DNA from: an uncultured virus (IMG/VR IMGVR_UViG_3300019371_000141)
Taxonomy: Duplodnaviria > Heunggongvirae > Uroviricota > Caudoviricetes
Reading direction: 5' to 3' (one strand)
Virus record (IMG/VR): IMGVR_UViG_3300019371_000141
DNA length: 64,000 bases
Numbering within the stretch: position 1 is the stretch's first letter; every line of letters begins with the position of its first letter. Under the pieces are notes generated by a model. The model ran no database searches. It saw only the letters and a program-made list of their open reading frames with translations, and was not told the DNA's origin. The translations under genes and the position numbers were made by a program. Positions 1-64,000 of the stretch are shown here, one piece after another.

Positions 1-1
1 T

Positions 2-1084
2 GCTTCATCAAGCAGTCTGAAAGTTGATGAACTTGCCGAGAAAAAGAAAAATCAGAAGAAGTCGCTGATAAAGCTAGGAACAATGGGCGTTATCACGCTG
101 ATCCTGTTTATTTTCTCCTCGATTGCGTGGTTTACCATGAATAGGGATGTAAGTAGTGGGGGTATGGGGGTGAAAACTGTAGGTTCATTGTATGAATTAC
201 AGACCTCCGGAACCACTGCTACATATGCCTACCTTCTCAATGATGAGGCACTTGGGTATTCCTCTGGAACGGAAGTAAGTCCAGGAGTCTTCAGGACTGG
301 TTCAACTGGGAAACTTACCCTGATGCTTGCATCCGATGATGACCCGATGAACTTAGGCCTTCAGCCGGGACAACGTGGTTCATTCTCATTTACGATAGTT
401 CCGAATGATGAAATGGCAGGGGATTCAAACAGTCAGCTTCAAGTAAATTATACAATAAGCATGAAGGGGTATTATCTTTCGGCGAGTAAGAAAGAAGCCA
501 TTATGGTCTATAATGAAATAATTGCTGAGGGTGGAACCCCAACTGCTGAACAGACGGCTGCCGCTGAGATTACTTTTAGTGATCTTCATCTTATTGATGA
601 TTTAACTGCTGGGGAAGGCGATAACGATAATTATCTTGCCGCAAGAAATCTTATGAATGGTCATCTGTTGTTTTTTGATGACTATACTAATTCAAAGTAT
701 TCTGATCTGATTGACTTTTCGATTCCTGGCGAAGCCAAAGTTGATTTCGGAAACACAAAAACAGTCACAATAAACTGGATATGGCCGGAAACATATGCGG
801 ATATTGTAGATGATAATGACACTGTAATTGCGACGGATTATCTTGATGATGTGGTCGATTACATTGTAGATAATGAGAATTACTTCTTTTACGACCTGAA
901 CAAATCTAAAATCACGGGTTTGGATGATGGAGAATTAACGAGCGGAGCTGTTGTAAATGAAAACAATTATCTTCCGTTCAGTACCGGATATAATAATGCA
1001 GACCAGTGTATCGGTGAAAATGTACAGTTTGTTTTAATTGAGATAACAACGGATGGTTCCGTTGTTGCAAAGGAAGAACCATAA
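2..1084 (+). CDS. Secreted protein with SipW-type signal peptide (5'-truncated by the window edge)
   Basis: The frame is open from base 2 (...EKKKNQKKSLIKLGTMGVITLILFIFSSIAWF): basic N-region, hydrophobic helix, then AWF. The mature part is acidic and beta-rich. Confidence 0.7.
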   Translation, partial: ASSSSLKVDELAEKKKNQKKSLIKLGTMGVITLILFIFSSIAWFTMNRDVSSGGMGVKTVGSLYELQTSGTTATYAYLLNDEALGYSSGTEVSPGVFRTGSTGKLTLMLASDDDPMNLGLQPGQRGSFSFTIVPNDEMAGDSNSQLQVNYTISMKGYYLSASKKEAIMVYNEIIAEGGTPTAEQTAAAEITFSDLHLIDDLTAGEGDNDNYLAARNLMNGHLLFFDDYTNSKYSDLIDFSIPGEAKVDFGNTKTVTINWIWPETYADIVDDNDTVIATDYLDDVVDYIVDNENYFFYDLNKSKITGLDDGELTSGAVVNENNYLPFSTGYNNADQCIGENVQFVLIEITTDGSVVAKEEP

Positions 1085-1133
1085 AGACTAACTATGAATA
1101 GCGTGAAATTATGCAGGAAAGGGGGATGAACAG

Positions 1134-1967
1134 GTGAAAAAGAAATGGAAGCAATTTTGTGAATTGCCGATAACTAAGAAAATCATGCTTATTATTTCGC
1201 TTGTATGCACAATTTCATTAATCATTGTTATCCCTGTTCTTGCATGGTTCTCAAACAGAAGAGAAGCGGCAATAATGGCAAAGATTAATTCTCCCACCAC
1301 ATTGTACATATATGCTGGAGGTCAACAGGAGGATGCTGCTTACATTAACCTTGGAGATATTGAAATCGATGAGGACAACTTGAATGATGAGTCAAAAAGG
1401 TATAAAGAATACATTTTCTGTATTGCAGGAAAGGATGTTTCATATTATGACATTCAGCTGGCGCATACAACGAATATCCCCTTTACTTATGAACTCTATC
1501 ATGCGTATGATGTAACCGATAGTGAAAATGCTACTTATATAGCTGATTCTGTTGAATACAAATCAGCAGAAATCGAAAATAAAAGTTATTATTATTCGTA
1601 TGGTGACAGAAGTTATGTTGGTTCGACTGGAAGAGCATCTGTTAAAATTGAAGGTGACTATTTGAATCGGACAAGTGCCGGAGTTTCTGACGGAACAATA
1701 GATTTTCAAAGTTATGATACAGACAATACTGATGAGGATGGAGTTAAGGATAATGTGCAGAAAAATGCATACCCTGTATACTGGAAGAATACGAGTAGCA
1801 TATCGGTATATAGGGAGCCGATAGATAATACTCTTATGAACAAGATAAAATCTGAAGGCTTCAGTGATTACTATATACTTAGGGTTTCTTGGGATTCAAA
1901 TATCAATCTGGCTTATAAAGAAACAGATATTGTGTATATAACAGCCAGAGTAGGAAGCTCAAACTGA
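1134..1967 (+). CDS. Secreted protein with SipW-type signal peptide
   Basis: GTG start after a purine-rich RBS; MKKKWK... then a hydrophobic helix ending PVLAWF. Confidence 0.7.
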   Translation: MKKKWKQFCELPITKKIMLIISLVCTISLIIVIPVLAWFSNRREAAIMAKINSPTTLYIYAGGQQEDAAYINLGDIEIDEDNLNDESKRYKEYIFCIAGKDVSYYDIQLAHTTNIPFTYELYHAYDVTDSENATYIADSVEYKSAEIENKSYYYSYGDRSYVGSTGRASVKIEGDYLNRTSAGVSDGTIDFQSYDTDNTDEDGVKDNVQKNAYPVYWKNTSSISVYREPIDNTLMNKIKSEGFSDYYILRVSWDSNINLAYKETDIVYITARVGSSN

Positions 1968-2017
1968 TAGAAAGTAAAGGATATTTACAATAAAATTGAT
2001 GGAAGGAGTGTTATGCA

Positions 2018-3343
2018 GTGCCAAAGAAAGTTAAAAGCTATTTAAAAAAATACGGACTCGTCATATGGATGGTTCTAGCTATTCTGGCGCTGGTATCTAC
2101 GATTTCCTTTGCTGCATGGACAAGAGTAAAGCGTGTTAAGAGAGTTGTCTCCATTCAGTCCGAAACAGGTATGCGTTTTTCTTCAAACTATATGAGTGCA
2201 GTTACTCCCGTTCAAATACGTAATGTTGCAATGGGTTCTGAAGATAGTGCAAATGTTGAAATTGTTGTAAGAAACTATGCAACAGGTAATGTATCGAGGG
2301 TATATCCTTATACTTTCACATATACATTAAAGGCAACACTTTGTGATTCGAGTGGGAATCCAGTAACGAGTAATGATGCTACTTTTGTAAACTATAGTAT
2401 AAGAACTATTACAGACAGAACGGTTCCTACGTATGGTACTCCTATAAATTTCTCGGCTCAGACAGTTGAAGGACAAACCAATTATATTGCTACTATTCCA
2501 GGCAATTCGTTGACGGGTGGCGGCATGGATGAGGATTATTTTCTTCTTACTTTTGACGATGGGCAAAAGCAAGTTACCGTACCCACATATTATGTATTGC
2601 TTGAAGCTGTTTTGGATGAGTCCGGTGAAGACATAGAAGATTTGGCGGGATATGTTGGTTTGTATGCTAAAACTTCGAGAAATGGATGGAGTTTGAATGC
2701 AGCTGATGATCAGTCAAAGACATTCGGCGATTTTCATGGGTTTAATTATTCTCTTTCTGGTTCCGGAGAAGGGGTGGCAAAGATAAGCTGGAATCCGGAT
2801 GAGCTAAGTATCAGTAATCTGTTTCTTGAAGAAATAGGAGGAAGTGTTGCTAATGACTCACAGAATTCTGGGATGAAATGCGTTACATTTCCAGTGAATT
2901 CCAGTGATATAAACTACTATGATGTTCAGTTTTATAAAACTGAGGATTTTGACTTATCTGCATGGAGTGCAATGGCAGTAGGAGGCAACAATGTCAAGTT
3001 CTCTTATGATGATGCGAAAACTGTGACTATGACATATGGCGGAAACGCTGTGGAAGATAAAATTACTGTGTTGCAGGGAACTAATGTAACGATGACGTTG
3101 TCTGCCGGGTATGATTCGCTGTATTCGGTTACTCTTAATGGAACAACTTATACTGTTAGTACAACGGGAGATTCTACATCGGTAGCTTCCGGCAATATTA
3201 CATTAACAAGATCTGGAACAAATACAATTGTTACGTTTGCTTCTGCCGGATTACAGTCAGGAGATAATGCTTTTGCAATAAAATTCTATGAGAACGGTGT
3301 TCTTAAAATAGCTTCCGGTTCGATTGAAGTTGGATCGGAATAA
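2018..3343 (+). CDS. Secreted beta-rich protein with SipW-like signal peptide
   Basis: AAGGAG RBS; MPKKVKSYLKK... then a hydrophobic helix ending SFAAWT; Ser/Thr/Gly-rich C-terminal region. Confidence 0.7.
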   Translation: MPKKVKSYLKKYGLVIWMVLAILALVSTISFAAWTRVKRVKRVVSIQSETGMRFSSNYMSAVTPVQIRNVAMGSEDSANVEIVVRNYATGNVSRVYPYTFTYTLKATLCDSSGNPVTSNDATFVNYSIRTITDRTVPTYGTPINFSAQTVEGQTNYIATIPGNSLTGGGMDEDYFLLTFDDGQKQVTVPTYYVLLEAVLDESGEDIEDLAGYVGLYAKTSRNGWSLNAADDQSKTFGDFHGFNYSLSGSGEGVAKISWNPDELSISNLFLEEIGGSVANDSQNSGMKCVTFPVNSSDINYYDVQFYKTEDFDLSAWSAMAVGGNNVKFSYDDAKTVTMTYGGNAVEDKITVLQGTNVTMTLSAGYDSLYSVTLNGTTYTVSTTGDSTSVASGNITLTRSGTNTIVTFASAGLQSGDNAFAIKFYENGVLKIASGSIEVGSE

Positions 3344-3374
3344 AAGATGCTCAGGTGGTATGAGAGGTGATATT

Positions 3375-6300
3375 ATGAATAAAAAAGGCATGAGGAGAAA
3401 AATGAAAAAGCTTGCAAGAAGGACATTCAGTCTTCTTGTTGCTTTTGCTATGCTCATAACGACCATTCCATGCCTTGATATGATTGAATGGTTTAATAAG
3501 AATGCCACGATGGTTGTTTATGCCGCCAGAGCAGAGGGACAAACCCAGTCATTCAGTAGCCTTAATGAGTTTATTGAATATACTTATGATATTCATAATG
3601 AATCAAATTCCGAAACAACCGGATATCAGGGGCATCAGTGTGATACTATCAATATCACTGTTACAAGCGGTGAAATTTATCAAATATGCAATACCAGCAA
3701 TGGAAAATCATTTTATCCCCTTGGAAGCGTAGATTATCCTTTTGCTGGAACGCTTCAGATTTCAGCCGGCGGATCTGCAACAACACAATTAAACCTTCAA
3801 AGTTCTCTTTTTGATTATGTCTACGATACTGCCAAAATAATTGATACTACTGGTAATTTTCTTGAACTCTCTCTGTCAAGGGCTGAAGGTGGTTACGGTG
3901 TGCTTTTTGCAAATCATGTCGTTGATGACCCTGAAGATGCGAATAATACAAAAGCAACCGCAAACAAATGGATGCTTAAAACTGTATGCTATGAAAATAT
4001 GGCATATGGTGAGAGCGGGTACATGGAATATGAGAATGTATCGTTTAGCGGTCTTATTGATACTATAGAATCAGGTGCAATTGTTAATCTTGAAGTTGTT
4101 AACAATAATGCCTTGACTCATTCAACAGGATTTACATCCGTAACTGCAAGCGGAAACGCTGGCTTGCTGTGCGATACTCTAAATGGTACTCTAAATGTAA
4201 ATGCTATTTCCGGAACAAATACCAGCTATAGCATTACTGCATCCAATGGAAGTGCTGGAGGTCTTGTCGGAGCTATGGGTTCGGGTTCTGTACTGAACTT
4301 GAATTATACAGGCACATTCGGACTTGATGATACGAATAGTGTTGATCCGTCTATAACTGCAACAGCAAATGTCGGTGGTCTTGTCGGTAGTGTTAACGGA
4401 GGGAAGATAAATATTTCTTCTGGAAAATTCACAATAGATTCTTATACCTTAGAATCTTCTGGAACAAGCACTTATGCCGGTGGTCTAATAGGTTCATATA
4501 CAAATAACAACAATAACAACAGCACTATTACTACAGAAATTTTTGATTTTACAACGAATTGGAATGTTACTAATTGTGATATACAAGCGGATATGACTGG
4601 CGGAGTAATCGGTCACTATACGAACAATATTGCTACAGCAACAGTAACAAATTCAACTACATCCACATTATCAACGTCTTGTTCGACAGGAACGGCAGGA
4701 GAGACATATTATCATGGGGGAATTATCGGTCAGTATGACTGCGATTCTCTGACTCGTTCTCTTGTTTTTGATAATGCCGGTGTTTCTTTCACTTGCCCAC
4801 TTGATACAGTAAAGGCCGGAGCCATTGCGTTTGTCGGAAGTACATCTTATGTCAAAGCATCTGACTTGACGGTTAATATGACTGTGTCAAATAATACACA
4901 TGCAGGAGGTGTCATAGGCGTTGTCTCTGATACATGTGATTGTATGCTTGATTTTGGAACAGTCACAGTAACTTCAAATGACTTGGCGGCAGGTCTTGTT
5001 CAGTCTTTAAACACCAGTGTTCTGCGCCTTTCTGGAACTACAAATCTTTCAGCTGCAAAAGCACTACCGGGAAGTACAAACTATGGTCAGCTAGTTGGAA
5101 AAAGAACTAGAGGACTTGTTTATGCTTTGGGAACCGGTGCAGATGCGACACCATCTTACGGAAGCGGATGGAGTTTTATTAGAAGCACTACCGCTACAAA
5201 TGCTGACGATATTGGCTCCTGGGGTGAGGTTTTACGCCCTGACGGAACTAAGATATCATTAGTTGGTCTTGAGAGTAGTAACGGGGCTAATACAGGTATT
5301 CTTGACTATAATTCAACTGCGCATACCGTAAGAGTTGCGGCTCCTGCATATGCTGACGATAAGTATACCATAGCTAACGCAGCTGCATTTACGAAATTAG
5401 CTTTGAATTACCAGATTAACACTGAATCAAGCTACAGCGGAGCTATCACCTTTGAGACAAATGGCCTAAGCTCAACAATAGCCGGACGTGACATCGATAT
5501 TACGGATAATATAAATCTTTCAGATATCGGTATTACCGGATTTACAAGAGATAACAATGAAGGCAGTAGTTATACAGGTGCTCTTACTGGAAATAATAAG
5601 ACGGTCACTCTTGCTATAGGTGAAGCCTATGGTATTAGGAACGGTTCTGAACTTACCACTGACGGAGTTCAAGGGAGCGGAAAGATATACAGACATTCAC
5701 GCCTGGGATTATTTAATAGTATAAATGCGGCTACCGTCAGCAATATCACAATTGCGGGTAGTGTTAATGCGGAATTTACTCTTTCTGCATATGCTGGTGG
5801 ATTGGCGGCTTATGCTTCAGGTGCGTTTTTGGTAACATCATTAACTGCAACTGAAGGATTAAATATTAAACACAGTGCAGGTGATAATGTAGTACGCGTT
5901 GGCGGAATAATAGGAAATGTTGGAAATGATAATGCAAGCACATCTGCCTCAATATCTTCAAGTACCAGTAATTTAACAGCGTCACTCGATATTACTGAGG
6001 CTGGACGTATTTTTTCCTATGGTGGTTACATTGGATATATTGATGATTCTAATGCAACATATACCTTTACATCTGATACTATTAGCGGTTCGGTAAGCTC
6101 TGCAAGTGCATTTACTAATATGCATGCTGGAGGATTGGTTGGAGATACAGCTTCTCAAAAGACCAGCACAGACCTTAGAAATCTTGTAATTAACGGAGTT
6201 ACAGTTCAGAATTATACGCAGACGAATAATGCTACAAAGACGGCAGGTGGGGTGCTCGGTTACTCGTGGCCTAATACAAATGTGACTTTTACTGACCTTG

Positions 6301-9300
6301 ATGTATCAGCAACAACAACACTTTCTATGACCGGGAATAGTGATGCTTATTCCCATGAGTTTGCCGGCCTTGTTTATCGTGCCACCGGTTATTGGAAAGT
6401 CGATGATATAGATTTAAACGCTTTGACTGTTACGGACAGCGGATATACAACGTCATTCGGTCTTTTGGTAAACAAAGGAACTAATGTTGATAGCGTAAAA
6501 AGTGGTATTTATCTTGAATTGACTTCTACGTCTGCATATACTATCAGCAGTAGCAATGTAAGCATTACCCTTGGAAGCAAAAGAGCTTCTGATTTGATTT
6601 TTGATGAGTTTGTGGCTTTCAGCTCAGACTATACAACAAGAGATATTACTGAAAAAAATGACAAGAATGAAGATGTTACGATAGGTACTATGCCTGAGAA
6701 CACCAATGTGATGAACAATTCACAGGGTGTAGTATCAATCCGCACCAGCGGAGATGCCATTAATATGAGCAGTGGAAACTGCAATACCTATCAGAACGTT
6801 ACCAAGAATGGCGGAAGCACAGAGTGGCCTGTAAATAAGTATACAAGATATTACTATAATCTTGATTATATAAGTGGTATTTATGCACAGGAATTAGCTG
6901 CGGCGGCAGAAGAAGGTGAAGAAGAGGAAGAAGAGAATAATGTTGCAGCTTCTGATGGACAGAAACTTCTCCTTTGGAGTGTTAATACTTATGCGGCTGC
7001 AAATATAAAGAATAAGTTTGCTAATCCATACAGTTCAGATGGTATTTCTGGAACTGATTTTGATATGGTTGGTTTGTCGTATTATCCTGTTAACTGGGAA
7101 GATTCTTCTGTTTCGATAGGCGATATGGGCAATATCAAGTTTTATAACTCGGAGATAGAAACAAGGGAGAAGTATACCCATTCGACGAATTCAGCTTATG
7201 ATAATCATTTAAGAGTAACAAGCGGTGCAGATCAGTCGCATACACAGCATTACATGATGCATTGTGGCTTGTTCAGAAATGTCACTGCTGATATGACAAT
7301 TGACGGCGATTTATCTTTTGCGGGAAATATTGGAAAGGTTAATAACGGATCTGGAGCTTTAATTTGCGGAACTATCTTAGGTGACTCAGATGCTCAGATA
7401 AGAACTAATTATTCAAATGCCTCAAAGACGATAGAATTAAGGGGAATATATGTAAATTCTTCGACTGCATGGAGTGACTATGCCCCTTTGCTTGTAAATC
7501 AGGTAGGTAGCTATACTAATTTTACGCTTTATGGTGTGTTTACACCAAAAGATGACGAAAATGATGTCTTTTATTATAACAGGGACGATGCTCGGAGCGG
7601 TCAGGCTGCTACGAGTCTTGTGGGAAATGCGGGCAACTCCAATATATCAATTGTTTTTTCAAAAATCAAACTTGATTCAAGAACCACGGATTATGAATAT
7701 AGCAGTAATTCAACTTATCTTAGTGATTTGACAGATGAATACAATACGGACTATTCTATATTCACGAAGTCTACATTATTAAATCAATTTGCATATAATT
7801 CAACTGGAAACTGTACCGGTTCTTATAATTATACATGGAATGAAGACTGGGGTACGGGTAATAGAAATGTAACTTATGGCTATGAAGTGTCAGAGTCTGT
7901 TGAGCATCAAGATTCAAATGGAGATAGTGAAGAAAACTGTTATTTGGGTGATGCACGATATACTGATCCATATAGTGATGATGCTTCATCAGAATTTGAT
8001 TTTTCATATGGTATATTACCATATGTATATCAAGGATATGTGGCGGATACGTATCATGAGCTCGCTGTTAACCTTGCCAGTGCTGATATTGAAGAAGGTT
8101 GTGGAACGTATAATGACCCTTACGTTATTTCGACACCAAAACAGCTGGAAACAATTGCAAAACTCATAGAAGGAACAATGCCCGCTGATGGATTTGTAAT
8201 CAATTACCCAAGCACTGCTGCTCTTTCAAATGGTTGGTGTACAGCAACTACCAGTGGTGAAACAACAACATATGATCATATTACCTATACTTATCTGAGC
8301 GATATTGATGGGTTTTATTCTGATGCATCCACGCCTTCCGGTCAGCTTGCAACGGCAACTTTAAGGCAGCATCTCGCCGGAGCTTATTACATGATTACCG
8401 AAGATCTTGATCTTTCAAGTTCTTTTGTCGGTATGGGTGCATCGATGGGTGATGACAATAAGCAATATGCTTTCAGAGGTATTATTGTCGGAAAGGGAAC
8501 AACAGAAACAGTTAATGGAGAAGAAGTCACAACTTATCCGACAGTTACAAACCGTTCGATTTATCCATTTGTAAAAACCAGTAATGGTAGCGTTGTGAAG
8601 AATCTTTCAATAACCGTTGACGGACTGTATCTTAATCCTGGAAATACATCTACATTTACATATGGATATGGTGAACTGAAGAGTTATGGCGCTGTTATGG
8701 GTCAGATTATGGGTGGCGATAACATCATTGATAATGTTCAAGTTGCGTTTAGCGATGATTGTGAAATCTGTCTTAATGGAAGCTTTGATCAGCTCTATCC
8801 GGTAGGCGGGTATGTTGGTACGATCGTCTGTGGCGGACTGTTTTTCAGACATATGTCCGGCGATATTGATGGCCTTGGTGCAGACAGTACCATTGTTAAT
8901 GATGGTGCTGGTAATGATGACCTTGTAAGCAGCGATAATATGAAGTGGCTCTACGTAAATTCGATCATTGGTAGGGTCTTAAATGGTTATGCCGTAACGG
9001 AGACTACAAAATATAGACCATTTGAAGATGGAACAAGAACATTCCCGGATGGCTCTAAGACGTACTGGAACGATACAGCTTTTATTGAACTCAAAGCTTC
9101 TAGTGCAAACTTTGCTTCATTGGACGAAAGCTATACTGCAACGGCTAAAGGCGTTACAATGCGTAATAGCACAAAGAATTATTCTATCGCTGATATCATT
9201 AAACCTTCTGATGATTCTACAAAGCTTGATGTAAGCAAGCTGTTCAAAACGAATACTAAACATGTAGGAACAACTATAACGTTTCCGAATGCTCAGTCAA

Positions 9301-12300
9301 TGTTAGTGCTCTCTATGCTTACACAGAGCAACTGTACCAATTCATACCGAGGAGGCAACGAATTATATCAAAAATATTCGTATCAATGTCGATATGGAAT
9401 AAATCCTTATGGCAATAATGAGTATAAGACCACACATATGGCAGACTATGATGAAGTTGGCCCTGTTACTGATACTGGTATAACAAGCAGTTATGCAGAC
9501 TTTAACGAATCACTTTTAGATGATTATTATGTTCATGATGGAGATAATCAGGCAGGAGCAGAGGCGACAACACTTGTACCATATCTTGTAAAGTATTATA
9601 CAACCCAAAAAGGTGATTATAATACAGGTTATGGTGTATTTAATGTATCATGCCATGCTACACTATGCAATATTGCATTTGGTGGTTTGGGTAATGAAAC
9701 ATGGTACATTCCTGACGGGTTCCGAGGCATTGGTAGTTTATCGCTTGGAGTAAGTAATAATGCTACTAATCCCGCATCTGATATGTGTATAGGTATATAT
9801 GATTTTGCAGGAAAAGGTAATACATTCAGCCTAAATATGGCCTATAATTATTATAATGATGAATTTGAAAATTACAAGGTATGTAATGGATCTTCAGCTG
9901 CAAACTATGGCTTTGGTTTATTCAATGAAATAAATGCAAATATTACAGGCAGAAAAATAGACAATAATGGCACATATACAACTGAAGATAACAATAAGGT
10001 TTATACAATTCATGATTTTAAACTTTCAGGAAACGTTAGCTCTATTGCATACAGTTCTTCGGACGGAAGGGAGTTTGCTTCAAACAATGCAGCGGCGTAT
10101 AATGGAAATAATAAGGGCTTAAGTAAGAATTCTTATAATGCGGTTGGTGCCTTTGCAGGGACCACAAATTCCAGAGAAGCCAATAAGTTTGTATTTGATA
10201 ATATAGAATTAAAAGATGTCTGCGTTCGAGGAACAAAATATGCTGGTGGATTAATCGGGTATGCTTTTCAGAATAATAATATCTATAGTGAAATGATAAT
10301 TAATAACATTTCCTCTTCAAGTCTTGACGTTTCATCGGCTGTTTCGTCAGGAGGTTTGATTGGATATACTAATTCCACAAAAATAACTATTAATGGTGAT
10401 TATAATAATACAGGCACAAATACTGCTTTCGGAATCAAAAATGTGTATAATATTGCCTCTTTTAATAATTCAGATGCTTTGACAGTAGGAGGATTAATTG
10501 GAACAGTTATTGCGGGCAATGCAACCAAACAGATAAAAATATCCAATATTGATATAACAGGCTCAAATAATAATACTGCTGATATTGGTTTGATGACATC
10601 ATCAAATGCTGCAAATAATGCCTCTCGTGTCGGAGGTTTTATAGGATGCTCTGGTGAAACTCAATTAATTGTCGATAATTGTAATGTTAAACGTACAAAT
10701 ATCAATGGTGGTCAAGTAGGTGGTTACGTTGGATATATTTATTACGATATAAAGAATACATCGGCAGTGACTCACACAATAACAAACAGTTCTTTGGATG
10801 CTGATGACAAAACAGTAAAAATCGAGGGAGCCAGAAACGTTGGCGGTATTTTTGGCTACAATTATTCTAAAGAAAACACAGGCAGTAATATCACAGTAGA
10901 TTTGTTTGAGATTAGGAATTATGTTTTAGAAAATGTATTGACCGGTAACGGCAAGGATAACTATAGAAATGTTGGTGGAGTAGGCGGATATTTTCGTCAA
11001 GATGGCACTTCGAGTATCAGTCTGAATCTCAGAAATATATCTATTAAAAATAGCACGGTTAAATCAAATTATACGTCAGAAAATGATAGTGGTCGTCAGG
11101 GAACCGGATTGCTGATGGGATGTATTAGTGCTAATAATGTGTCATATTCCAGAGTTTATGGATATAATATTCTATTAGAAGGTAACAGTTTAGACAGATA
11201 TACTACTTCGAGTTTTAAAAATCCTTCGGCAAATACGCTTATAGGAAACAATTATAACGAACTACCTGTCAAGCTTGTTGGTGTATCTATACAAGGTGGT
11301 ACGATACCTACCACACGATTGGTTGGCAAATATAAACAGAATAATACTACAGAATATCTTGGAAATAGCGGGTATGTTATCCTTGCCGATTACAACGGTG
11401 ACAGCGTATCGACGACTTCTTCTTCACCCAATAAAATATTCTCATTTGCCGGTGACGATAACAATGTTAAGGATTACAATGGAGCTGATGTTATTGACAA
11501 CTACCCATATGTAACTTCAAGCGGATATCAAATGATAGACGGTACACATTTCCTAACCGGAGATGGGGTGGTTTATGACATTGCTGCAACAAAGAATGTT
11601 ACTTGGTCTGATGGAGGTGAAAACGTTTCTGTTGCTTTGATGGATTCTGCATTCGCAAACATTTGTCAGGACATTATCACCGGAACTAAAACTACCAGAT
11701 ATAAACGAACACTGACGGCGGCAGAGGTCGAAGCATGGCTGAATACATATGGCGATAAGCTGACAACCTATAACACAGCTATGGGTCTCACAGGGACAGA
11801 GAATGCACTTTCAGTTGATTTTCCTATATTGCTTGCAGATGATAATACTCCTGCAACATTGACCAATATGATTAATGGTTATCTTCAGATTGTCACAGAT
11901 TCACCAACAACCGAGTATTTTTCACAGTATAATACAACGAAGAACAGTGCAAAAAACTATAAGGTTGAAATCTCGACAATCAGACTTAACGGGTCTTCAT
12001 TTGAGGAAGTAACGACAGATGGATGGACTCCTGCATTGTACACGACAAATGGTCAATACTTCACATTTAGCAATAACAATGTTGACAGTTCGCCTGAAAA
12101 TGTGCAGTTCTCGCTGATCGATGTTCAGTACTATGATCCTTCAAGCTCAAGTGATGAAGTGGCTTATCATGTGTATGTTCCTGTATTGGTAAAGAAAATG
12201 CTTAAGTATAGTTTTAAGGCATCGCCTTTATCAGGCACGGAATACAGAAGTGAGAATTACGAAGATAAGTATAATGTGCCATTAATAGATAGCTTTGGTT

Positions 12301-14342
12301 CACCTATTACTGTATACGCAACATGGACTATCGGTCAGGACGAAATACAGTCACTTATCGATGGCGGTGATTCTTTGCTTTGGAACTACGAAAAAAACGC
12401 GACCCTTGCGTATGCAGCTGTAAACGGAAGTACTGTTTACCTTCCTTCTGGAACAAAAGTAGCATTGGTTGATCCAAACAATAATAAAGATAGTGTATTT
12501 TATGGAGAACTTGCGTCTGGTGCATCAAGCATAGTGTTTGGCAATTTGCACTCTGATTATTATACTGAAGCGGAACCGAATAATGCTTTTACACCTCAGA
12601 CATTAAGTGAAATTGGCAGCTATACCGTATTAAAATATGATTCTTCTTCATCAACTAACAGATATATTAAAGATGGAACAGTATATTATAAGGATGGTGT
12701 AAATTATACATTTGATATTACCGATGATCATACTGAATTAAGTGGAGATGATGGAAGCCGTGATACGGATGATACTCATCCTGGCACAATAAAGATTGGC
12801 GATGACTATTATCGTCTTTATGATTCATCGACCGATCAGAATCCGGATGATGCAGTTTCAGGCTATAACACATATTTCATTACTGTGGATGATGATATTA
12901 ACGAAAACTATTATATCAATTTCTTCACTCCGTTTGTTTCATCATTCGCCCATATAACACTTAGTTCACCGAATCAGCTTACCGGAAATGTTCTCTCACA
13001 GAGAACCAATGCTATTCCTGCACATTTCTATCTTGGAGATATTTATACTCAGACGCTAACGTTTCACACAGGAACAAGAGGCGAAAACAATGACCAGATA
13101 ATGAATCAAGAGAATACTTCAATTTCTGTTTATGCACAAACTGAAATTGAGTTGAAGGATTTGTATCGAAATGAAGTTAAGGACGTGCTTGCCGCAAGTG
13201 ACGAAATAGATTTATATCATAGCTTTTCAGTTTATCTGACAACAATTCCTGAAAATAAGAGGGAAATTGCAGGAAATCCGTCAATAAACGGGTCTTATAC
13301 ATTTGCAAGTACAAGCGCTGAAAATACTGTTGAAAATATCAGCGGATCTGCAACTTCTCCGAACTTTATTGAGATAAAGCCAACGTTAGTGCACAGTATA
13401 AAGAATGATTTACTTTACGACAATGCTGCAAATCGCACGGCTGATGAAGAAGGCGGGACTAATACATATGCTAACGGGTTAGGAAAAGCTACAATAACCG
13501 CACAGATTACAATTAGATATGATGTTTCCGGTATTTTAGCGCAGTTCCCAGAAGGAGATGGATCGGGCGATACAGGTGTTGAAGCTTCTGTTAAATCAAA
13601 TCTGGCGTACAGTTACAATGATACCGCATATTCATCAATATCCGAATCGACAGGCGATAGTTATCACAAGATTTACTATAGATTGGCGATGGATGAGGCA
13701 ACTCTGAAGTATAATGTTCCACTGTCAACAAGTAGCAATCGTCTTGATGGTAGTGTCAGTCAGCTGGGTATTAACGCATTTAATGAGGAGGAACTTGGGA
13801 AAGACACGACACCGGATATAGATACAATTGGTTATTACAACATATATAATTTACCCGATCTCGAGGATGCTGATAAGGTTGTATGGACATTGGAAATCCA
13901 CGCTAAGCAAGAGAACGGTAGCTATGGTGATGCTCTTCCAATTTACGAATATCTGGATCCTACTGCTGGAATAACAATGAAAGCGGTCGGAAACGGAACG
14001 GAAAGTACAGTAGTTTACGGAAAAGTAATCAACAGTAGTGGTAATGTTGTTCGTAGTAATACGATAACCAATAACAGCCAAATTTACGGCTTGGTTTATG
14101 AGGATGATTTCTCAGATTATTATTATGATGGAATGGGAATTCAGGTCAAACTGAATTATGGTGTCGTAACAGATACGGCAGACTTTACTACAAGTGGAAC
14201 CAAATTCTATGCTAATTATGAAGTTATTCTCAGAGCGTCCCTATATGATGCTGACGGTGAATTGATAAAAGGTTCAGGAGCTCGTGATCATATTATTTAC
14301 ACGAATGCTAAGGTAAACCCGAATTTCATTGATACGGAATAA
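3375..14342 (+). CDS. Giant (~3655 aa) secreted GLUG-repeat protein, putative adhesin
   Basis: GAGGTG RBS before ATG 3375; signal peptide MNKKGMRRKMKKLARRTFSLLVAFAML; many (A/V)GG(L/I/V)(V/I)G repeats; uninterrupted 11-kb ORF. Confidence 0.8.
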   Translation: MNKKGMRRKMKKLARRTFSLLVAFAMLITTIPCLDMIEWFNKNATMVVYAARAEGQTQSFSSLNEFIEYTYDIHNESNSETTGYQGHQCDTINITVTSGEIYQICNTSNGKSFYPLGSVDYPFAGTLQISAGGSATTQLNLQSSLFDYVYDTAKIIDTTGNFLELSLSRAEGGYGVLFANHVVDDPEDANNTKATANKWMLKTVCYENMAYGESGYMEYENVSFSGLIDTIESGAIVNLEVVNNNALTHSTGFTSVTASGNAGLLCDTLNGTLNVNAISGTNTSYSITASNGSAGGLVGAMGSGSVLNLNYTGTFGLDDTNSVDPSITATANVGGLVGSVNGGKINISSGKFTIDSYTLESSGTSTYAGGLIGSYTNNNNNNSTITTEIFDFTTNWNVTNCDIQADMTGGVIGHYTNNIATATVTNSTTSTLSTSCSTGTAGETYYHGGIIGQYDCDSLTRSLVFDNAGVSFTCPLDTVKAGAIAFVGSTSYVKASDLTVNMTVSNNTHAGGVIGVVSDTCDCMLDFGTVTVTSNDLAAGLVQSLNTSVLRLSGTTNLSAAKALPGSTNYGQLVGKRTRGLVYALGTGADATPSYGSGWSFIRSTTATNADDIGSWGEVLRPDGTKISLVGLESSNGANTGILDYNSTAHTVRVAAPAYADDKYTIANAAAFTKLALNYQINTESSYSGAITFETNGLSSTIAGRDIDITDNINLSDIGITGFTRDNNEGSSYTGALTGNNKTVTLAIGEAYGIRNGSELTTDGVQGSGKIYRHSRLGLFNSINAATVSNITIAGSVNAEFTLSAYAGGLAAYASGAFLVTSLTATEGLNIKHSAGDNVVRVGGIIGNVGNDNASTSASISSSTSNLTASLDITEAGRIFSYGGYIGYIDDSNATYTFTSDTISGSVSSASAFTNMHAGGLVGDTASQKTSTDLRNLVINGVTVQNYTQTNNATKTAGGVLGYSWPNTNVTFTDLDVSATTTLSMTGNSDAYSHEFAGLVYRATGYWKVDDIDLNALTVTDSGYTTSFGLLVNKGTNVDSVKSGIYLELTSTSAYTISSSNVSITLGSKRASDLIFDEFVAFSSDYTTRDITEKNDKNEDVTIGTMPENTNVMNNSQGVVSIRTSGDAINMSSGNCNTYQNVTKNGGSTEWPVNKYTRYYYNLDYISGIYAQELAAAAEEGEEEEEENNVAASDGQKLLLWSVNTYAAANIKNKFANPYSSDGISGTDFDMVGLSYYPVNWEDSSVSIGDMGNIKFYNSEIETREKYTHSTNSAYDNHLRVTSGADQSHTQHYMMHCGLFRNVTADMTIDGDLSFAGNIGKVNNGSGALICGTILGDSDAQIRTNYSNASKTIELRGIYVNSSTAWSDYAPLLVNQVGSYTNFTLYGVFTPKDDENDVFYYNRDDARSGQAATSLVGNAGNSNISIVFSKIKLDSRTTDYEYSSNSTYLSDLTDEYNTDYSIFTKSTLLNQFAYNSTGNCTGSYNYTWNEDWGTGNRNVTYGYEVSESVEHQDSNGDSEENCYLGDARYTDPYSDDASSEFDFSYGILPYVYQGYVADTYHELAVNLASADIEEGCGTYNDPYVISTPKQLETIAKLIEGTMPADGFVINYPSTAALSNGWCTATTSGETTTYDHITYTYLSDIDGFYSDASTPSGQLATATLRQHLAGAYYMITEDLDLSSSFVGMGASMGDDNKQYAFRGIIVGKGTTETVNGEEVTTYPTVTNRSIYPFVKTSNGSVVKNLSITVDGLYLNPGNTSTFTYGYGELKSYGAVMGQIMGGDNIIDNVQVAFSDDCEICLNGSFDQLYPVGGYVGTIVCGGLFFRHMSGDIDGLGADSTIVNDGAGNDDLVSSDNMKWLYVNSIIGRVLNGYAVTETTKYRPFEDGTRTFPDGSKTYWNDTAFIELKASSANFASLDESYTATAKGVTMRNSTKNYSIADIIKPSDDSTKLDVSKLFKTNTKHVGTTITFPNAQSMLVLSMLTQSNCTNSYRGGNELYQKYSYQCRYGINPYGNNEYKTTHMADYDEVGPVTDTGITSSYADFNESLLDDYYVHDGDNQAGAEATTLVPYLVKYYTTQKGDYNTGYGVFNVSCHATLCNIAFGGLGNETWYIPDGFRGIGSLSLGVSNNATNPASDMCIGIYDFAGKGNTFSLNMAYNYYNDEFENYKVCNGSSAANYGFGLFNEINANITGRKIDNNGTYTTEDNNKVYTIHDFKLSGNVSSIAYSSSDGREFASNNAAAYNGNNKGLSKNSYNAVGAFAGTTNSREANKFVFDNIELKDVCVRGTKYAGGLIGYAFQNNNIYSEMIINNISSSSLDVSSAVSSGGLIGYTNSTKITINGDYNNTGTNTAFGIKNVYNIASFNNSDALTVGGLIGTVIAGNATKQIKISNIDITGSNNNTADIGLMTSSNAANNASRVGGFIGCSGETQLIVDNCNVKRTNINGGQVGGYVGYIYYDIKNTSAVTHTITNSSLDADDKTVKIEGARNVGGIFGYNYSKENTGSNITVDLFEIRNYVLENVLTGNGKDNYRNVGGVGGYFRQDGTSSISLNLRNISIKNSTVKSNYTSENDSGRQGTGLLMGCISANNVSYSRVYGYNILLEGNSLDRYTTSSFKNPSANTLIGNNYNELPVKLVGVSIQGGTIPTTRLVGKYKQNNTTEYLGNSGYVILADYNGDSVSTTSSSPNKIFSFAGDDNNVKDYNGADVIDNYPYVTSSGYQMIDGTHFLTGDGVVYDIAATKNVTWSDGGENVSVALMDSAFANICQDIITGTKTTRYKRTLTAAEVEAWLNTYGDKLTTYNTAMGLTGTENALSVDFPILLADDNTPATLTNMINGYLQIVTDSPTTEYFSQYNTTKNSAKNYKVEISTIRLNGSSFEEVTTDGWTPALYTTNGQYFTFSNNNVDSSPENVQFSLIDVQYYDPSSSSDEVAYHVYVPVLVKKMLKYSFKASPLSGTEYRSENYEDKYNVPLIDSFGSPITVYATWTIGQDEIQSLIDGGDSLLWNYEKNATLAYAAVNGSTVYLPSGTKVALVDPNNNKDSVFYGELASGASSIVFGNLHSDYYTEAEPNNAFTPQTLSEIGSYTVLKYDSSSSTNRYIKDGTVYYKDGVNYTFDITDDHTELSGDDGSRDTDDTHPGTIKIGDDYYRLYDSSTDQNPDDAVSGYNTYFITVDDDINENYYINFFTPFVSSFAHITLSSPNQLTGNVLSQRTNAIPAHFYLGDIYTQTLTFHTGTRGENNDQIMNQENTSISVYAQTEIELKDLYRNEVKDVLAASDEIDLYHSFSVYLTTIPENKREIAGNPSINGSYTFASTSAENTVENISGSATSPNFIEIKPTLVHSIKNDLLYDNAANRTADEEGGTNTYANGLGKATITAQITIRYDVSGILAQFPEGDGSGDTGVEASVKSNLAYSYNDTAYSSISESTGDSYHKIYYRLAMDEATLKYNVPLSTSSNRLDGSVSQLGINAFNEEELGKDTTPDIDTIGYYNIYNLPDLEDADKVVWTLEIHAKQENGSYGDALPIYEYLDPTAGITMKAVGNGTESTVVYGKVINSSGNVVRSNTITNNSQIYGLVYEDDFSDYYYDGMGIQVKLNYGVVTDTADFTTSGTKFYANYEVILRASLYDADGELIKGSGARDHIIYTNAKVNPNFIDTE

Positions 14343-14448
14343 TAATAACAGCAATCAAAAAAAGTAGAATCCCCATCGGTATTACTGAACGCCGTATTTA
14401 GGTCCTTTACCACATAGGGGATAGAACCGTAACAATCAAATAATTCTT

Positions 14449-14546
14449 TTATAAAACGCCCCCTTCCCGGGTAAGAAAAGCAAATTAGCAAGCAGCTGCT
14501 AACCTGTTCTTACCTTACTCCGGGAATAAAAGGGGGCGTTTTGTAA
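14449..14546. repeat. Long imperfect inverted repeat (~95-nt hairpin)
   Basis: AAAACGCCCCCTT (14453-14465) pairs with AAGGGGGCGTTTT (14530-14542); inner pairs GTAAGAA/TTCTTAC and TTAGCA/TGCTAA. Confidence 0.75.
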
Positions 14547-14911
14547 ATATGTTGTACGCTTTATGGCTGTAAAGCGGTGAAGTAGAGAGGACTGCTATAG
14601 GTTGGATAAGAAACGGGTGAAGCAAAAGAGGTAGCGAAAGAGGTAGAGTCCGGGGGAGCGGCAGAGCGAGTGTGGAGAATCGGTGGTGAAGCGGTGGAGA
14701 GTGAGAGGACGTGTGGTTGTGGTTTGGAGAATGCCGGCGGCAGCAAGTGAAGCTTGTTTTCCTATCGTCTGATTGATGCCAACAGTGTGAGCTGCAGTAG
14801 ATAAACTCTTGCAGCTTCGGCTTGCTGGATAAGTGAACTACGACTGTGGGTGACCACGGTGAGTCCTTGATTGTTCATAGATGGTTTACATAAAATTGTT
14901 TTATTGGGTAC

Positions 14912-14940
14912 TTGAATAATAACTGTGTTTATGATACAAT
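14912..14940 (+). promoter_or_regulatory. Sigma-A-type promoter of the RM operon
   Basis: TTGAAT-17 bp-TACAAT with extended -10 TG, about 50 bp upstream of the RHH gene. Confidence 0.55.
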
Positions 14941-14989
14941 ATTTATACCCTGATAAAAACATTATTTAATATGGATATGTGAGGTGCTT

Positions 14990-15175
14990 ATGAAAGAGAA
15001 AGTTACGGTCGGAAGACCGGCGGGTAGAAAGAAAACTTCTAAAATTGAAGTGGCACTCGAACCAGATATTAAAGATAAGTTTATGCAAATTATGCGTGAT
15101 GAAGGCAAAACTGCCTCCGTTGAAATAGGGCAATGGATTCGTGCATACATAAAAGAAAAGACGGAGGAACAGTAA
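14990..15175 (+). CDS. Small ribbon-helix-helix-type regulator
   Basis: GAGGTG RBS; GRP motif then KIEVALEPDIKDKF...ASVEIGQWIRAYI; its stop directly abuts the MTase ATG. Confidence 0.6.
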   Translation: MKEKVTVGRPAGRKKTSKIEVALEPDIKDKFMQIMRDEGKTASVEIGQWIRAYIKEKTEEQ

Positions 15176-16141
15176 ATGGAGGTCGTATCACTTTTTAGTG
15201 GAATAGGAGGCCTTGATAAAGGTTTTATTAATGCTGGATATAAGGTTGTCTGGGCGAATGATTTTGACAAATACGCTGTGGAAACATATAAAGCCAACTT
15301 TAGTCACCCGGTGGTGCTAGGGGATATAAATGAAATTCCACTCGAAAGCATTCCCCGTCACGATATACTTATCGGCGGCTTTCCATGCCAGCCTTTTTCG
15401 ATGATGGGCGCACAGAGAGGGTTTGAAGATACCAGAGGCACTTTGTTTTTCAGAATAGCAGAAATTATTAAGTATCAGATTGATAATAATCGTAAGCCTA
15501 AGGCTGTTATACTTGAAAACGTAAGAGCACTAAAAACGCATGATAACGGAAGAACATTCAAGACAATCGTGCGTGTAATAACGGAGAATCTTGGATATAA
15601 GGTTTTCCCGATGATATTAAATACAGCTGATTATGGAATACCTCAAACGAGAAACCGTATGTATATTGTTTGTTTTGCAAACGATTCTGTTAATGATTTT
15701 TCGGCACCGGAAAAAGTGGCTTTGACAAGGACTATGAAGGACTATTTGGAACATGGAGTTGAGGATAAATATTTCCTCTCTGAGAAGATCCTTCCTACTA
15801 TACTGTCAGATGGAACGGGTGGGTATAAGGCTCATTCTGAAATAGACCTTGATATTGCAAGGCCCTTGTGTGCAACAATGGCAAAGATGCACAGGGCATG
15901 TCAGGATAATTATGTAACGGACAATAGAATCGATGGGACGGAAGGCATCAGAAAGCTTACACCGAGAGAGTGTGCAAGACTTCAAGGCTTTGACAGGTAC
16001 AACACATCTGATTATGTAATACCGGTATCTAATGCACAGGCATATAAACAATTTGGTAATGCGGTTACTGTGGATGTCGCCGAAGCCGTGGCAAGAAAAG
16101 TCCGTACTAAACTGGAAGAATTAGGAGAATGGCACTCGTGA
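15176..16141 (+). CDS. DNA (cytosine-5)-methyltransferase M1
   Basis: Motifs SLFSGIGG, GGFPCQPFS, LENV, PQTRNR, LTPRECARLQGF, QFGNAV. Confidence 0.95.
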   Translation: MEVVSLFSGIGGLDKGFINAGYKVVWANDFDKYAVETYKANFSHPVVLGDINEIPLESIPRHDILIGGFPCQPFSMMGAQRGFEDTRGTLFFRIAEIIKYQIDNNRKPKAVILENVRALKTHDNGRTFKTIVRVITENLGYKVFPMILNTADYGIPQTRNRMYIVCFANDSVNDFSAPEKVALTRTMKDYLEHGVEDKYFLSEKILPTILSDGTGGYKAHSEIDLDIARPLCATMAKMHRACQDNYVTDNRIDGTEGIRKLTPRECARLQGFDRYNTSDYVIPVSNAQAYKQFGNAVTVDVAEAVARKVRTKLEELGEWHS

Positions 16142-17577
16142 TATACGATACAGACATAAAAGAAATAGTTGCATTTATCAATGCAGCCGAATTACACGAA
16201 AGCGATAGTACAGCAGAAAAATGCTTGTCGCGGATGACAGAAAAAACTGAAGAAGAGTTTCTGGACAGTAGAGCAGAAACATTGTCTTCGCTTTGGAGTG
16301 ATGAGGAAGTAAAAAAAGCTCTGAGAAAGCTTTCGTCCATATGTAATGAATCAAACATCAGATGTGATGAATGCCCGGTAGCTAAGTATTGCAATCATTT
16401 TATTATGAATGCTAGAAAGAAGGTTGATAAATCGTCATTCACGATGGTGGATTTATTCTGCGGTGCGGGCGGTTTGTCATTAGGCTTCACTCAGGAAGGA
16501 TTTGTTACAAGACTGGCGAATGATATTCAAGACTGCTGTGTTGATACTTATGCCCACAACCATCCCGAGACACCTCGAAACAGGATAGTTCTTGGAGATA
16601 TTAAAAAGGTTGTTGATGACCTAGAGAGTATAATGGGTGGTGAGGAGCCCTCAATCGTAGTAGGAGGACCACCTTGCCAGGGCTTCAGTGAAGCAAATCG
16701 TCAGCGCTTAATAGATGATCCAAGAAACCATCTGTATAAGAGCTTTGTTGCGGTTGTAAGTAAACTTCAGCCACCTTTCTTTGTTATGGAAAATGTAAAA
16801 GGAATGCTGAAGGTTAAAGACCAAGTGATAGAGGATTTTAACCGTATTGGATATGAAGTTTCCGCTCATGTTCTGAATGCCAAGGACTTTGGCGTCCCTC
16901 AGAACAGAGAAAGGCTGATATACATCGGTAATAGAGTCGGAGTAGATAACGAGTGTATTTTTAACGATATATTCGAATTGAGCAAGACAATTCCTTATCA
17001 TACTCTTGGTGATGCGTTAGCTGGATTGAGAGAGCTGGAGGCATCAAGAATTAAGAATTCTACCGAGCTTGATACTGATGAGTCCGGCTATAAGATAGAA
17101 CGCAACAGATGCCAGTTAAACAATGATTACATCACATACATAAACCAAGGACGGAATTGTGGTATTGTTTGCAATCACAAGGCAAGATATAACAATGACA
17201 GGGATATCGAGATTTACGGAAGAATGAATCCGGGGGACAAGTCAGATGACCCTAAAATAGCAGATATTATGCCTTATGCGAGCAGAAATGATATTTTTAA
17301 GGACAAGTATTTCAAGCTAGAGGCAGATAAGGTATGCAAGACAATCACTGCCCACATGAAATTTGACTGTAATATGTATATTCATCCGACACAGGCAAGA
17401 GGGCTGACTCCAAGGGAAGCTGCAAGGGTTCAATCCTATCCCGATGATTATTTCTTTAGAGGATCATATACTAAAACTTATATGCAGATTGGAAATTCGG
17501 TCCCGCCTCTTTTGGGAAGGGCAATTGCGACTGTAATAAAACGCTATATTGAGAAGTATTATGGCACTTCTCAGTAA
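16129..17577 (+). CDS. DNA (cytosine-5)-methyltransferase M2 with N-terminal Cys cluster
   Basis: DLFCGAGG, GGPPCQGFS, MENV, PQNRER, LTPREAARVQSYPD, QIGNSV; ~100-aa N-terminal extension containing CX6CX2CX5C. Confidence 0.95.
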   Translation: MALVIYDTDIKEIVAFINAAELHESDSTAEKCLSRMTEKTEEEFLDSRAETLSSLWSDEEVKKALRKLSSICNESNIRCDECPVAKYCNHFIMNARKKVDKSSFTMVDLFCGAGGLSLGFTQEGFVTRLANDIQDCCVDTYAHNHPETPRNRIVLGDIKKVVDDLESIMGGEEPSIVVGGPPCQGFSEANRQRLIDDPRNHLYKSFVAVVSKLQPPFFVMENVKGMLKVKDQVIEDFNRIGYEVSAHVLNAKDFGVPQNRERLIYIGNRVGVDNECIFNDIFELSKTIPYHTLGDALAGLRELEASRIKNSTELDTDESGYKIERNRCQLNNDYITYINQGRNCGIVCNHKARYNNDRDIEIYGRMNPGDKSDDPKIADIMPYASRNDIFKDKYFKLEADKVCKTITAHMKFDCNMYIHPTQARGLTPREAARVQSYPDDYFFRGSYTKTYMQIGNSVPPLLGRAIATVIKRYIEKYYGTSQ

Positions 17578-17592
17578 TAGGAGGGGTTACAA

Positions 17593-19497
17593 ATGAAATT
17601 TGATGATGTTATAAAAACTGTAGCAGATACGCTCAGTAAAATTGGAACTACAATAAATACCGGTGATTATGACGGTGTTATTGTAAAGCGTCTGGAGGCT
17701 TCTAATACTTTAGATAAAGGAAGAACAACGAAGCAGTCCCATATAGCCATTACTGGCTCACAAATGGACATGTTTCCTTATCTCAGAGCAGATGGCTATT
17801 TCACGGAGGACTATGATAAGCAAGATCCAGAATTGAAGAAATATATGGTTGCTCAGATACCTGCATATCTTCATAAGGAGAATGTTGATTATTTGGGCGC
17901 TGTGGAGAAACTCTTTGACGGCGATTCCTTTAAGGCATATATAAGCATTGTCCGAAGCAGAAGAAACGATGCAGCTGATCAGATACAGATGTCGATGACA
18001 TATATGGACTCGCCTGAATATGTTGCGTACAGAAGGATAGTACATACTGGCAGTTGTATGATCATGCTCAAAAGGAGGAGCGAATTTGAATATGACTTAT
18101 ACTGTGTTAAACCAGAAGACAGCCAGGACTTAGCAGCATTTAATAATGTTTTTGTAAAACTGCCCACAAATACGGCTGTGAAAACAGATGAGATGGTTGG
18201 AATAAAAAGGAACATGAAAACTTCTCCCGCCACCAACATCCTCCTCTACGGTGTTCCCGGCTGCGGAAAGTCCCATACCATAAAGACACAGTACTGTGAT
18301 GATGACAACTACATGGAGCGCGCTGTGTTCCACCCGGATTATACATACTCAGATTTTATAGGTCAGATACTGCCGAAGGTTACCGATCACAAGGTTTCCT
18401 ATGAATTCGAGCCGGGACCTTTTACAAGAATTCTCAAGAAAGCCGCTGACCCGGAGAATAAGGACAACTACTATTACCTGGTTATCGAAGAAATCAACCG
18501 CGGCAATGCTCCGGCAATCTTCGGTGATGTTTTCCAGCTCCTTGACCGCGACAGCAACGGCGTGAGCGAATACGGTGTCAGCAATGAGGCTGTAGCAGAA
18601 GTTGTCTACGGTGATAAAGACCACAGGGTTAAAATCCCTTCAAACCTCTTCATCCTTGCAACGATGAACTCGTCCGACCAGAACGTGTTCACGTTGGATA
18701 CCGCTTTCAAGCGCAGGTGGAAGATGAAACTGATTGAGAATGATGTTGATGCCTGCAAGTATGCATCACATTCCGTGTGCGGAACTTCTGTCACTTGGGC
18801 AGCGTTCGCTAAAAGGATAAACGACCTCATCATAGAGGTAAAAACAGATAATCTCAGCAACGAGGACAACCGTCTCGGGGCTTATTTCGTAAGTGAATCT
18901 GAGCTTGATGATGCGGATGCATTCGGTGAGAAAGTTCTTATGTATCTGTGGAATGATGCCTTCAAGTATGACCACGAGAAGGTTTTCAAAACGCAGTACA
19001 GAACCCTTGATGAGCTTATTAAAGGATTCAAAGATACTGGTTTCAGTGTATTCGCCGATAACGTGAAGTTCCCGGAGAGCACTGAGGATGACGATGAGGC
19101 TATAGATTTTACTTTGGATAGTGGGTCGGGAGAAATTCAGATTGAGAGGTATCTTTCCGGCAAGAAGGATCATCTGATTGAATACTATAAGCGCCTTCTT
19201 GACGTGGTAAAGAAAGATGTCCCGGATTTAAGGGATGCCACGGTCGGTTCACTTCAGTATGCATCATGGAGAGCACCCGGTCTTTCAAAGGTAAGCTTTG
19301 CCGATATAAAAATCCGCAAGGACAGAATCGTTATTTTCACGGAGCAGCCTTCCGGAGACGGCCTGCAGGACATAGGCGAGGTTCTGCCTGTTAATAACCA
19401 CAGAAACCATTATTTCAAAATTATTTACACGGGTGACCGCACGGATGATGTCGCCAGTGCCATTGTCGAGTCCTATGAAAAACTGAAGGTGAATTGA
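17593..19497 (+). CDS. McrB-like AAA+ NTPase subunit (LlaJI R1-like)
   Basis: Walker A GVPGCGKS, FHPDYTYSDF, Walker B IEEINRGN, McrB signature TMNSSD...AFKRRW. Confidence 0.9.
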   Translation: MKFDDVIKTVADTLSKIGTTINTGDYDGVIVKRLEASNTLDKGRTTKQSHIAITGSQMDMFPYLRADGYFTEDYDKQDPELKKYMVAQIPAYLHKENVDYLGAVEKLFDGDSFKAYISIVRSRRNDAADQIQMSMTYMDSPEYVAYRRIVHTGSCMIMLKRRSEFEYDLYCVKPEDSQDLAAFNNVFVKLPTNTAVKTDEMVGIKRNMKTSPATNILLYGVPGCGKSHTIKTQYCDDDNYMERAVFHPDYTYSDFIGQILPKVTDHKVSYEFEPGPFTRILKKAADPENKDNYYYLVIEEINRGNAPAIFGDVFQLLDRDSNGVSEYGVSNEAVAEVVYGDKDHRVKIPSNLFILATMNSSDQNVFTLDTAFKRRWKMKLIENDVDACKYASHSVCGTSVTWAAFAKRINDLIIEVKTDNLSNEDNRLGAYFVSESELDDADAFGEKVLMYLWNDAFKYDHEKVFKTQYRTLDELIKGFKDTGFSVFADNVKFPESTEDDDEAIDFTLDSGSGEIQIERYLSGKKDHLIEYYKRLLDVVKKDVPDLRDATVGSLQYASWRAPGLSKVSFADIKIRKDRIVIFTEQPSGDGLQDIGEVLPVNNHRNHYFKIIYTGDRTDDVASAIVESYEKLKVN

Positions 19498-19507
19498 GGA
19501 ACTGCCT

Positions 19508-20782
19508 ATGCTTAAGGAATACTGCAGTGTGTGCAACTTCGCGGATGACGGTTTCATAGGCCTTGAGTTCAAGGACGGCAGGCCGCATATTACATTTCCG
19601 AGAGGTTACCACAGGTCAGAAAAGGATGAGGATGTCCGCAGGGATATTCTTCATCTGCTGGCAATACTCGAAAAATTTAATGATAAGAAAGAAAGCGCGG
19701 ATAAGAGGGATACGGACGATGGCAGTGACATATCCTTCCCTATCCACGCTTATCAGTACGTGATATACGATTTCCTTGCAAACGGTTACTACAGCGACAA
19801 GGACGTGGAGTACAGGACTTCTGACCGGGGGAAGATAAACTGGAAGAGAACCATCCAGAAGATAAAGCCGGTTGTTGACGTTGAGAACATTTTATATCTG
19901 AACTTCGTGACGAAGAAAAGTATCACAAAATCGGATATCATCACAAGGATTCACGAATACTGTGTTTACGAGAGCTTTTCAAAGCTCGGCTGGCTTTATC
20001 TTGACAGTGCGTATGTGCCGAGGAAACCGGGCATAAAGTTCAACCGTAAGATGTTCATATCAGTCCTCAATGATGCTTTGAAGAACACCTTCAATACCGC
20101 GAAGAAGAAACTGTTCCAGTCGATGCTTGATATCATCAACCAGGCAAACGAGAAGGCAGAGTTCTCGGATTATACCTACGGCGTTTCAAGGTTTGAATAT
20201 GTCTGGCAGAACCTCATCGACCATGTTATGGGTGAAGAGAACAAGGCTGATTACTTCCCTCATTCACATTGGAGGATCATTGACGGCAATATAAGCGTTG
20301 AAAACAGTGCCCTCGAGCCGGACACCATAATGCTTAAAGGGGACAAGGTGTTCATTCTCGATGCTAAGTATTATAAGTTCGGAATCGTCAGTTCAGCGGG
20401 CTTTCTGCCGGCCACATCCTCTGTGCATAAACAGATTACCTATGGCGAGTATGTAGCCACGAGCATGGGTGTTGACGGTAATGATATCTACAGTGCCTTC
20501 ATTATACCTTATGATTCGCAGGATAAAAAGTATCTTGATGAGAGTGGTGCGAGAACCGATGACGGATTGCGCTTCGTGAGCGTCGGACTGGGCGACTGGA
20601 TCAAGTACGGGAAAGACACTGAGAACTATAAATATGTGCTCGGGATTTTGATGGACACAAAGTATCTGATGGATACTTATTCAAGGCACAATCTTTCTGA
20701 GATAGACAGGATGGCTGAGTTTATCATGAGTTCGCTTGAAAGGTTCAAGGAAGCGGAATACGGGAATTCAGCCGGTAACTGA
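19508..20782 (+). CDS. LlaJI-family / McrC-like restriction endonuclease
   Basis: FPRGY, GKINWKRTI, FEYVWQ, PD...DAKYY nuclease motif, KQITYG; directly follows the McrB-like gene. Confidence 0.85.
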   Translation: MLKEYCSVCNFADDGFIGLEFKDGRPHITFPRGYHRSEKDEDVRRDILHLLAILEKFNDKKESADKRDTDDGSDISFPIHAYQYVIYDFLANGYYSDKDVEYRTSDRGKINWKRTIQKIKPVVDVENILYLNFVTKKSITKSDIITRIHEYCVYESFSKLGWLYLDSAYVPRKPGIKFNRKMFISVLNDALKNTFNTAKKKLFQSMLDIINQANEKAEFSDYTYGVSRFEYVWQNLIDHVMGEENKADYFPHSHWRIIDGNISVENSALEPDTIMLKGDKVFILDAKYYKFGIVSSAGFLPATSSVHKQITYGEYVATSMGVDGNDIYSAFIIPYDSQDKKYLDESGARTDDGLRFVSVGLGDWIKYGKDTENYKYVLGILMDTKYLMDTYSRHNLSEIDRMAEFIMSSLERFKEAEYGNSAGN

Positions 20783-20796
20783 AAAGTGGTGACCCC

Positions 20797-21246
20797 ATGG
20801 CAGATGTTTTAACACCGGAACAGCGCCGGAAGAACATGCAAAATATCAGATCCAAGGACACGGAAATCGAAATACTGCTCCGTAAGGCTCTGTGGAAAAA
20901 GGGCTACCGGTACAGGAAGAACTATAAGGACTTGCCCGGAACGCCGGACATCGCGCTGACGAAGTATAACATAGCCATCTTCTGTGACGGCGAATTCTTC
21001 CACGGAAAGAACTGGGAAGTGCTGAAACCGAGGCTTGAGAAGAGCAATAACAGCGAGTTCTGGATTAAGAAGATAAGCCGTAACATGGAGCGCGATGACG
21101 AGGTTAATAAATCCCTGCTGTTTTTAGGCTGGACTGTGATCCGGTTCTGGGGCGATGAGATTAGGAAGAACACAGAGGAGTGTGTCAGGGTGGTTGAGGA
21201 GACGGTGTTTGAGATGAGGATGGGTGAGAGCTCACTGGATGAATAG
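20797..21246 (+). CDS. vsr: Very short patch repair endonuclease
   Basis: MADVLTPEQRRKNMQNIRSKDT, LPGTPDI, FCDGEFFHG, GWTVIRFW. Confidence 0.95.
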   Translation: MADVLTPEQRRKNMQNIRSKDTEIEILLRKALWKKGYRYRKNYKDLPGTPDIALTKYNIAIFCDGEFFHGKNWEVLKPRLEKSNNSEFWIKKISRNMERDDEVNKSLLFLGWTVIRFWGDEIRKNTEECVRVVEETVFEMRMGESSLDE

Positions 21247-21290
21247 TCACAGGGGCATTTGAAATTGTAGCACAAAATTTGGAGGAAGTT

Positions 21291-23630
21291 ATGGCGGGTT
21301 GCAAAACAGAAAACTGGACTGTAAAAGATATTGCAGAAGCACTTCAGAATAATCATAAGGATAACAAGGTCATTGTTGTGCCGATGTTCCAGCGTGGGCA
21401 GAGGTGGAAAAAAGAGCAGCAGAAAATCTTTATTGATTCTCTGATCAAGGGTTATCCTGTAGGCGCATTTCTTTTCTTTGAGAAATACGAAAACAATCAG
21501 TTTACATACATACTGGTGGATGGACTGCAGAGAGGCAGCTGCATCCGTAACTATATTACGAATCCCACGGAGTTCTTTGAGAATGAAAGCATCCCTGATG
21601 AGGTTTGCTCATCTATTCTTGAACTGATCGGTGTGAACAAAACTGAAAACTATGCTGTTGTCAGAGATAAGCTGACAAACTTTATCAAAGCCCAGAATTC
21701 GTTTAAAAACCTGATGTTCTTTGAAGTTGCCGGGGAGATATGCGGCATATTCAAGGAAGGATTCGATTTCACCCTTGTCAATGAAGTTACCAAGCTGATC
21801 ATGGCGTTTTTTAAGGATAAGCAGGATTTGTATGAGTCAATTGCATCTGTTTCTCTTCCTGTGAATGTTTACAGCGGTCCGGAGGAAACCCTGCCGGAGA
21901 TATTTGAACGCATCAATTCTAAAGGTACTCCGCTTGACCAGTATGAGATATATGCTGCAGCCTGGCCGGTAAAAGATAAGTTCGTCATACAGAATTCCGA
22001 AATCATAGAGTACGTTGTAAAGAAATACGACACCCTTGTCAACGCCGGATATACTATTCATGGTTATAACAGCGAAGAACTGCGTAAAGAGAAAAAAGTA
22101 AACGCCTTTGAGTATCTGTTCGGTCTCAGCCGATATCTGGTAAACAAGTATGATATTCTTGCTTTTAATAAGAACATAACTGATGATGCTGTGAATCCGC
22201 TTGCTTTCGAGCTTGTCAACGCCTGCCTTAATGATGCTGACAGAATCCGTATCCTCTATAAGAACATAAAGGATCTTGACATCAATGTATTTGAAAAGGC
22301 TTTGACTGATGCTATTGAGTTTGTCAGGGATTCTGTTTCTGTGGTTACACGATTTAAAGGCAATGCCCACAACGCAAATAAGATATTCCATTCGAAATAT
22401 CAGATTATGTCTATGATATCCACATCGTTCAAGGAAATGTATCCGGACGGTAACTACAAATCAGTGGATGCCGGATGGGCTGCAAAGAAGCAGACAATAG
22501 CAAAGAATCTCGTTCAATATTACGTCTATGATATTATAACGAATTACTGGAGCGAGGGCGGCACCGGCAAGATACACGCGGCTGCCAAGCCTAACAGATA
22601 TATGTCGGAGATTTCAGGAAGGAGCTGGACTGTTGCTCTTGACGGTTTCTTTGAAAAGTCAATGATGCGTTCAGAAAAGAAGAATGTAGCCAGCCCGAAG
22701 AGCGAGGAGTTTGTCCTTCTTAACTGTATTTATGTGAAGACTTTTACGGCGATGGATCAGCTGTCCATTGACAAATTCGATGTTGAGCACATAGCTCCAA
22801 AGGAGCAGATGCGTAAACTGATTGAAACATGCAGCGGTGACGGTCTTCCGATCAGCTGTATTGCAAACCTCTGTTATCTTCCGCAGACGGCAAACAGGAG
22901 CAAGGGCGCTAAGAATTTCTATCAGGACAAGAAATATCTTGTGAGCAGCGGTATGAACCTTGATGAAATAGAGGAGAAGTACAGCTTTACCGAAGAAGAG
23001 GATCTCGAATGGATGGATATGCCGTACGAAAAGCCCGATGACTTTTCTGTTCTGAAAGAGTATTACATCGATTACTGCACGAGAAGATTTGATAAACTTA
23101 AGCACATGTTCTGTAACGCCATGGGAATTTCATATGTTGATTCCAAGGATGCTGTTGAAGAGAAAACAGAAGTGGTTGTGTCGGCGGATAAAGGTAAAAA
23201 AACCACACAGGTCAGATTTTCTGATAAATGTGTTCAAAGACTTGCCGACAATATGGGCGAGGATCTTATCGGTCTGAGCAGATCGGTGTTCAGAACATCT
23301 GATAAGGCGTTCGGCTATGCTGTAACAACATCAAAAGTGTATCAGCAGGGCTCGAGGGAGAAATACTGGTTTGCTTACAGAAGAACGGAACTGATAGATG
23401 ACTGTGCGCAGAAGTATTACATTTTCGGATGCGGAAACGAGTCCACCCTCATCCGTCTGCCGGTAGATCTTATAGAGAAGAATCTTGACAGGCTGAACAT
23501 CTCACTTGATGAAGATGGAAAGATTACACACTGGCACATGGTGTTCTTCAAGGATAAGAGCGGCCATATGACCTGGATGTTCTCAAAGCCGGAGATTGAG
23601 GAAATAAGTGTGGACGAGTATCTGGTGTGA
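21291..23630 (+). CDS. DUF262 + HNH protein (GmrSD-like modification-dependent nuclease)
   Basis: VPMFQR..RW, VDGLQR, FERINSKG (DUF262 motifs); DVEHIAP...NLCYL...NRSK (HNH/DUF1524-like); GGAGG RBS before ATG 21291. Confidence 0.8.
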   Translation: MAGCKTENWTVKDIAEALQNNHKDNKVIVVPMFQRGQRWKKEQQKIFIDSLIKGYPVGAFLFFEKYENNQFTYILVDGLQRGSCIRNYITNPTEFFENESIPDEVCSSILELIGVNKTENYAVVRDKLTNFIKAQNSFKNLMFFEVAGEICGIFKEGFDFTLVNEVTKLIMAFFKDKQDLYESIASVSLPVNVYSGPEETLPEIFERINSKGTPLDQYEIYAAAWPVKDKFVIQNSEIIEYVVKKYDTLVNAGYTIHGYNSEELRKEKKVNAFEYLFGLSRYLVNKYDILAFNKNITDDAVNPLAFELVNACLNDADRIRILYKNIKDLDINVFEKALTDAIEFVRDSVSVVTRFKGNAHNANKIFHSKYQIMSMISTSFKEMYPDGNYKSVDAGWAAKKQTIAKNLVQYYVYDIITNYWSEGGTGKIHAAAKPNRYMSEISGRSWTVALDGFFEKSMMRSEKKNVASPKSEEFVLLNCIYVKTFTAMDQLSIDKFDVEHIAPKEQMRKLIETCSGDGLPISCIANLCYLPQTANRSKGAKNFYQDKKYLVSSGMNLDEIEEKYSFTEEEDLEWMDMPYEKPDDFSVLKEYYIDYCTRRFDKLKHMFCNAMGISYVDSKDAVEEKTEVVVSADKGKKTTQVRFSDKCVQRLADNMGEDLIGLSRSVFRTSDKAFGYAVTTSKVYQQGSREKYWFAYRRTELIDDCAQKYYIFGCGNESTLIRLPVDLIEKNLDRLNISLDEDGKITHWHMVFFKDKSGHMTWMFSKPEIEEISVDEYLV

Positions 23631-23864
23631 TCGCAGATTATTAAAACATCGAAGCATTTAATGACTGAATGAAGTTGAAATAAAAAATGTTCCCCGTTTT
23701 CATAGATTATAAGAGTGGTAGATGTTTGCGGCTTTTATATTTTTGGAAGCGGGGCTTTTTACGGCAATTCCTCCATCATGTGTTGTAAGCTGGGGTGCAT
23801 AAGAAAAATGACGAGAACTTCAATCATTCGTCAAATAAGCATTTCTTTACAATATAACCCGATA

Positions 23865-23949
23865 ACGCTACGCATAATGGCGTATACGCTACGAATAATG
23901 GAGAAACGCACCGCAATACCTTGACAACGCTCCGAGTATGTGCTATAAT
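23865..23949 (+). promoter_or_regulatory. Consensus sigma-A promoter with phased direct repeats
   Basis: TTGACA (23921)-17 bp-TATAAT (23944) with TG extension; ACGC(T/A)(A/C)CG at 23865, 23886, 23906 and 23927. Confidence 0.8.
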
Positions 23950-23978
23950 AAAATAGTAACGGAAGGAGGAAACCGCCT

Positions 23979-25076
23979 ATGTTTTATACGGAGATTACAA
24001 AAATCATAGAAGCCGGTATGAGAAAAGACCCGACGAAAGTTGCGAGCTATGCTCGCCTCTTGGCGAAAAAACTAAAGACTGACGGTGATGAGAGAGCAAG
24101 CAATCGCGTCCTATCTGTGATAGAAAAAATGGGAGGCAGTCAAGCTGTTGTTGACACTCTGATGGTAATGCCTGTAGATCAGGAAAGCAGACTGGATATT
24201 GCTGAAATTGATTATTCCCCCAATATTGATAGCATCATTCTGAACAAGTCTGTGCAGGACTTGCTCGATGATTTCAAGGATACAATACAAAATAAGGAAA
24301 AGATGATGTCTGTCGGTCTTGATTTTCGAACGACTCTTCTTCTCTACGGACCTCCTGGATGTGGGAAAACCAGTGCTGCGAAATATCTGGCTTCTGTGTT
24401 AAACCTTCCGCTTATAACGGCAAGGTTTGATACTCTGATATCATCCCTTCTTGGCAATACAGCGAAGAACATTCATCGCATATTTGAATTTGCAAAAAAG
24501 CAGCCGTGCATTCTTTTCCTTGATGAATTCGATGCAATAGCCAAAGCTCGAGATGATGCTCATGAACTGGGTGAACTGAAAAGAGTTGTAAACAGCTTGC
24601 TACAGAATATTGACGATTTCTCACAAGAAGGAATTCTTATCGCAGCAACAAATCACGCAGATATGCTTGATTCAGCGGTTTGGAGGAGATTTCAAACAAT
24701 CATCGAACTGCCGACACCTGGCAGTGATGAAATTCGTAGATTTATCAACCAGTTCCCTAAAGTGGCAAATGAAGGAAGCATTACTGAGTCACAGTGGAAG
24801 ACGATTATTAATGCTATGACAGGACTTTCTTATTCTGATATTAAGGATATTGTACAGAATATGCTGAAGAAGGCTGTTCTAAAGAGTAAAACAGAAATAG
24901 AAAGCGCTGATTATCTCGTTGAGATATTTATCTTTAATAATCACGGTAATTACGGGCAGGATGAAATCATTCATTATTTGTATGAAAACGGTGTCGCTCA
25001 AAAACAGATAGGAAGATATTTCTCGATATCTGAACGGCAGGTTAGAAATCATCTCGGGAAGGGGGTAAATAGCTGA
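23979..25076 (+). CDS. ietA: AAA ATPase, IetA-like, with C-terminal HTH
   Basis: GPPGCGKT, LFLDEFDAIAKARDD..ELGELKRVVNSLLQ, AATNH..LD.AVWRRF; coupled to the S8 protease gene. Confidence 0.8.
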   Translation: MFYTEITKIIEAGMRKDPTKVASYARLLAKKLKTDGDERASNRVLSVIEKMGGSQAVVDTLMVMPVDQESRLDIAEIDYSPNIDSIILNKSVQDLLDDFKDTIQNKEKMMSVGLDFRTTLLLYGPPGCGKTSAAKYLASVLNLPLITARFDTLISSLLGNTAKNIHRIFEFAKKQPCILFLDEFDAIAKARDDAHELGELKRVVNSLLQNIDDFSQEGILIAATNHADMLDSAVWRRFQTIIELPTPGSDEIRRFINQFPKVANEGSITESQWKTIINAMTGLSYSDIKDIVQNMLKKAVLKSKTEIESADYLVEIFIFNNHGNYGQDEIIHYLYENGVAQKQIGRYFSISERQVRNHLGKGVNS

Positions 25077-27517
25077 TGGATAAACTACTTCCGATTAAAT
25101 TCTTCGAAAAAAGGAAAATAGATGAGCAACTGACTGAGGCCGGTGGAACCAAGGATTTGCCTAAATGGGTTATGCAAGGAGACGAACTTTCAGCGCGTTC
25201 AAAGCATCTTGTAGGGAATATGACACAGGTCGCCGCTAAATTTGAGAATCATAAAAGGACTGCACATGAGCTTCCTATGGTAATGGCTACCACAATTACA
25301 GAAAAGGCTCTTGCGAAAACACATCGTAGCACGGTTGTTGATATGTTGAACAGTGACAGCCAGCCGAACGTTATTGGTATCGAGTCTGTTATTTTACCAG
25401 AGACTCATAAAGAAGATAATGAACCGGTTCAAGTCAAAAAGGATGATGAGCCGAAAGAAATACGTCGTCTTTTATCAATTGTTACGACGGATGAACTTGT
25501 TGCCAACATTAATCGTGCACTACATGATACGCAGAGCAATGCCCGACTGATATCCTCCATCGAAAATATAGAGCCTTTTGAGGCGAGGGTTGGAGAATAT
25601 AACCCTGAAAATAAAGCTTATCGTGTAAGGCTGATTGATTATCAGGATCCTCATAGAAATCAGCTTGCTCAGACGCTGTTCAGAAACCAGTGTATGACAA
25701 ATGGAATAACCATCGACAGAGAAACGCGTTATTCTCCAGATATGCGAATCTATAGAATAACCCTTGACAGCATAGCTGACATGGAAACTGTGAGAGGTTT
25801 TGAGGGAGTATTCTCTATTGAGGAAGCTGTTCCGATTCGTGCTGATATGGATGCCTTTGACGATATGTCAGTACCGGATGTTAAGCAACCGAAATCAGGG
25901 GTTGTTTATCCGGTTGTAGGTGTTCTTGACAGCGGAATAAAAAGGAACGCCTATCTTTCCCCTTGGCTTCTGGATGAAAGTGAGACCTATTACGGTGATG
26001 AATTGCAGGATAAAAGCCATGGGTCAATGGTTGCGTCCGTACTGGAATATAGCGATGAAATCAACGCTACAGATTATGCTTCTACTGAAGGCGTAATGAT
26101 GCTTGAGGCGGTTATCGCTCCGGATTTACATAAGGAGGCAATATACCCGGAAGACCTGCTTGATAATGTCCGTGACGCCATTGAGCGACATAGAAATATA
26201 AAAATATGGACAATGTCGGCCGGAACAACTGAAGAAAGCGAGCCGGATTCTTTTTCGGAATACGGTATGGCTCTCGACAATATTGCGGATGAGAACAATG
26301 TGCTGATAATCAAATCAGCTGGGAACAGTAGTGCTTTTATGCGAAGCGCACAGCCAGAACGGATTGCCAAGATGGCTGACTCAGTTAGGTCTTTGGTTGT
26401 CGGTTCTATTGCCGGAGAGAAATCGACATATGATTTTGCGGAAATCGATATGCCTTCACCATTTACCCGGAGAGGGCCTGGCCCTGTTTATATTATCAAG
26501 CCGGATCTTGTTGCATACGGAGGCAATGCCGGTATAAGACCGGATGGAAAACTGACAACAACAGGAGTAAAGGTTTTTGACGGTGATGGAAGACCTACCA
26601 GAGCGCCGGGAACTAGTTTCTCCACACCATGGATAGCGAGGATAGCCGCTGAACTCGATTTTCTTTTGGATGGTGATTTTGATCCACTTCTAATAAAGGC
26701 ACTCTTGGTTCATAATGCAAGCTACCCTGCGGGGGAGCGCATGAAGATGGAAGATAAGAAAAAATATATGGGCTTTGGAATGCCGTCTGGAACGAGAGAA
26801 ATTCTATACAACTCTGAAAATGAGATAACACTTATTTTACGAGACAAATTGCCGAAAGGCAGTTTTATAGACATTCTCGATTTTCCTTTCTCACAGAGCA
26901 TGATCGGGGATGACGGGATGTACCACGGTCAGATAATTCTCACGATGGTCAGCACCCCGATTTTAAGGTCATCCGAGGGACCTGAATACTGTCAGTCTGA
27001 TATTAAAGTGGCGTTTGGCACTATGGAGGGCATTAAAGAAAGAGATACATCAAAGAGAACCATCCGAAATCCGTATGGTGCAGAGGATGCTGCCAATGTG
27101 ATGCGAGATGACCTTTATAAGAGGCAGTTCTTTGACGTGCTTGAAGAAGAAACATTCGGAAGAGAACGTACATTACTGCGACTCGGTCAGAAATTCCATC
27201 CCATTAAGAAATACGCTATTGATCTTGATGAAATGACTGATGCAAACAAGAAAAAATACCTTTTAGGAAATCGTCAGTGGTATATGAAGGTTGAGGCTCT
27301 TTTTCGTGATGCAGTTGAGCGAGAAGCCAGATCAACTGGAGAAATACTCGAACAGGATTTTTGTATACTTCTTACCATACGGGATCCATCGGGGAAGGCG
27401 CCTGTCTATACCGAGATAACACAGCAACTGCAGGAAAAGAATTTTGTATATTCCAATATTAGACTTAAGAACGAGGTTAGAGAACATGTTCGTGTTGAAG
27501 GAGATGGTAACGGTTGA
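25076..27517 (+). CDS. ietS: S8 subtilisin-like serine protease, IetS-like
   Basis: Catalytic motifs VLDSG, HGSMVAS, SAGN, GTSFSTP; no signal peptide; TGATG coupling to the ATPase. Confidence 0.85.
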   Translation: MDKLLPIKFFEKRKIDEQLTEAGGTKDLPKWVMQGDELSARSKHLVGNMTQVAAKFENHKRTAHELPMVMATTITEKALAKTHRSTVVDMLNSDSQPNVIGIESVILPETHKEDNEPVQVKKDDEPKEIRRLLSIVTTDELVANINRALHDTQSNARLISSIENIEPFEARVGEYNPENKAYRVRLIDYQDPHRNQLAQTLFRNQCMTNGITIDRETRYSPDMRIYRITLDSIADMETVRGFEGVFSIEEAVPIRADMDAFDDMSVPDVKQPKSGVVYPVVGVLDSGIKRNAYLSPWLLDESETYYGDELQDKSHGSMVASVLEYSDEINATDYASTEGVMMLEAVIAPDLHKEAIYPEDLLDNVRDAIERHRNIKIWTMSAGTTEESEPDSFSEYGMALDNIADENNVLIIKSAGNSSAFMRSAQPERIAKMADSVRSLVVGSIAGEKSTYDFAEIDMPSPFTRRGPGPVYIIKPDLVAYGGNAGIRPDGKLTTTGVKVFDGDGRPTRAPGTSFSTPWIARIAAELDFLLDGDFDPLLIKALLVHNASYPAGERMKMEDKKKYMGFGMPSGTREILYNSENEITLILRDKLPKGSFIDILDFPFSQSMIGDDGMYHGQIILTMVSTPILRSSEGPEYCQSDIKVAFGTMEGIKERDTSKRTIRNPYGAEDAANVMRDDLYKRQFFDVLEEETFGRERTLLRLGQKFHPIKKYAIDLDEMTDANKKKYLLGNRQWYMKVEALFRDAVEREARSTGEILEQDFCILLTIRDPSGKAPVYTEITQQLQEKNFVYSNIRLKNEVREHVRVEGDGNG

Positions 27518-28323
27518 TGAATAATGATACAAGGTTATTTGCCGCATCCGTGATTCAATCCCAGCTGAATGGAAAAGTAAAATATGAGCTTTCAGACAGC
27601 GATGTTCTAGAATTGTACTACACAGAACCTCGGCTTGCCGCACTTATTGAGATGGATATAATCATGCTGATTGATCATCATCTTGTTGTAAATTTGAAAG
27701 AGTTCATAACCCCAAAAACTAAGCATCTCTCCGCTCATGCAAAGCGCAATAAATCGGCCTGTTGTATTGGAATTCAATATGCTTCGAAAGGACAGTACTA
27801 TAAGAGTGGTGAAAACGCTATCAATTGTACGCTTGATATTATATTGCGGGCAGCGGGTTTCCTTGAAAAGGGTGAAGCGGACGAGGGTACTCAAACAGAT
27901 GCAGAGCAGAAAAAAGAAGCCTCTAAAATTGATAGCGAAATTGCAAGACTTAACGGTATCCTGAGTACGCTGCCAGGCAGCTTTTCTGGATCGCTTAAGA
28001 GTCATATGAAACGCAAAGGTTATACAGAGGAACTGCTAGCGCAGGAGTCGTGGATAAGCGTTAGTACTATCAAACAATATCGGCAGAAAGAAGATAAAGA
28101 GAAAACATTGAAGACTGTTACAGCGTTATGCATAGGAATGCATCTGCATCCTTGGTTAACGGAAGATTTGTTAAGAAAAGCAGGAATCGTTCCGAAAGCA
28201 ACCAAGTTGGATGGTGCATATCGTTTTTTATATACTGCTCACTATAAAGATAAAATAGAGGATTGCAATATATATCTTAAATCACAAGGACTCCCCGAGT
28301 TTACTATGCGGGAGAAAGCATAA
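27517..28323 (+). CDS. Protein with C-terminal XRE-like HTH
   Basis: TGATG overlap with the protease stop; LKSHMKRKGYTEELLAQESWISVSTIKQYR...VTALCIGMHL. Confidence 0.6.
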   Translation: MNNDTRLFAASVIQSQLNGKVKYELSDSDVLELYYTEPRLAALIEMDIIMLIDHHLVVNLKEFITPKTKHLSAHAKRNKSACCIGIQYASKGQYYKSGENAINCTLDIILRAAGFLEKGEADEGTQTDAEQKKEASKIDSEIARLNGILSTLPGSFSGSLKSHMKRKGYTEELLAQESWISVSTIKQYRQKEDKEKTLKTVTALCIGMHLHPWLTEDLLRKAGIVPKATKLDGAYRFLYTAHYKDKIEDCNIYLKSQGLPEFTMREKA

Positions 28324-28347
28324 GAAATGAAAGAATATAAATTGACT

Positions 28348-28384
28348 TAGGTCAGGGAATTAAAATCCCTGGCCTATTTTTTTT
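28348..28384 (+). terminator. Intrinsic terminator
   Basis: TAGGTCAGGGA/TCCCTGGCCTA stem followed by T8. Confidence 0.8.
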
Positions 28385-28581
28385 GCTCAAATGGACATTA
28401 TTATTGTCCTATCATAAAGGCAGTAAATATCAACATAAACGTTATTTTGTAAGAAGACAGTGTTTGTGAAAATCGAGTATTTACAAGGTATTTCACGGTT
28501 GGAAGGGACATTTTGAATGTCTGTTGAAATATCCGTATTGCGAGTATCATTAATTTAGAATTAAATTTCTCGGAGGTAAAA

Positions 28582-28776
28582 ATGAAGAAAAATGATTGGC
28601 GAACAAACATAGAATCTCTTGCAGCGAATGTAGCGAAAAAAATAGGTGTCGAGGTGGCAAAATCAGCGTTTTCCCTTTATGATGCAACCTGTTTCGATAA
28701 TCTAAACCCCATATATTACTGGGAAGTTTTCGGAACTCTTCAGCAGATATATGAGGAATATGATGAGGATGGTTAA
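28582..28776 (+). CDS. Small hypothetical protein
   Basis: GGAGGT RBS; 64-aa ORF. Confidence 0.5.
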   Translation: MKKNDWRTNIESLAANVAKKIGVEVAKSAFSLYDATCFDNLNPIYYWEVFGTLQQIYEEYDEDG

Positions 28777-28839
28777 TCATTGAAGCATATTTTTATATTC
28801 AACCTTACATAGGTTTCCCGCAGAAAGTAGCACTGCTTT

Positions 28840-29460
28840 TTATTTGGATAAAATTTTACGATAAGCATCTATAAGGATGTGGTAATCGTCCTCATCATAA
28901 ACACCGCTGTCGAATTTTTCGAATGTGTCGATGAATTTTTGAATGAATTGATTTACCTTGATGTTTTCGTGAATCTCTGGCCCTTTAGCGAGGACTTCAG
29001 CCTGGATATCATCAAGCCTGAATTCATCGAAGTATGTTGGCGGTGTTATGTAGTTTGGAAAATAGAACGCATCATATTTTATTACCTTATCCTCATATTG
29101 TGGCAGACCATATTCATCAAGATATGGACCGGGAACCTTTTCTTTAACCTCATGGTCGAAATGGACAACAGTGTAGTGGGAGATAAGACTCATGAAAAAG
29201 TCACAGATGGCTTCAGAAGACATAGGGCGAGATTCGCGGTTACGGCCGACCAGCTCATCGATAGATCTATCGAAATAGTCAGCAATCTTATAAACCTGTT
29301 CAAGCGTAAAGCTTCGGGTATTATTACCGATTTGAAGACACTTGTTCACATTGGACTGGGACATTCCAATCGCATCGCCAAGTTGCTGCTGGGTTATGTT
29401 TTTATCATGCATAAGCTTACAGATATTCTCTTTAAGAATGTCAAAATTCATATTTGGCAT
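28840..29460 (-). CDS. XRE-family HTH repressor
   Basis: NICKLMHDKNITQQQLGDAIGMSQSNVNK...VYKIADYFDRSIDELVG; divergent from the phage early operon. Confidence 0.85.
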   Translation of the reverse strand: MPNMNFDILKENICKLMHDKNITQQQLGDAIGMSQSNVNKCLQIGNNTRSFTLEQVYKIADYFDRSIDELVGRNRESRPMSSEAICDFFMSLISHYTVVHFDHEVKEKVPGPYLDEYGLPQYEDKVIKYDAFYFPNYITPPTYFDEFRLDDIQAEVLAKGPEIHENIKVNQFIQKFIDTFEKFDSGVYDEDDYHILIDAYRKILSK

Positions 29461-29696
29461 AAAATATCACTCCTTGTCATAAAAGGTTTAAAAAGTCATA
29501 TATATGAAAGATTGGAATATATCATAACACATTTTGTATAATTTTTGTAGTGGTTAAACTTGAAAAAATCATTAAAAACCTGTAGCCGCACAAAGGAGGG
29601 CGGCAGAATAAGCCTTACAGGTCGCAGGCTTTAAAAACGAGCTGCGGCAATCCCGGATGCCGAAAATCTCCGGGGAATTATAAAAAACATATTGCA

Positions 29697-29930
29697 AAGT
29701 CCGAATAGCGCTATAAGGACGGCGGAATACATAAAGAGTCATTTTAACCGCGCTGGTATGAAAAACCATCTGTGCGAAGAATGACGAAGATGTATCCGGA
29801 CCGTTTGATTTCGTGCGCCTGTTTCAGGACTTAAGCTGTTATTCAGCTGTCGAATGCTTACGAGCCTGTGGACATCTTCACCGCAGGCTCTTTTTGTATC
29901 CCGACCGTCTACGCTCCCGGACGGAAAGGA
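29697..29930 (+). ncRNA. Putative structured leader RNA / attenuator of the early operon
   Basis: Nested stem 29697-29832; terminator GAGCCTGTGG/CCGCAGGCTC-TTTTT at 29862-29895; alternative pairing of 29717-29738 with 29888-29910. Confidence 0.55.
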
Positions 29931-29937
29931 CATGAAG

Positions 29938-30786
29938 ATGAAAAACATCAATATCAATGGAAATGTATGTATCAACGGAAATGTAACAGTAGAGGTAACA
30001 GATGCAAAGTCTGAGAGCGGCCTCAACATCACAGAAAACACAACACTCGGCGAGCTCATTAAGCTCCTGAATCCCGGAAATAAGCCGTATGAAACTCCCA
30101 CACCTAAGAAGCTCCGTGAGAATGCAGGTGATCCTGTAGCTCATTATCCCCTTCTGGAAGTTAAGTACTTCGGTTATGAAGATTCATCCTTCGCAGATGA
30201 CACTCCTGACACGGAGAAAGGATGCACGGTTTATTCCAACGGTTACGCGGTCTATGACAACGGCTCCGGCAGGACAGTTCTCTGGCTTCCTGACTGCACG
30301 AATTTTACATATGTGTTTAACAAGCCGAAGCCCTCGGAGGAGGGATCACTTCCGTATAAAGATACGCTTCCCGATGGAATGCTGGAATCCCTGAAATGGT
30401 TTACTGCGGTAATGCTCGTCGGTGACCACAGAGTAGATAACAACCTCATGAATCGTAAAGGCAGCCGCAAAGGAACAAGAGATTATGCCACTGACGATTA
30501 CGGCGATAAAAGCGGCGCGGCTGAGGATGCTGTAGATGCCGAATACAGAGATGCATTCTTCTGGCGTGAGGGCAGGTTCGGTGAGGACCCTCTTGAGGTA
30601 TTGATCAGAGAGGAGAGAAACAGAGAGATTCTTGATGCACTGACGGAAAAGCAGAGAGAGGTTTTCATCCTTTACTACAGAGAAGGTTATACACAGATGC
30701 AGATTGCGAAAATGCTGGGGGTGGATCAGACCTCAGTGCGTGACAGACTTGATGGTGCATTGAAAAAAATAAGAAAGATTTTCTGA
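29938..30786 (+). CDS. Sigma-70 region-4 (ECF-like) transcription factor
   Basis: C-terminal LDALTEKQREVFILYYREGYTQMQIAKMLGVDQTSVRDRLDGALKKI; AAGGA RBS (alternative start 29932). Confidence 0.8.
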   Translation: MKNININGNVCINGNVTVEVTDAKSESGLNITENTTLGELIKLLNPGNKPYETPTPKKLRENAGDPVAHYPLLEVKYFGYEDSSFADDTPDTEKGCTVYSNGYAVYDNGSGRTVLWLPDCTNFTYVFNKPKPSEEGSLPYKDTLPDGMLESLKWFTAVMLVGDHRVDNNLMNRKGSRKGTRDYATDDYGDKSGAAEDAVDAEYRDAFFWREGRFGEDPLEVLIREERNREILDALTEKQREVFILYYREGYTQMQIAKMLGVDQTSVRDRLDGALKKIRKIF

Positions 30787-30788
30787 CG

Positions 30789-30832
30789 TACCCCTAAAAA
30801 GACTTCTCCCGCGACAGTATATGAGAGGACTT
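30789..30832 (+). promoter_or_regulatory. 44-bp repeat copy 1, putative phage-specific promoter
   Basis: 38/44 identical to 41918-41961. Confidence 0.6.
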
Positions 30833-30974
30833 AATAATCACTCATCCGGCCTGTGCCAGAAATAATAATAAAAACGGCGCTGAGCCGGGGAGTGAATCTC
30901 TCTCTGACATAAGACAGACACCTGGGTCTGAAACAGAATAACAGGACTGCAGGCTGTTCCTGCAGAGAAAGGAA

Positions 30975-31421
30975 ATGAAAGACATGAACAATGAAAAAGT
31001 AGAGGTGAAAAAGCCTGAGAAGGTGTTCATCTGCTCGCCGTTTGCTCCAAGGGGTGAGACGAGAGAAGAAATGCAGATGGACTTGGACAGAAACATCCGT
31101 ATTGCGCAGAAAGCCTGCAGGTATGCGGCACTTGAAGGCAATGTGCCGTATGCTCCCCATCTGTTCTTTACCCAGTTTTTGAAGGACGTGGACAGGACAG
31201 AAAGAGAGTACGGACAGGTCATGGGGCTTGCATGGCTTAAACAGTGCTCGGAGCTTAGGATCATCGGCAGACGCATCAGTCCCGGCATGAAGAGGGAGAT
31301 TGAGAAAGCAAGGGAGTGGGGCATCCCGGTCAGAAACTATGTATTTAAACGCACCCCCGAGGAACGGCTTCTCGATGATCTGTTTTCCCCGGATATCGAT
31401 TTCATCGAGATGGATATGTAA
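30975..31421 (+). CDS. Phage protein, DUF4406/deoxyribosyltransferase-like fold
   Basis: VFICSPF...PYAPHLFFTQFL...ISPGMKREI..A..WGIPV. Confidence 0.7.
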   Translation: MKDMNNEKVEVKKPEKVFICSPFAPRGETREEMQMDLDRNIRIAQKACRYAALEGNVPYAPHLFFTQFLKDVDRTEREYGQVMGLAWLKQCSELRIIGRRISPGMKREIEKAREWGIPVRNYVFKRTPEERLLDDLFSPDIDFIEMDM

Positions 31422-31439
31422 AAAGGAGGAACATAAGTT

Positions 31440-31952
31440 ATGGCAAAGAAAGAAAAAGCAAGTGAACAGCTGAAACCCGTCAGCATTGAAACAGCAAAGC
31501 TTATACAGGGTATGAGCCTTGTATTTTCGGGAGCGGTAAAGATGCTTGAGGCAATCGAGCCTCATGTAAAGATCGATCCCGGATTTGCGCTGAATCTTAT
31601 CACCGGTAACATACCCGGTCTTGAGGAACTTGGCAGAGAGCTGATTAAGGAAGAAGCAGGAGAAGCCGATGCTGTGGACAAGCCTGCGGTAGAAACGGAG
31701 ACAGCAGAAACTCAGGTTGAACAGGACAAGACTGAAACGGCGGAAACATCAGAAAAAGCAGATAAGCCGGCAGCTGCCACATCTACAGTAACCCTCGATG
31801 ACATCACAAGAATTATCGTCCGCAAGATCAAGCAGAGCAAGGGCAATAACGAGAAGATAGGACAGATTTTAAAGACCTACGGAGTTGAAAAGGTAAGCAA
31901 TCTCAAGCCTGAACAGTATGAAGCTTTTGTTACCGATCTTGCGGCGATCTGA
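31440..31952 (+). CDS. Phage hypothetical replication-module protein
   Basis: AAGGAGG RBS; C-terminal VTLDDI...ILKTYGVEKVSNLKPEQY; sits before the DUF2800 gene. Confidence 0.7.
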   Translation: MAKKEKASEQLKPVSIETAKLIQGMSLVFSGAVKMLEAIEPHVKIDPGFALNLITGNIPGLEELGRELIKEEAGEADAVDKPAVETETAETQVEQDKTETAETSEKADKPAAATSTVTLDDITRIIVRKIKQSKGNNEKIGQILKTYGVEKVSNLKPEQYEAFVTDLAAI

Positions 31953-31966
31953 GAGGGGGTGATTTG

Positions 31967-33217
31967 ATGCCGGATGTACACGCGCTGCTGTCTGCTTCAA
32001 GCTCTAAACAGTGGCTTCACTGCCCGCCATCAGCAAGACTTCAGGAGGGCTTTCCGAATGAATCTTCCGTGTATGCCGCCGAGGGAACTTTCGCTCACGA
32101 GGTGTGCGAATACAAAGTGAAGAAATACCTGAAAGAAAGAGTGAAACGTCCCCATTCGGAGGAGTATTACACGGAGGAGATCGACCAGATCACCGACATC
32201 TATGCGGAGTTTGTCATAGGGGTTATCGAGGATATGAAAAGAAACGGCTGTGAACCGCTCGTCATGGTAGAGGAGAAGGTCGATTACAGCCACATTGCTC
32301 CTTCCGGTTTCGGTACGGCGGATATGCTGATTATCGGCAGAGATGAAAACGGTAAAGGACTTCTGCATATCGCAGATTTCAAGACCGGACAGGGCGTTTT
32401 TGTCGATGCAGATCATAACTCGCAAATGATGCTCTACGCACTCGGAGGCCTGGCCGCTTACGGCTATATTTACGAAATCGAGACTGTCCGTATGAGCATC
32501 ATCCAGCCGAGGCTTGACAACATCAGCACCTTTGAGTGTTCAAGACAGGAGCTGGAGGAATGGGGCGAGAGTATCCGGGAGATCGCAAAGCTCGCCTATG
32601 AAGGAAAGGGAGAGCAGACACCCGGAGAATGGTGCCGGTTCTGTCGTGCCAAGGCTGTATGCAAGGCATGTAAGGATGAAGCAATGTCATTATGCAGAGA
32701 GGAGTTCCTTGATCTGGACGAAGGAGCACTGAGTGAAACCATTCCCGGTGACGGGATAAGGGCATCTCCTGAAGAAAACACCATTCCTGTTTTCAAACAG
32801 CCCGGTCTTGTACCAATGGACGAGATAGTGCATATTCTGCCCACGCTGAACCGCATCAGTTCATGGATAGAGTCGGTGTTTGCATTTATAAGCTCCGAGG
32901 CTATAAACCACGCAGTTCCGATACCGGGCTACAAGGTGGTGGAAGGCAGGAGCAAAAGGGTGTTTACAGACACAAAGGCTGTGGTCGATACTGCGGTCGC
33001 CAATGGGTATACCGATCTGTACAAGCAGCAGCTGATTACTCTTACCGAGTTTGAAAAGATGATGGGTAAAAAGAAGTTCAATGAGCTTCTGGGGGCGTAT
33101 GTAACAAAGCCGCCCGGAAAGCTGGCGCTGGTTCCGGAGGACGATCCGAGAGAACCTGTGGACCTTAATAACGCACCGCATCAGGAGTTTACAGCCCTTC
33201 CTGATAACGGCGAATAA
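31967..33217 (+). CDS. DUF2800 PD-(D/E)XK (Cas4-like) nuclease
   Basis: HALLSASSS..WLHCPPS, GFGTAD, DFKTG, QMMLYALG, WCRFC. Confidence 0.85.
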   Translation: MPDVHALLSASSSKQWLHCPPSARLQEGFPNESSVYAAEGTFAHEVCEYKVKKYLKERVKRPHSEEYYTEEIDQITDIYAEFVIGVIEDMKRNGCEPLVMVEEKVDYSHIAPSGFGTADMLIIGRDENGKGLLHIADFKTGQGVFVDADHNSQMMLYALGGLAAYGYIYEIETVRMSIIQPRLDNISTFECSRQELEEWGESIREIAKLAYEGKGEQTPGEWCRFCRAKAVCKACKDEAMSLCREEFLDLDEGALSETIPGDGIRASPEENTIPVFKQPGLVPMDEIVHILPTLNRISSWIESVFAFISSEAINHAVPIPGYKVVEGRSKRVFTDTKAVVDTAVANGYTDLYKQQLITLTEFEKMMGKKKFNELLGAYVTKPPGKLALVPEDDPREPVDLNNAPHQEFTALPDNGE

Positions 33218-33266
33218 AGCAGGGCTGAACAACAAATACTAATACATTTTCTGGAGGTAAAAAATT

Positions 33267-33863
33267 ATGGCTAATAATCAGAATAACAATCAGGCAACCA
33301 AGGTGATCATTCCCTGTCGCATCAGCTTCGCAAACATCTGGGAGCCGAAGAGTATCAACGGATCTGAGGAAAAATACAGTGTTTCCTGCATCATTCCGAA
33401 GAGTGATAAGAAGACTCTCGAAAGGATCCACAAGGCTGTCGAGGCTGCAAAGCAGATCGGTATCAGTAAGAAATGGGGCGGAAAGATTCCTGCAAATCTC
33501 AAGCTCCCTCTTCGTGACGGAGACATCGACAGACCCGATGATGAGGCATATGCAGATGCTATGTTCGTAAATGCCAACAGCAAGGACGCTCCCCAGATCG
33601 TTGACCGCAAGGTGCAGCCTATCATTGATCCCATGGAGTGCGGCTCCGGCGATTACTGCAATGTAAGCGTTAACTTCTATGCATATAACGCCAACGGCAA
33701 CAGAGGTGTGGCTGCATCCCTCGGAAATCTGCAGAAAATCAAGGACGGAGAGCGTCTTGCAGGAAGAACATCTGCTTCATCCGATTTTACCGAGGTTGAG
33801 AGCGACGGGGATGGTGAGAGTATCTTCAGCGAGGATGATATTCCCGATTATCTGAAGGATTAA
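33267..33863 (+). CDS. DUF2815 single-stranded DNA-binding protein
   Basis: RISFANIWEPKS, KYSVS, PLRDGD, GNRGVA..LGN.QK..DGERL; acidic tail. Confidence 0.85.
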   Translation: MANNQNNNQATKVIIPCRISFANIWEPKSINGSEEKYSVSCIIPKSDKKTLERIHKAVEAAKQIGISKKWGGKIPANLKLPLRDGDIDRPDDEAYADAMFVNANSKDAPQIVDRKVQPIIDPMECGSGDYCNVSVNFYAYNANGNRGVAASLGNLQKIKDGERLAGRTSASSDFTEVESDGDGESIFSEDDIPDYLKD

Positions 33864-33891
33864 AAGCAGTTATTTTATCCTGACAGAGGCT

Positions 33892-33981
33892 TTGTAACAT
33901 GACGCAGGCGGGAGGGTAACTCCTCCTGTCTGCATCTTACAAGAGCTGCTGAAGAACGGTATGTGTATTTCTTCAGCAGCT
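33892..33981 (+). other. Tandem hairpins between ssb and the polymerase gene
   Basis: Stem 33892-33942, and a perfect 13-bp stem AGCTGCTGAAGAA/TTCTTCAGCAGCT at 33944-33981. Confidence 0.6.
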
Positions 33982-34055
33982 GTTATAAGGTGCAGACTTG
34001 AATCAGCCGGCACTGATAATAATGCCGTCATATATGGCGGAAAGGAGATGATTTT

Positions 34056-36020
34056 TTGGCGGAGAAAAGAATAGTATTGAGCATCGACCTCGAAACATAC
34101 AGCGATATCGACCTTGCCAAATGCGGCGTTTACCGCTATGTCGAGGGTGATTTTCACATTCTGCTTTTTGCTTACGCTTTTGATGATGAAGAGACACAGG
34201 TCATTGATCTTGCCTGTGGTGAGGAACTCCCGGAAGAAGTTGTTAATGCGATCCATGATCCGGATATCATAAAGGCCGCTTGGAATGCACAGTTCGAGCG
34301 TACATGTTTATCAAAGTATTTTAATACTCAGCTTTCTCCGGATTCATGGCAGTGCTCAATGGTATGGGCGGCGAGTTTGTCTTTGCCGCTGAAGCTGAAA
34401 ACGGCAGCGGAAGTCCTTAAAACAGGTGAACAGAAGGATGACGCCGGTGAGCGGCTTATAAAGTATTTCTCGGTTCCATGCAAGCCGACAAAAGCCAATG
34501 GGGGCAGGACGAGAAATCTTCCGGAGCATGCCCCGGAGGACTGGGCGAAGTTTAAGGAATACTGCCGGCAGGACGTAAAGACAGAGAGGGATATCAGGAG
34601 AAGACTTGAGAAGTTTCCTTTGAAAGCTTCAGAATGGGATCATTATCACATGGATCAGCGTATCAACGACCGCGGTGTAATGATTGACAGAGACCTCGTC
34701 ACACAGGCAATCACCTGTGACCTGATGCTGTCAGAGGAGATGACAAAGAGAGCATATGAGCTGACTGGACTTGAAAATCCGAACTCAGTATCGCAGCTTA
34801 AGTCCTGGCTTGAGGAGCGCGGCATTGAGGTAAGTACGCTTGGGAAAAAGGATGTGGCGGCGATGATCACAGACCTTGATAAGCACAGTGTTGACGGTGA
34901 AGCCCTGGAGATGATGAAACTGAGGCTTCAGATGGCAAAGAGTTCTGTTAAGAAATATCAGGCGGCGGACAGGTATATCTGTTCTGACGGCAGAGCACAC
35001 GGTCTGTTCCAGTTTTCAGGAGCCAACAGGACACAGCGCTGGGCTGGCAGAGGCATACAGCTGCAGAACCTGCCGCAGAACCATATATCAACACTCGATG
35101 AAGCAAGAGAACTCGTTAAGCTCGGTGCTTTCGATATGGTCGAGAGTATCTACGGAAATACACCGGACATCCTTTCACAGCTGATAAGAACCATGTTAGT
35201 GCCGAAGGAAGGCTGTGAGTTTATCATAGCAGACTTCAGCGCCATCGAAGCCCGTGTTCTTGCATGGCTTGCCGGGGAGCAGTGGCGTATCGATGCATTT
35301 AATAACGGCGAGGATATCTACTGCGCATCTGCTTCACAGATGTTCGGAGTGCCGGTTGTAAAGCATGGGGTGAATGGAGAACTCAGGCAGAAGGGCAAGG
35401 TTGCCGAACTCGCCTGTGGTTACGGCGGAGCGGCGGGAGCACTGATTTCCATGGGTGCTCTTGATATGGGACTTAAAGAGTCGGAACTTCCGGATCTTAT
35501 CGATGACTGGAGAAACTCCAATCCTCATATTACACAGTTCTGGTGGGATGTTGAAAAGGCGGCGGTGGATACCATAAAGAATCATAAGGATAGAAGCGTC
35601 GGTAAGGTCGGCTTCAGCTTTTCTGCAAATACATTGTGGATCACAATACCATCCGGCCGCAGGCTCGCGTATATAAAGCCGAAGCTCCAGCCTAACCGCT
35701 TCGGACGCATGGCGGTCACATTCGAGGGGCTTAATGCCAGCAACAAATGGGTGCGGGGCGAGACCTACAGCGGAAAACTGGTGGAGAACATTACGCAGGC
35801 AACGGCGAGAGATCTGCTGGCGGAGGCTATGAGAAGAATGGAACTTGCCGGACTTGAGATAGTGGCACACGTCCATGATGAGGTAATAATCGAGGCTCCG
35901 GTCGGTAAAACAACTGTTGCAGAGGTCTGCGGCATCATGAACAAAAATCCTGTGTGGGCAGAGGGACTGCCTTTGTCATCGGCAGGATATATCGGAGAGA
36001 AGTTCTACTTTAAGGATTAA
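34056..36020 (+). CDS. Phage family A DNA polymerase
   Basis: Exonuclease motifs SIDLETYS and AWNAQFE; polymerase motifs QLQNLP, ADFSAIEARVLAWL, RQKGKVAELACGYG, HVHDEV. Confidence 0.92.
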   Translation: MAEKRIVLSIDLETYSDIDLAKCGVYRYVEGDFHILLFAYAFDDEETQVIDLACGEELPEEVVNAIHDPDIIKAAWNAQFERTCLSKYFNTQLSPDSWQCSMVWAASLSLPLKLKTAAEVLKTGEQKDDAGERLIKYFSVPCKPTKANGGRTRNLPEHAPEDWAKFKEYCRQDVKTERDIRRRLEKFPLKASEWDHYHMDQRINDRGVMIDRDLVTQAITCDLMLSEEMTKRAYELTGLENPNSVSQLKSWLEERGIEVSTLGKKDVAAMITDLDKHSVDGEALEMMKLRLQMAKSSVKKYQAADRYICSDGRAHGLFQFSGANRTQRWAGRGIQLQNLPQNHISTLDEARELVKLGAFDMVESIYGNTPDILSQLIRTMLVPKEGCEFIIADFSAIEARVLAWLAGEQWRIDAFNNGEDIYCASASQMFGVPVVKHGVNGELRQKGKVAELACGYGGAAGALISMGALDMGLKESELPDLIDDWRNSNPHITQFWWDVEKAAVDTIKNHKDRSVGKVGFSFSANTLWITIPSGRRLAYIKPKLQPNRFGRMAVTFEGLNASNKWVRGETYSGKLVENITQATARDLLAEAMRRMELAGLEIVAHVHDEVIIEAPVGKTTVAEVCGIMNKNPVWAEGLPLSSAGYIGEKFYFKD

Positions 36021-36058
36021 ACGATGAATTAAAAGAATACAGCGGAAGGAGGAGAAAA

Positions 36059-36472
36059 ATGAGTGGAAAACCACCGGGCCATATCTTAGCCAGACAACCC
36101 TGGAACACAGGAACTTCGTCAGGCAGCGATCCTTATACGGAGCTTGCAGTGGCAGTCGTTTTACAGGCAGTGGAGGATTATATCAAAGTGCTGAAAAAGC
36201 TCTTGAAAGGAAATCTGTGTGCTGATGAGGAAACGGACTGTGAGATCAAAAAACAACAGATTGAGCGTTTCTTTCGCTCACCGGATTATGAGTTTTATAT
36301 AGCTTTTATGAATACAGAGATAGAGCCGGAGACTCTCATTTATCACTGCTGCTTAAGAGCAAAGGAACAGTTCAAGGAAGAACGGAAAAATGAAAAGGAG
36401 AAGATATGTAAACAGGCTGAAAAAAGCCGGGAATACCATAATGAAGGAGGAGATAATGATGAGTTGCGATAA
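36059..36472 (+). CDS. Phage hypothetical protein
   Basis: GGAGG RBS; ELAVAVVLQAVEDY...IERFFRS. Confidence 0.65.
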   Translation: MSGKPPGHILARQPWNTGTSSGSDPYTELAVAVVLQAVEDYIKVLKKLLKGNLCADEETDCEIKKQQIERFFRSPDYEFYIAFMNTEIEPETLIYHCCLRAKEQFKEERKNEKEKICKQAEKSREYHNEGGDNDELR

Positions 36473-36680
36473 CTGTTCCGGCGGATACCGCGAGGATGAG
36501 GAACTGTATGTTTATGACCAGTGCTGTGAAAACTGCAGATACTACTGCGACTGGGAAGATGAAAGACAAAAGGGCTACCGGTACTATGCAAGAGACGATT
36601 ACGAGCGTATGCCTGAAACACACTGGTGCTACCAGTGGCGCGGGAAAAAGGGCAGACACGGAAGGTACGGTGATAGCTGA
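36456..36680 (+). CDS. Small Cys/Tyr-rich protein
   Basis: GGAGG RBS; CDNC and CENC motifs; TGATG coupling to the next gene. Confidence 0.55.
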   Translation: MMSCDNCSGGYREDEELYVYDQCCENCRYYCDWEDERQKGYRYYARDDYERMPETHWCYQWRGKKGRHGRYGDS

Positions 36681-37141
36681 TGAGGGAATATGTAGTAGAA
36701 AACGAATTCGTAAAAGCGGTCCGCAATGCAGGAGGTGTGGCGTACAAGCTCACATCCCAGACAGCCAATGGTCTGCCGGATCGCCTTGTCCTGTTCTTCC
36801 CCGCAAAAACTGTATTTGTGGAGCTGAAAGCACCCGGCAAGCAGTTGAGGCCGTTGCAGAGGAAAAGAAGATATCAGCTGATGAAGCTTGGATTTCCTGT
36901 TATCTGTATAGACAGGTTTTCTCAGATAAAACCTGCAATTGAAGCTGTCAAGGCATGGATTCCAGGCACATCGTTCCCTGAGAATATCGGTGCGAAGATA
37001 CCGGAACTGGATATCACAGCTCTGCCCCGTGATCAGGGCGAGCTGGACAATATGGATGATTATGGAGATACATTTGAGCCCGAAGACCCGTCAGTTTTGG
37101 CGGGCTTTTTTGATCTGGATAAAGGAGGTGTCGGCGATTGA
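36680..37141 (+). CDS. VRR-NUC domain nuclease
   Basis: GGVAYKL..GLPDRLV..FVELKAPG..LRPLQ. Confidence 0.9.
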   Translation: MREYVVENEFVKAVRNAGGVAYKLTSQTANGLPDRLVLFFPAKTVFVELKAPGKQLRPLQRKRRYQLMKLGFPVICIDRFSQIKPAIEAVKAWIPGTSFPENIGAKIPELDITALPRDQGELDNMDDYGDTFEPEDPSVLAGFFDLDKGGVGD

Positions 37142-38508
37142 GGTTTAATCCACACGATTATCAATCGTTCTGTATTGAATATATCAAAACACATCCCGTT
37201 GCAGCCCTTCTCCTGGACATGGGCCTGGGAAAGACTGTGATCACACTGACTGCTTTAAATAATCTTATATTCGATGACCTTCTTGTTTCCAAAGTTCTGG
37301 TCATTGCACCGCTTCGGGTATCCCGCGATACCTGGCCTGCAGAGGTGAAAAAGTGGGATCATCTGAAAGACCTGGATATTTCCGTTATCGTCGGCGACCT
37401 AAGGACAAGAAAGGCGGCAGTAAGTGCTTCGGCACAGGTTTATGTCATCAACCGGGAGAATATCAAATGGCTGGTGGAATATTACGAGAAAAACGGACTC
37501 AGATGGGATTTTGACTGTGTTGTTATCGACGAACTGAGTTCATTCAAGAACTACCAGTCGCAGCGTTTCAAGTGGCTGAGGAAGGTCAGACCTTTCGTAC
37601 ATAGGTGGATAGGCCTCACAGGAACTCCTACCTCCAACGGCCTCATGGACTTGTGGGCGGAGATCGGTATTCTTGACGGCGGCGAGAGACTTGGCAGGTT
37701 TATCGGACGTTTCCGTGAAAGTTATTTTAAGCCCGGTTCCATGAATCCGAGTACAGGTGTTGTGTTCTCATACATTCCCCGCCCCGGAGCGGAAGAGCAG
37801 ATATATGACAGGATCTCTGATATTACCATATCCATGAAGGCACTTGACTACTTACAGCTTCCAGATTGTATCTATGTAAATCATGAGGTGGAGATGAATG
37901 ACCAGGAGCGAAGGCTTTATGATCAGCTGAAGCGTGACCTCATAATTCCAACTGATGACGGTGACATTGATGCTGCGAATGCGGCATCGCTTTCCAACAA
38001 ACTGCTTCAAATGGCTAACGGTGCTGTATATGACGAGAATAAGACACCACGCTTTATACACAATCGGAAACTTGAAATGCTTGAAGACCTGATAGAGTCT
38101 GCCAATGGACAGCCGGTCTTAATAGCATACTGGTTTAAGCATGACAGAACAAGGATCATGGAGTATCTGACTGCAGCGGGATATGCGGTGCGAGATATCA
38201 GATCGTCCGCGGATATCAATGATTGGAACAGCGGATCTATACCTGTCGCTTTAATACATCCGGCATCTGCAGGACATGGCCTTAATATCCAGGATGGCGG
38301 TCATATTCTCATTTGGTTCGGTCTGACCTGGAGTCTTGAATTATATCAGCAGACAAATGCCAGACTGTGGAGACAGGGACAGAAGGAAACGGTAACGATC
38401 CATCATATCGTTACGAAAAATACAGTTGATGAAGATGTGCTGGCGGCTCTTGCATCCAAGGATGTAACGCAGGAAAAGCTGATAGCCGCAGTGAAGGCAC
38501 AATTATAA
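37138..38508 (+). CDS. SNF2-family helicase
   Basis: LDMGLGKT, VIDELS, LTGTP, AGHGLNIQ, QTNARLWRQGQ. Confidence 0.92.
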   Translation: MRFNPHDYQSFCIEYIKTHPVAALLLDMGLGKTVITLTALNNLIFDDLLVSKVLVIAPLRVSRDTWPAEVKKWDHLKDLDISVIVGDLRTRKAAVSASAQVYVINRENIKWLVEYYEKNGLRWDFDCVVIDELSSFKNYQSQRFKWLRKVRPFVHRWIGLTGTPTSNGLMDLWAEIGILDGGERLGRFIGRFRESYFKPGSMNPSTGVVFSYIPRPGAEEQIYDRISDITISMKALDYLQLPDCIYVNHEVEMNDQERRLYDQLKRDLIIPTDDGDIDAANAASLSNKLLQMANGAVYDENKTPRFIHNRKLEMLEDLIESANGQPVLIAYWFKHDRTRIMEYLTAAGYAVRDIRSSADINDWNSGSIPVALIHPASAGHGLNIQDGGHILIWFGLTWSLELYQQTNARLWRQGQKETVTIHHIVTKNTVDEDVLAALASKDVTQEKLIAAVKAQL

Positions 38509-38526
38509 GAAACGGAGGAATAGAAA

Positions 38527-39003
38527 TTGGGAAGGAAAAACAATAGAAAGAGACTGCCTGCAATTCGGCATCGCACAAATCCTGTACGCCGGGGAGATGT
38601 TTTCTTTGCAGATCTCGGTTATCACAAAGGTACCAGCGTTCAGTCCGGATGCAGACCTGTGCTTGTTATTTCCAATGACAGAGGAAATTATCACTCGGAT
38701 ACGATAAATGTCATTCCGATGACCGGGTGTTTCAAGAGACCTGATCTGCCATGTCATACAGTGCTTTATCCTGCTCAGATAAAAAACAGGCACCGTCCGT
38801 TCAGTACTGCTACTGTTTTATCCGAGCAGATAACGACAATTTCAAAATCAGCTTTAAGAGGCTATGTCGGAAGGATAGAAGATCAGAATGTGCTGAGTGA
38901 TATAGAACACACTCTTTTATTTCATCTCGGGTTATGCAGGGGTAATGATAACCTGCTGACAGCTGATGAACACTACAATAACATGGAGGTAAACTATGTC
39001 TGA
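38527..39003 (+). CDS. PemK/MazF-family toxin-like protein
   Basis: RRGDVFFADLG...VQSGCRPVLVISND.GN...VIPMT...EQITTISK. Confidence 0.8.
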   Translation: MGRKNNRKRLPAIRHRTNPVRRGDVFFADLGYHKGTSVQSGCRPVLVISNDRGNYHSDTINVIPMTGCFKRPDLPCHTVLYPAQIKNRHRPFSTATVLSEQITTISKSALRGYVGRIEDQNVLSDIEHTLLFHLGLCRGNDNLLTADEHYNNMEVNYV

Positions 39004-41440
39004 TATCAAGAGAGTTAATTTTGTGAACATACCGCAGGAGCTGAAGTCAAATGCATCATTCTGTCTGTGGAAATATGAGAAGAGGAGCGGCAGACCTACG
39101 AAGGTTCCGTATAATCCGAAGAACGGACAGCCTGCGAAAACCAACGATGCAACTACGTTCGCTGACTTCTCAGCTGCCATGACTGCTTATGCCATGGGCG
39201 GCTGGGACGGCATCGGCTACCGTGTTTCTGAGGGCATCGGTGCTATTGACATCGACCACTGTATAAGGGAGGACGGAAGTCTCAATGATGTGGCGGCGTC
39301 CATTCTTTCCTTCTTCCCGGATGCGTATTTTGAAAAGTCTCCCTCAGGCTCCGGTCTGCGCGGTTTCTTCAAACTGTCGCCGGATTTTGTCTATGACAAG
39401 ACAGTGTATTATATCAACAACCGTAAACATGGACTTGAAGTGTATCTCCCCGGTACAACCAACCGCTTTGTGACTGTCACGGGGGATGCGTACAGAACAG
39501 GTTCAGTATCACGCAACGACGAGGCTCTGCAGTCTGTTCTTGATACTTTTATGAAACGTAAGAGTAGAATAGAAGCCGGCGGCTGTATCGAGCCGGTATC
39601 ATACCTGACTGATGAACAGGTCATTGAACACGCATTGTCCTCCGAGTCCGGAGATAAGTTCAAAGCTCTGTATGAAGGAAGATGGGAAGAAGGATATGAG
39701 TCCCAGTCAGATGCGGATATGGCGCTTGTATCCATTTTGTCATTCTGGTGTGGTAATGTGGAGGAACAGATCGACCGTGTTTTCAGAACCTCGGGTCTGA
39801 TGAGGGATAAGTGGGACAGAATGACGGGTGATGCTACATATGGAACCATAACCATCCGTAATGCAGTATCAACTAATTCTGTTATCTATACTCCTGTGCA
39901 TGATATCCCCTCCGCTGAAGATGAGTTCGATTCGCTTGAGGAGCAGGATGACGAGCATGCTGCATTCAGCCCCGACCTCTCTCATATAACACTTACACTG
40001 GAGGAGATGCAGCCTCATACCGCCGCCCGTTACCAGAGGGAGGAGATCGGTATCGGTAATATTTTCGCAGATTATTACAAAACTATCGCGAGGTTTGATG
40101 CCGGAAGAAATATCTGGTATGTGTATGACGGATCCGTCTGGAGACCGGATGAAAACGGACTGGCGGTAGCGGAACTGGCAAAGGTACTGGCCGACAGGCT
40201 GTATCTTTTCGCCTTGCAGATCAAGGACGAAGATACCAGAAACAGATATATCAAGCGTGTGCAGAAACTGCAGCTCAGGAAGAACAGGCGCACCATGATC
40301 GAGGATGCAAAATCCGTGCATGCCGTTGCTCATTCTGTTTTTGACAGGAATATCGATCTTTTTAACTGCCAGAACGGAACGCTTGATCTGACTACAGGAG
40401 AGTTCAGACCTCATGATCCGGCGGATTTTATCACGCTTATTTCGGGCATCACCTATGACCCGGCAGCTGAGTGCCACCGCTGGGAGCAGTTCATTACTGA
40501 AGTTATGTGCGGAGACAGAGATCTTGCATCATACCTGCAGAAGGCACTTGGATATGCGTTGACCGGGGATACAAGTCTCGAATGTCTTTTTATCCTTTAC
40601 GGTGCGACAAGCAGAAACGGCAAGGGTACGACTATGGAGACCTTCCTTCGCATTATGGGAGACTACGGTAAAACGAGTAATCCTGAGATGCTTTCTACAA
40701 AATTCGGTAATGCAAACGCATCGGGGCCTTCAGAGGAAATTGCCCGTCTTGCCGGAGTGCGCTTTGTGAATATATCCGAGCCTGAGAAGAAGATAACCTT
40801 TAATGCTGCGCTGGTTAAGAGAATGACGGGTAACGATACGCTGAATGCCAGATTTCTGCATGAGAATTCTTTTGATTTCAAGCCGAATTTCAAGATCTTC
40901 ATTAACACCAACTACAAGCCTTCTGTATCTGATATGACGCTGTTTTACTCCAACCGTCTGAAACTTATTCCTTTCAAACGTCATTTCGAGGAGCATGAAC
41001 AGGATAAAGGACTCAAGACATTCTTTGCTTCTCCTGAGAACCAGTCTGCGATTTTCAACTGGTGTTATGAGGGATATAAGAGACTTAAGTCTGAGTCGCT
41101 TACCGATCCCGATGCTGTTATCTCCGCCAATAAGGGATATGAGGAGGAGTCGGATCGAATAGGCCAGTTTGTGGATGCGTGGCTGGAGGAAGGCGAGGCA
41201 TATGAAGTGCGTACTTCTGCTGCATACAGGCTCTATGGCGAGTGGTGTGATAAATATGGCTACCGGAAGGAGAACAGCACGAACTTTAATAATGCCATCC
41301 AGAGGTTCTTCCGTATTGAGAGGAAGAGACCTAAAGGTGAAACAGGGAGTCAGACCACTATGCTTATCGGCTGCAGATTCCTGGATCATGAGAACGGTGA
41401 GGCGGATGAGAATAATTCTGAATTCGGTGTTTTGAACTGA
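38996..41440 (+). CDS. Primase-polymerase / D5-P4-family helicase fusion
   Basis: IPQELK, KVPYNP, IDIDHC, EKSPSGSG (PrimPol-like); SRNGKGT Walker A, D5-type MTGNDTLNARFLH. Confidence 0.9.
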   Translation: MSDIKRVNFVNIPQELKSNASFCLWKYEKRSGRPTKVPYNPKNGQPAKTNDATTFADFSAAMTAYAMGGWDGIGYRVSEGIGAIDIDHCIREDGSLNDVAASILSFFPDAYFEKSPSGSGLRGFFKLSPDFVYDKTVYYINNRKHGLEVYLPGTTNRFVTVTGDAYRTGSVSRNDEALQSVLDTFMKRKSRIEAGGCIEPVSYLTDEQVIEHALSSESGDKFKALYEGRWEEGYESQSDADMALVSILSFWCGNVEEQIDRVFRTSGLMRDKWDRMTGDATYGTITIRNAVSTNSVIYTPVHDIPSAEDEFDSLEEQDDEHAAFSPDLSHITLTLEEMQPHTAARYQREEIGIGNIFADYYKTIARFDAGRNIWYVYDGSVWRPDENGLAVAELAKVLADRLYLFALQIKDEDTRNRYIKRVQKLQLRKNRRTMIEDAKSVHAVAHSVFDRNIDLFNCQNGTLDLTTGEFRPHDPADFITLISGITYDPAAECHRWEQFITEVMCGDRDLASYLQKALGYALTGDTSLECLFILYGATSRNGKGTTMETFLRIMGDYGKTSNPEMLSTKFGNANASGPSEEIARLAGVRFVNISEPEKKITFNAALVKRMTGNDTLNARFLHENSFDFKPNFKIFINTNYKPSVSDMTLFYSNRLKLIPFKRHFEEHEQDKGLKTFFASPENQSAIFNWCYEGYKRLKSESLTDPDAVISANKGYEEESDRIGQFVDAWLEEGEAYEVRTSAAYRLYGEWCDKYGYRKENSTNFNNAIQRFFRIERKRPKGETGSQTTMLIGCRFLDHENGEADENNSEFGVLN

Positions 41441-41569
41441 AATAATGCGCTCCCGGTTATGCCGGCAACTTGAAATCTCTTGAAGCAGACAAACTGCGCC
41501 TGTTTTCAAGGGTTTTCTCGTTGTCTGCCTTGTGACTTGTCTTGTGGCCGGCCTCGCATCGATAGATTG

Positions 41570-41661
41570 ATGTCGCAGCTTGTCGCAGGTTTTTTCGGTC
41601 ATTATTAATATTACATTTCTTTATATGTATTACCTGTTTAACCTGCGACATCTTGCGACAT
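41570..41661. other. Putative phage replication origin
   Basis: Two TGTCGCAG copies and two inverted copies flank an AT-rich 48-bp core just downstream of the primase. Confidence 0.55.
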
Positions 41662-41917
41662 TATAAAAAAATTGAGAAATATAGAGAGGGAAATAAGGAT
41701 AAAAGAAAAAACTTCTCATCCTGATGCCGGTATTTCCGGGAAGATGGAATAGTGACGATATTACGACTTTGTGGATATTCTTTTGTGGTTACCGGTCTCG
41801 TTGGAAAGTTGATGTTACTGTGTGACGAAGGCGGTACGTGCAAAAGTGCCGGATATATCGAACTTGAATATGTGCTAAATGCTGAGAAACAAAAATTTAT
41901 AAATCTTTTAGTACCGA

Positions 41918-41961
41918 TACCCCTAAAATGCCCCTTCCCGCGACAATATATGAGAGGACTT
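41918..41961 (+). promoter_or_regulatory. 44-bp repeat copy 2, putative phage-specific promoter
   Basis: Matches 30789-30832; ends 30 bp upstream of ATG 41991. Confidence 0.6.
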
Positions 41962-41990
41962 TATTTTCATAGACAGGAGATGAGAAATAT

Positions 41991-42887
41991 ATGGCAGATG
42001 AAAATAATGCAATCTGTGGAAATACAGAAAATGCGGATATAAGAGCCGGTGATATAGCGGCTTCAGTGAAAAACGACCCCGTAAATCATCCGAGCCATTA
42101 TACGAGCGGAAATATCGAGGTTATAGATTTTATCGAAGACCAGAAGCTCAATATGCACCTCGGAAATGCTGTGAAATACATCAGCCGCGCCGGAAAGAAG
42201 GATAAATCGAAAACAGTCGAGGATCTACGAAAAGCGGTCTGGTATATAGAGCGATATATCGGGGTATTGGAAAAGTCGGAAAAACAAAACTCCGGAAATA
42301 AGGCAGATATTTCGGATATCGCCCCGGTTGACGATATAGCGAATCTGCAGAATGCAGTAAATGGCCATAGCGCTGATAATAAGCATTATGGTGCTGATAA
42401 TGCCGATAATACCGCAACCTCCCTATCCGAGACCTTCATAAATACCGAGATATTCATCGATTTCAGCTCCGATCTTTTATTCGGTGAAGATGAGGCGTAT
42501 ATATGCTACCCTGTGAGGTTCGCTACAGTGCGTTTTCAGCTGATGCCCACAAAAGGGCTCATAGAGCTGATTGACAGAAGGCGGTATAAGCTCGGATATA
42601 AGCCGATGTACCCGGTTGATGGTGGTACCAATCGTGACCTCGATGATGACGGCTGGTATGATTTCTTCGTCAGCCTGAACAGCTTTAGCGACAGCCACAT
42701 AGACACCTGCATAGCGGCAGTTGTGGCGGGATCCGACAGCCCCGATAATGAGGAGATGTACACCATCGACTTAAGCGATGCTGAACAGGAACTCCTATAT
42801 GACCGCTTTGACGAGCAGTGCAGGAAGTACGTCGGCAAGAGCTGTGAGGAGCTGCTTAAGGAAGCAAAAGAACTCATGGAAGAATAA
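41991..42887 (+). CDS. DUF3310 domain protein with extra C-terminal domain
   Basis: DPVNHPSHY..GNIEVIDFI...GNAVKYISRAGKK...EDLRKAVWY. Confidence 0.8.
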   Translation: MADENNAICGNTENADIRAGDIAASVKNDPVNHPSHYTSGNIEVIDFIEDQKLNMHLGNAVKYISRAGKKDKSKTVEDLRKAVWYIERYIGVLEKSEKQNSGNKADISDIAPVDDIANLQNAVNGHSADNKHYGADNADNTATSLSETFINTEIFIDFSSDLLFGEDEAYICYPVRFATVRFQLMPTKGLIELIDRRRYKLGYKPMYPVDGGTNRDLDDDGWYDFFVSLNSFSDSHIDTCIAAVVAGSDSPDNEEMYTIDLSDAEQELLYDRFDEQCRKYVGKSCEELLKEAKELMEE

Positions 42888-42915
42888 AAGCAAAGAAAAA
42901 CACGGTGCAGTACAT

Positions 42916-42940
42916 AAGCCCCACATAACGGGGCTTTTTA
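42916..42940 (+). terminator. Intrinsic terminator
   Basis: AAGCCCC/GGGGCTT stem plus T-tract. Confidence 0.65.
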
Positions 42941-42994
42941 TATTGCGCCAAAAGCGTGGCAGCGCGGCAGTGGAACGAAAGCGAGGTGACAGCA

Positions 42995-43360
42995 GTGCCA
43001 AGAAAACCAAGGCGGGGCTGTGCATACGGCGGCTGCCCGAGGCTTGCTGTTCCCGGCAGTCAGTACTGCGAGGAGCACAAGGCACTCACCGACAGGCAGT
43101 ACAACAGATATGAACGAAGCCCGGACTTTAATAAAAGATACGGCAGGAAGTGGAAAAAGATAAGAGCAAGATATGTGGCGGCACACCCTCTATGCGAGAT
43201 GTGTCTTAAAGAAGGACGGTATGTTGCGGTGGAGGAAGTCCATCACATCAAACCGCTGTCGCAGGGCGGCACCCATGCGGAAAGCAATCTGATGTCGTTG
43301 TGCCAGAGCTGCCATATGAAGATACATATGGAGCTTGGCGACAGGCAGATCAGGAAGTGA
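42995..43360 (+). CDS. Terminase-associated HNH endonuclease
   Basis: GAGGTG RBS, GTG start; HPLCEMC...EVHHIKPLSQGGTH..SNLMSLCQSCH. Confidence 0.9.
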   Translation: MPRKPRRGCAYGGCPRLAVPGSQYCEEHKALTDRQYNRYERSPDFNKRYGRKWKKIRARYVAAHPLCEMCLKEGRYVAVEEVHHIKPLSQGGTHAESNLMSLCQSCHMKIHMELGDRQIRK

Positions 43361-43452
43361 CCCCCAGGGGGCGGTCAAATCTCTGCGGGGACTCTGATCG
43401 ACCATCGGGCTGGGGTCCCGTGTGCAAAAACGGCGAAATCAAAAGGGTAATT
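43361..43452. other. Candidate cos / packaging-initiation region
   Basis: GC-rich non-coding tract right after the HNH gene, the usual cos position in HK97-like phages; inferred from position only. Confidence 0.4.
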
Positions 43453-43496
43453 AAACCCGCCCTTAATTCCTGTTATAAAACAGTCATAAAAACAGC

Positions 43497-43522
43497 AAAG
43501 CCGCTCACAACCGGGCGGCTTT
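43497..43522. terminator. Bidirectional terminator
   Basis: AAAGCCGC/GCGGCTTT stem at the 3' end of doc. Confidence 0.65.
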
Positions 43523-43525
43523 TAA

Positions 43526-43903
43526 TCATAGCTGATGTGACAGTATCCACTTCAATAAATCATCGAAAGAGTACTCACCAGCAGCAACGCTTAGTATTGT
43601 GTCCGACAGTTCCTTCTGGGTGTATTCCAGCTCGATTTTATTGAGGGCAAGAAATACAAGCATAACATGTGTGCCGATGCGTTTGTTTCCGTCAACGAAG
43701 GCGTGGTTCTTTATCAGACCATAGCCTAGCCGGGCGGCTTTCTGAACAATTGTCGGATAGGCATCCTCGTCACCAAATGACTGGAAGGGTGCGGCAAGTG
43801 CGGATTCAAGCAGACCCTCATCACGGATGCCGTCGGAACCGCCGGTTTCTGCAATAAGCTGGGAGTGAAGCTTTATGACCTGCTCTTTTGATAGTCTTAT
43901 CAT
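43526..43903 (-). CDS. doc: Doc-family toxin
   Basis: GIRDEGLLESAL..P, Doc-type Fic motif HAFVDGNKRIG. Confidence 0.9.
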   Translation of the reverse strand: MIRLSKEQVIKLHSQLIAETGGSDGIRDEGLLESALAAPFQSFGDEDAYPTIVQKAARLGYGLIKNHAFVDGNKRIGTHVMLVFLALNKIELEYTQKELSDTILSVAAGEYSFDDLLKWILSHQL

Positions 43904-44142
43904 TTTGCAAGTACCTCATAGGCTTCACGGTTTTTAGCGATAAGGCGCTTTGAGATTTCGAGCAGATCCTCGTCATCGGCAAGCTGTTCTTTTTCAGCAG
44001 TGTCGAATTCTATAACCAGATAACGCGGAGAGTTGTTCTTGAGAATAACAACGGGACCGTGTTCATCGACCATGCGCGCAACGCGTGAGAAGTTCTGGTT
44101 GGCTTCGGTTATGGATACAAGATTGTTTGTGTTTACATTCAT
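43900..44142 (-). CDS. phd: Phd/YefM antitoxin
   Basis: VSITEANQNFSRVARMVDEHGPVVILKNN; ATGA overlap with doc. Confidence 0.88.
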   Translation of the reverse strand: MNVNTNNLVSITEANQNFSRVARMVDEHGPVVILKNNSPRYLVIEFDTAEKEQLADDEDLLEISKRLIAKNREAYEVLAK

Positions 44143-44175
44143 GGTTCAGCACTCCTTTCATATTTTCCTGATTTT

Positions 44176-44211
44176 ATTATACACGATAAATAGGATAAAT
44201 TCAACCTATTT
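44176..44211 (-). promoter_or_regulatory. phd-doc promoter with palindromic operator
   Basis: Minus strand TTGAAT-17 bp-TATAAT; inverted repeat AAATAGG/CCTATTT at 44188-44211. Confidence 0.65.
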
Positions 44212-44253
44212 TCAAAAATGTTAAATAAATATTTACAAAGCGAGGTGAAAAAC

Positions 44254-44805
44254 GTGCCGACAAAATCAAATAACACAGGCGGCAGAGGCGGGGCAAGAGC
44301 CGGCGCCGGAAGAAAAAAGACTGCCGTAAAGGAAAAATCCGAAAGCGGAAATCCGGGCGGAAGAAAACTGACCGTACTGGATATCCCGGAAGTAGAAGGT
44401 GTGGATATGCCGAAGCCCCACGAGTTCCTGTCAGCTGAACAGCGTGACGGAAGCACTCTGCAGGCGGAGGAGATATACAAAGAAACATGGGAATGGCTGC
44501 AGAAGGTAGGATGCGCCGCAAAGGTATCCCCGCAGCTTCTGGAACGCTACGCCATGTGCTCGGCAAGATGGATCCAGTGCGAGGAGATGACAAACCGCAT
44601 GGGCTTTCTGTCAAAGCATCCGACAACACAAAAACCGATACCTTCCCCGTTTATCAATATCGGTATCAACTATATGAACCAGGCAATAAGACTGTGGAAT
44701 GAAATATTCCAGATAGTCAAGGAAAACTGCAGTACTGAATACGGCAGTGAGCCTTCACCGCAGGATGATCTTATGGAAAGACTGCTGAGGGCAAGGAAAG
44801 GTTAA
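44254..44805 (+). CDS. Terminase small subunit (P27 family)
   Basis: GAGGTG RBS, GTG start; RGGARAGAGRKK, ARWIQCEE..GFLSKHPTT. Confidence 0.85.
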   Translation: MPTKSNNTGGRGGARAGAGRKKTAVKEKSESGNPGGRKLTVLDIPEVEGVDMPKPHEFLSAEQRDGSTLQAEEIYKETWEWLQKVGCAAKVSPQLLERYAMCSARWIQCEEMTNRMGFLSKHPTTQKPIPSPFINIGINYMNQAIRLWNEIFQIVKENCSTEYGSEPSPQDDLMERLLRARKG

Positions 44806-44833
44806 AAAGAAAAACTGAAAGTGAGGATAAAAA

Positions 44834-45625
44834 ATGTACGAAAAGGTAAATCCAGGTCATCCCGACAAATGCGCGGATAGAATAGCCGGCGCCATAGTCG
44901 ATGTGGCTTATGTAAAAGAAAACGATCCGAAGATAGCAGTGGAGGTTCTGCTCGGTCACGGTGAGTGCCATATCATCGCAGAGACTTCTGTATCCATTCC
45001 GCAGCATGAGGTGGAGATGATCGTAAAGCGTATCGCAGGAAATGTGATCTGCCACTACAGAGAAGTTCCCCAGGACGGCATTCTTGCCGACAACCAGTCG
45101 CAAGGTTTCCGCTGCGGTGACAACGGCATTTTTAAGGGAATGCCTGTGACCGATGAGCAGAAGAAACTCACCGAGATCGCAAACAATCTGTATAACATCT
45201 ACGGCTGTGACGGCAAGTATATCCTTGACGGCAGGCGCCTGATCATCTGCCAGAGCAATGCTGACAGTAAGCACATAAGGGAAGTGTATCCGAAAGCCGA
45301 GGTCAATCCTCTGGGCGACTGGACAGGCGGCAGTGATGTTGATACCGGCGCTGTAAACAGGAAGCTCGGATCCGATATGGGAGATTCCGTTACGGGTGGA
45401 GGACTTCACGGCAAGGACTTATCCAAGGCAGATGTAAGTGTAAATATCTATGCTTTCCTTAAGGCACAGGAGACAGGCAGGCCTGTGGAAATATCCTGCG
45501 CAATCGGGGATGACAAGGTGGACGGCAAGGATTACTCAGAGATCGTTCAGACAGCAAGGGAGTATATCAATTCCCTCGGCGGCTTTGAACGGTTCGCGGA
45601 ATGGGGGCTGATCAGAAATGAGTGA
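44834..45625 (+). CDS. metK: Compact phage S-adenosylmethionine synthetase
   Basis: EKVNPGHPDK, GDNG, DTGAVNRKL, GGGLHGKDLSKAD. Confidence 0.85.
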   Translation: MYEKVNPGHPDKCADRIAGAIVDVAYVKENDPKIAVEVLLGHGECHIIAETSVSIPQHEVEMIVKRIAGNVICHYREVPQDGILADNQSQGFRCGDNGIFKGMPVTDEQKKLTEIANNLYNIYGCDGKYILDGRRLIICQSNADSKHIREVYPKAEVNPLGDWTGGSDVDTGAVNRKLGSDMGDSVTGGGLHGKDLSKADVSVNIYAFLKAQETGRPVEISCAIGDDKVDGKDYSEIVQTAREYINSLGGFERFAEWGLIRNE

Positions 45626-46913
45626 TAAGAAAACAATAACAGAGTTTCAGCTCGTTGATGTCAGTAAGCTCGTTCCGTATATCAATAACGCAAGAACACA
45701 CAGTCCCGAGCAGATAAATAAACTGAGGGCTTCGCTCCGGGAGTTCGGTTTTGTAAATCCCGTTATCATTGATAAGCAGTTCAATGTTATCGCAGGCCAC
45801 GGAAGGCTTGCAGCAGCCAAGGCTGAAGGCTATGTGGAAGTGCCGTGTGTGTTTGTGGACGAGATGACAGAGGCTCAGAAGAAAGCATATATCCTCGCCG
45901 ATAACAGAATGGCGCTCGATGCCGGATGGGATGAAGAACTCTTAAAGGTCGAACTGGAAGCCCTGCAGGGTATGGATTTTGATATCGGGCTGACAGGCTT
46001 TGACGAGGACGAGCTCGCCGATCTTTTCGGTAATGATGCAGAAGGCAAGGAAGATGACTTCAATGTGGAAGAAGAGCTGGAAAAACCGTGCTTTTCTAAG
46101 GCAGGCGATATCTGGCATCTCGGCAGGCATACAGTTATCTGCGGAGACAGCACAAAAGAGGAAACTTTCAAGGCTCTCCTTGGAGATACCAAGGTCAATC
46201 TGGTATGTACAGATGCACCGTACTTTGTAAACCTCGACAGTGCCAGTGGAAAGATAAAAAACGATGACCTGAACGATAAAGAGGGCTATGAGTTTTTAAT
46301 GAAAGCCTTCACGAACTTTAAAAACGCTATGGCGACAGATGCATCGTTTTATGAGTTCTATGCTACATCCAAGAGCCGTATTTTTTACGATGCTTTCGAG
46401 GATGCAGGCTTCAAGGTAGGCGCAGGTCTTATCTGGAGAAAACCCAGAGCGCCGCTTTCAAGAACGGACTGGAAATTCAATATGGAACCCATCATCTTCG
46501 GATGGAGAAAAGACGGCAAGCATAAATGGTACGGCGATCAGAAACAGACCGCCGTTTTTGATTTCGATGGAATCAAGAACAGCCGAGAGGACGGCTGCGG
46601 TCATCCAAGCTCAAAGCCTGTGCCTTTAATTGCCTATCTTATAAAGCAGAGCACACAGACAAACGGCATCGTGCTTGACGGTTTCCTCGGATCCGCCTCG
46701 ACCCTTATCGCCTGTGAGCAGATAGACAGAACCTGCTACGGCGTGGAGTTCGAGCCGAAGTTCGTGGATGTTGCCGTGGAGAGATACAGAAAATATCTCG
46801 CAGATAATAACAGTAGCGCTGATGTATATGTAATCAGGGACGGACAGCGTATTGAATATAACGATGTGCCGAAACCGGAGGAGGGAGAGCAGAATGGAGA
46901 AAACACAGAATAA
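45618..46913 (+). CDS. ParB-like domain + N4/N6 DNA methyltransferase
   Basis: PYINNARTH...IAGHGRL (ParB-like); TDAPY, HPSSKP, DGFLGSASTL. Confidence 0.88.
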   Translation: MSDKKTITEFQLVDVSKLVPYINNARTHSPEQINKLRASLREFGFVNPVIIDKQFNVIAGHGRLAAAKAEGYVEVPCVFVDEMTEAQKKAYILADNRMALDAGWDEELLKVELEALQGMDFDIGLTGFDEDELADLFGNDAEGKEDDFNVEEELEKPCFSKAGDIWHLGRHTVICGDSTKEETFKALLGDTKVNLVCTDAPYFVNLDSASGKIKNDDLNDKEGYEFLMKAFTNFKNAMATDASFYEFYATSKSRIFYDAFEDAGFKVGAGLIWRKPRAPLSRTDWKFNMEPIIFGWRKDGKHKWYGDQKQTAVFDFDGIKNSREDGCGHPSSKPVPLIAYLIKQSTQTNGIVLDGFLGSASTLIACEQIDRTCYGVEFEPKFVDVAVERYRKYLADNNSSADVYVIRDGQRIEYNDVPKPEEGEQNGENTE

Positions 46914-49095
46914 GCATCTGACCCTCGGCAGTCTGTTCTCGGGCTCCGGGGGATTTGAGCTTGGCGGCATCATATCCGGCATCAAGCCTGTGTGGAATTC
47001 GGAAATCGAGCCCTTTGCGGTAAGGGTCACCACAAAGCGCCTGCCGGGTGTAAAGCACTACGGAGATGTATCTTCACTGAACGGCGCAGAACTTGAGCCT
47101 GTGGACATCATAACCTTCGGCAGTCCCTGTCAGGATATGAGTATCGCGGGAAAGAGAGCCGGGCTTGACGGTGAGCGCTCGGGACTGTTCCACGAGGCAA
47201 TAAGAATTATAAAAGAAATGAGGTGTAGGACGGATGGAAAATATCCGAGATACTGCGTCTGGGAAAATGTCCCCGGCGCATTCACAAGCAACAAGGGCGA
47301 GGACTTCAAAGCCGTCCTCGAGGCGGTCTGCCCCGTCAAAAGCGGTGAAACTGATCTACCTCGACCTGAGAAATGGCCGAGTGCAGGAGAGATCGTGGCA
47401 GATAATTTCTCAGTCGCATGGAGGGTTTTTGACGCTCAATACTGGGGTGTCCCCCAGCGTCGTTCAAGAATCTACCTTGTCGCAGATTTTGATGGTGGGA
47501 GTGCCGGAAAAATATTATTTGAGTCAGAAGGCGTGTCTGGGTATACTCCACAGGGCTTCCGCTCGTGGCAAGGTGCTGCCGGAAGTGCTGAAGAAAGCAC
47601 TGGAGCGACAGGCATCTGCTTAAATGATCAGGGCGGTGAAAGGATGGATGTGACGGATGGAGTGACAAGCACACTCCGTGCCGAAGCACATCATCCTCCT
47701 GTGGTGACAGAGGCGGCGGGCTTCTGTACCGAGCATTCCAAGGACAGCCGTGGAATAGGATACGAAGAAGAGACCGCACCGACTTTAAGAGCCGGAACGG
47801 TTCCTGCTGCTGTATATGAAAACCACGGACAGGATACCAGGTTCACAGGGCCGCTGGAGGTAGCTCCGACTGTACTTTCGACCTACGGCACGGGCGGAAA
47901 CAACCAGCCGTTTGTGGTTGAGGATAAGCCTAAGACATTTGATGTGCGCCTTACCTCCGAGGGTACAAGAAATGCTCGTTCAAATGTATATGAAACGGAT
48001 ACATCAAGAACTATAGATACCGGCGGCAATTCCCCGGACGCCAACCAGGGCGGTGTGGCGATATGCGAACCGAAATCATACGGCATCGGAAAACCTGCAT
48101 TCACAAGCGGTGAAAAGGCAGGTTTTAATTTTGCCGTAAATGAAGAAGTATCACCGACTTTGCAGGCATCGGGACCGGATGCTGTGGCGCAGCCTGAACA
48201 GAAGGCATACGGCATCTGTGGTAAATACAGCCACTCCATGATGAGTGACAATCCGAACAGTGGTTTTTATGAAGCGGATACTGCAAGGACTATAGATACT
48301 TCAAACCAGTGCCCCGCAAAGAATCAGGGCGGCGTTGTGGTTGTGGAAGGAAACGGAAGCAGACCTTCACATAAAGGTGACGGCTACTCTGAATCAGAAA
48401 CCATGTATACCTTAAATACCATAGAGCAGCACGCCGTTGCTTTTGCGGACACACACGCATCCCTTTCGGCAAATGACGGTCCCAAGGGGCCTTCAAGCCA
48501 GATGTTATCAAATCCCGAGGAGAACTTTGTATCCGAGGTGGCATACGGCATCGACAGGGCAAGCTACAACATGGGCAAAAATGCCAAGTTTGCTATGGTA
48601 ATCGAAGAGGAAGTCGAGCCTGCCATGGTGGCAAGAGGAGCCGGAGCGGTAGGTCAGCCTGTGTATCATTCAAGCAAGAATTCATATCACACGCATTTTT
48701 CTGACAGCGGTGCTACAGATACACTTGTGGCTACCGACTACAAGGATCCGCCGACGGTTATCGAGGAGCCTTACTACATTGTCAGAAGGCTCACCCCTAC
48801 GGAATGTGCAAGGCTGCAGGGATTTCCGGACTGGTGGTGCAGAGGGCTTGAAACAGAAAATCCTACGGATGAGGATATATCATTCTGGACAGAGGTGTTC
48901 GAGACACACAGAAAAGTGATGGGGACATCCTCAAAGCCGAAAACGAGAGCACAGATTGTAAAGTGGCTCAAGGATCCGCATTCGGACAGTGCGGAGTATA
49001 AGCTGTGGGGCAATGGGGTGTCACTGCCCATAGTTCATTATGTACTCGCGGGTATTGCATATTACTCGCAGGTAAAGGAGTTATATACTCCTTAG
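46894..49095 (+). CDS. Large DNA (cytosine-5)-methyltransferase with expanded variable region
   Basis: SLFSGSGG, GSPCQD, WENV, PQRRSR, RRLTPTECARLQGFPD, YKLWGNGV. Confidence 0.92.
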   Translation: MEKTQNKHLTLGSLFSGSGGFELGGIISGIKPVWNSEIEPFAVRVTTKRLPGVKHYGDVSSLNGAELEPVDIITFGSPCQDMSIAGKRAGLDGERSGLFHEAIRIIKEMRCRTDGKYPRYCVWENVPGAFTSNKGEDFKAVLEAVCPVKSGETDLPRPEKWPSAGEIVADNFSVAWRVFDAQYWGVPQRRSRIYLVADFDGGSAGKILFESEGVSGYTPQGFRSWQGAAGSAEESTGATGICLNDQGGERMDVTDGVTSTLRAEAHHPPVVTEAAGFCTEHSKDSRGIGYEEETAPTLRAGTVPAAVYENHGQDTRFTGPLEVAPTVLSTYGTGGNNQPFVVEDKPKTFDVRLTSEGTRNARSNVYETDTSRTIDTGGNSPDANQGGVAICEPKSYGIGKPAFTSGEKAGFNFAVNEEVSPTLQASGPDAVAQPEQKAYGICGKYSHSMMSDNPNSGFYEADTARTIDTSNQCPAKNQGGVVVVEGNGSRPSHKGDGYSESETMYTLNTIEQHAVAFADTHASLSANDGPKGPSSQMLSNPEENFVSEVAYGIDRASYNMGKNAKFAMVIEEEVEPAMVARGAGAVGQPVYHSSKNSYHTHFSDSGATDTLVATDYKDPPTVIEEPYYIVRRLTPTECARLQGFPDWWCRGLETENPTDEDISFWTEVFETHRKVMGTSSKPKTRAQIVKWLKDPHSDSAEYKLWGNGVSLPIVHYVLAGIAYYSQVKELYTP
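47234..47623 (+). CDS. Overprinted +1-frame ORF, putative methyltransferase beta-type subunit
   Basis: 129-aa ORF with LSQIL..VPEKYYLSQKAC.GILHRA..RGK.LP; resembles the in-frame segment DYLEHGVEDKYFLSEK of MTase M1. Confidence 0.6.
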   Translation: MENIRDTASGKMSPAHSQATRARTSKPSSRRSAPSKAVKLIYLDLRNGRVQERSWQIISQSHGGFLTLNTGVSPSVVQESTLSQILMVGVPEKYYLSQKACLGILHRASARGKVLPEVLKKALERQASA

Positions 49096-49110
49096 ATTAT
49101 GAGGAAAAAG

Positions 49111-49968
49111 ATGATGGCAAAAACAATAATGACTGCTGCGGAACTCACAGAAAAGGGCATCGCTGTATATAACGACCGCAAAAACTGGACGTATGTGCAG
49201 GGTGCCCTCGGACAGCTCGGCGAGTCTGACAGGGTGAGAGGGCTATATAAATATTTCTGGGATCAGCCGAACCATGCCGGCAACTCCATGACAATGGCAT
49301 ATGAGCCGTGGCTTAACCTCCATGGCAAAGGCCGCCGCTGTACCGACTGCAGCAATTTTATCAATTATCTGCTTGGGTACACTTTCAGTATGTATTCCAC
49401 AAAAGGATATGCTGCGATGCCTGCCTTCGAGGGAGATATAAAGGATGCCCCGGCAGGAACTGTGCTCTGCCTGTATGACGATAAGGGCGAATGCGGTCAT
49501 GTCGGCCTGAGCATCGGGAATGATGAGTTTATCGATTTCTATAAGTACAACGAGACCTGCAGAAAGGGAAAGATATCTGAATCCCTGTTCAGTAAGGCGG
49601 TGTATGTAACCGGCATCGACTACTCCAATAAGCAGGCAGAGAGCATGACTGTTCAGGTGAAAAATAAAGAACGCTTTGTTGGCGACGCTTTATCTGCGGA
49701 TGATTTTATCGTGACTGTAAAGAATAATGACGGCAGCACGGAAATCAACCCGGCAGGCTGGCAGTTTACACCGCTTAAGCTTACCAATACGGAAAACGTC
49801 ATAGCGATTGTTTACAAACAGCTGATCAGTTATGTGAGAGTGGAAGCATTACCTGCGGGCTCTTTCTGGTGTGTCCAGGTTCCGGCGAAGAACCTTGATG
49901 ATGCCCTCCGGATGCAGAAGGAGCTGACACTTGCAGGCTATTCAAACCCTGCTGTGATCGAGCTTTAA
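49111..49968 (+). CDS. NlpC/P60-like cell-wall peptidase with Ig-like and SPOR-like C-terminal regions
   Basis: WTYVQGA, TDCSNFI, GHVGLSIG catalytic pattern; FIVTVKNNDGS. Confidence 0.65.
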   Translation: MMAKTIMTAAELTEKGIAVYNDRKNWTYVQGALGQLGESDRVRGLYKYFWDQPNHAGNSMTMAYEPWLNLHGKGRRCTDCSNFINYLLGYTFSMYSTKGYAAMPAFEGDIKDAPAGTVLCLYDDKGECGHVGLSIGNDEFIDFYKYNETCRKGKISESLFSKAVYVTGIDYSNKQAESMTVQVKNKERFVGDALSADDFIVTVKNNDGSTEINPAGWQFTPLKLTNTENVIAIVYKQLISYVRVEALPAGSFWCVQVPAKNLDDALRMQKELTLAGYSNPAVIEL

Positions 49969-50106
49969 TGTAGAAAAATAACTGCAAACATTCTGATAAT
50001 TCTTGCACATATCCGTTGACTTTTCAGGGCTTCAGAGTGATATATGTACTACGCTCGAAACCACATGATCGGGCTCGGGTGAATAAGAAAATGGAGGTAC
50101 TTAAGC

Positions 50107-50826
50107 ATGAGGTACGAATTCAATGTCAGCGGAGAAAACAGAAAAGCACTGGTCAAGGCAATAGCAGACTTCACCGGGCAGAAGGCAAAGTACAACGGAG
50201 TTCCAAGCTGCTCTTACAGCATCGGAGAAATCACAGTAACAAAGGACGGGGCGCTGGAGTATGAGGGTGAGGAAGACCTCGCTGACCTGCTCAAAAACCT
50301 CGCCGATGCAGGCTTTGTAAGCGAACAGGAAGCCCCACAGTGCGCCGGAGAATTAACGGGCGGAAACAATACGGAAGAAGCTGATGTCGCCCGACAAAGC
50401 GAACCTGCCGCACTTACGGTGGAGATACCGCTCGATAAGGTCAAGGTCGGAAACCTCACCAATCTTCTGGATGCCAAGGGCGAGCTAATCAAGAAAGCGC
50501 TCGGCATCGCAGACCTTCCGATTGAAATATTGGAAGACCGTGTGGTCTTCCCCTGGTTTTCCGAAGCGGATCCCGAAAGCGTGAAAGCCTATACACATTT
50601 CATTTCCGCACTCTGCAAAATGAGCATGGATCAGCAGAGGATAACCGCCAAGGCAAAAGAGGTCGACAACGAGAAATACGCATTCCGCTGCTTTCTCCTT
50701 AGACTTGGTTTTATCGGCGCGGAGTATAAAGCAGAAAGAAAGGTGCTGCTGAAAAATCTCAGCGGTTCCTCAGCATTCAAAAGCGGACAGAAAAAGGAGG
50801 CAGAAGACAATGAGATTTCCGAGTAA
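50107..50826 (+). CDS. Phage 'virulence-related' conserved protein
   Basis: RKALVKAI...Y.GVPSCSYSIG; C-terminal NEKYAFRCFLLRLGFIG. Confidence 0.75.
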   Translation: MRYEFNVSGENRKALVKAIADFTGQKAKYNGVPSCSYSIGEITVTKDGALEYEGEEDLADLLKNLADAGFVSEQEAPQCAGELTGGNNTEEADVARQSEPAALTVEIPLDKVKVGNLTNLLDAKGELIKKALGIADLPIEILEDRVVFPWFSEADPESVKAYTHFISALCKMSMDQQRITAKAKEVDNEKYAFRCFLLRLGFIGAEYKAERKVLLKNLSGSSAFKSGQKKEAEDNEISE

Positions 50827-51034
50827 AGAAACAGTTGAAAGAGTGAGGGCGCAGTACCCTGTGGGTTGCAGAGTGATCTTAAGGCGCATGGATGATGTTC
50901 AGGCTCCGCCCATCGGAACCAAGGGAACCGTTACAGGCGTGGATGATACCGCAAGCCTTCTGGTCCGCTGGGACAACGGCTCCGGGCTGAATGTGGTGTA
51001 CGGCGAAGATTATGCCGAGAGAATAGAAGAATAA
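50810..51034 (+). CDS. DUF4314 protein
   Basis: YPVGCRVIL..MDD.QAPPIGTKGTV.GVDD...VRWDNGS.L..VYGED. Confidence 0.85.
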   Translation: MRFPSKETVERVRAQYPVGCRVILRRMDDVQAPPIGTKGTVTGVDDTASLLVRWDNGSGLNVVYGEDYAERIEE

Positions 51035-51200
51035 CCGCATAAAAACCACTGTATTTCTGCGGCTGATATACACAATTATCCCTTGAAAATAAGGGGAAAA
51101 GATCGTGTAGTAATCGTATTGCTATATGTGTTTAATAACGCTAATATGTACACACCGAAGGGGGAAAACCCTATAAAACAAGGCTACGGAGGTACATACC

Positions 51201-52151
51201 ATGAACGAAAGAACAAGAACCCAGATTGAAGAGATGAAGAACCAGACCATCGGCTGCGAGATAGAGATGAACCACATCCGCAGGGACAAAGCAGCGAAGA
51301 TTGCCGCCGAGTTTTTCGGAACAGGCAGATACGAAGACACCGCCCACAGGAACGGCTACTACAGCTGGAGCGCATGGGACGCACAGGGCAGAGAATGGAA
51401 GTTCCAGAGGGACGTCAGCATCGCGGGGCCGGATAGCGAAAAGTGCGAGATGGTCAGCCCGATCCTTACCTACGACGACATGGAGCTTCTGCAGGAGCTG
51501 GTAAGACGCCTTAGAAAAGCCGGGGCGGTCAGCCACGCAGGCATCGGCGCAGGAGTTCACATCCACATCGGAGCAAAGGGGCACACACCGCAGACCTTAA
51601 GGAACCTTGCAAACATCATGGCAAGCCACGAAAGCCTGATCGTTTCCGCCCTTAAGGTTGCCGACAGCAGAACGAACCGCTACTGTAAGACCATAGAGCC
51701 CGAGTTCGTAAGGCAGATAAACAGAAAGAAGCCCAAGACCATGAGCGCACTCGCAGACATCTGGTACAGAGCCAACGGCGCGGACTACGGCAGAAATCAG
51801 CACTACAACGACAGCCGCTACCACATCACCAACTACCACGCAGTCTTCACCAAGGGCACGATCGAGTTCAGATGCTTTGAATTTGAAAAGCCTGCGGACG
51901 GCAGAAGAAACGGACTTCACGCAGGACGCCTTAAGAGCTACATTCAGCTTTGCCTCGCACTCAGCCAGATGGCAAAGACAGTAAAGACCGCAAGCCCGAA
52001 GGAACAGCAGAAAGAAAATCCGAAATACGCGATGAGAACATGGCTCCTCCGCCTCGGCTTTATCGGAGATGAGTTTGCAACAGCGAGAGAAATACTTACA
52101 AAGAACCTTGACGGAGACACCGCCTTCAGACACGGAAGAGAAACCGCTTGA
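51201..52151 (+). CDS. Putative amidoligase (COOH-NH2 ligase family)
   Basis: GCEIEM, DVSI, CEMVSPIL, GVHIHIG, RYHITN, TIEFR. Confidence 0.88.
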   Translation: MNERTRTQIEEMKNQTIGCEIEMNHIRRDKAAKIAAEFFGTGRYEDTAHRNGYYSWSAWDAQGREWKFQRDVSIAGPDSEKCEMVSPILTYDDMELLQELVRRLRKAGAVSHAGIGAGVHIHIGAKGHTPQTLRNLANIMASHESLIVSALKVADSRTNRYCKTIEPEFVRQINRKKPKTMSALADIWYRANGADYGRNQHYNDSRYHITNYHAVFTKGTIEFRCFEFEKPADGRRNGLHAGRLKSYIQLCLALSQMAKTVKTASPKEQQKENPKYAMRTWLLRLGFIGDEFATAREILTKNLDGDTAFRHGRETA

Positions 52152-52230
52152 AGGGTTTAGGTGAAACGCCCCGCCCCGACCGCTCCGGCGGTCTTAAGGT
52201 GGTAGAAGGGCGCTTGACTTAAGCCTTTCA
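52149..52230 (+). other. Nested intergenic RNA stem-loop
   Basis: 14-bp outer stem with GU pairs, then CGCCC/GGGCG, CCGCC/GGTGG and GACCGC/GCGGTC. Confidence 0.55.
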
Positions 52231-52258
52231 GGAAAAAACAGAAAGGACGGTATACACC

Positions 52259-52726
52259 ATGGAAAAAAGATACTACATCGCCTACGGCAGCAACCTGAAC
52301 GTTCCGCAGATGAGAACGAGATGCCCCCATGCAACCATACTCGGCACGGCGGAGCTTAAAGGCTGGGAGCTTCTTTTCAAAGGCAGCAGGACGGGATCAT
52401 ATCTTACTATCGAAAGATGCAAGGACGGCAGAGTCCCCGTGGTCATCTGGGATGTTACCCCGGAGGATGAAAAAGCACTCGACCGCTACGAAGGTTTCCC
52501 TACATTCTACTACAAGCAGGACATAAAGCTGCAGTACAAGGGCATCAGAACAGGCAGGCGCAGAACCATTACAGCATTTGCCTACATTATGCACGAGGAA
52601 CGGCAGATCGGAATTCCGAGCAGCTTTTACATGAAGACCTGCCTTGAGGGGTACGAAACATTCTTCTTTGACAGGAAGATACTCCTTGCGGCTTACAGAA
52701 AATGTGCGGAGGTGTGCGGATCATGA
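52259..52726 (+). CDS. Gamma-glutamylcyclotransferase-family protein
   Basis: YIAYGSNLN..QM..RCP, ALDRYEG.P..Y. Confidence 0.9.
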   Translation: MEKRYYIAYGSNLNVPQMRTRCPHATILGTAELKGWELLFKGSRTGSYLTIERCKDGRVPVVIWDVTPEDEKALDRYEGFPTFYYKQDIKLQYKGIRTGRRRTITAFAYIMHEERQIGIPSSFYMKTCLEGYETFFFDRKILLAAYRKCAEVCGS

Positions 52727-52926
52727 AAGATAATACTACAAGAACAGCCATATGTCCGAGATGTGGACAGGAATACCATGGATATCCTGCACTTTCAAGG
52801 ACAGACAATGAAACAATGATATGTCCCGACTGCGGAACAAGAGAGGCACTTGAAAGCTTAGGGATATCTTCCGGGGAGCAGGATAAGATACTGGAGATCA
52901 TCCACGGGAGAATAAATCAGGAATAA
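52723..52926 (+). CDS. Small zinc-ribbon protein
   Basis: CPRCG...PALSR.DN...ICPDCGTREAL; ATGA overlap with the previous gene. Confidence 0.75.
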   Translation: MKDNTTRTAICPRCGQEYHGYPALSRTDNETMICPDCGTREALESLGISSGEQDKILEIIHGRINQE

Positions 52927-52960
52927 ATACAACTTGTAAATCGGAAATAAAAACAGCTGA

Positions 52961-52992
52961 AAGAGCGCATCCATAACGGGTGTGCTTTTTCT
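52961..52992 (+). terminator. Intrinsic terminator before terL
   Basis: AAGAGCGCATCC/GGGTGTGCTTTT stem plus T-tract. Confidence 0.55.
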
Positions 52993-53010
52993 TATGGGGG
53001 AAGTGATGAA

Positions 53011-54612
53011 TTGAGAAAACTTAAAAAGTACAAGCCGACAAAGTTTATGGCGAAGACCTCGCACTATGACAAAGAGGCCGCCGACTTTGCCGTTATGTTC
53101 ATAGAGAGCCTGTGCCATACCAAAGGCACATGGGCAGGCAAGCCTTTTGAGCTTATCGACTGGCAGGAACAGATAATCCGGGATATCTTCGGTGTGCTTA
53201 AACCGAACGGATACAGACAGTTCAATACGGCATATATCGAGATACCGAAGAAACAGGGTAAGAGCGAGCTTGCCGCAGCAGTGGCATTGCTTCTCCTCTG
53301 CGGTGACGGCGAGGAAAGAGCAGAGATCTATGGATGCGCCGCGGATCGTAACCAGGCAAAAATTGTGTTTGATGTATCTGTCGACATGATCAGGTTCTCG
53401 CCGGCACTCTCCAAAAGGGTCAAAATACTTGAGTCGCAGAAGAAGATAATATATCTCCCGACGAATTCTTTTTATCAGGTGCTATCCGCAGATGTGGCAA
53501 ACAAGCATGGTTTCAATACCCATGGCGTTATCTTTGATGAGCTTCACACCCAGCCGAACAGGAAACTATATGATGTTATGCTGCAGGGCTCAGGTGATGC
53601 CCGTATGCAGCCGCTATATTTTCTTATTACTACTGCCGGAAATGATACGAACAGTATCTGCTATGAGGTGCATCAGAAAGCACTGGATATTCAGGCCGGA
53701 AGAAAAATAGACCCGACATTTTATTCCGTTATATACGGAGCCGATGAAAGCGAGGACTGGACGGATCCGAAGGTTTGGAAGAAAGCGAACCCCTCGCTCG
53801 GTATCACGGTAGGCATCGATAAAGTAAAAGCTGCCTGTGAATCCGCAAAGCAGAATCCGGGAGAAGAGAACAGCTTCAGACAGCTTCGCTTAAATCAGTG
53901 GGTGAAGCAGTCAGTCAGATGGATGCCGATGGAGAAATGGGATAAATGCTCCTTTGCGGTTAACGAGGAGGAACTTGAAGGGCGCGTATGCTACGGCGGT
54001 TTGGACTTGTCATCAACCACGGATATAACGGCATTCGTGCTCGTGTTTCCGCCCCTTGACGAAGAGGATAAATACGTTGTCCTTCCTTACTTCTGGGTGC
54101 CGGAGGAAACACTCGACCTGCGAGTTAAAAGAGACCACGTTCCTTATGATCTCTGGGAGCGTCAGGGCAAAATGATGACCACCGAGGGAAATGTCGTCCA
54201 CTACGGTTTTATAGAGAAATTCATTGAACAGCTCGGTGATAAATACAACATCCGTGAGATCGCATTTGACCGGTGGGGTGCTGTGCAGATGGTGCAGAAC
54301 CTTGAGGGCATGGGCTTTACGGTCATTCCCTTTGGACAGGGTTTCAAAGATATGTCTCCTCCTACGAAGGAGCTTATGAAACTGGTGCTTGAAGAAAAGA
54401 TAGCCCACGGAGGACACCCGGTGCTCAGATGGATGATGGATAACATCTATATCCGTCAGGACCCGGCTGGAAATATAAAGGCGGATAAGGAGAAAAGTAC
54501 CGAAAAGATAGACGGTGCTATCGCAACGATAATGGCGCTTGACCGTGCGATACGATGCGGAAATGAATCAAGCGAGAGTGTGTATGACAGCAGAGGAATT
54601 CTGTTTATTTGA
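53011..54612 (+). CDS. Terminase large subunit
   Basis: WQEQII, IPKKQGKS, IFDELH, ITTAG, GGLDLS, KIDG. Confidence 0.95.
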   Translation: MRKLKKYKPTKFMAKTSHYDKEAADFAVMFIESLCHTKGTWAGKPFELIDWQEQIIRDIFGVLKPNGYRQFNTAYIEIPKKQGKSELAAAVALLLLCGDGEERAEIYGCAADRNQAKIVFDVSVDMIRFSPALSKRVKILESQKKIIYLPTNSFYQVLSADVANKHGFNTHGVIFDELHTQPNRKLYDVMLQGSGDARMQPLYFLITTAGNDTNSICYEVHQKALDIQAGRKIDPTFYSVIYGADESEDWTDPKVWKKANPSLGITVGIDKVKAACESAKQNPGEENSFRQLRLNQWVKQSVRWMPMEKWDKCSFAVNEEELEGRVCYGGLDLSSTTDITAFVLVFPPLDEEDKYVVLPYFWVPEETLDLRVKRDHVPYDLWERQGKMMTTEGNVVHYGFIEKFIEQLGDKYNIREIAFDRWGAVQMVQNLEGMGFTVIPFGQGFKDMSPPTKELMKLVLEEKIAHGGHPVLRWMMDNIYIRQDPAGNIKADKEKSTEKIDGAIATIMALDRAIRCGNESSESVYDSRGILFI

Positions 54613-54628
54613 AAGGAGCGTGATCAAT

Positions 54629-55987
54629 ATGAGTATATTCAGCGGACTTTTCAGGTCGAGAGACAAGCCCGTCAACAGCACCGCAGGATCAAGCTATACC
54701 TTCTACATGGGCGGGAGTTCATCCGGCAAAGCCGTAACGGAACGCAGTGCCATGCAGATGACAGCTGTATATGCCTGCGTGAGAATTTTGTCCGAGGCAA
54801 TAGCCGGACTCCCGCTTCATATGTACAGATACAAAGAAGACGGCGGCAAGGAGAAAGCCATTGACCATCCGCTGTATCTTTTGCTCCATGATGAGCCTAA
54901 TCCGGAGATGAGTTCGTTTGTGTTCAGGGAAACACTGATGACTCATCTTTTATTGTGGGGAAATGCCTATGCGCAGATAATCCGTAACGGCATCGGCGAG
55001 GTCGTAGCATTGTATCCTTTGATGCCTAACAAGATGACAGTCAGCCGTGATGAAAAAGGACAGCTTTATTACACCTATCAGAAATCTCAGGATGAACTGC
55101 CGAAGGATAATCAATTCACTGTTATTCTTCACCCATCGGATGTGCTTCATATTCCAGGGCTTGGCTTTGACGGACTGGTGGGATATTCTCCTATCGCCAT
55201 GGCTAAAAACGCTATCGGACTTGCCATCGCTACAGAGGAATACGGGGCGAAGTTCTTCGCCAACGGTGCTGCGCCTTCCGGTGTGCTGGAACATCCCGGA
55301 ACCATAAAGGATCCGTCAAGAGTCAGAGAAGCGTGGCAGTCACAGTTCGGCGGCTCGTCAAACAGCGGCAAGGTGGCAGTGCTTGAAGAGGGCATGAAAT
55401 ATACACCGATATCCATAAGCCCGGAGCAGGCACAGTTTCTGGAAACAAGAAAGTTCCAGATAAACGAGATAGCCCGTATTTTTCGTGTGCCGCCGCATAT
55501 GGTGGGCGACCTTGAGAAGAGTTCATTCAGCAATATCGAACAGCAGTCCCTTGAGTTTGTGAAGTATACCCTTGATCCCTGGGTGATCAGATGGGAGCAG
55601 TCTATACAGAGAACGCTCCTTAACCCGGAGGAGAAGAAAACATACTTTATAAAGTTCAATGTGGAAGGTCTTCTTCGCGGCGATTATCAGAGCCGCATGA
55701 ACGGCTATGCCATTGCAAGACAGAACGGCTGGATGTGTGCCAATGATATACGGGAACTTGAAAACCTCGACCGGATTCCTGCGGAGGAAGGCGGCGACCT
55801 GTTCCTTGTGAACGGAAATATGGTTTCCCTTGCCGATGCAGGCGCGGCCTACGGAAAGAGCGGCACAGGGGAAACAGAGAAAACACCGGAAAAGTCCGGT
55901 GATGAAAATAATGTAGAGGAGGAAGAAAATGAGTCAGAAGAAGTTCTGGGTGTGGAAAAACAGAGCAGACGAAGATTACGAAGATGA
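54629..55987 (+). CDS. Portal protein (HK97 family)
   Basis: AVYACVRILSE.IA.LP, LLLWGNAY, IARIFRVPP, SNIEQQ; AAGGAG RBS. Confidence 0.95.
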   Translation: MSIFSGLFRSRDKPVNSTAGSSYTFYMGGSSSGKAVTERSAMQMTAVYACVRILSEAIAGLPLHMYRYKEDGGKEKAIDHPLYLLLHDEPNPEMSSFVFRETLMTHLLLWGNAYAQIIRNGIGEVVALYPLMPNKMTVSRDEKGQLYYTYQKSQDELPKDNQFTVILHPSDVLHIPGLGFDGLVGYSPIAMAKNAIGLAIATEEYGAKFFANGAAPSGVLEHPGTIKDPSRVREAWQSQFGGSSNSGKVAVLEEGMKYTPISISPEQAQFLETRKFQINEIARIFRVPPHMVGDLEKSSFSNIEQQSLEFVKYTLDPWVIRWEQSIQRTLLNPEEKKTYFIKFNVEGLLRGDYQSRMNGYAIARQNGWMCANDIRELENLDRIPAEEGGDLFLVNGNMVSLADAGAAYGKSGTGETEKTPEKSGDENNVEEEENESEEVLGVEKQSRRRLRR

Positions 55988-56792
55988 TGTCGGAAAAGAG
56001 CAGGAGACTGATACACCGGATGATCCTGAACCTGAAACACAGGAGCGAGTCCTTGAGCTTTACGGCACTATCGCAGAGGAAAGCTGGTTTGATGACGACA
56101 TCACCCCGGCAATGTTCCGCGAGGAGTTATTTTCCGGAAACGGTCCTGTTACCGTGTGGATCAACTCGCCCGGCGGGGACTGCATCGCAGCAAGCCAGAT
56201 CTATACGATGCTGATGGACTACAAGGGAGATGTGACAGTCAAAATCGACGGCATCGCTGCATCGGCGGCGTCCGTTATCGCCATGGCAGGAACAAAGGTA
56301 CTGATGAGTCCGACTGCCATGATGATGATCCACAATCCTGCGACCATCGCTATGGGCGACCATGAGGATATGCAGAAAGCCATCGAGATGCTTGACGAGG
56401 TCAAGGAGAGCATTATCAATGCCTACGAGATCAAGTCGGGCCAGTCAAGGGCGAAGATATCCCATCTTATGGATGCCGAGACCTGGATGAATGCCAATAA
56501 GGCTGTGGAGCTTGGCTTTGCAGACGGTGTGCTTGAGGATGAAAAATTAAAGGATGTCATCGTTCCTGCCTATGCGTTTTCAAGGAAAAATATGCAAGCG
56601 GAGCTGATGAATAAGATAAGTGCAAAAGCAAAGAGAATTGCACCTGCGGTCGCAAAGCCTGCGGCTCCTGCAAAGGCATCCGCAGTCCGTCCGGAAACAG
56701 TGAAAGCTGCGCCGGAAGCAAAATCAGAATCCGCGGGGCGCTCAGTTGATGAACTGAAAGAGCGCCTTGAAACAATCAAAAACTATATTTAA
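55929..56792 (+). CDS. ClpP-type prohead protease
   Basis: INSPGG, AASAASVIAM, MMIHNP, ETWM.A..AVELGFAD. Confidence 0.93.
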   Translation: MSQKKFWVWKNRADEDYEDDVGKEQETDTPDDPEPETQERVLELYGTIAEESWFDDDITPAMFREELFSGNGPVTVWINSPGGDCIAASQIYTMLMDYKGDVTVKIDGIAASAASVIAMAGTKVLMSPTAMMMIHNPATIAMGDHEDMQKAIEMLDEVKESIINAYEIKSGQSRAKISHLMDAETWMNANKAVELGFADGVLEDEKLKDVIVPAYAFSRKNMQAELMNKISAKAKRIAPAVAKPAAPAKASAVRPETVKAAPEAKSESAGRSVDELKERLETIKNYI

Positions 56793-56808
56793 ACGGAGGT
56801 AAAAACCT

Positions 56809-57990
56809 ATGACTATCGTTGAAATGAGAGAGAAGAGAGCAAAGCTGTGGAATACCATGGAGGGTTTCCTGGATACCCACAGAAATGACAAGGGTGTGCT
56901 TTCTGCAGAGGATGATGCCACCTATGCAAATATGGAAAAGGATCTGAACGATCTTTCCAATGAGATCAGACGCATGGAGAGAAGAGATGCCATGGAGGCA
57001 GAACTCAGAAAGCCTGTAAGCCGGCCCCTTACTTCTGCACCTGAAAAGCCCGTAGCGGATATAAAGACCGGCAGGGCGAGCAACGCATACAAGGAGGACT
57101 TCGGCAGGCATCTTCGTGGCAAGGCACCTATCCACAATGTTCTTTCCGAAAGCACTGACGCTGACGGCGGATATCTTGTTCCTGAAGAGTTCGAGCATGA
57201 TATCATCACGGGCCTTGATGAAGCGAATGTGATCCGTTCGCTTGCCAAGGTCATTACAACCCGGAATGACAGAAAGATTCCTGTTTCTGTGGGACACTCC
57301 GTTGCGGCATGGACTGCGGAGAATGACGCATATACCGAGAGTAATCCGACTTTCGGACAGAAAGAGATCGATGCGCATAAGCTGACAGATCTTATCCGTA
57401 TCAGTGTAGAACTTCTGCAGGATGCTGCATTTCCGCTTGAGCAGTATATCGCTAACGAGTTCGCCAGAGCCTTTGGTATTGCCGAGGAACAGGCTTTCTG
57501 TGTCGGCACGGGATCCGGTCAGCCTACAGGTATTTTTACTGCAAACGGTGGAACAGTCGGTGTTACTGCGGCTGCAAACAATGCTGTTACAGCGGACGAG
57601 ATTATCAATCTTGTATATGCACTTAAGGCTCCTTACAGGAGAAATGCAAAGTTCCTTATGAATGATGCAACTATCTCCCAGATCAGAAAGCTGAAGGACG
57701 GCAACGGTGTATATCTCTGGCAGCCTTCTCTTCAGGCGGGAGAGCCTGACAGACTTCTTGGCTATGAACTTTACACCAGCCCTTATGTTCCGGTAATGGC
57801 CGCCGGCGCATATACCATTGCTTTCGGTGACTTCAAAAACTACTGGATCGGTGACAGGTCCGGCAGAACTGTTCAGAGGCTGAACGAGCTTTATGCGACA
57901 AACGGACAGATCGGTTATGTGGCTACCGAGCGTGTGGACGGCAAGGTGATCCTTCCTGAAGGCATCCAGCTCCTTAAGATGAAGGCGTAA
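56809..57990 (+). CDS. Major capsid protein (HK97 fold)
   Basis: Coiled-coil delta domain, DGGYLVPEEF, ISVELLQD, FGDF, ERVDG. Confidence 0.95.
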   Translation: MTIVEMREKRAKLWNTMEGFLDTHRNDKGVLSAEDDATYANMEKDLNDLSNEIRRMERRDAMEAELRKPVSRPLTSAPEKPVADIKTGRASNAYKEDFGRHLRGKAPIHNVLSESTDADGGYLVPEEFEHDIITGLDEANVIRSLAKVITTRNDRKIPVSVGHSVAAWTAENDAYTESNPTFGQKEIDAHKLTDLIRISVELLQDAAFPLEQYIANEFARAFGIAEEQAFCVGTGSGQPTGIFTANGGTVGVTAAANNAVTADEIINLVYALKAPYRRNAKFLMNDATISQIRKLKDGNGVYLWQPSLQAGEPDRLLGYELYTSPYVPVMAAGAYTIAFGDFKNYWIGDRSGRTVQRLNELYATNGQIGYVATERVDGKVILPEGIQLLKMKA

Positions 57991-58069
57991 GACAATAATC
58001 ATATAATCGGCAGGGGGTACGGGACCTATACCCGTATCCCGCCGGATTATAAATCGGAGGTAAGAAACT

Positions 58070-58408
58070 ATGAGCGGATATAACACAAAAAACTACACCG
58101 AACAGGGCGGAGACGTAACGCATATCGGCGGTAAGCTGGTATTCGATGAAGGCAGTTCCGTTGAGAACTTTCCCGGCGGCGGAGGAGAGGGATACACCCT
58201 CCCTCCTGCGACAGCATCTACCCTCGGCGGAGTAAAAGTTGGTGCAGGGCTTTCCGTAACGAATGACGGGACGATCTCTGCCGATGGCATAACACCTGCC
58301 GCAAACCAGACAGACAGCACGGCATCGACCATAGCCGACCTTAAGACGGATTTCAATGCCCTACTTGCAAAGCTGAAAGCCGCCGGTATCATGGCGGCTG
58401 ACGAATAA
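58070..58408 (+). CDS. Head fibre / decoration protein
   Basis: YTLPPATASTLGGVKVG; DFNALLAKLKAAG. Confidence 0.7.
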   Translation: MSGYNTKNYTEQGGDVTHIGGKLVFDEGSSVENFPGGGGEGYTLPPATASTLGGVKVGAGLSVTNDGTISADGITPAANQTDSTASTIADLKTDFNALLAKLKAAGIMAADE

Positions 58409-58424
58409 CGAAAGGAGCGGCGGT

Positions 58425-58736
58425 ATGAGTACATTGCTTGAAAAAGTAAAAGCAAACCTTATCCTAGAGCATAACGAGGATGACAGTCTTATCGAGGGGT
58501 TCATCACCGCCGCTGTTTCCTATGCCGAAAGCTATCAGCATATAGAAGAGGGGCATTACAGTGAAAACCCCATGCCGCCCACGACCGAGCAGGCAGTCAT
58601 CATGCTTGCCAGTCATTTTTATGAGAGCCGTGACGGTTCCACGGGCGGTTTCTTTTCGGATAACGTTAATGCGGCGCAGCAGATATGGAACACGGTAAAT
58701 CTTCTCCTGCGGCTCGACCGGGACTGGAAGGTGTGA
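58425..58736 (+). CDS. Head-tail connector (gp6-like)
   Basis: LLEKVKANL..EDD.LI...I.AA..YAE; AVIMLASHFYESR. Confidence 0.88.
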   Translation: MSTLLEKVKANLILEHNEDDSLIEGFITAAVSYAESYQHIEEGHYSENPMPPTTEQAVIMLASHFYESRDGSTGGFFSDNVNAAQQIWNTVNLLLRLDRDWKV

Positions 58737-58737
58737 T

Positions 58738-59070
58738 ATGAGCTTCGGAAAAATGAACACGAAAATAACTATCGTGGAGAAAAGTATCAGCACCGATGAG
58801 GACGGTTTTAAGTCGGAGGAAGATACGGTTATCGCAGAAGTTCGGGCTTATCGTGAAGGACGGCACGGCAGTGAGAAATGGGCTAACATGGCGACATATT
58901 CTACTGCCACCGACCTGTTCCGTTTCCGTATTATTCACGGAGTAACGGTAACAAAAAACATGAAGATACTCTGCGATAACAGAACATTTGAGATCATATC
59001 CGTGGAAGATGTTAAGGGGCGCGGTATGTATCTTGAGGTATTGGGACAGGAGGTGACTGCCGGTGGCTAA
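58738..59070 (+). CDS. Head closure / adaptor protein
   Basis: FGKMN..ITI...DEDGF; FRFR; synteny. Confidence 0.82.
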   Translation: MSFGKMNTKITIVEKSISTDEDGFKSEEDTVIAEVRAYREGRHGSEKWANMATYSTATDLFRFRIIHGVTVTKNMKILCDNRTFEIISVEDVKGRGMYLEVLGQEVTAGG

Positions 59071-59491
59071 AGCAAGTTTCAAAATGCCCGAGGATTTTCT
59101 GCTTAAGATTTCAAAACTCGGGGATAAAACGGATGAGATACTTCCGAAAGTCCTGCAGGCAGGAGCGGAGGTCGTTGAGAAAAAAGTGCGCTCCAATTTA
59201 CAGGCATCCATCGGAAAAGGCAGTACTCCTTCTAAATCCACAGGACAGCTTTTATCGGCGCTCGGCACATCTCCACCAAGGCAGGACAAGGACGGAAATT
59301 TCGATGTGAAAATTGGTTTCTCTGAGCCAAGGGCTGACGGCAGCAGTAATGCTATGGTGGCATCAGTGCTTGAATACGGCAAAAGCGGTCAGCCGCCGAG
59401 ACCTTTTCTTAAGCCCGCAAAATCGGCTGCAAAGAATGAGTGCATAGAAGCCATGAAAGCAAAACTGGAATCGGAGGTGGGGAATATATGA
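59063..59491 (+). CDS. HK97 gp10-family protein
   Basis: STGQL, LEYGKS.QPPRPFLKPA. Confidence 0.85.
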   Translation: MAKASFKMPEDFLLKISKLGDKTDEILPKVLQAGAEVVEKKVRSNLQASIGKGSTPSKSTGQLLSALGTSPPRQDKDGNFDVKIGFSEPRADGSSNAMVASVLEYGKSGQPPRPFLKPAKSAAKNECIEAMKAKLESEVGNI

Positions 59492-59826
59492 GTCTTTTAT
59501 CGGAACTGAAAACCATCATCACAGGATTAGGACTTCCGGTTGAAACGGGCGTGTTCTCCGGGATGCCTCCCGACAGATACACAGTGCTGACGCCGCTTTC
59601 CGATACGTTCGATATGTATGCGGATAACAGGCCTGAGATAGATGTGGAAGAGGTCAGGATATCCATTTTTGACAAGGGAAACTATCTGTCTGTGAAAAGG
59701 CAGATAACGGCGGCGCTTTTATCTTCCGATATCACCATCACCGACAGAAGATATGTCGGCCATGAAAATGATACCGGATATAACCACTATGCCATTGATG
59801 TGGCAAAAGAATATATAACAAACTAA
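59488..59826 (+). CDS. Tail completion / terminator protein
   Basis: PVETGVF...HENDTGYNHYAID; synteny. Confidence 0.75.
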   Translation: MSLLSELKTIITGLGLPVETGVFSGMPPDRYTVLTPLSDTFDMYADNRPEIDVEEVRISIFDKGNYLSVKRQITAALLSSDITITDRRYVGHENDTGYNHYAIDVAKEYITN

Positions 59827-59841
59827 CAGGAGGAATGAACT

Positions 59842-60444
59842 ATGGCAACGATAGGACTTGACAGTCTGTATTATTCAAAGATCACCGAAAATGCATCGGG
59901 TGAAGAAACCTATGCAACACCTGTGAAGCTCGCCAAGGCGATCGAGGCGGAAGTCTCCGTGGAGCTTAACGAGGCTATCCTTTATGCCGATGACGGAACC
60001 GATACCGTTATCAAGGAATTCAAAAGCGGATCCATTACACTCGGTGTAAATGATATAGGCAAGGATGCCGCAAAGGATCTGACAGGAGCGACCGTGGACA
60101 GAAACGGTGTGCTCGTATCAACAGGCGAGGATACTCCCGTACCCGTGGCTATCGGCTTCAGGGCAAAGACAGCAAGCGGCAAGTACAGATACTTCTGGAT
60201 TTACCGCGTGCTTTTTGGTATCCCCGGAACGAGCCTTAAAACCAAGGGCGACAGCGTGGAGTTCCAGACACCTTCCATCGAGGGTACTATCTCAAGAAGG
60301 AACAAGCTGGACGGACAGGACAGGCACCCGTGGAAAGCGGAGGTCACCGAGGGCGAAACTGGTGTTACGGCAGGAACGCTTACAAACTGGTTCCAGAGTG
60401 TATATGAGCCGAACTATACGGCAGCCGCTGGCGGCAACGGTTAA
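59842..60444 (+). CDS. Major tail protein (phi13-like)
   Basis: MATIGLDSLYY, LYADD, VAIGFRA, TKGDSVEFQTP.IEG. Confidence 0.9.
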   Translation: MATIGLDSLYYSKITENASGEETYATPVKLAKAIEAEVSVELNEAILYADDGTDTVIKEFKSGSITLGVNDIGKDAAKDLTGATVDRNGVLVSTGEDTPVPVAIGFRAKTASGKYRYFWIYRVLFGIPGTSLKTKGDSVEFQTPSIEGTISRRNKLDGQDRHPWKAEVTEGETGVTAGTLTNWFQSVYEPNYTAAAGGNG

Positions 60445-60457
60445 GGAGGAATGACCT

Positions 60458-60850
60458 ATGGCAGAGAATAAGAATACGGCAGTAAGCGACAGAGCTTCTG
60501 TGATCACCATCGGCGGGAAAGAGTATGAACTGCTCCTTACCACAAAGGCAACAAAAGAGATCGGAAAGAAGTACGGAGGACTTGGTGACCTCGGGGAAAA
60601 GCTGATGAAGTCGGAGAACTTCGAGAAAGCCATCGATGAGCTCATCTGGCTTATCACGCTTCTTGCCAATCAGCCGATACTGATCCACAACATCAGGGAG
60701 CCTGAAAACAAGAAAGCTCTCCTTGAGCCCGAGACCGTGGAGCTTCTTACCACACCTCTTGAGCTTGCTGATTTCAAGGACGCCATCATGGATGCCCTTA
60801 TGAAAGGCACAAAGAGGAATATAGAGAGCGAGCCCGAAAAAAACGCATAG
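60458..60850 (+). CDS. Tail assembly chaperone (G-like)
   Basis: Lies between the major tail and tape-measure genes; ends in slippery A AAA AAC. Confidence 0.8.
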   Translation: MAENKNTAVSDRASVITIGGKEYELLLTTKATKEIGKKYGGLGDLGEKLMKSENFEKAIDELIWLITLLANQPILIHNIREPENKKALLEPETVELLTTPLELADFKDAIMDALMKGTKRNIESEPEKNA

Positions 60851-61053
60851 GCGGGCAGGATACCTCTGACGAGGAGGTCTTTGCCCGTCTTATCTTTTAC
60901 GGAGTCACACTTCTGAACCGGACGGAAGAGGAAGTGTGGCTTATGCCCCTGGGGCATCTATTAGACCAGTGGGAGATATATAAGCAGTTCAACGGACTGG
61001 CAAAAGCGAAAAAAGAGCACTTTATTGATGAGGTCATTCCGTATGGGATATAA
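60838..61053 (+). CDS. -1 frameshift extension of the tail chaperone (GT-like)
   Basis: The -1 frame after the heptamer at 60838-60844 reads RIGGQDTSDEEVFARLIFYG...EVIPYGI* and has no obvious own start. Confidence 0.7.
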   Translation, partial: KKRIGGQDTSDEEVFARLIFYGVTLLNRTEEEVWLMPLGHLLDQWEIYKQFNGLAKAKKEHFIDEVIPYGI

Positions 61054-61057
61054 AAAG

Positions 61058-61090
61058 AATTCCCGTTCTACAGTTTGTAAAACGGGAATT
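61058..61090. terminator. Hairpin between convergent genes
   Basis: AATTCCCGTT/AACGGGAATT stem. Confidence 0.7.
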
Positions 61091-61095
61091 TGTAA

Positions 61096-62241
61096 TTAAG
61101 TGTCTTTTCGAAGAATCTCCAAATATGAAGTATAAGAATAAATCTTTGATTTTCCGACTTTTGATGTTTGTGACAGTATTCCTTTGTCGCAGAAAAGGTC
61201 CACATACTTGGCTGTAGTGTTATAGGAGAAGCCCAATGCATCAGAAGTCTTTTTGACATCGATAATGGGATTCTTTTCAAGGTATGTGAGAAGGCTCTTC
61301 AGGTTGTTTTTTATTCGAGAGGATTCAGCATCAATCAGATCAATGTTTTTAGTGTGTAAAGCAGTCAGCTTATCGATGGTGTCTATTGCATCTTCGGCTG
61401 TTTCCGCAATTGCTCGTAGGAAGAACAGAATCCACTGTTCATAATTTCCGCTTTTTCTGACTTCTGTCATTCTGTCATAATATTCAATACGATTAGATTT
61501 CAGATAGCAGGAAATATAAAGCGATGGGGTAGAAAGAATATGTGTCTCCATCAGGAAAAGAGTGATAAGGAGACGACCAACTCTGCCATTTCCATCGAGG
61601 AAGGGATGAATGGTCTCAAATTGATAATGAATAAGGGCAGCCTTGATAAGCGGATCGAGGGAATCTTCAGCATTAAGGTATTTTTCAAGATCAGACATCG
61701 CATCTTTCATATCTTGCGGATTAGGTGGAATATATCTTGCATTCTTCAGTGTGCTGCCTTGCCCACCTATCCAGTTTTGGGAATAACGGAATTCACCGGG
61801 AGTCTTTTCACTGCCGCGAACCCCTGAAAGCAGAACTGAATGCGTTTCTTTAATCAGTCTGTTGCACAGGGGAAGCGTGTTTAATCGGTTTACAGCATAC
61901 TCCGCAGCCTTAATGTAGTTAACTACATCTGATACATCACCATTTATATTGGTTTCGATATTCGGATCAAGAACATCGTCAAGCGTACATTGTGTGCCCT
62001 CAATCTGTGAAGAAACCAGTGCTTCCTTGCGGACATACATTGCTACGAACAGATCCATATTCGGAATTCGGGATGATAGACCATCTAAAAGAGCAACTTT
62101 TCGATTGGCTTCAATCAAAAGAGATGTTGCTTCATTGTCGAGTTCGACAGGTGGAGAAGGCGGCAGTGGAGCAGGACGGAATGAACGATATTCGGCATCC
62201 CCTGAAAGATTAGTAACAAAAGAACCAGAACGGTTTTGCAT
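61096..62241 (-). CDS. Fic-family protein with C-terminal winged helix (moron)
   Basis: EALVSSQIEGT, HPFLDGNGRVGR; ATG 62241 follows a GAGGTG RBS. Confidence 0.92.
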   Translation of the reverse strand: MQNRSGSFVTNLSGDAEYRSFRPAPLPPSPPVELDNEATSLLIEANRKVALLDGLSSRIPNMDLFVAMYVRKEALVSSQIEGTQCTLDDVLDPNIETNINGDVSDVVNYIKAAEYAVNRLNTLPLCNRLIKETHSVLLSGVRGSEKTPGEFRYSQNWIGGQGSTLKNARYIPPNPQDMKDAMSDLEKYLNAEDSLDPLIKAALIHYQFETIHPFLDGNGRVGRLLITLFLMETHILSTPSLYISCYLKSNRIEYYDRMTEVRKSGNYEQWILFFLRAIAETAEDAIDTIDKLTALHTKNIDLIDAESSRIKNNLKSLLTYLEKNPIIDVKKTSDALGFSYNTTAKYVDLFCDKGILSQTSKVGKSKIYSYTSYLEILRKDT

Positions 62242-62258
62242 ATCAATCACCTCTGAAG

Positions 62259-62388
62259 TTGAGTTTTCTGTTTCTATTATACCACGGCAAACTCAAAATA
62301 TCAAGCGAACATGAAAAAATACGGATAGAAAACTCAAAAACAAGGCAGAAAATGAAATTGTATTAGATGTTATCAACGAAAAACTCAA
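62259..62388 (-). promoter_or_regulatory. fic promoter with repeated operator-like boxes
   Basis: Minus strand TTGATA-17 bp-TATAAT (62304-62276); AAACTCAA boxes at 62289, 62330 and 62381, plus an inverted copy at 62259. Confidence 0.65.
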
Positions 62389-62411
62389 GTTTGAAAGAAA
62401 GGAGGCAGCTT

Positions 62412-64000
62412 ATGGCAGATAATTTCGGCCTGAAAATCGGAGTAGAGGGCGAGAAGGAATTCAAGAAAGCACTGTCGGAGATCAACGGCACGATGAAAGT
62501 GCTGGGCTCGGAGATGAAGCTTGTTGAATCATCCTTTGATAAGCAGGATAAATCCGTTCAGGCGCTTACGTCAAGAAACGAAGTGCTGAATAAAAACATC
62601 GAAGCACAGAAGCAGAAAATCGAAACACTGAGATCAGCCCTTGAAAATGCCTCCACATCTTTCGGAGAAAATGATAAGCGAACACAGGCGTGGCAGATAC
62701 AGCTCAATAACGCAGAAGCCGCATTAAACGGCATGGAGCGGGAACTGAAGGATAATAACGATGCCCTGGATAAAGCTGCAGACGGCTTTGATGATGCCGA
62801 AAAAGAAGCCGACAAGTTCGGCAAGGAGGTCAAGGAAAGCGGTGAGCAGACAAGCTCCGCCAGCGAGAAGTTTAAAGCCGCTGGTGAAGTCTTAAAGAAG
62901 GTCGGTGAAGCCATGGCAGCCGCTGTGGCAACCATAGGAGCCGCCGCAGTCGCTACAGGCAAAAAGCTCTATGATATGGCAACGGAGACGGCAAATATCG
63001 GTGACGAGATAGACAAGACCTCACAGAAACTCGGTATGTCTGCCGAGGCCTACCAGGAGTGGGATTATGTCCTCGGCCAGTCGGGTGTGGAAATAACCTC
63101 CATGACCACAGGCTTAAAGACCCTTACCAATCAGATAGACGATGCCAAAAACGGAAGTGATAAAGCGGCAGAACGCTTTGCAAAGCTCGGTATCTCCATG
63201 GATGATCTTAACTCCATGTCAAGAGAGGACATCTTCGCAAAAGTCATCGAGGGTATGCAGGGCATGGCGGATTCCACAGACCGTGCGGCACTCGCCAACG
63301 ACCTCTTCGGTAAAAGCGGTCAGAACCTTACTCCGCTGTTTAATGAAACAGCAGAATCAACCGCAGCCTTAAAGCAACAGGCGCACGACCTCGGCATGAT
63401 CATGAGCGATGAGGCTGTGTCTGCATCGGCTGATTTTAACGACTCCCTCGATACTCTTCAGCGTACATTCACAGGCGTTAAGAACAATATCATGGGAGAA
63501 CTACTTCCGGGATTTACAGAGATAATGACCGGGCTTTCGGAGCTCCTTGTAGGCGGCGAAGGCGCTAAAGAAAAGATACAGGCAGGCGCACAGCAGCTTG
63601 TGGATAAGCTTGCAGAAGTTTTTCCGAGGATAGCCGATGTGCTTATCACTCTGGTGGCATCCGTAGCTGAAATAGCACCGGGTATCATAGATGCACTTGT
63701 GCAGGGCGTGGTCAACAACCTGCCGCAGATAGTCAGTGCCGCAGGAAAAATAATCGTGACATTCTTAAACAGCCTTGTAAGCTCTCTTCCCCAGATAGCA
63801 CAGGGGGCGCTTGAGCTTGTCATGACCCTTGTAAATGCGATACTTGAAAATCTGCCGATGATACTGGAAACGGCTATTCAGGTGATTGTAACGATTGCGA
63901 CAGGAATAGCGGATGCGCTTCCGACACTGATACCGACTGTGGTTTCGGTCATCATGCAGATCGTGACCACGCTTATCGATAATCTGCCGAGTATCCTTGA
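62412..64000 (+). CDS. Tape measure protein (3'-truncated by the window edge)
   Basis: GGAGG RBS; MADNFGLKIGVEGEKEFKKAL..., Ala/Leu-rich helical repeats. Absent from the ORF track, presumably because no stop falls inside the window. Confidence 0.9.
   Translation, partial: MADNFGLKIGVEGEKEFKKALSEINGTMKVLGSEMKLVESSFDKQDKSVQALTSRNEVLNKNIEAQKQKIETLRSALENASTSFGENDKRTQAWQIQLNNAEAALNGMERELKDNNDALDKAADGFDDAEKEADKFGKEVKESGEQTSSASEKFKAAGEVLKKVGEAMAAAVATIGAAAVATGKKLYDMATETANIGDEIDKTSQKLGMSAEAYQEWDYVLGQSGVEITSMTTGLKTLTNQIDDAKNGSDKAAERFAKLGISMDDLNSMSREDIFAKVIEGMQGMADSTDRAALANDLFGKSGQNLTPLFNETAESTAALKQQAHDLGMIMSDEAVSASADFNDSLDTLQRTFTGVKNNIMGELLPGFTEIMTGLSELLVGGEGAKEKIQAGAQQLVDKLAEVFPRIADVLITLVASVAEIAPGIIDALVQGVVNNLPQIVSAAGKIIVTFLNSLVSSLPQIAQGALELVMTLVNAILENLPMILETAIQVIVTIATGIADALPTLIPTVVSVIMQIVTTLIDNLPSIL

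Follow-up and report, generated by a model that had tools for sequence, protein, structure and literature searches.

Positions 29691-29931 of the window, by which is meant the whole analysed stretch of 64,000 nucleotides of DNA from an uncultured virus, are one copy of a conserved leader RNA of about 240 nucleotides, and the most divergent copy of its family. The leader has two folds that are mutually exclusive and that have both been kept by evolution. The OFF fold has three parts: a rod formed by a 5' arm and a 3' arm, an intrinsic terminator, and a hairpin in which the Shine-Dalgarno (SD) sequence is hidden. In the ON fold the partners change: the 3' arm takes up the 5' strand and loop of the terminator, and the 5' arm takes up the U-tract and the segment following it, which leaves the SD free. 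The region is probably the cis-acting leader of the early rightward transcript and gates a gene for a protein with a sigma-70 region 4 domain at two levels with one switch; the two folds would control termination and translation. The leader presumably serves to silence leaky transcription in the early operon of the prophage. The features are collected in Table 1.

Table 1. Features of the leader region and its flanking genes, in window coordinates
Feature	Position	Strand	Basis and remarks
Cro/CI-type HTH repressor gene, 206 aa, divergent, bounding the leader region	28840..29460	-	Pfam HTH_26 1.8e-8, HTH_3 1.3e-6
Possible extended -10 promoter (TGTATAAT) for the leader transcript	29535..29542	+	By eye; candidate, missed by promoter scan
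Upstream hairpin P0, before the motif	29652..29675	+	By eye in the window
5' hairpin, available with the rod open	29691..29728	+	Antiterminator-constrained folds; apical loop 29703-16
Self-complementary element AUAGCGCUAU in the 5' hairpin loop	29705..29714	+	Palindrome test on loop variants
5' arm	29717..29738	+	Pairs with 3' arm (OFF) or U-tract and X (ON); sequence mimics the SD region
P5 apical hairpin	29738..29785	+	Kept in both folds; longer in the window than in relatives
3' arm and junction (GAAGAUGUAUCCGGACCGU..GAUUUCG)	29786..29813	+	Partner is 5' arm (OFF) or terminator 5' strand and loop (ON)
3' strand of basal rod helices P2, P1 (UGCGCC...GGACUU)	29814..29832	+	RNAfold; conserved, little covariation
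Small hairpin AGCUG-UUAUU-CAGCU in the linker insertion	29834..29848	+	RNAfold
Intrinsic terminator	29862..29895	+	Stem 29862-71/29881-90, 9-nt loop 29872-80, U-tract 29891-95
Segment X (GUAUCCCGACCGUC)	29896..29909	+	Pairs with SD region (OFF) or 5' arm (ON)
GGACGG and Shine-Dalgarno AAAGGA (29925-30)	29919..29931	+	3' strand of the SD-sequestering hairpin
Regulated ORF, 284 aa, C-terminal sigma-70 region 4	29932..30786	+	Pfam Sigma70_r4 2.3e-12

The leader family and its neighbouring genes

Loci gathered with three independent sequence patterns were used for nhmmer searches, which returned 101 matches at first and then 222 in phage, prophage, and metagenome loci; the 222 collapse to 172 unique full-length sequences. 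An alignment of 52 non-redundant leaders (A1, below 93% identity) was used for most comparisons, together with a second set (A2) that was hand-picked for variation. The hosts belong to Clostridia, Erysipelotrichia, Negativicutes, and Bacilli, and include bacteria with streptococcal prophages. Judging from these sequences, the leader is common to many temperate phages of Gram-positive gut bacteria, where it is located before the first early gene. It is present in only 3 of 50,697 isolated-phage records, its exact pattern occurs in none of the 401 genomes in the family of the nearest genome, and neither the nearest virus record nor plasmids gave a leader match. The arm pattern of the window's type has no match in the viral contig collection. 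The RNA is much more conserved than the proteins encoded after it, and a protein-based search of viral contigs for related loci found nothing, so the RNA and not the protein is the conserved handle. Five short metatranscriptome contigs, which carry no information on ends, strand, or level, map on the stretch (29730-29896 and 29738-29888, for example).

The leader is almost always directly 5' of a small protein with a sigma-70 region 4 domain, and the motif stops at the ribosome binding site (RBS) of the ORF, which encodes 127 to 284 residues. Among the ORFs of relatives, 10 of 11 tested match Sigma70_r4 or ECF models (E < 0.01), and one class of downstream ORF (L045 type) has no region 4 signal. 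In the window protein, region 4 is located at residues ~220-283 and is additionally matched by SigF region 4 from the PDB (1.6e-4) and TIGR02937 (1.1e-13). Region 2 is absent from the Pfam, PDB, and NCBIfam matches, so that regions 2 and 4 were not found together, and the 220 N-terminal residues match no family. The NCBIfam subfamily that scores best is "positive control sigma-like factor" (NF005385, E 2.9e-8), a hint below the cut-off. By these matches the protein is sigma-like and not a demonstrated sigma factor; it may be the activator of the lytic cascade, as the first-pass annotation suggested. The region is bounded on its other side by the divergent repressor gene, for which an NCBIfam RstR-family match (7.5e-9) is likewise below the cut-off. 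Rha/Ant antirepressors are also encoded downstream in the leader's operon in relatives. Upstream of the motif, 109 of 135 distinct segments from homologues fold with z < -1 at the place of P0, with stem sequences that differ, and the candidate promoter in the window would imply a leader of ~380 nucleotides.

No characterised Rfam family matches the leader, a check that the first-pass annotation had proposed. The whole window gave no matches to Rfam 15 at gathering thresholds, and positions 29440-29960 gave five chance-level matches at E <= 10, none of them to C4, T-box, or riboswitch models. Five typical relatives gave none at E <= 0.1. The families considered include C4 (RF01695), c4-a1b1, T-box (RF00230), and the riboswitch classes. 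Literature searches by keyword and by sequence string found no paper on the leader, which thus appears to be previously uncatalogued. Two large catalogues list unnamed candidate structured RNAs (PMC8040213, PMC10690425), and pieces of the motif may be among them. One candidate there, DNAVirus_1961, is described in its catalogue entry as a sigma-associated phage RNA of 103 nucleotides from environmental samples, without a terminator, and by that description is probably different from the leader.

Two mutually exclusive folds

RNAfold of 29690-29945 returned a nested rod, a hairpin at 29862-29890, and an RBS hairpin with a minimum free energy of -89.1 kcal/mol (z = -4.54; none of 200 dinucleotide shuffles folds as well). 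The rod and the intrinsic terminator upstream of the ORF had both been listed in the first-pass annotation and appear in this fold as described there. Across the 52 sequences of A1 the OFF fold has 56 pairs, with 91.7% of cells paired compared to 35-46% with slid partners. The rod-specific helices P1-P3 are conserved, yet they are almost without covariation, and column 135 of the 5' arm stands opposite a mismatch in the rod. The P5 hairpin covaries in 7 of 7 pairs (columns 162-168/183-189), with changes on both sides. The linker insertion that carries the small hairpin is absent from the other 51 rows. The 3' arm is nearly invariant across the alignment, although part of such apparent invariance is ascertainment from the pattern-based collection: the canonical terminator loop is found in only 52 of 90 sequences of a set chosen without regard to the terminator.

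The terminator, a G+C-rich hairpin and U-tract located 5' of the regulated ORF as in an attenuator, has 9 pairs with 98.9% of cells paired in the 52 sequences. A consensus terminator scanner missed it because the loop limit of the program is 8. All 42 of 42 distinct variants have both G of GAAAGG paired in their minimum-energy fold, as do 125 of 126 variants of a larger set. The X and spacer sequences vary among these variants and remain matched, which gives the SD hairpin compensatory support. The SD is thus paired in one conserved fold and is released by the competing helix of the 5' arm and X, the arrangement of an SD-sequestering switch.

The ON fold has 49 pairs in the same 52 sequences, with 93.0% of cells paired compared to 40-49% when slid. 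The pairing of the 5' arm (29717-29738) with 29888-29910, which the first-pass annotation had proposed as the alternative to the rod, exists in the window, where a forced ON fold has -80.4 kcal/mol, and on the homologues RNAalifold prefers the 5' arm paired with the U-tract and X over the alternatives. Compensatory changes are seen in A1 at column pairs 135:319 (CG 26, UA 13, AU 9) and 134:320 (GC 38, AU 8). The antiterminator, in which the 3' arm pairs with the terminator, is a helix of ~19 pairs that excludes the 5' strand of the terminator from its own stem and is conserved with compensatory variants. Between the 3' arm and the terminator loop these are GAAGAUG:CAUCUUC (125), GACGAUG:CAUCGUC (2), AACGAUG:CAUCGUU (1), and AAAGAUG:CAUCUUU (1); further changes occur at 162:228 (GC 10, AU 2) and 164:226 (AU 11, CG 2) in A2, and at the junction pair 220:279 (AU 30, GC 10). 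The 3' arm stays complementary to the terminator even in sub-families with unrelated terminator sequences. The native duplex has a mean energy of -17.25 compared to -15.92 ± 0.18 when permuted and none of 300 permutations is as low, a significance that, as in all such shuffle controls, is overstated by the kinship of the leader sequences. Column pair 120:226, which seemed to covary at first, is broken in further sequences.

Compensatory changes thus back the ON-specific helices, the SD hairpin, and the apical hairpin. Both conformers of the two-state attenuation switch that the first-pass annotation had placed before a sigma-like early gene are conserved and covary in homologues, to which P1-P3 contribute almost nothing. 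The proposed pairing of the terminator loop with GAAGAUG in the rod also stands and extends into the antiterminator. Its second proposed target, a complementary element at the start codon, is true of the window and is not a conserved feature: of 81 distinct start regions, a single one has GAAGAUG close to its start, and TGAAGATG is found 10 times in the window. The ORF begins with the ATG at 29932 and not at 29933 as had been noted.

These folds suggest the following course. OFF would be the default, being the first fold to form during transcription as well as the energy minimum. Once the rod has formed (29717-38 with 29786-804), the terminator would end most transcripts, and in read-through RNA X would fold onto GGACGG and the SD (29919-30) and leave the ORF untranslated. 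In the ON state the 3' arm and junction would act as antiterminator on the 5' strand and loop of the terminator, and the 5' arm would act as anti-sequestrator on the U-tract and X, with the SD left free. With the rod open, the 5' hairpin could also hold the 5' arm, and its self-complementary loop would be displayed.

Other readings of the terminator and its approach were considered. A leader peptide in the 3' arm (MHPP*/MLPP*) was rejected from a reading of the alignment. The AUG of GAAGAUG is conserved and an in-frame stop, as trp-type attenuation would have, is not: the sequence in its place varies (CCGUGA, CCGUAG, CCGUUA, CCGCGA), and in the window the frame runs to 15 codons. The 5' arm of the window has no conserved AUG, also by reading A1. 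A T-box-like reading of UGGN in the terminator 5' strand was rejected for its wrong strand topology and the absence of a model match. If the leader were a processive antitermination element like HK022 put or lambda nut, its folded RNA would modify RNA polymerase, unaided or together with a small basic phage protein, so that the polymerase passes the leader terminator and later ones. The leader is in the right position for this, after an early promoter or cro-like gene and directly before a terminator, and two relatives (L001, L003) have a small, very basic ORF upstream of it. However, the window's leader has no counterpart of that ORF, and polymerase modification leaves the covarying antiterminator, the anti-sequestrator, and the SD hairpin unaccounted for, which makes this mechanism very improbable.

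Folding energies and the input to the switch

Of the 52 sequences, 49 have OFF as their minimum-energy fold; the mean OFF-ON difference is -8.0 kcal/mol. At the decision point the rod is favoured over the antiterminator in 48 of 51 sequences, by a mean of -5.5 kcal/mol. Since OFF is the energy minimum, a separate input must turn the switch ON, and since OFF wins thermodynamically almost everywhere, ON might be rarely populated. The input that pays ~5-9 kcal/mol may, with somewhat less than an even chance, be a host or phage factor or a small ligand, which would stabilise either ON or the 5' hairpin. It is less probable, while still conceivable, that there is no dedicated effector and that folding kinetics make the leader a threshold or fail-safe gate. 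Some other input is doubtful.

Were the leader a classical riboswitch, its aptamer for a small metabolite or second messenger of host state would be the rod or the 5' hairpin, and the remainder would be the expression platform. The terminator/antiterminator pair combined with the SD sequestrator/anti-sequestrator pair fits such a platform, ligand binding can pay an energy gap of this size, and an RNA that is far more conserved than its proteins across four bacterial classes fits a universal effector. The leader, however, features neither a multi-helix junction nor an unexplained conserved core; almost all of its conserved non-helical nucleotides belong to a helix of the other fold, and no known riboswitch model matches. 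A riboswitch is therefore unlikely.

The 5' hairpin arises spontaneously in antiterminator-constrained folds, where AUUGC 29691-95 pairs with GGAAU 29724-28 and GUCC 29699-702 with GGAC 29717-20. On A1, 93.4% of its cells are paired compared to 37-51% when slid, and it has two double changes, one of which is the window's own. The GTCC...GGAC flanks are conserved in 49-52 of 52 rows. Their loop of 12-14 nucleotides shows a self-complementary sequence of 6-10 nucleotides, for which the rod pairing gives no account. A palindrome of at least 6 nucleotides is present in 23 of 24 distinct loop variants compared to 17% of shuffled loops, and is kept through exchanges in the core (GCGC/GGCC) and in the flank (AU/UA). 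Pairing of the palindrome with the SD-hairpin loop was tried and rejected (native -4.83, permuted -4.72 ± 0.14).

A palindrome of 6-10 bp with a G+C core and conserved flanks in nearly all members could instead act at the DNA level, as a protein-binding site (operator or roadblock) or as a replication or packaging signal. A repeated operator is ruled out by the 8-nt core, which has a single exact copy in the window. Additionally, the spacing from GTCC to GGAC is not fixed but varies from 12 to 14, and the helices of the leader end in a U-tract and an SD. G-U pairs are common, as in column pairs 138:316 (GU 31) and 279:302 (UG 36) of A1; these would be A-C mismatches on the opposite strand, which points to a leader that acts as plus-strand RNA. 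A DNA-level element is exceedingly improbable on these grounds.

The palindrome can also be read as a site of RNA-RNA self-association, an unlikely input in which the leader's own concentration would throw the switch. Two nascent leaders would kiss via their palindromic loops and lock their 5' hairpins, the 3' arm left free would form the antiterminator, and early expression would rise cooperatively with promoter activity or genome copy number. The pairing of 6-10 bp between the kissing loops would suffice to pay for the gap at the decision point. If this reading holds, the lysis-lysogeny decision would involve a counting device made of RNA alone.

Known systems and significance

The first-pass annotation had likened the region to the C4 RNA of P1 and the CI RNA of P4. 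These are processed RNAs that act in trans on target repeats, and P1 C4 controls antirepressor-type cargo. By this analogy the terminated leader would be a stable small immunity RNA that pairs in trans with nascent early transcripts and either enforces their termination or blocks their translation. As in P1/P7 immI C4 and P4 CI, the leader belongs to an early or immunity operon, has complementary boxes repeated within one operon leader, and in relatives precedes antirepressors of the Rha/Ant type. The default fold ends transcripts at the terminator, so that mainly a discrete short RNA is to be expected, and the exposed terminator loop and the palindromic loop could contact other molecules. However, every conserved complementarity closes into the two nested intramolecular folds, so that the repeats are explained as alternatives in cis; the motif is single-copy in the window; the start-codon complement is as rare as given above; and the rod buries both arms in the terminated RNA. 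Even with E <= 10 allowed, Rfam C4 and related models fail to match, and the phages of the leader have Gram-positive hosts. A trans-acting immunity RNA is accordingly quite improbable, and of the original overall reading the two-state attenuation switch is supported and the C4/CI-style immunity RNA is not.

The cis-acting switch resembles the attenuators and riboswitch platforms of Bacillota (T-box, PyrR, TRAP), in which segment 2 pairs with segment 1 or 3, segments 3 and 4 form the intrinsic terminator, and the terminated state is the default. Unlike these, the leader has no Rfam match and no recognisable effector site, its 5' arm has three alternative partners, and the same switch would also run a separate SD sequestrator 3' of the terminator, so that transcription and translation would be gated together. 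The lambda N leader/nutR-tR1 region and HK022 put likewise lie between an early promoter (or cro-like gene) and delayed-early genes, where a terminator must be overcome, and the large leader structure of lambda N also affects translation of the first gene. Neither boxA/boxB nor a put-like unit of two hairpins was recognised in the leader, and read-through would use a covarying antiterminator helix and not polymerase modification.

Among gene neighbourhoods, the Xpf or "positive control sigma-like factor" genes of PBSX type share region 4 with the window protein (through the NF005385 match below the cut-off) and also adjoin a divergent Xre/CI-type repressor, whereas the N-terminal part of the window protein matches no family. 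We know of no leader switch for xpf. The G+C-cored self-complementary loop, which stays self-complementary across its variants, recalls kissing-loop dimerisation sites such as the retroviral DIS and the homo-oligomeric phage-associated RNAs ROOL, GOLLD, and raiA. In contrast to these, the leader is a short mRNA leader and no genome-packaging signal or large noncoding RNA, and its dimerisation is hypothetical.

The regulation of temperate phages of gut and rumen Bacillota is poorly understood, and the leader stands at the prophage's point of commitment to early expression, ahead of the gene for a sigma-like regulator and, in relatives, of genes for antirepressors. By this compact natural design a single strand exchange would gate transcription termination and ribosome access, and the covarying helices of the leader lend themselves to compensatory-mutation tests. 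The leader is an orphan switch, and its input, whether a host factor, a metabolite, or the RNA itself, would reveal what these phages sense before leaving lysogeny.

The leader and its relatives

The prophage lies inside the window, and its early region begins near 28.8 kb, where a gap of 470 nt separates an HTH repressor gene from the ORF behind the leader (Table). The ORF is followed by genes for DUF2800, an Enc34-type ssDNA-binding protein, a family A DNA polymerase, an SNF2 helicase, and a D5-type primase, and terminase, portal, protease, and capsid genes are located farther right. The region upstream of the prophage looks like a defence-type island; LlaJI or ABC-3C genes also adjoin motif-bearing elements at the related loci L097 and L118/L138. 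A 3672-aa ORF left of the prophage (3324-14342) lacks Pfam matches at E <= 1e-5.

Features of the leader, the prophage and its surroundings (window coordinates)
Feature	Position	Strand	Remarks
Defence-type island (apparent)	15176-27517		two C5 cytosine methylases, AAA_5 ATPase, LlaJI-type endonuclease, Vsr, GmrSD-type enzyme; AAA ATPase paired with subtilase S8 protein
HTH repressor	28840-29460	minus	Cro/CI-type
Hairpin CCUGUA...UACAGG	around 29581-29622		by eye
Hairpin CGCAG...CUGCG	around 29624-29648		by eye
Hairpin P0	29652-29675		by eye
Palindrome in loop of 5' hairpin	29705-29714
5' arm	29717-29738
P5	29738-29785
3' arm and junction	29786-29813
Terminator	29862-29895
X	29896-29909
ORF behind leader	ATG 29932 to 30786		sigma-70 region 4 only, residues ~220-283
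Prophage cargo among structural genes	44834-52726 and 61096-62250		SAM-synthetase-N-like ORF, ParB-N6/N4 methylase, C5 methylase, amidoligase with GGACT/AIG2 cyclotransferase
Fic protein	among the same structural genes	minus

RNAfold of 29690-29945 reproduced both the rod and the terminator (hairpin plus U-tract) claimed by the first-pass annotation, and the structure features a second hairpin that covers the ribosome site. The MFE is -89.1 kcal/mol (z = -4.54), and 0 of 200 shuffles fold as well. The terminator was missed by a terminator scanner because the scanner has a loop limit of 8 and the actual loop is 9 nt. Additional hairpins were read by eye 5' of the motif (29552-29690), and an upstream hairpin of variable sequence is frequent in relatives (109 of 135 segments).

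Sensitive blastn against 50,697 phage records identified a common terminator-to-RBS stretch in three phages, Erysipelothrix phi1605, Ruminococcus NatCom_38182, and Streptococcus Javan630, and reading the sequences revealed that the whole rod is common to them as well. A terminator-derived pattern matched 81 IMG/VR loci, a looser pattern matched at least 123 genome contigs (33 confirmed by nhmmer among those listed), and a third pattern, from the two arms alone, matched at least 121 metagenome contigs. The nhmmer total is at least 222 matches; among these listed, 208 are full length and 172 are unique. The window copy is the most divergent full-length match of the first nhmmer round among the matches listed (150 bits). 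Genome-contig hosts, by label and among the matches listed, are Clostridia, Erysipelotrichaceae, Negativicutes, and Bacilli. Three motif-bearing contigs (L145, L156, L201) are in bins labelled Prevotella, Alistipes, and Fibrobacter and may be mis-binned phage contigs; the remaining hosts among the matches listed are all Bacillota. The element is rare per genome: among 401 genomes from the family of the nearest genome, none has the exact pattern. Conservation must be judged across sets because the loci were gathered by pattern: the terminator/SD-pattern set (78 unique sequences) has the 3' arm core in 75 and GAAGAUG in 72, and the arm-pattern set (90 sequences) has the canonical terminator loop in only 52.

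The end of the motif is always the RBS of a 127-284-aa ORF. Region-4 or ECF matches at E < 0.01 were obtained for 10 of 11 tested ORFs of relatives and for the window ORF; the L045-type ORF gave no such signal. PHROGs assigned the relatives' ORFs to phrog_11138, 13787, and 1740. The motif is preceded in relatives by divergent ImmA/ImmR or HTH repressors, sometimes also by a small co-directional HTH or basic ORF, and the leader's ORF is followed by Rha, Ant/KilAC, DUF2800, and SNF2. The RNA is conserved far above the proteins, and those of the window and the related locus L018 align weakly. Directly 5' of the leader, phi1605 (L001 2148-2276) and Javan630 (L003 2129-2272) feature a very basic, Lys/Ser-rich co-directional ORF of 42-47 aa, which could be an N-like RNA-binding factor; a small basic ORF is absent from the window's leader.

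Two alternative folds

The leader is a real, conserved two-state RNA backed by covariation. Both folds were counted on A1, an alignment of 52 sequences at <93% identity, with slid partners as the control. The OFF fold (rod helices P1-P5, terminator, and SD hairpin; 56 pairs) has standard pairs in 91.7% of cells versus 35-46% when slid. The ON fold consists of P5, a 19-pair antiterminator of the 3' arm with the terminator's 5' strand and loop, and a 20-pair helix of the 5' arm with the U-tract and X; these 49 pairs are formed in 93.0% of cells versus 40-49%. Given A1, RNAalifold passes over the rod and pairs the 5' arm with the stretch that follows the terminator, the alternative proposed in the first-pass annotation. 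The covariation sought for both states was found in the ON helices, the SD hairpin, and P5; the rod-specific helices have hardly any. Compensatory changes in A1 columns include 135:319 (CG 26, UA 13, AU 9), 134:320 (GC 38, AU 8), 140:314 (including CG 4), and the junction pair 220:279 (AU 30, GC 10), and 7 of 7 P5 pairs covary. The rod-specific helices are conserved, and their sole double changes (138:208 and 141:206) are both the window's own.

The antiterminator is maintained where its strands vary. In the enlarged set, changes in the 3' arm heptamer are matched by changes in the terminator loop (GAAGAUG:CAUCUUC 125, GACGAUG:CAUCGUC 2, AACGAUG:CAUCGUU 1, AAAGAUG:CAUCUUU 1); the set also contains nine G-U variants and roughly eight cases with a mismatch. 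In 15 sequences chosen for variation, 162:228 is GC 10, AU 2, GU 1 and 164:226 is AU 11, CG 2, GU 2. The native duplex has -17.25 kcal/mol over 97 distinct arm/terminator pairs versus -15.92 +/- 0.18 with partners permuted between sequences, and 0 of 300 permutations reach the native energy. The metagenome loci L231, L264, L302, and L259 have very different terminators, with a 5' strand and loop that complement the 3' arm of the same locus. In these sub-families the terminator is swapped for an unrelated hairpin with the complementarity retained, and in L231 the complement sits in the terminator's 3' strand.

In 42 of 42 distinct post-terminator variants in A1, the U-tract and X form a hairpin with GGACGG, the SD, and the spacer, with varying matched strands (GUAUUCC/GGAAUAC, GUGUCC/GGACAC, CUGCGUUCC/GGAACGCAG). 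Both G of GAAAGG are paired in all 42, and in 125 of 126 variants of a larger set. The 5' arm (GGACGGCGGGAUGC in most members) is similar to the SD region (GGACGGAAAGGAAUAC), and the ON helix frees the SD because both pair with X. A start-codon target suggested earlier for the terminator loop is not conserved among relatives. Reading of A1 revealed no conserved leader peptide.

In 49 of 52 sequences, the energy favours OFF over ON (mean difference -8.0 kcal/mol; window, -89.1 versus -80.4). For transcripts that end directly past the terminator loop, 48 of 51 sequences favour the rod over the antiterminator (mean -5.5 kcal/mol, range -12.9 to +0.9). OFF is thus the default state of the element, and an input is required to leave it.

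The 5' hairpin and its palindromic loop

The freed 5' arm has a third partner in antiterminator-constrained folds, a small hairpin whose stem joins conserved AAUCUC to GGGAU and GUCC to GGAC. It is paired in 93.4% of A1 cells versus 37-51% slid and shows two double changes, one the window's own (AUUGC/GGAAU); support in wider sampling is mixed. The loop is self-complementary in nearly all members (UGCGCA, AUGCGCAU, AUGGCCAU, UGGCCA, AUAGCGCUAU, GAUGCGCAUC, GGCGCC), with a palindrome of 6-10 nt whose core is GCGC or GGCC and whose AU/UA flanks covary. A palindrome of at least 6 nt is present in 23 of 24 distinct loops versus 17% of shuffled loops; as DNA, it has one copy in the window. Rod pairing does not explain it, since the 3' strand is invariant and GGCC variants are mismatched to it (14 unpaired cells at 120:230 and 13 at 121:229), and pairing with the SD-hairpin loop has no support. 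Neither of these intramolecular partners accounts for the conserved self-complementarity, and RNA-RNA kissing via the loop is the boldest reading that the data allow.

Standing of the leader

A comparison with Rfam had been proposed to judge novelty, and the leader matches no Rfam 15 family: the entire window has zero matches at gathering thresholds, 29440-29960 has only chance-level matches at E <= 10, and five typical relatives have no match at E <= 0.1. Keyword and sequence-string searches of the literature found no paper on the leader. Two catalogues of candidate RNAs (PMC8040213, PMC10690425) hold thousands of unnamed entries, and fragments of the leader may be among them. We infer that the two-state leader gates termination and translation of a phage early regulator. 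By kind it belongs with the known attenuator and riboswitch-like switches, among which it forms a new family.
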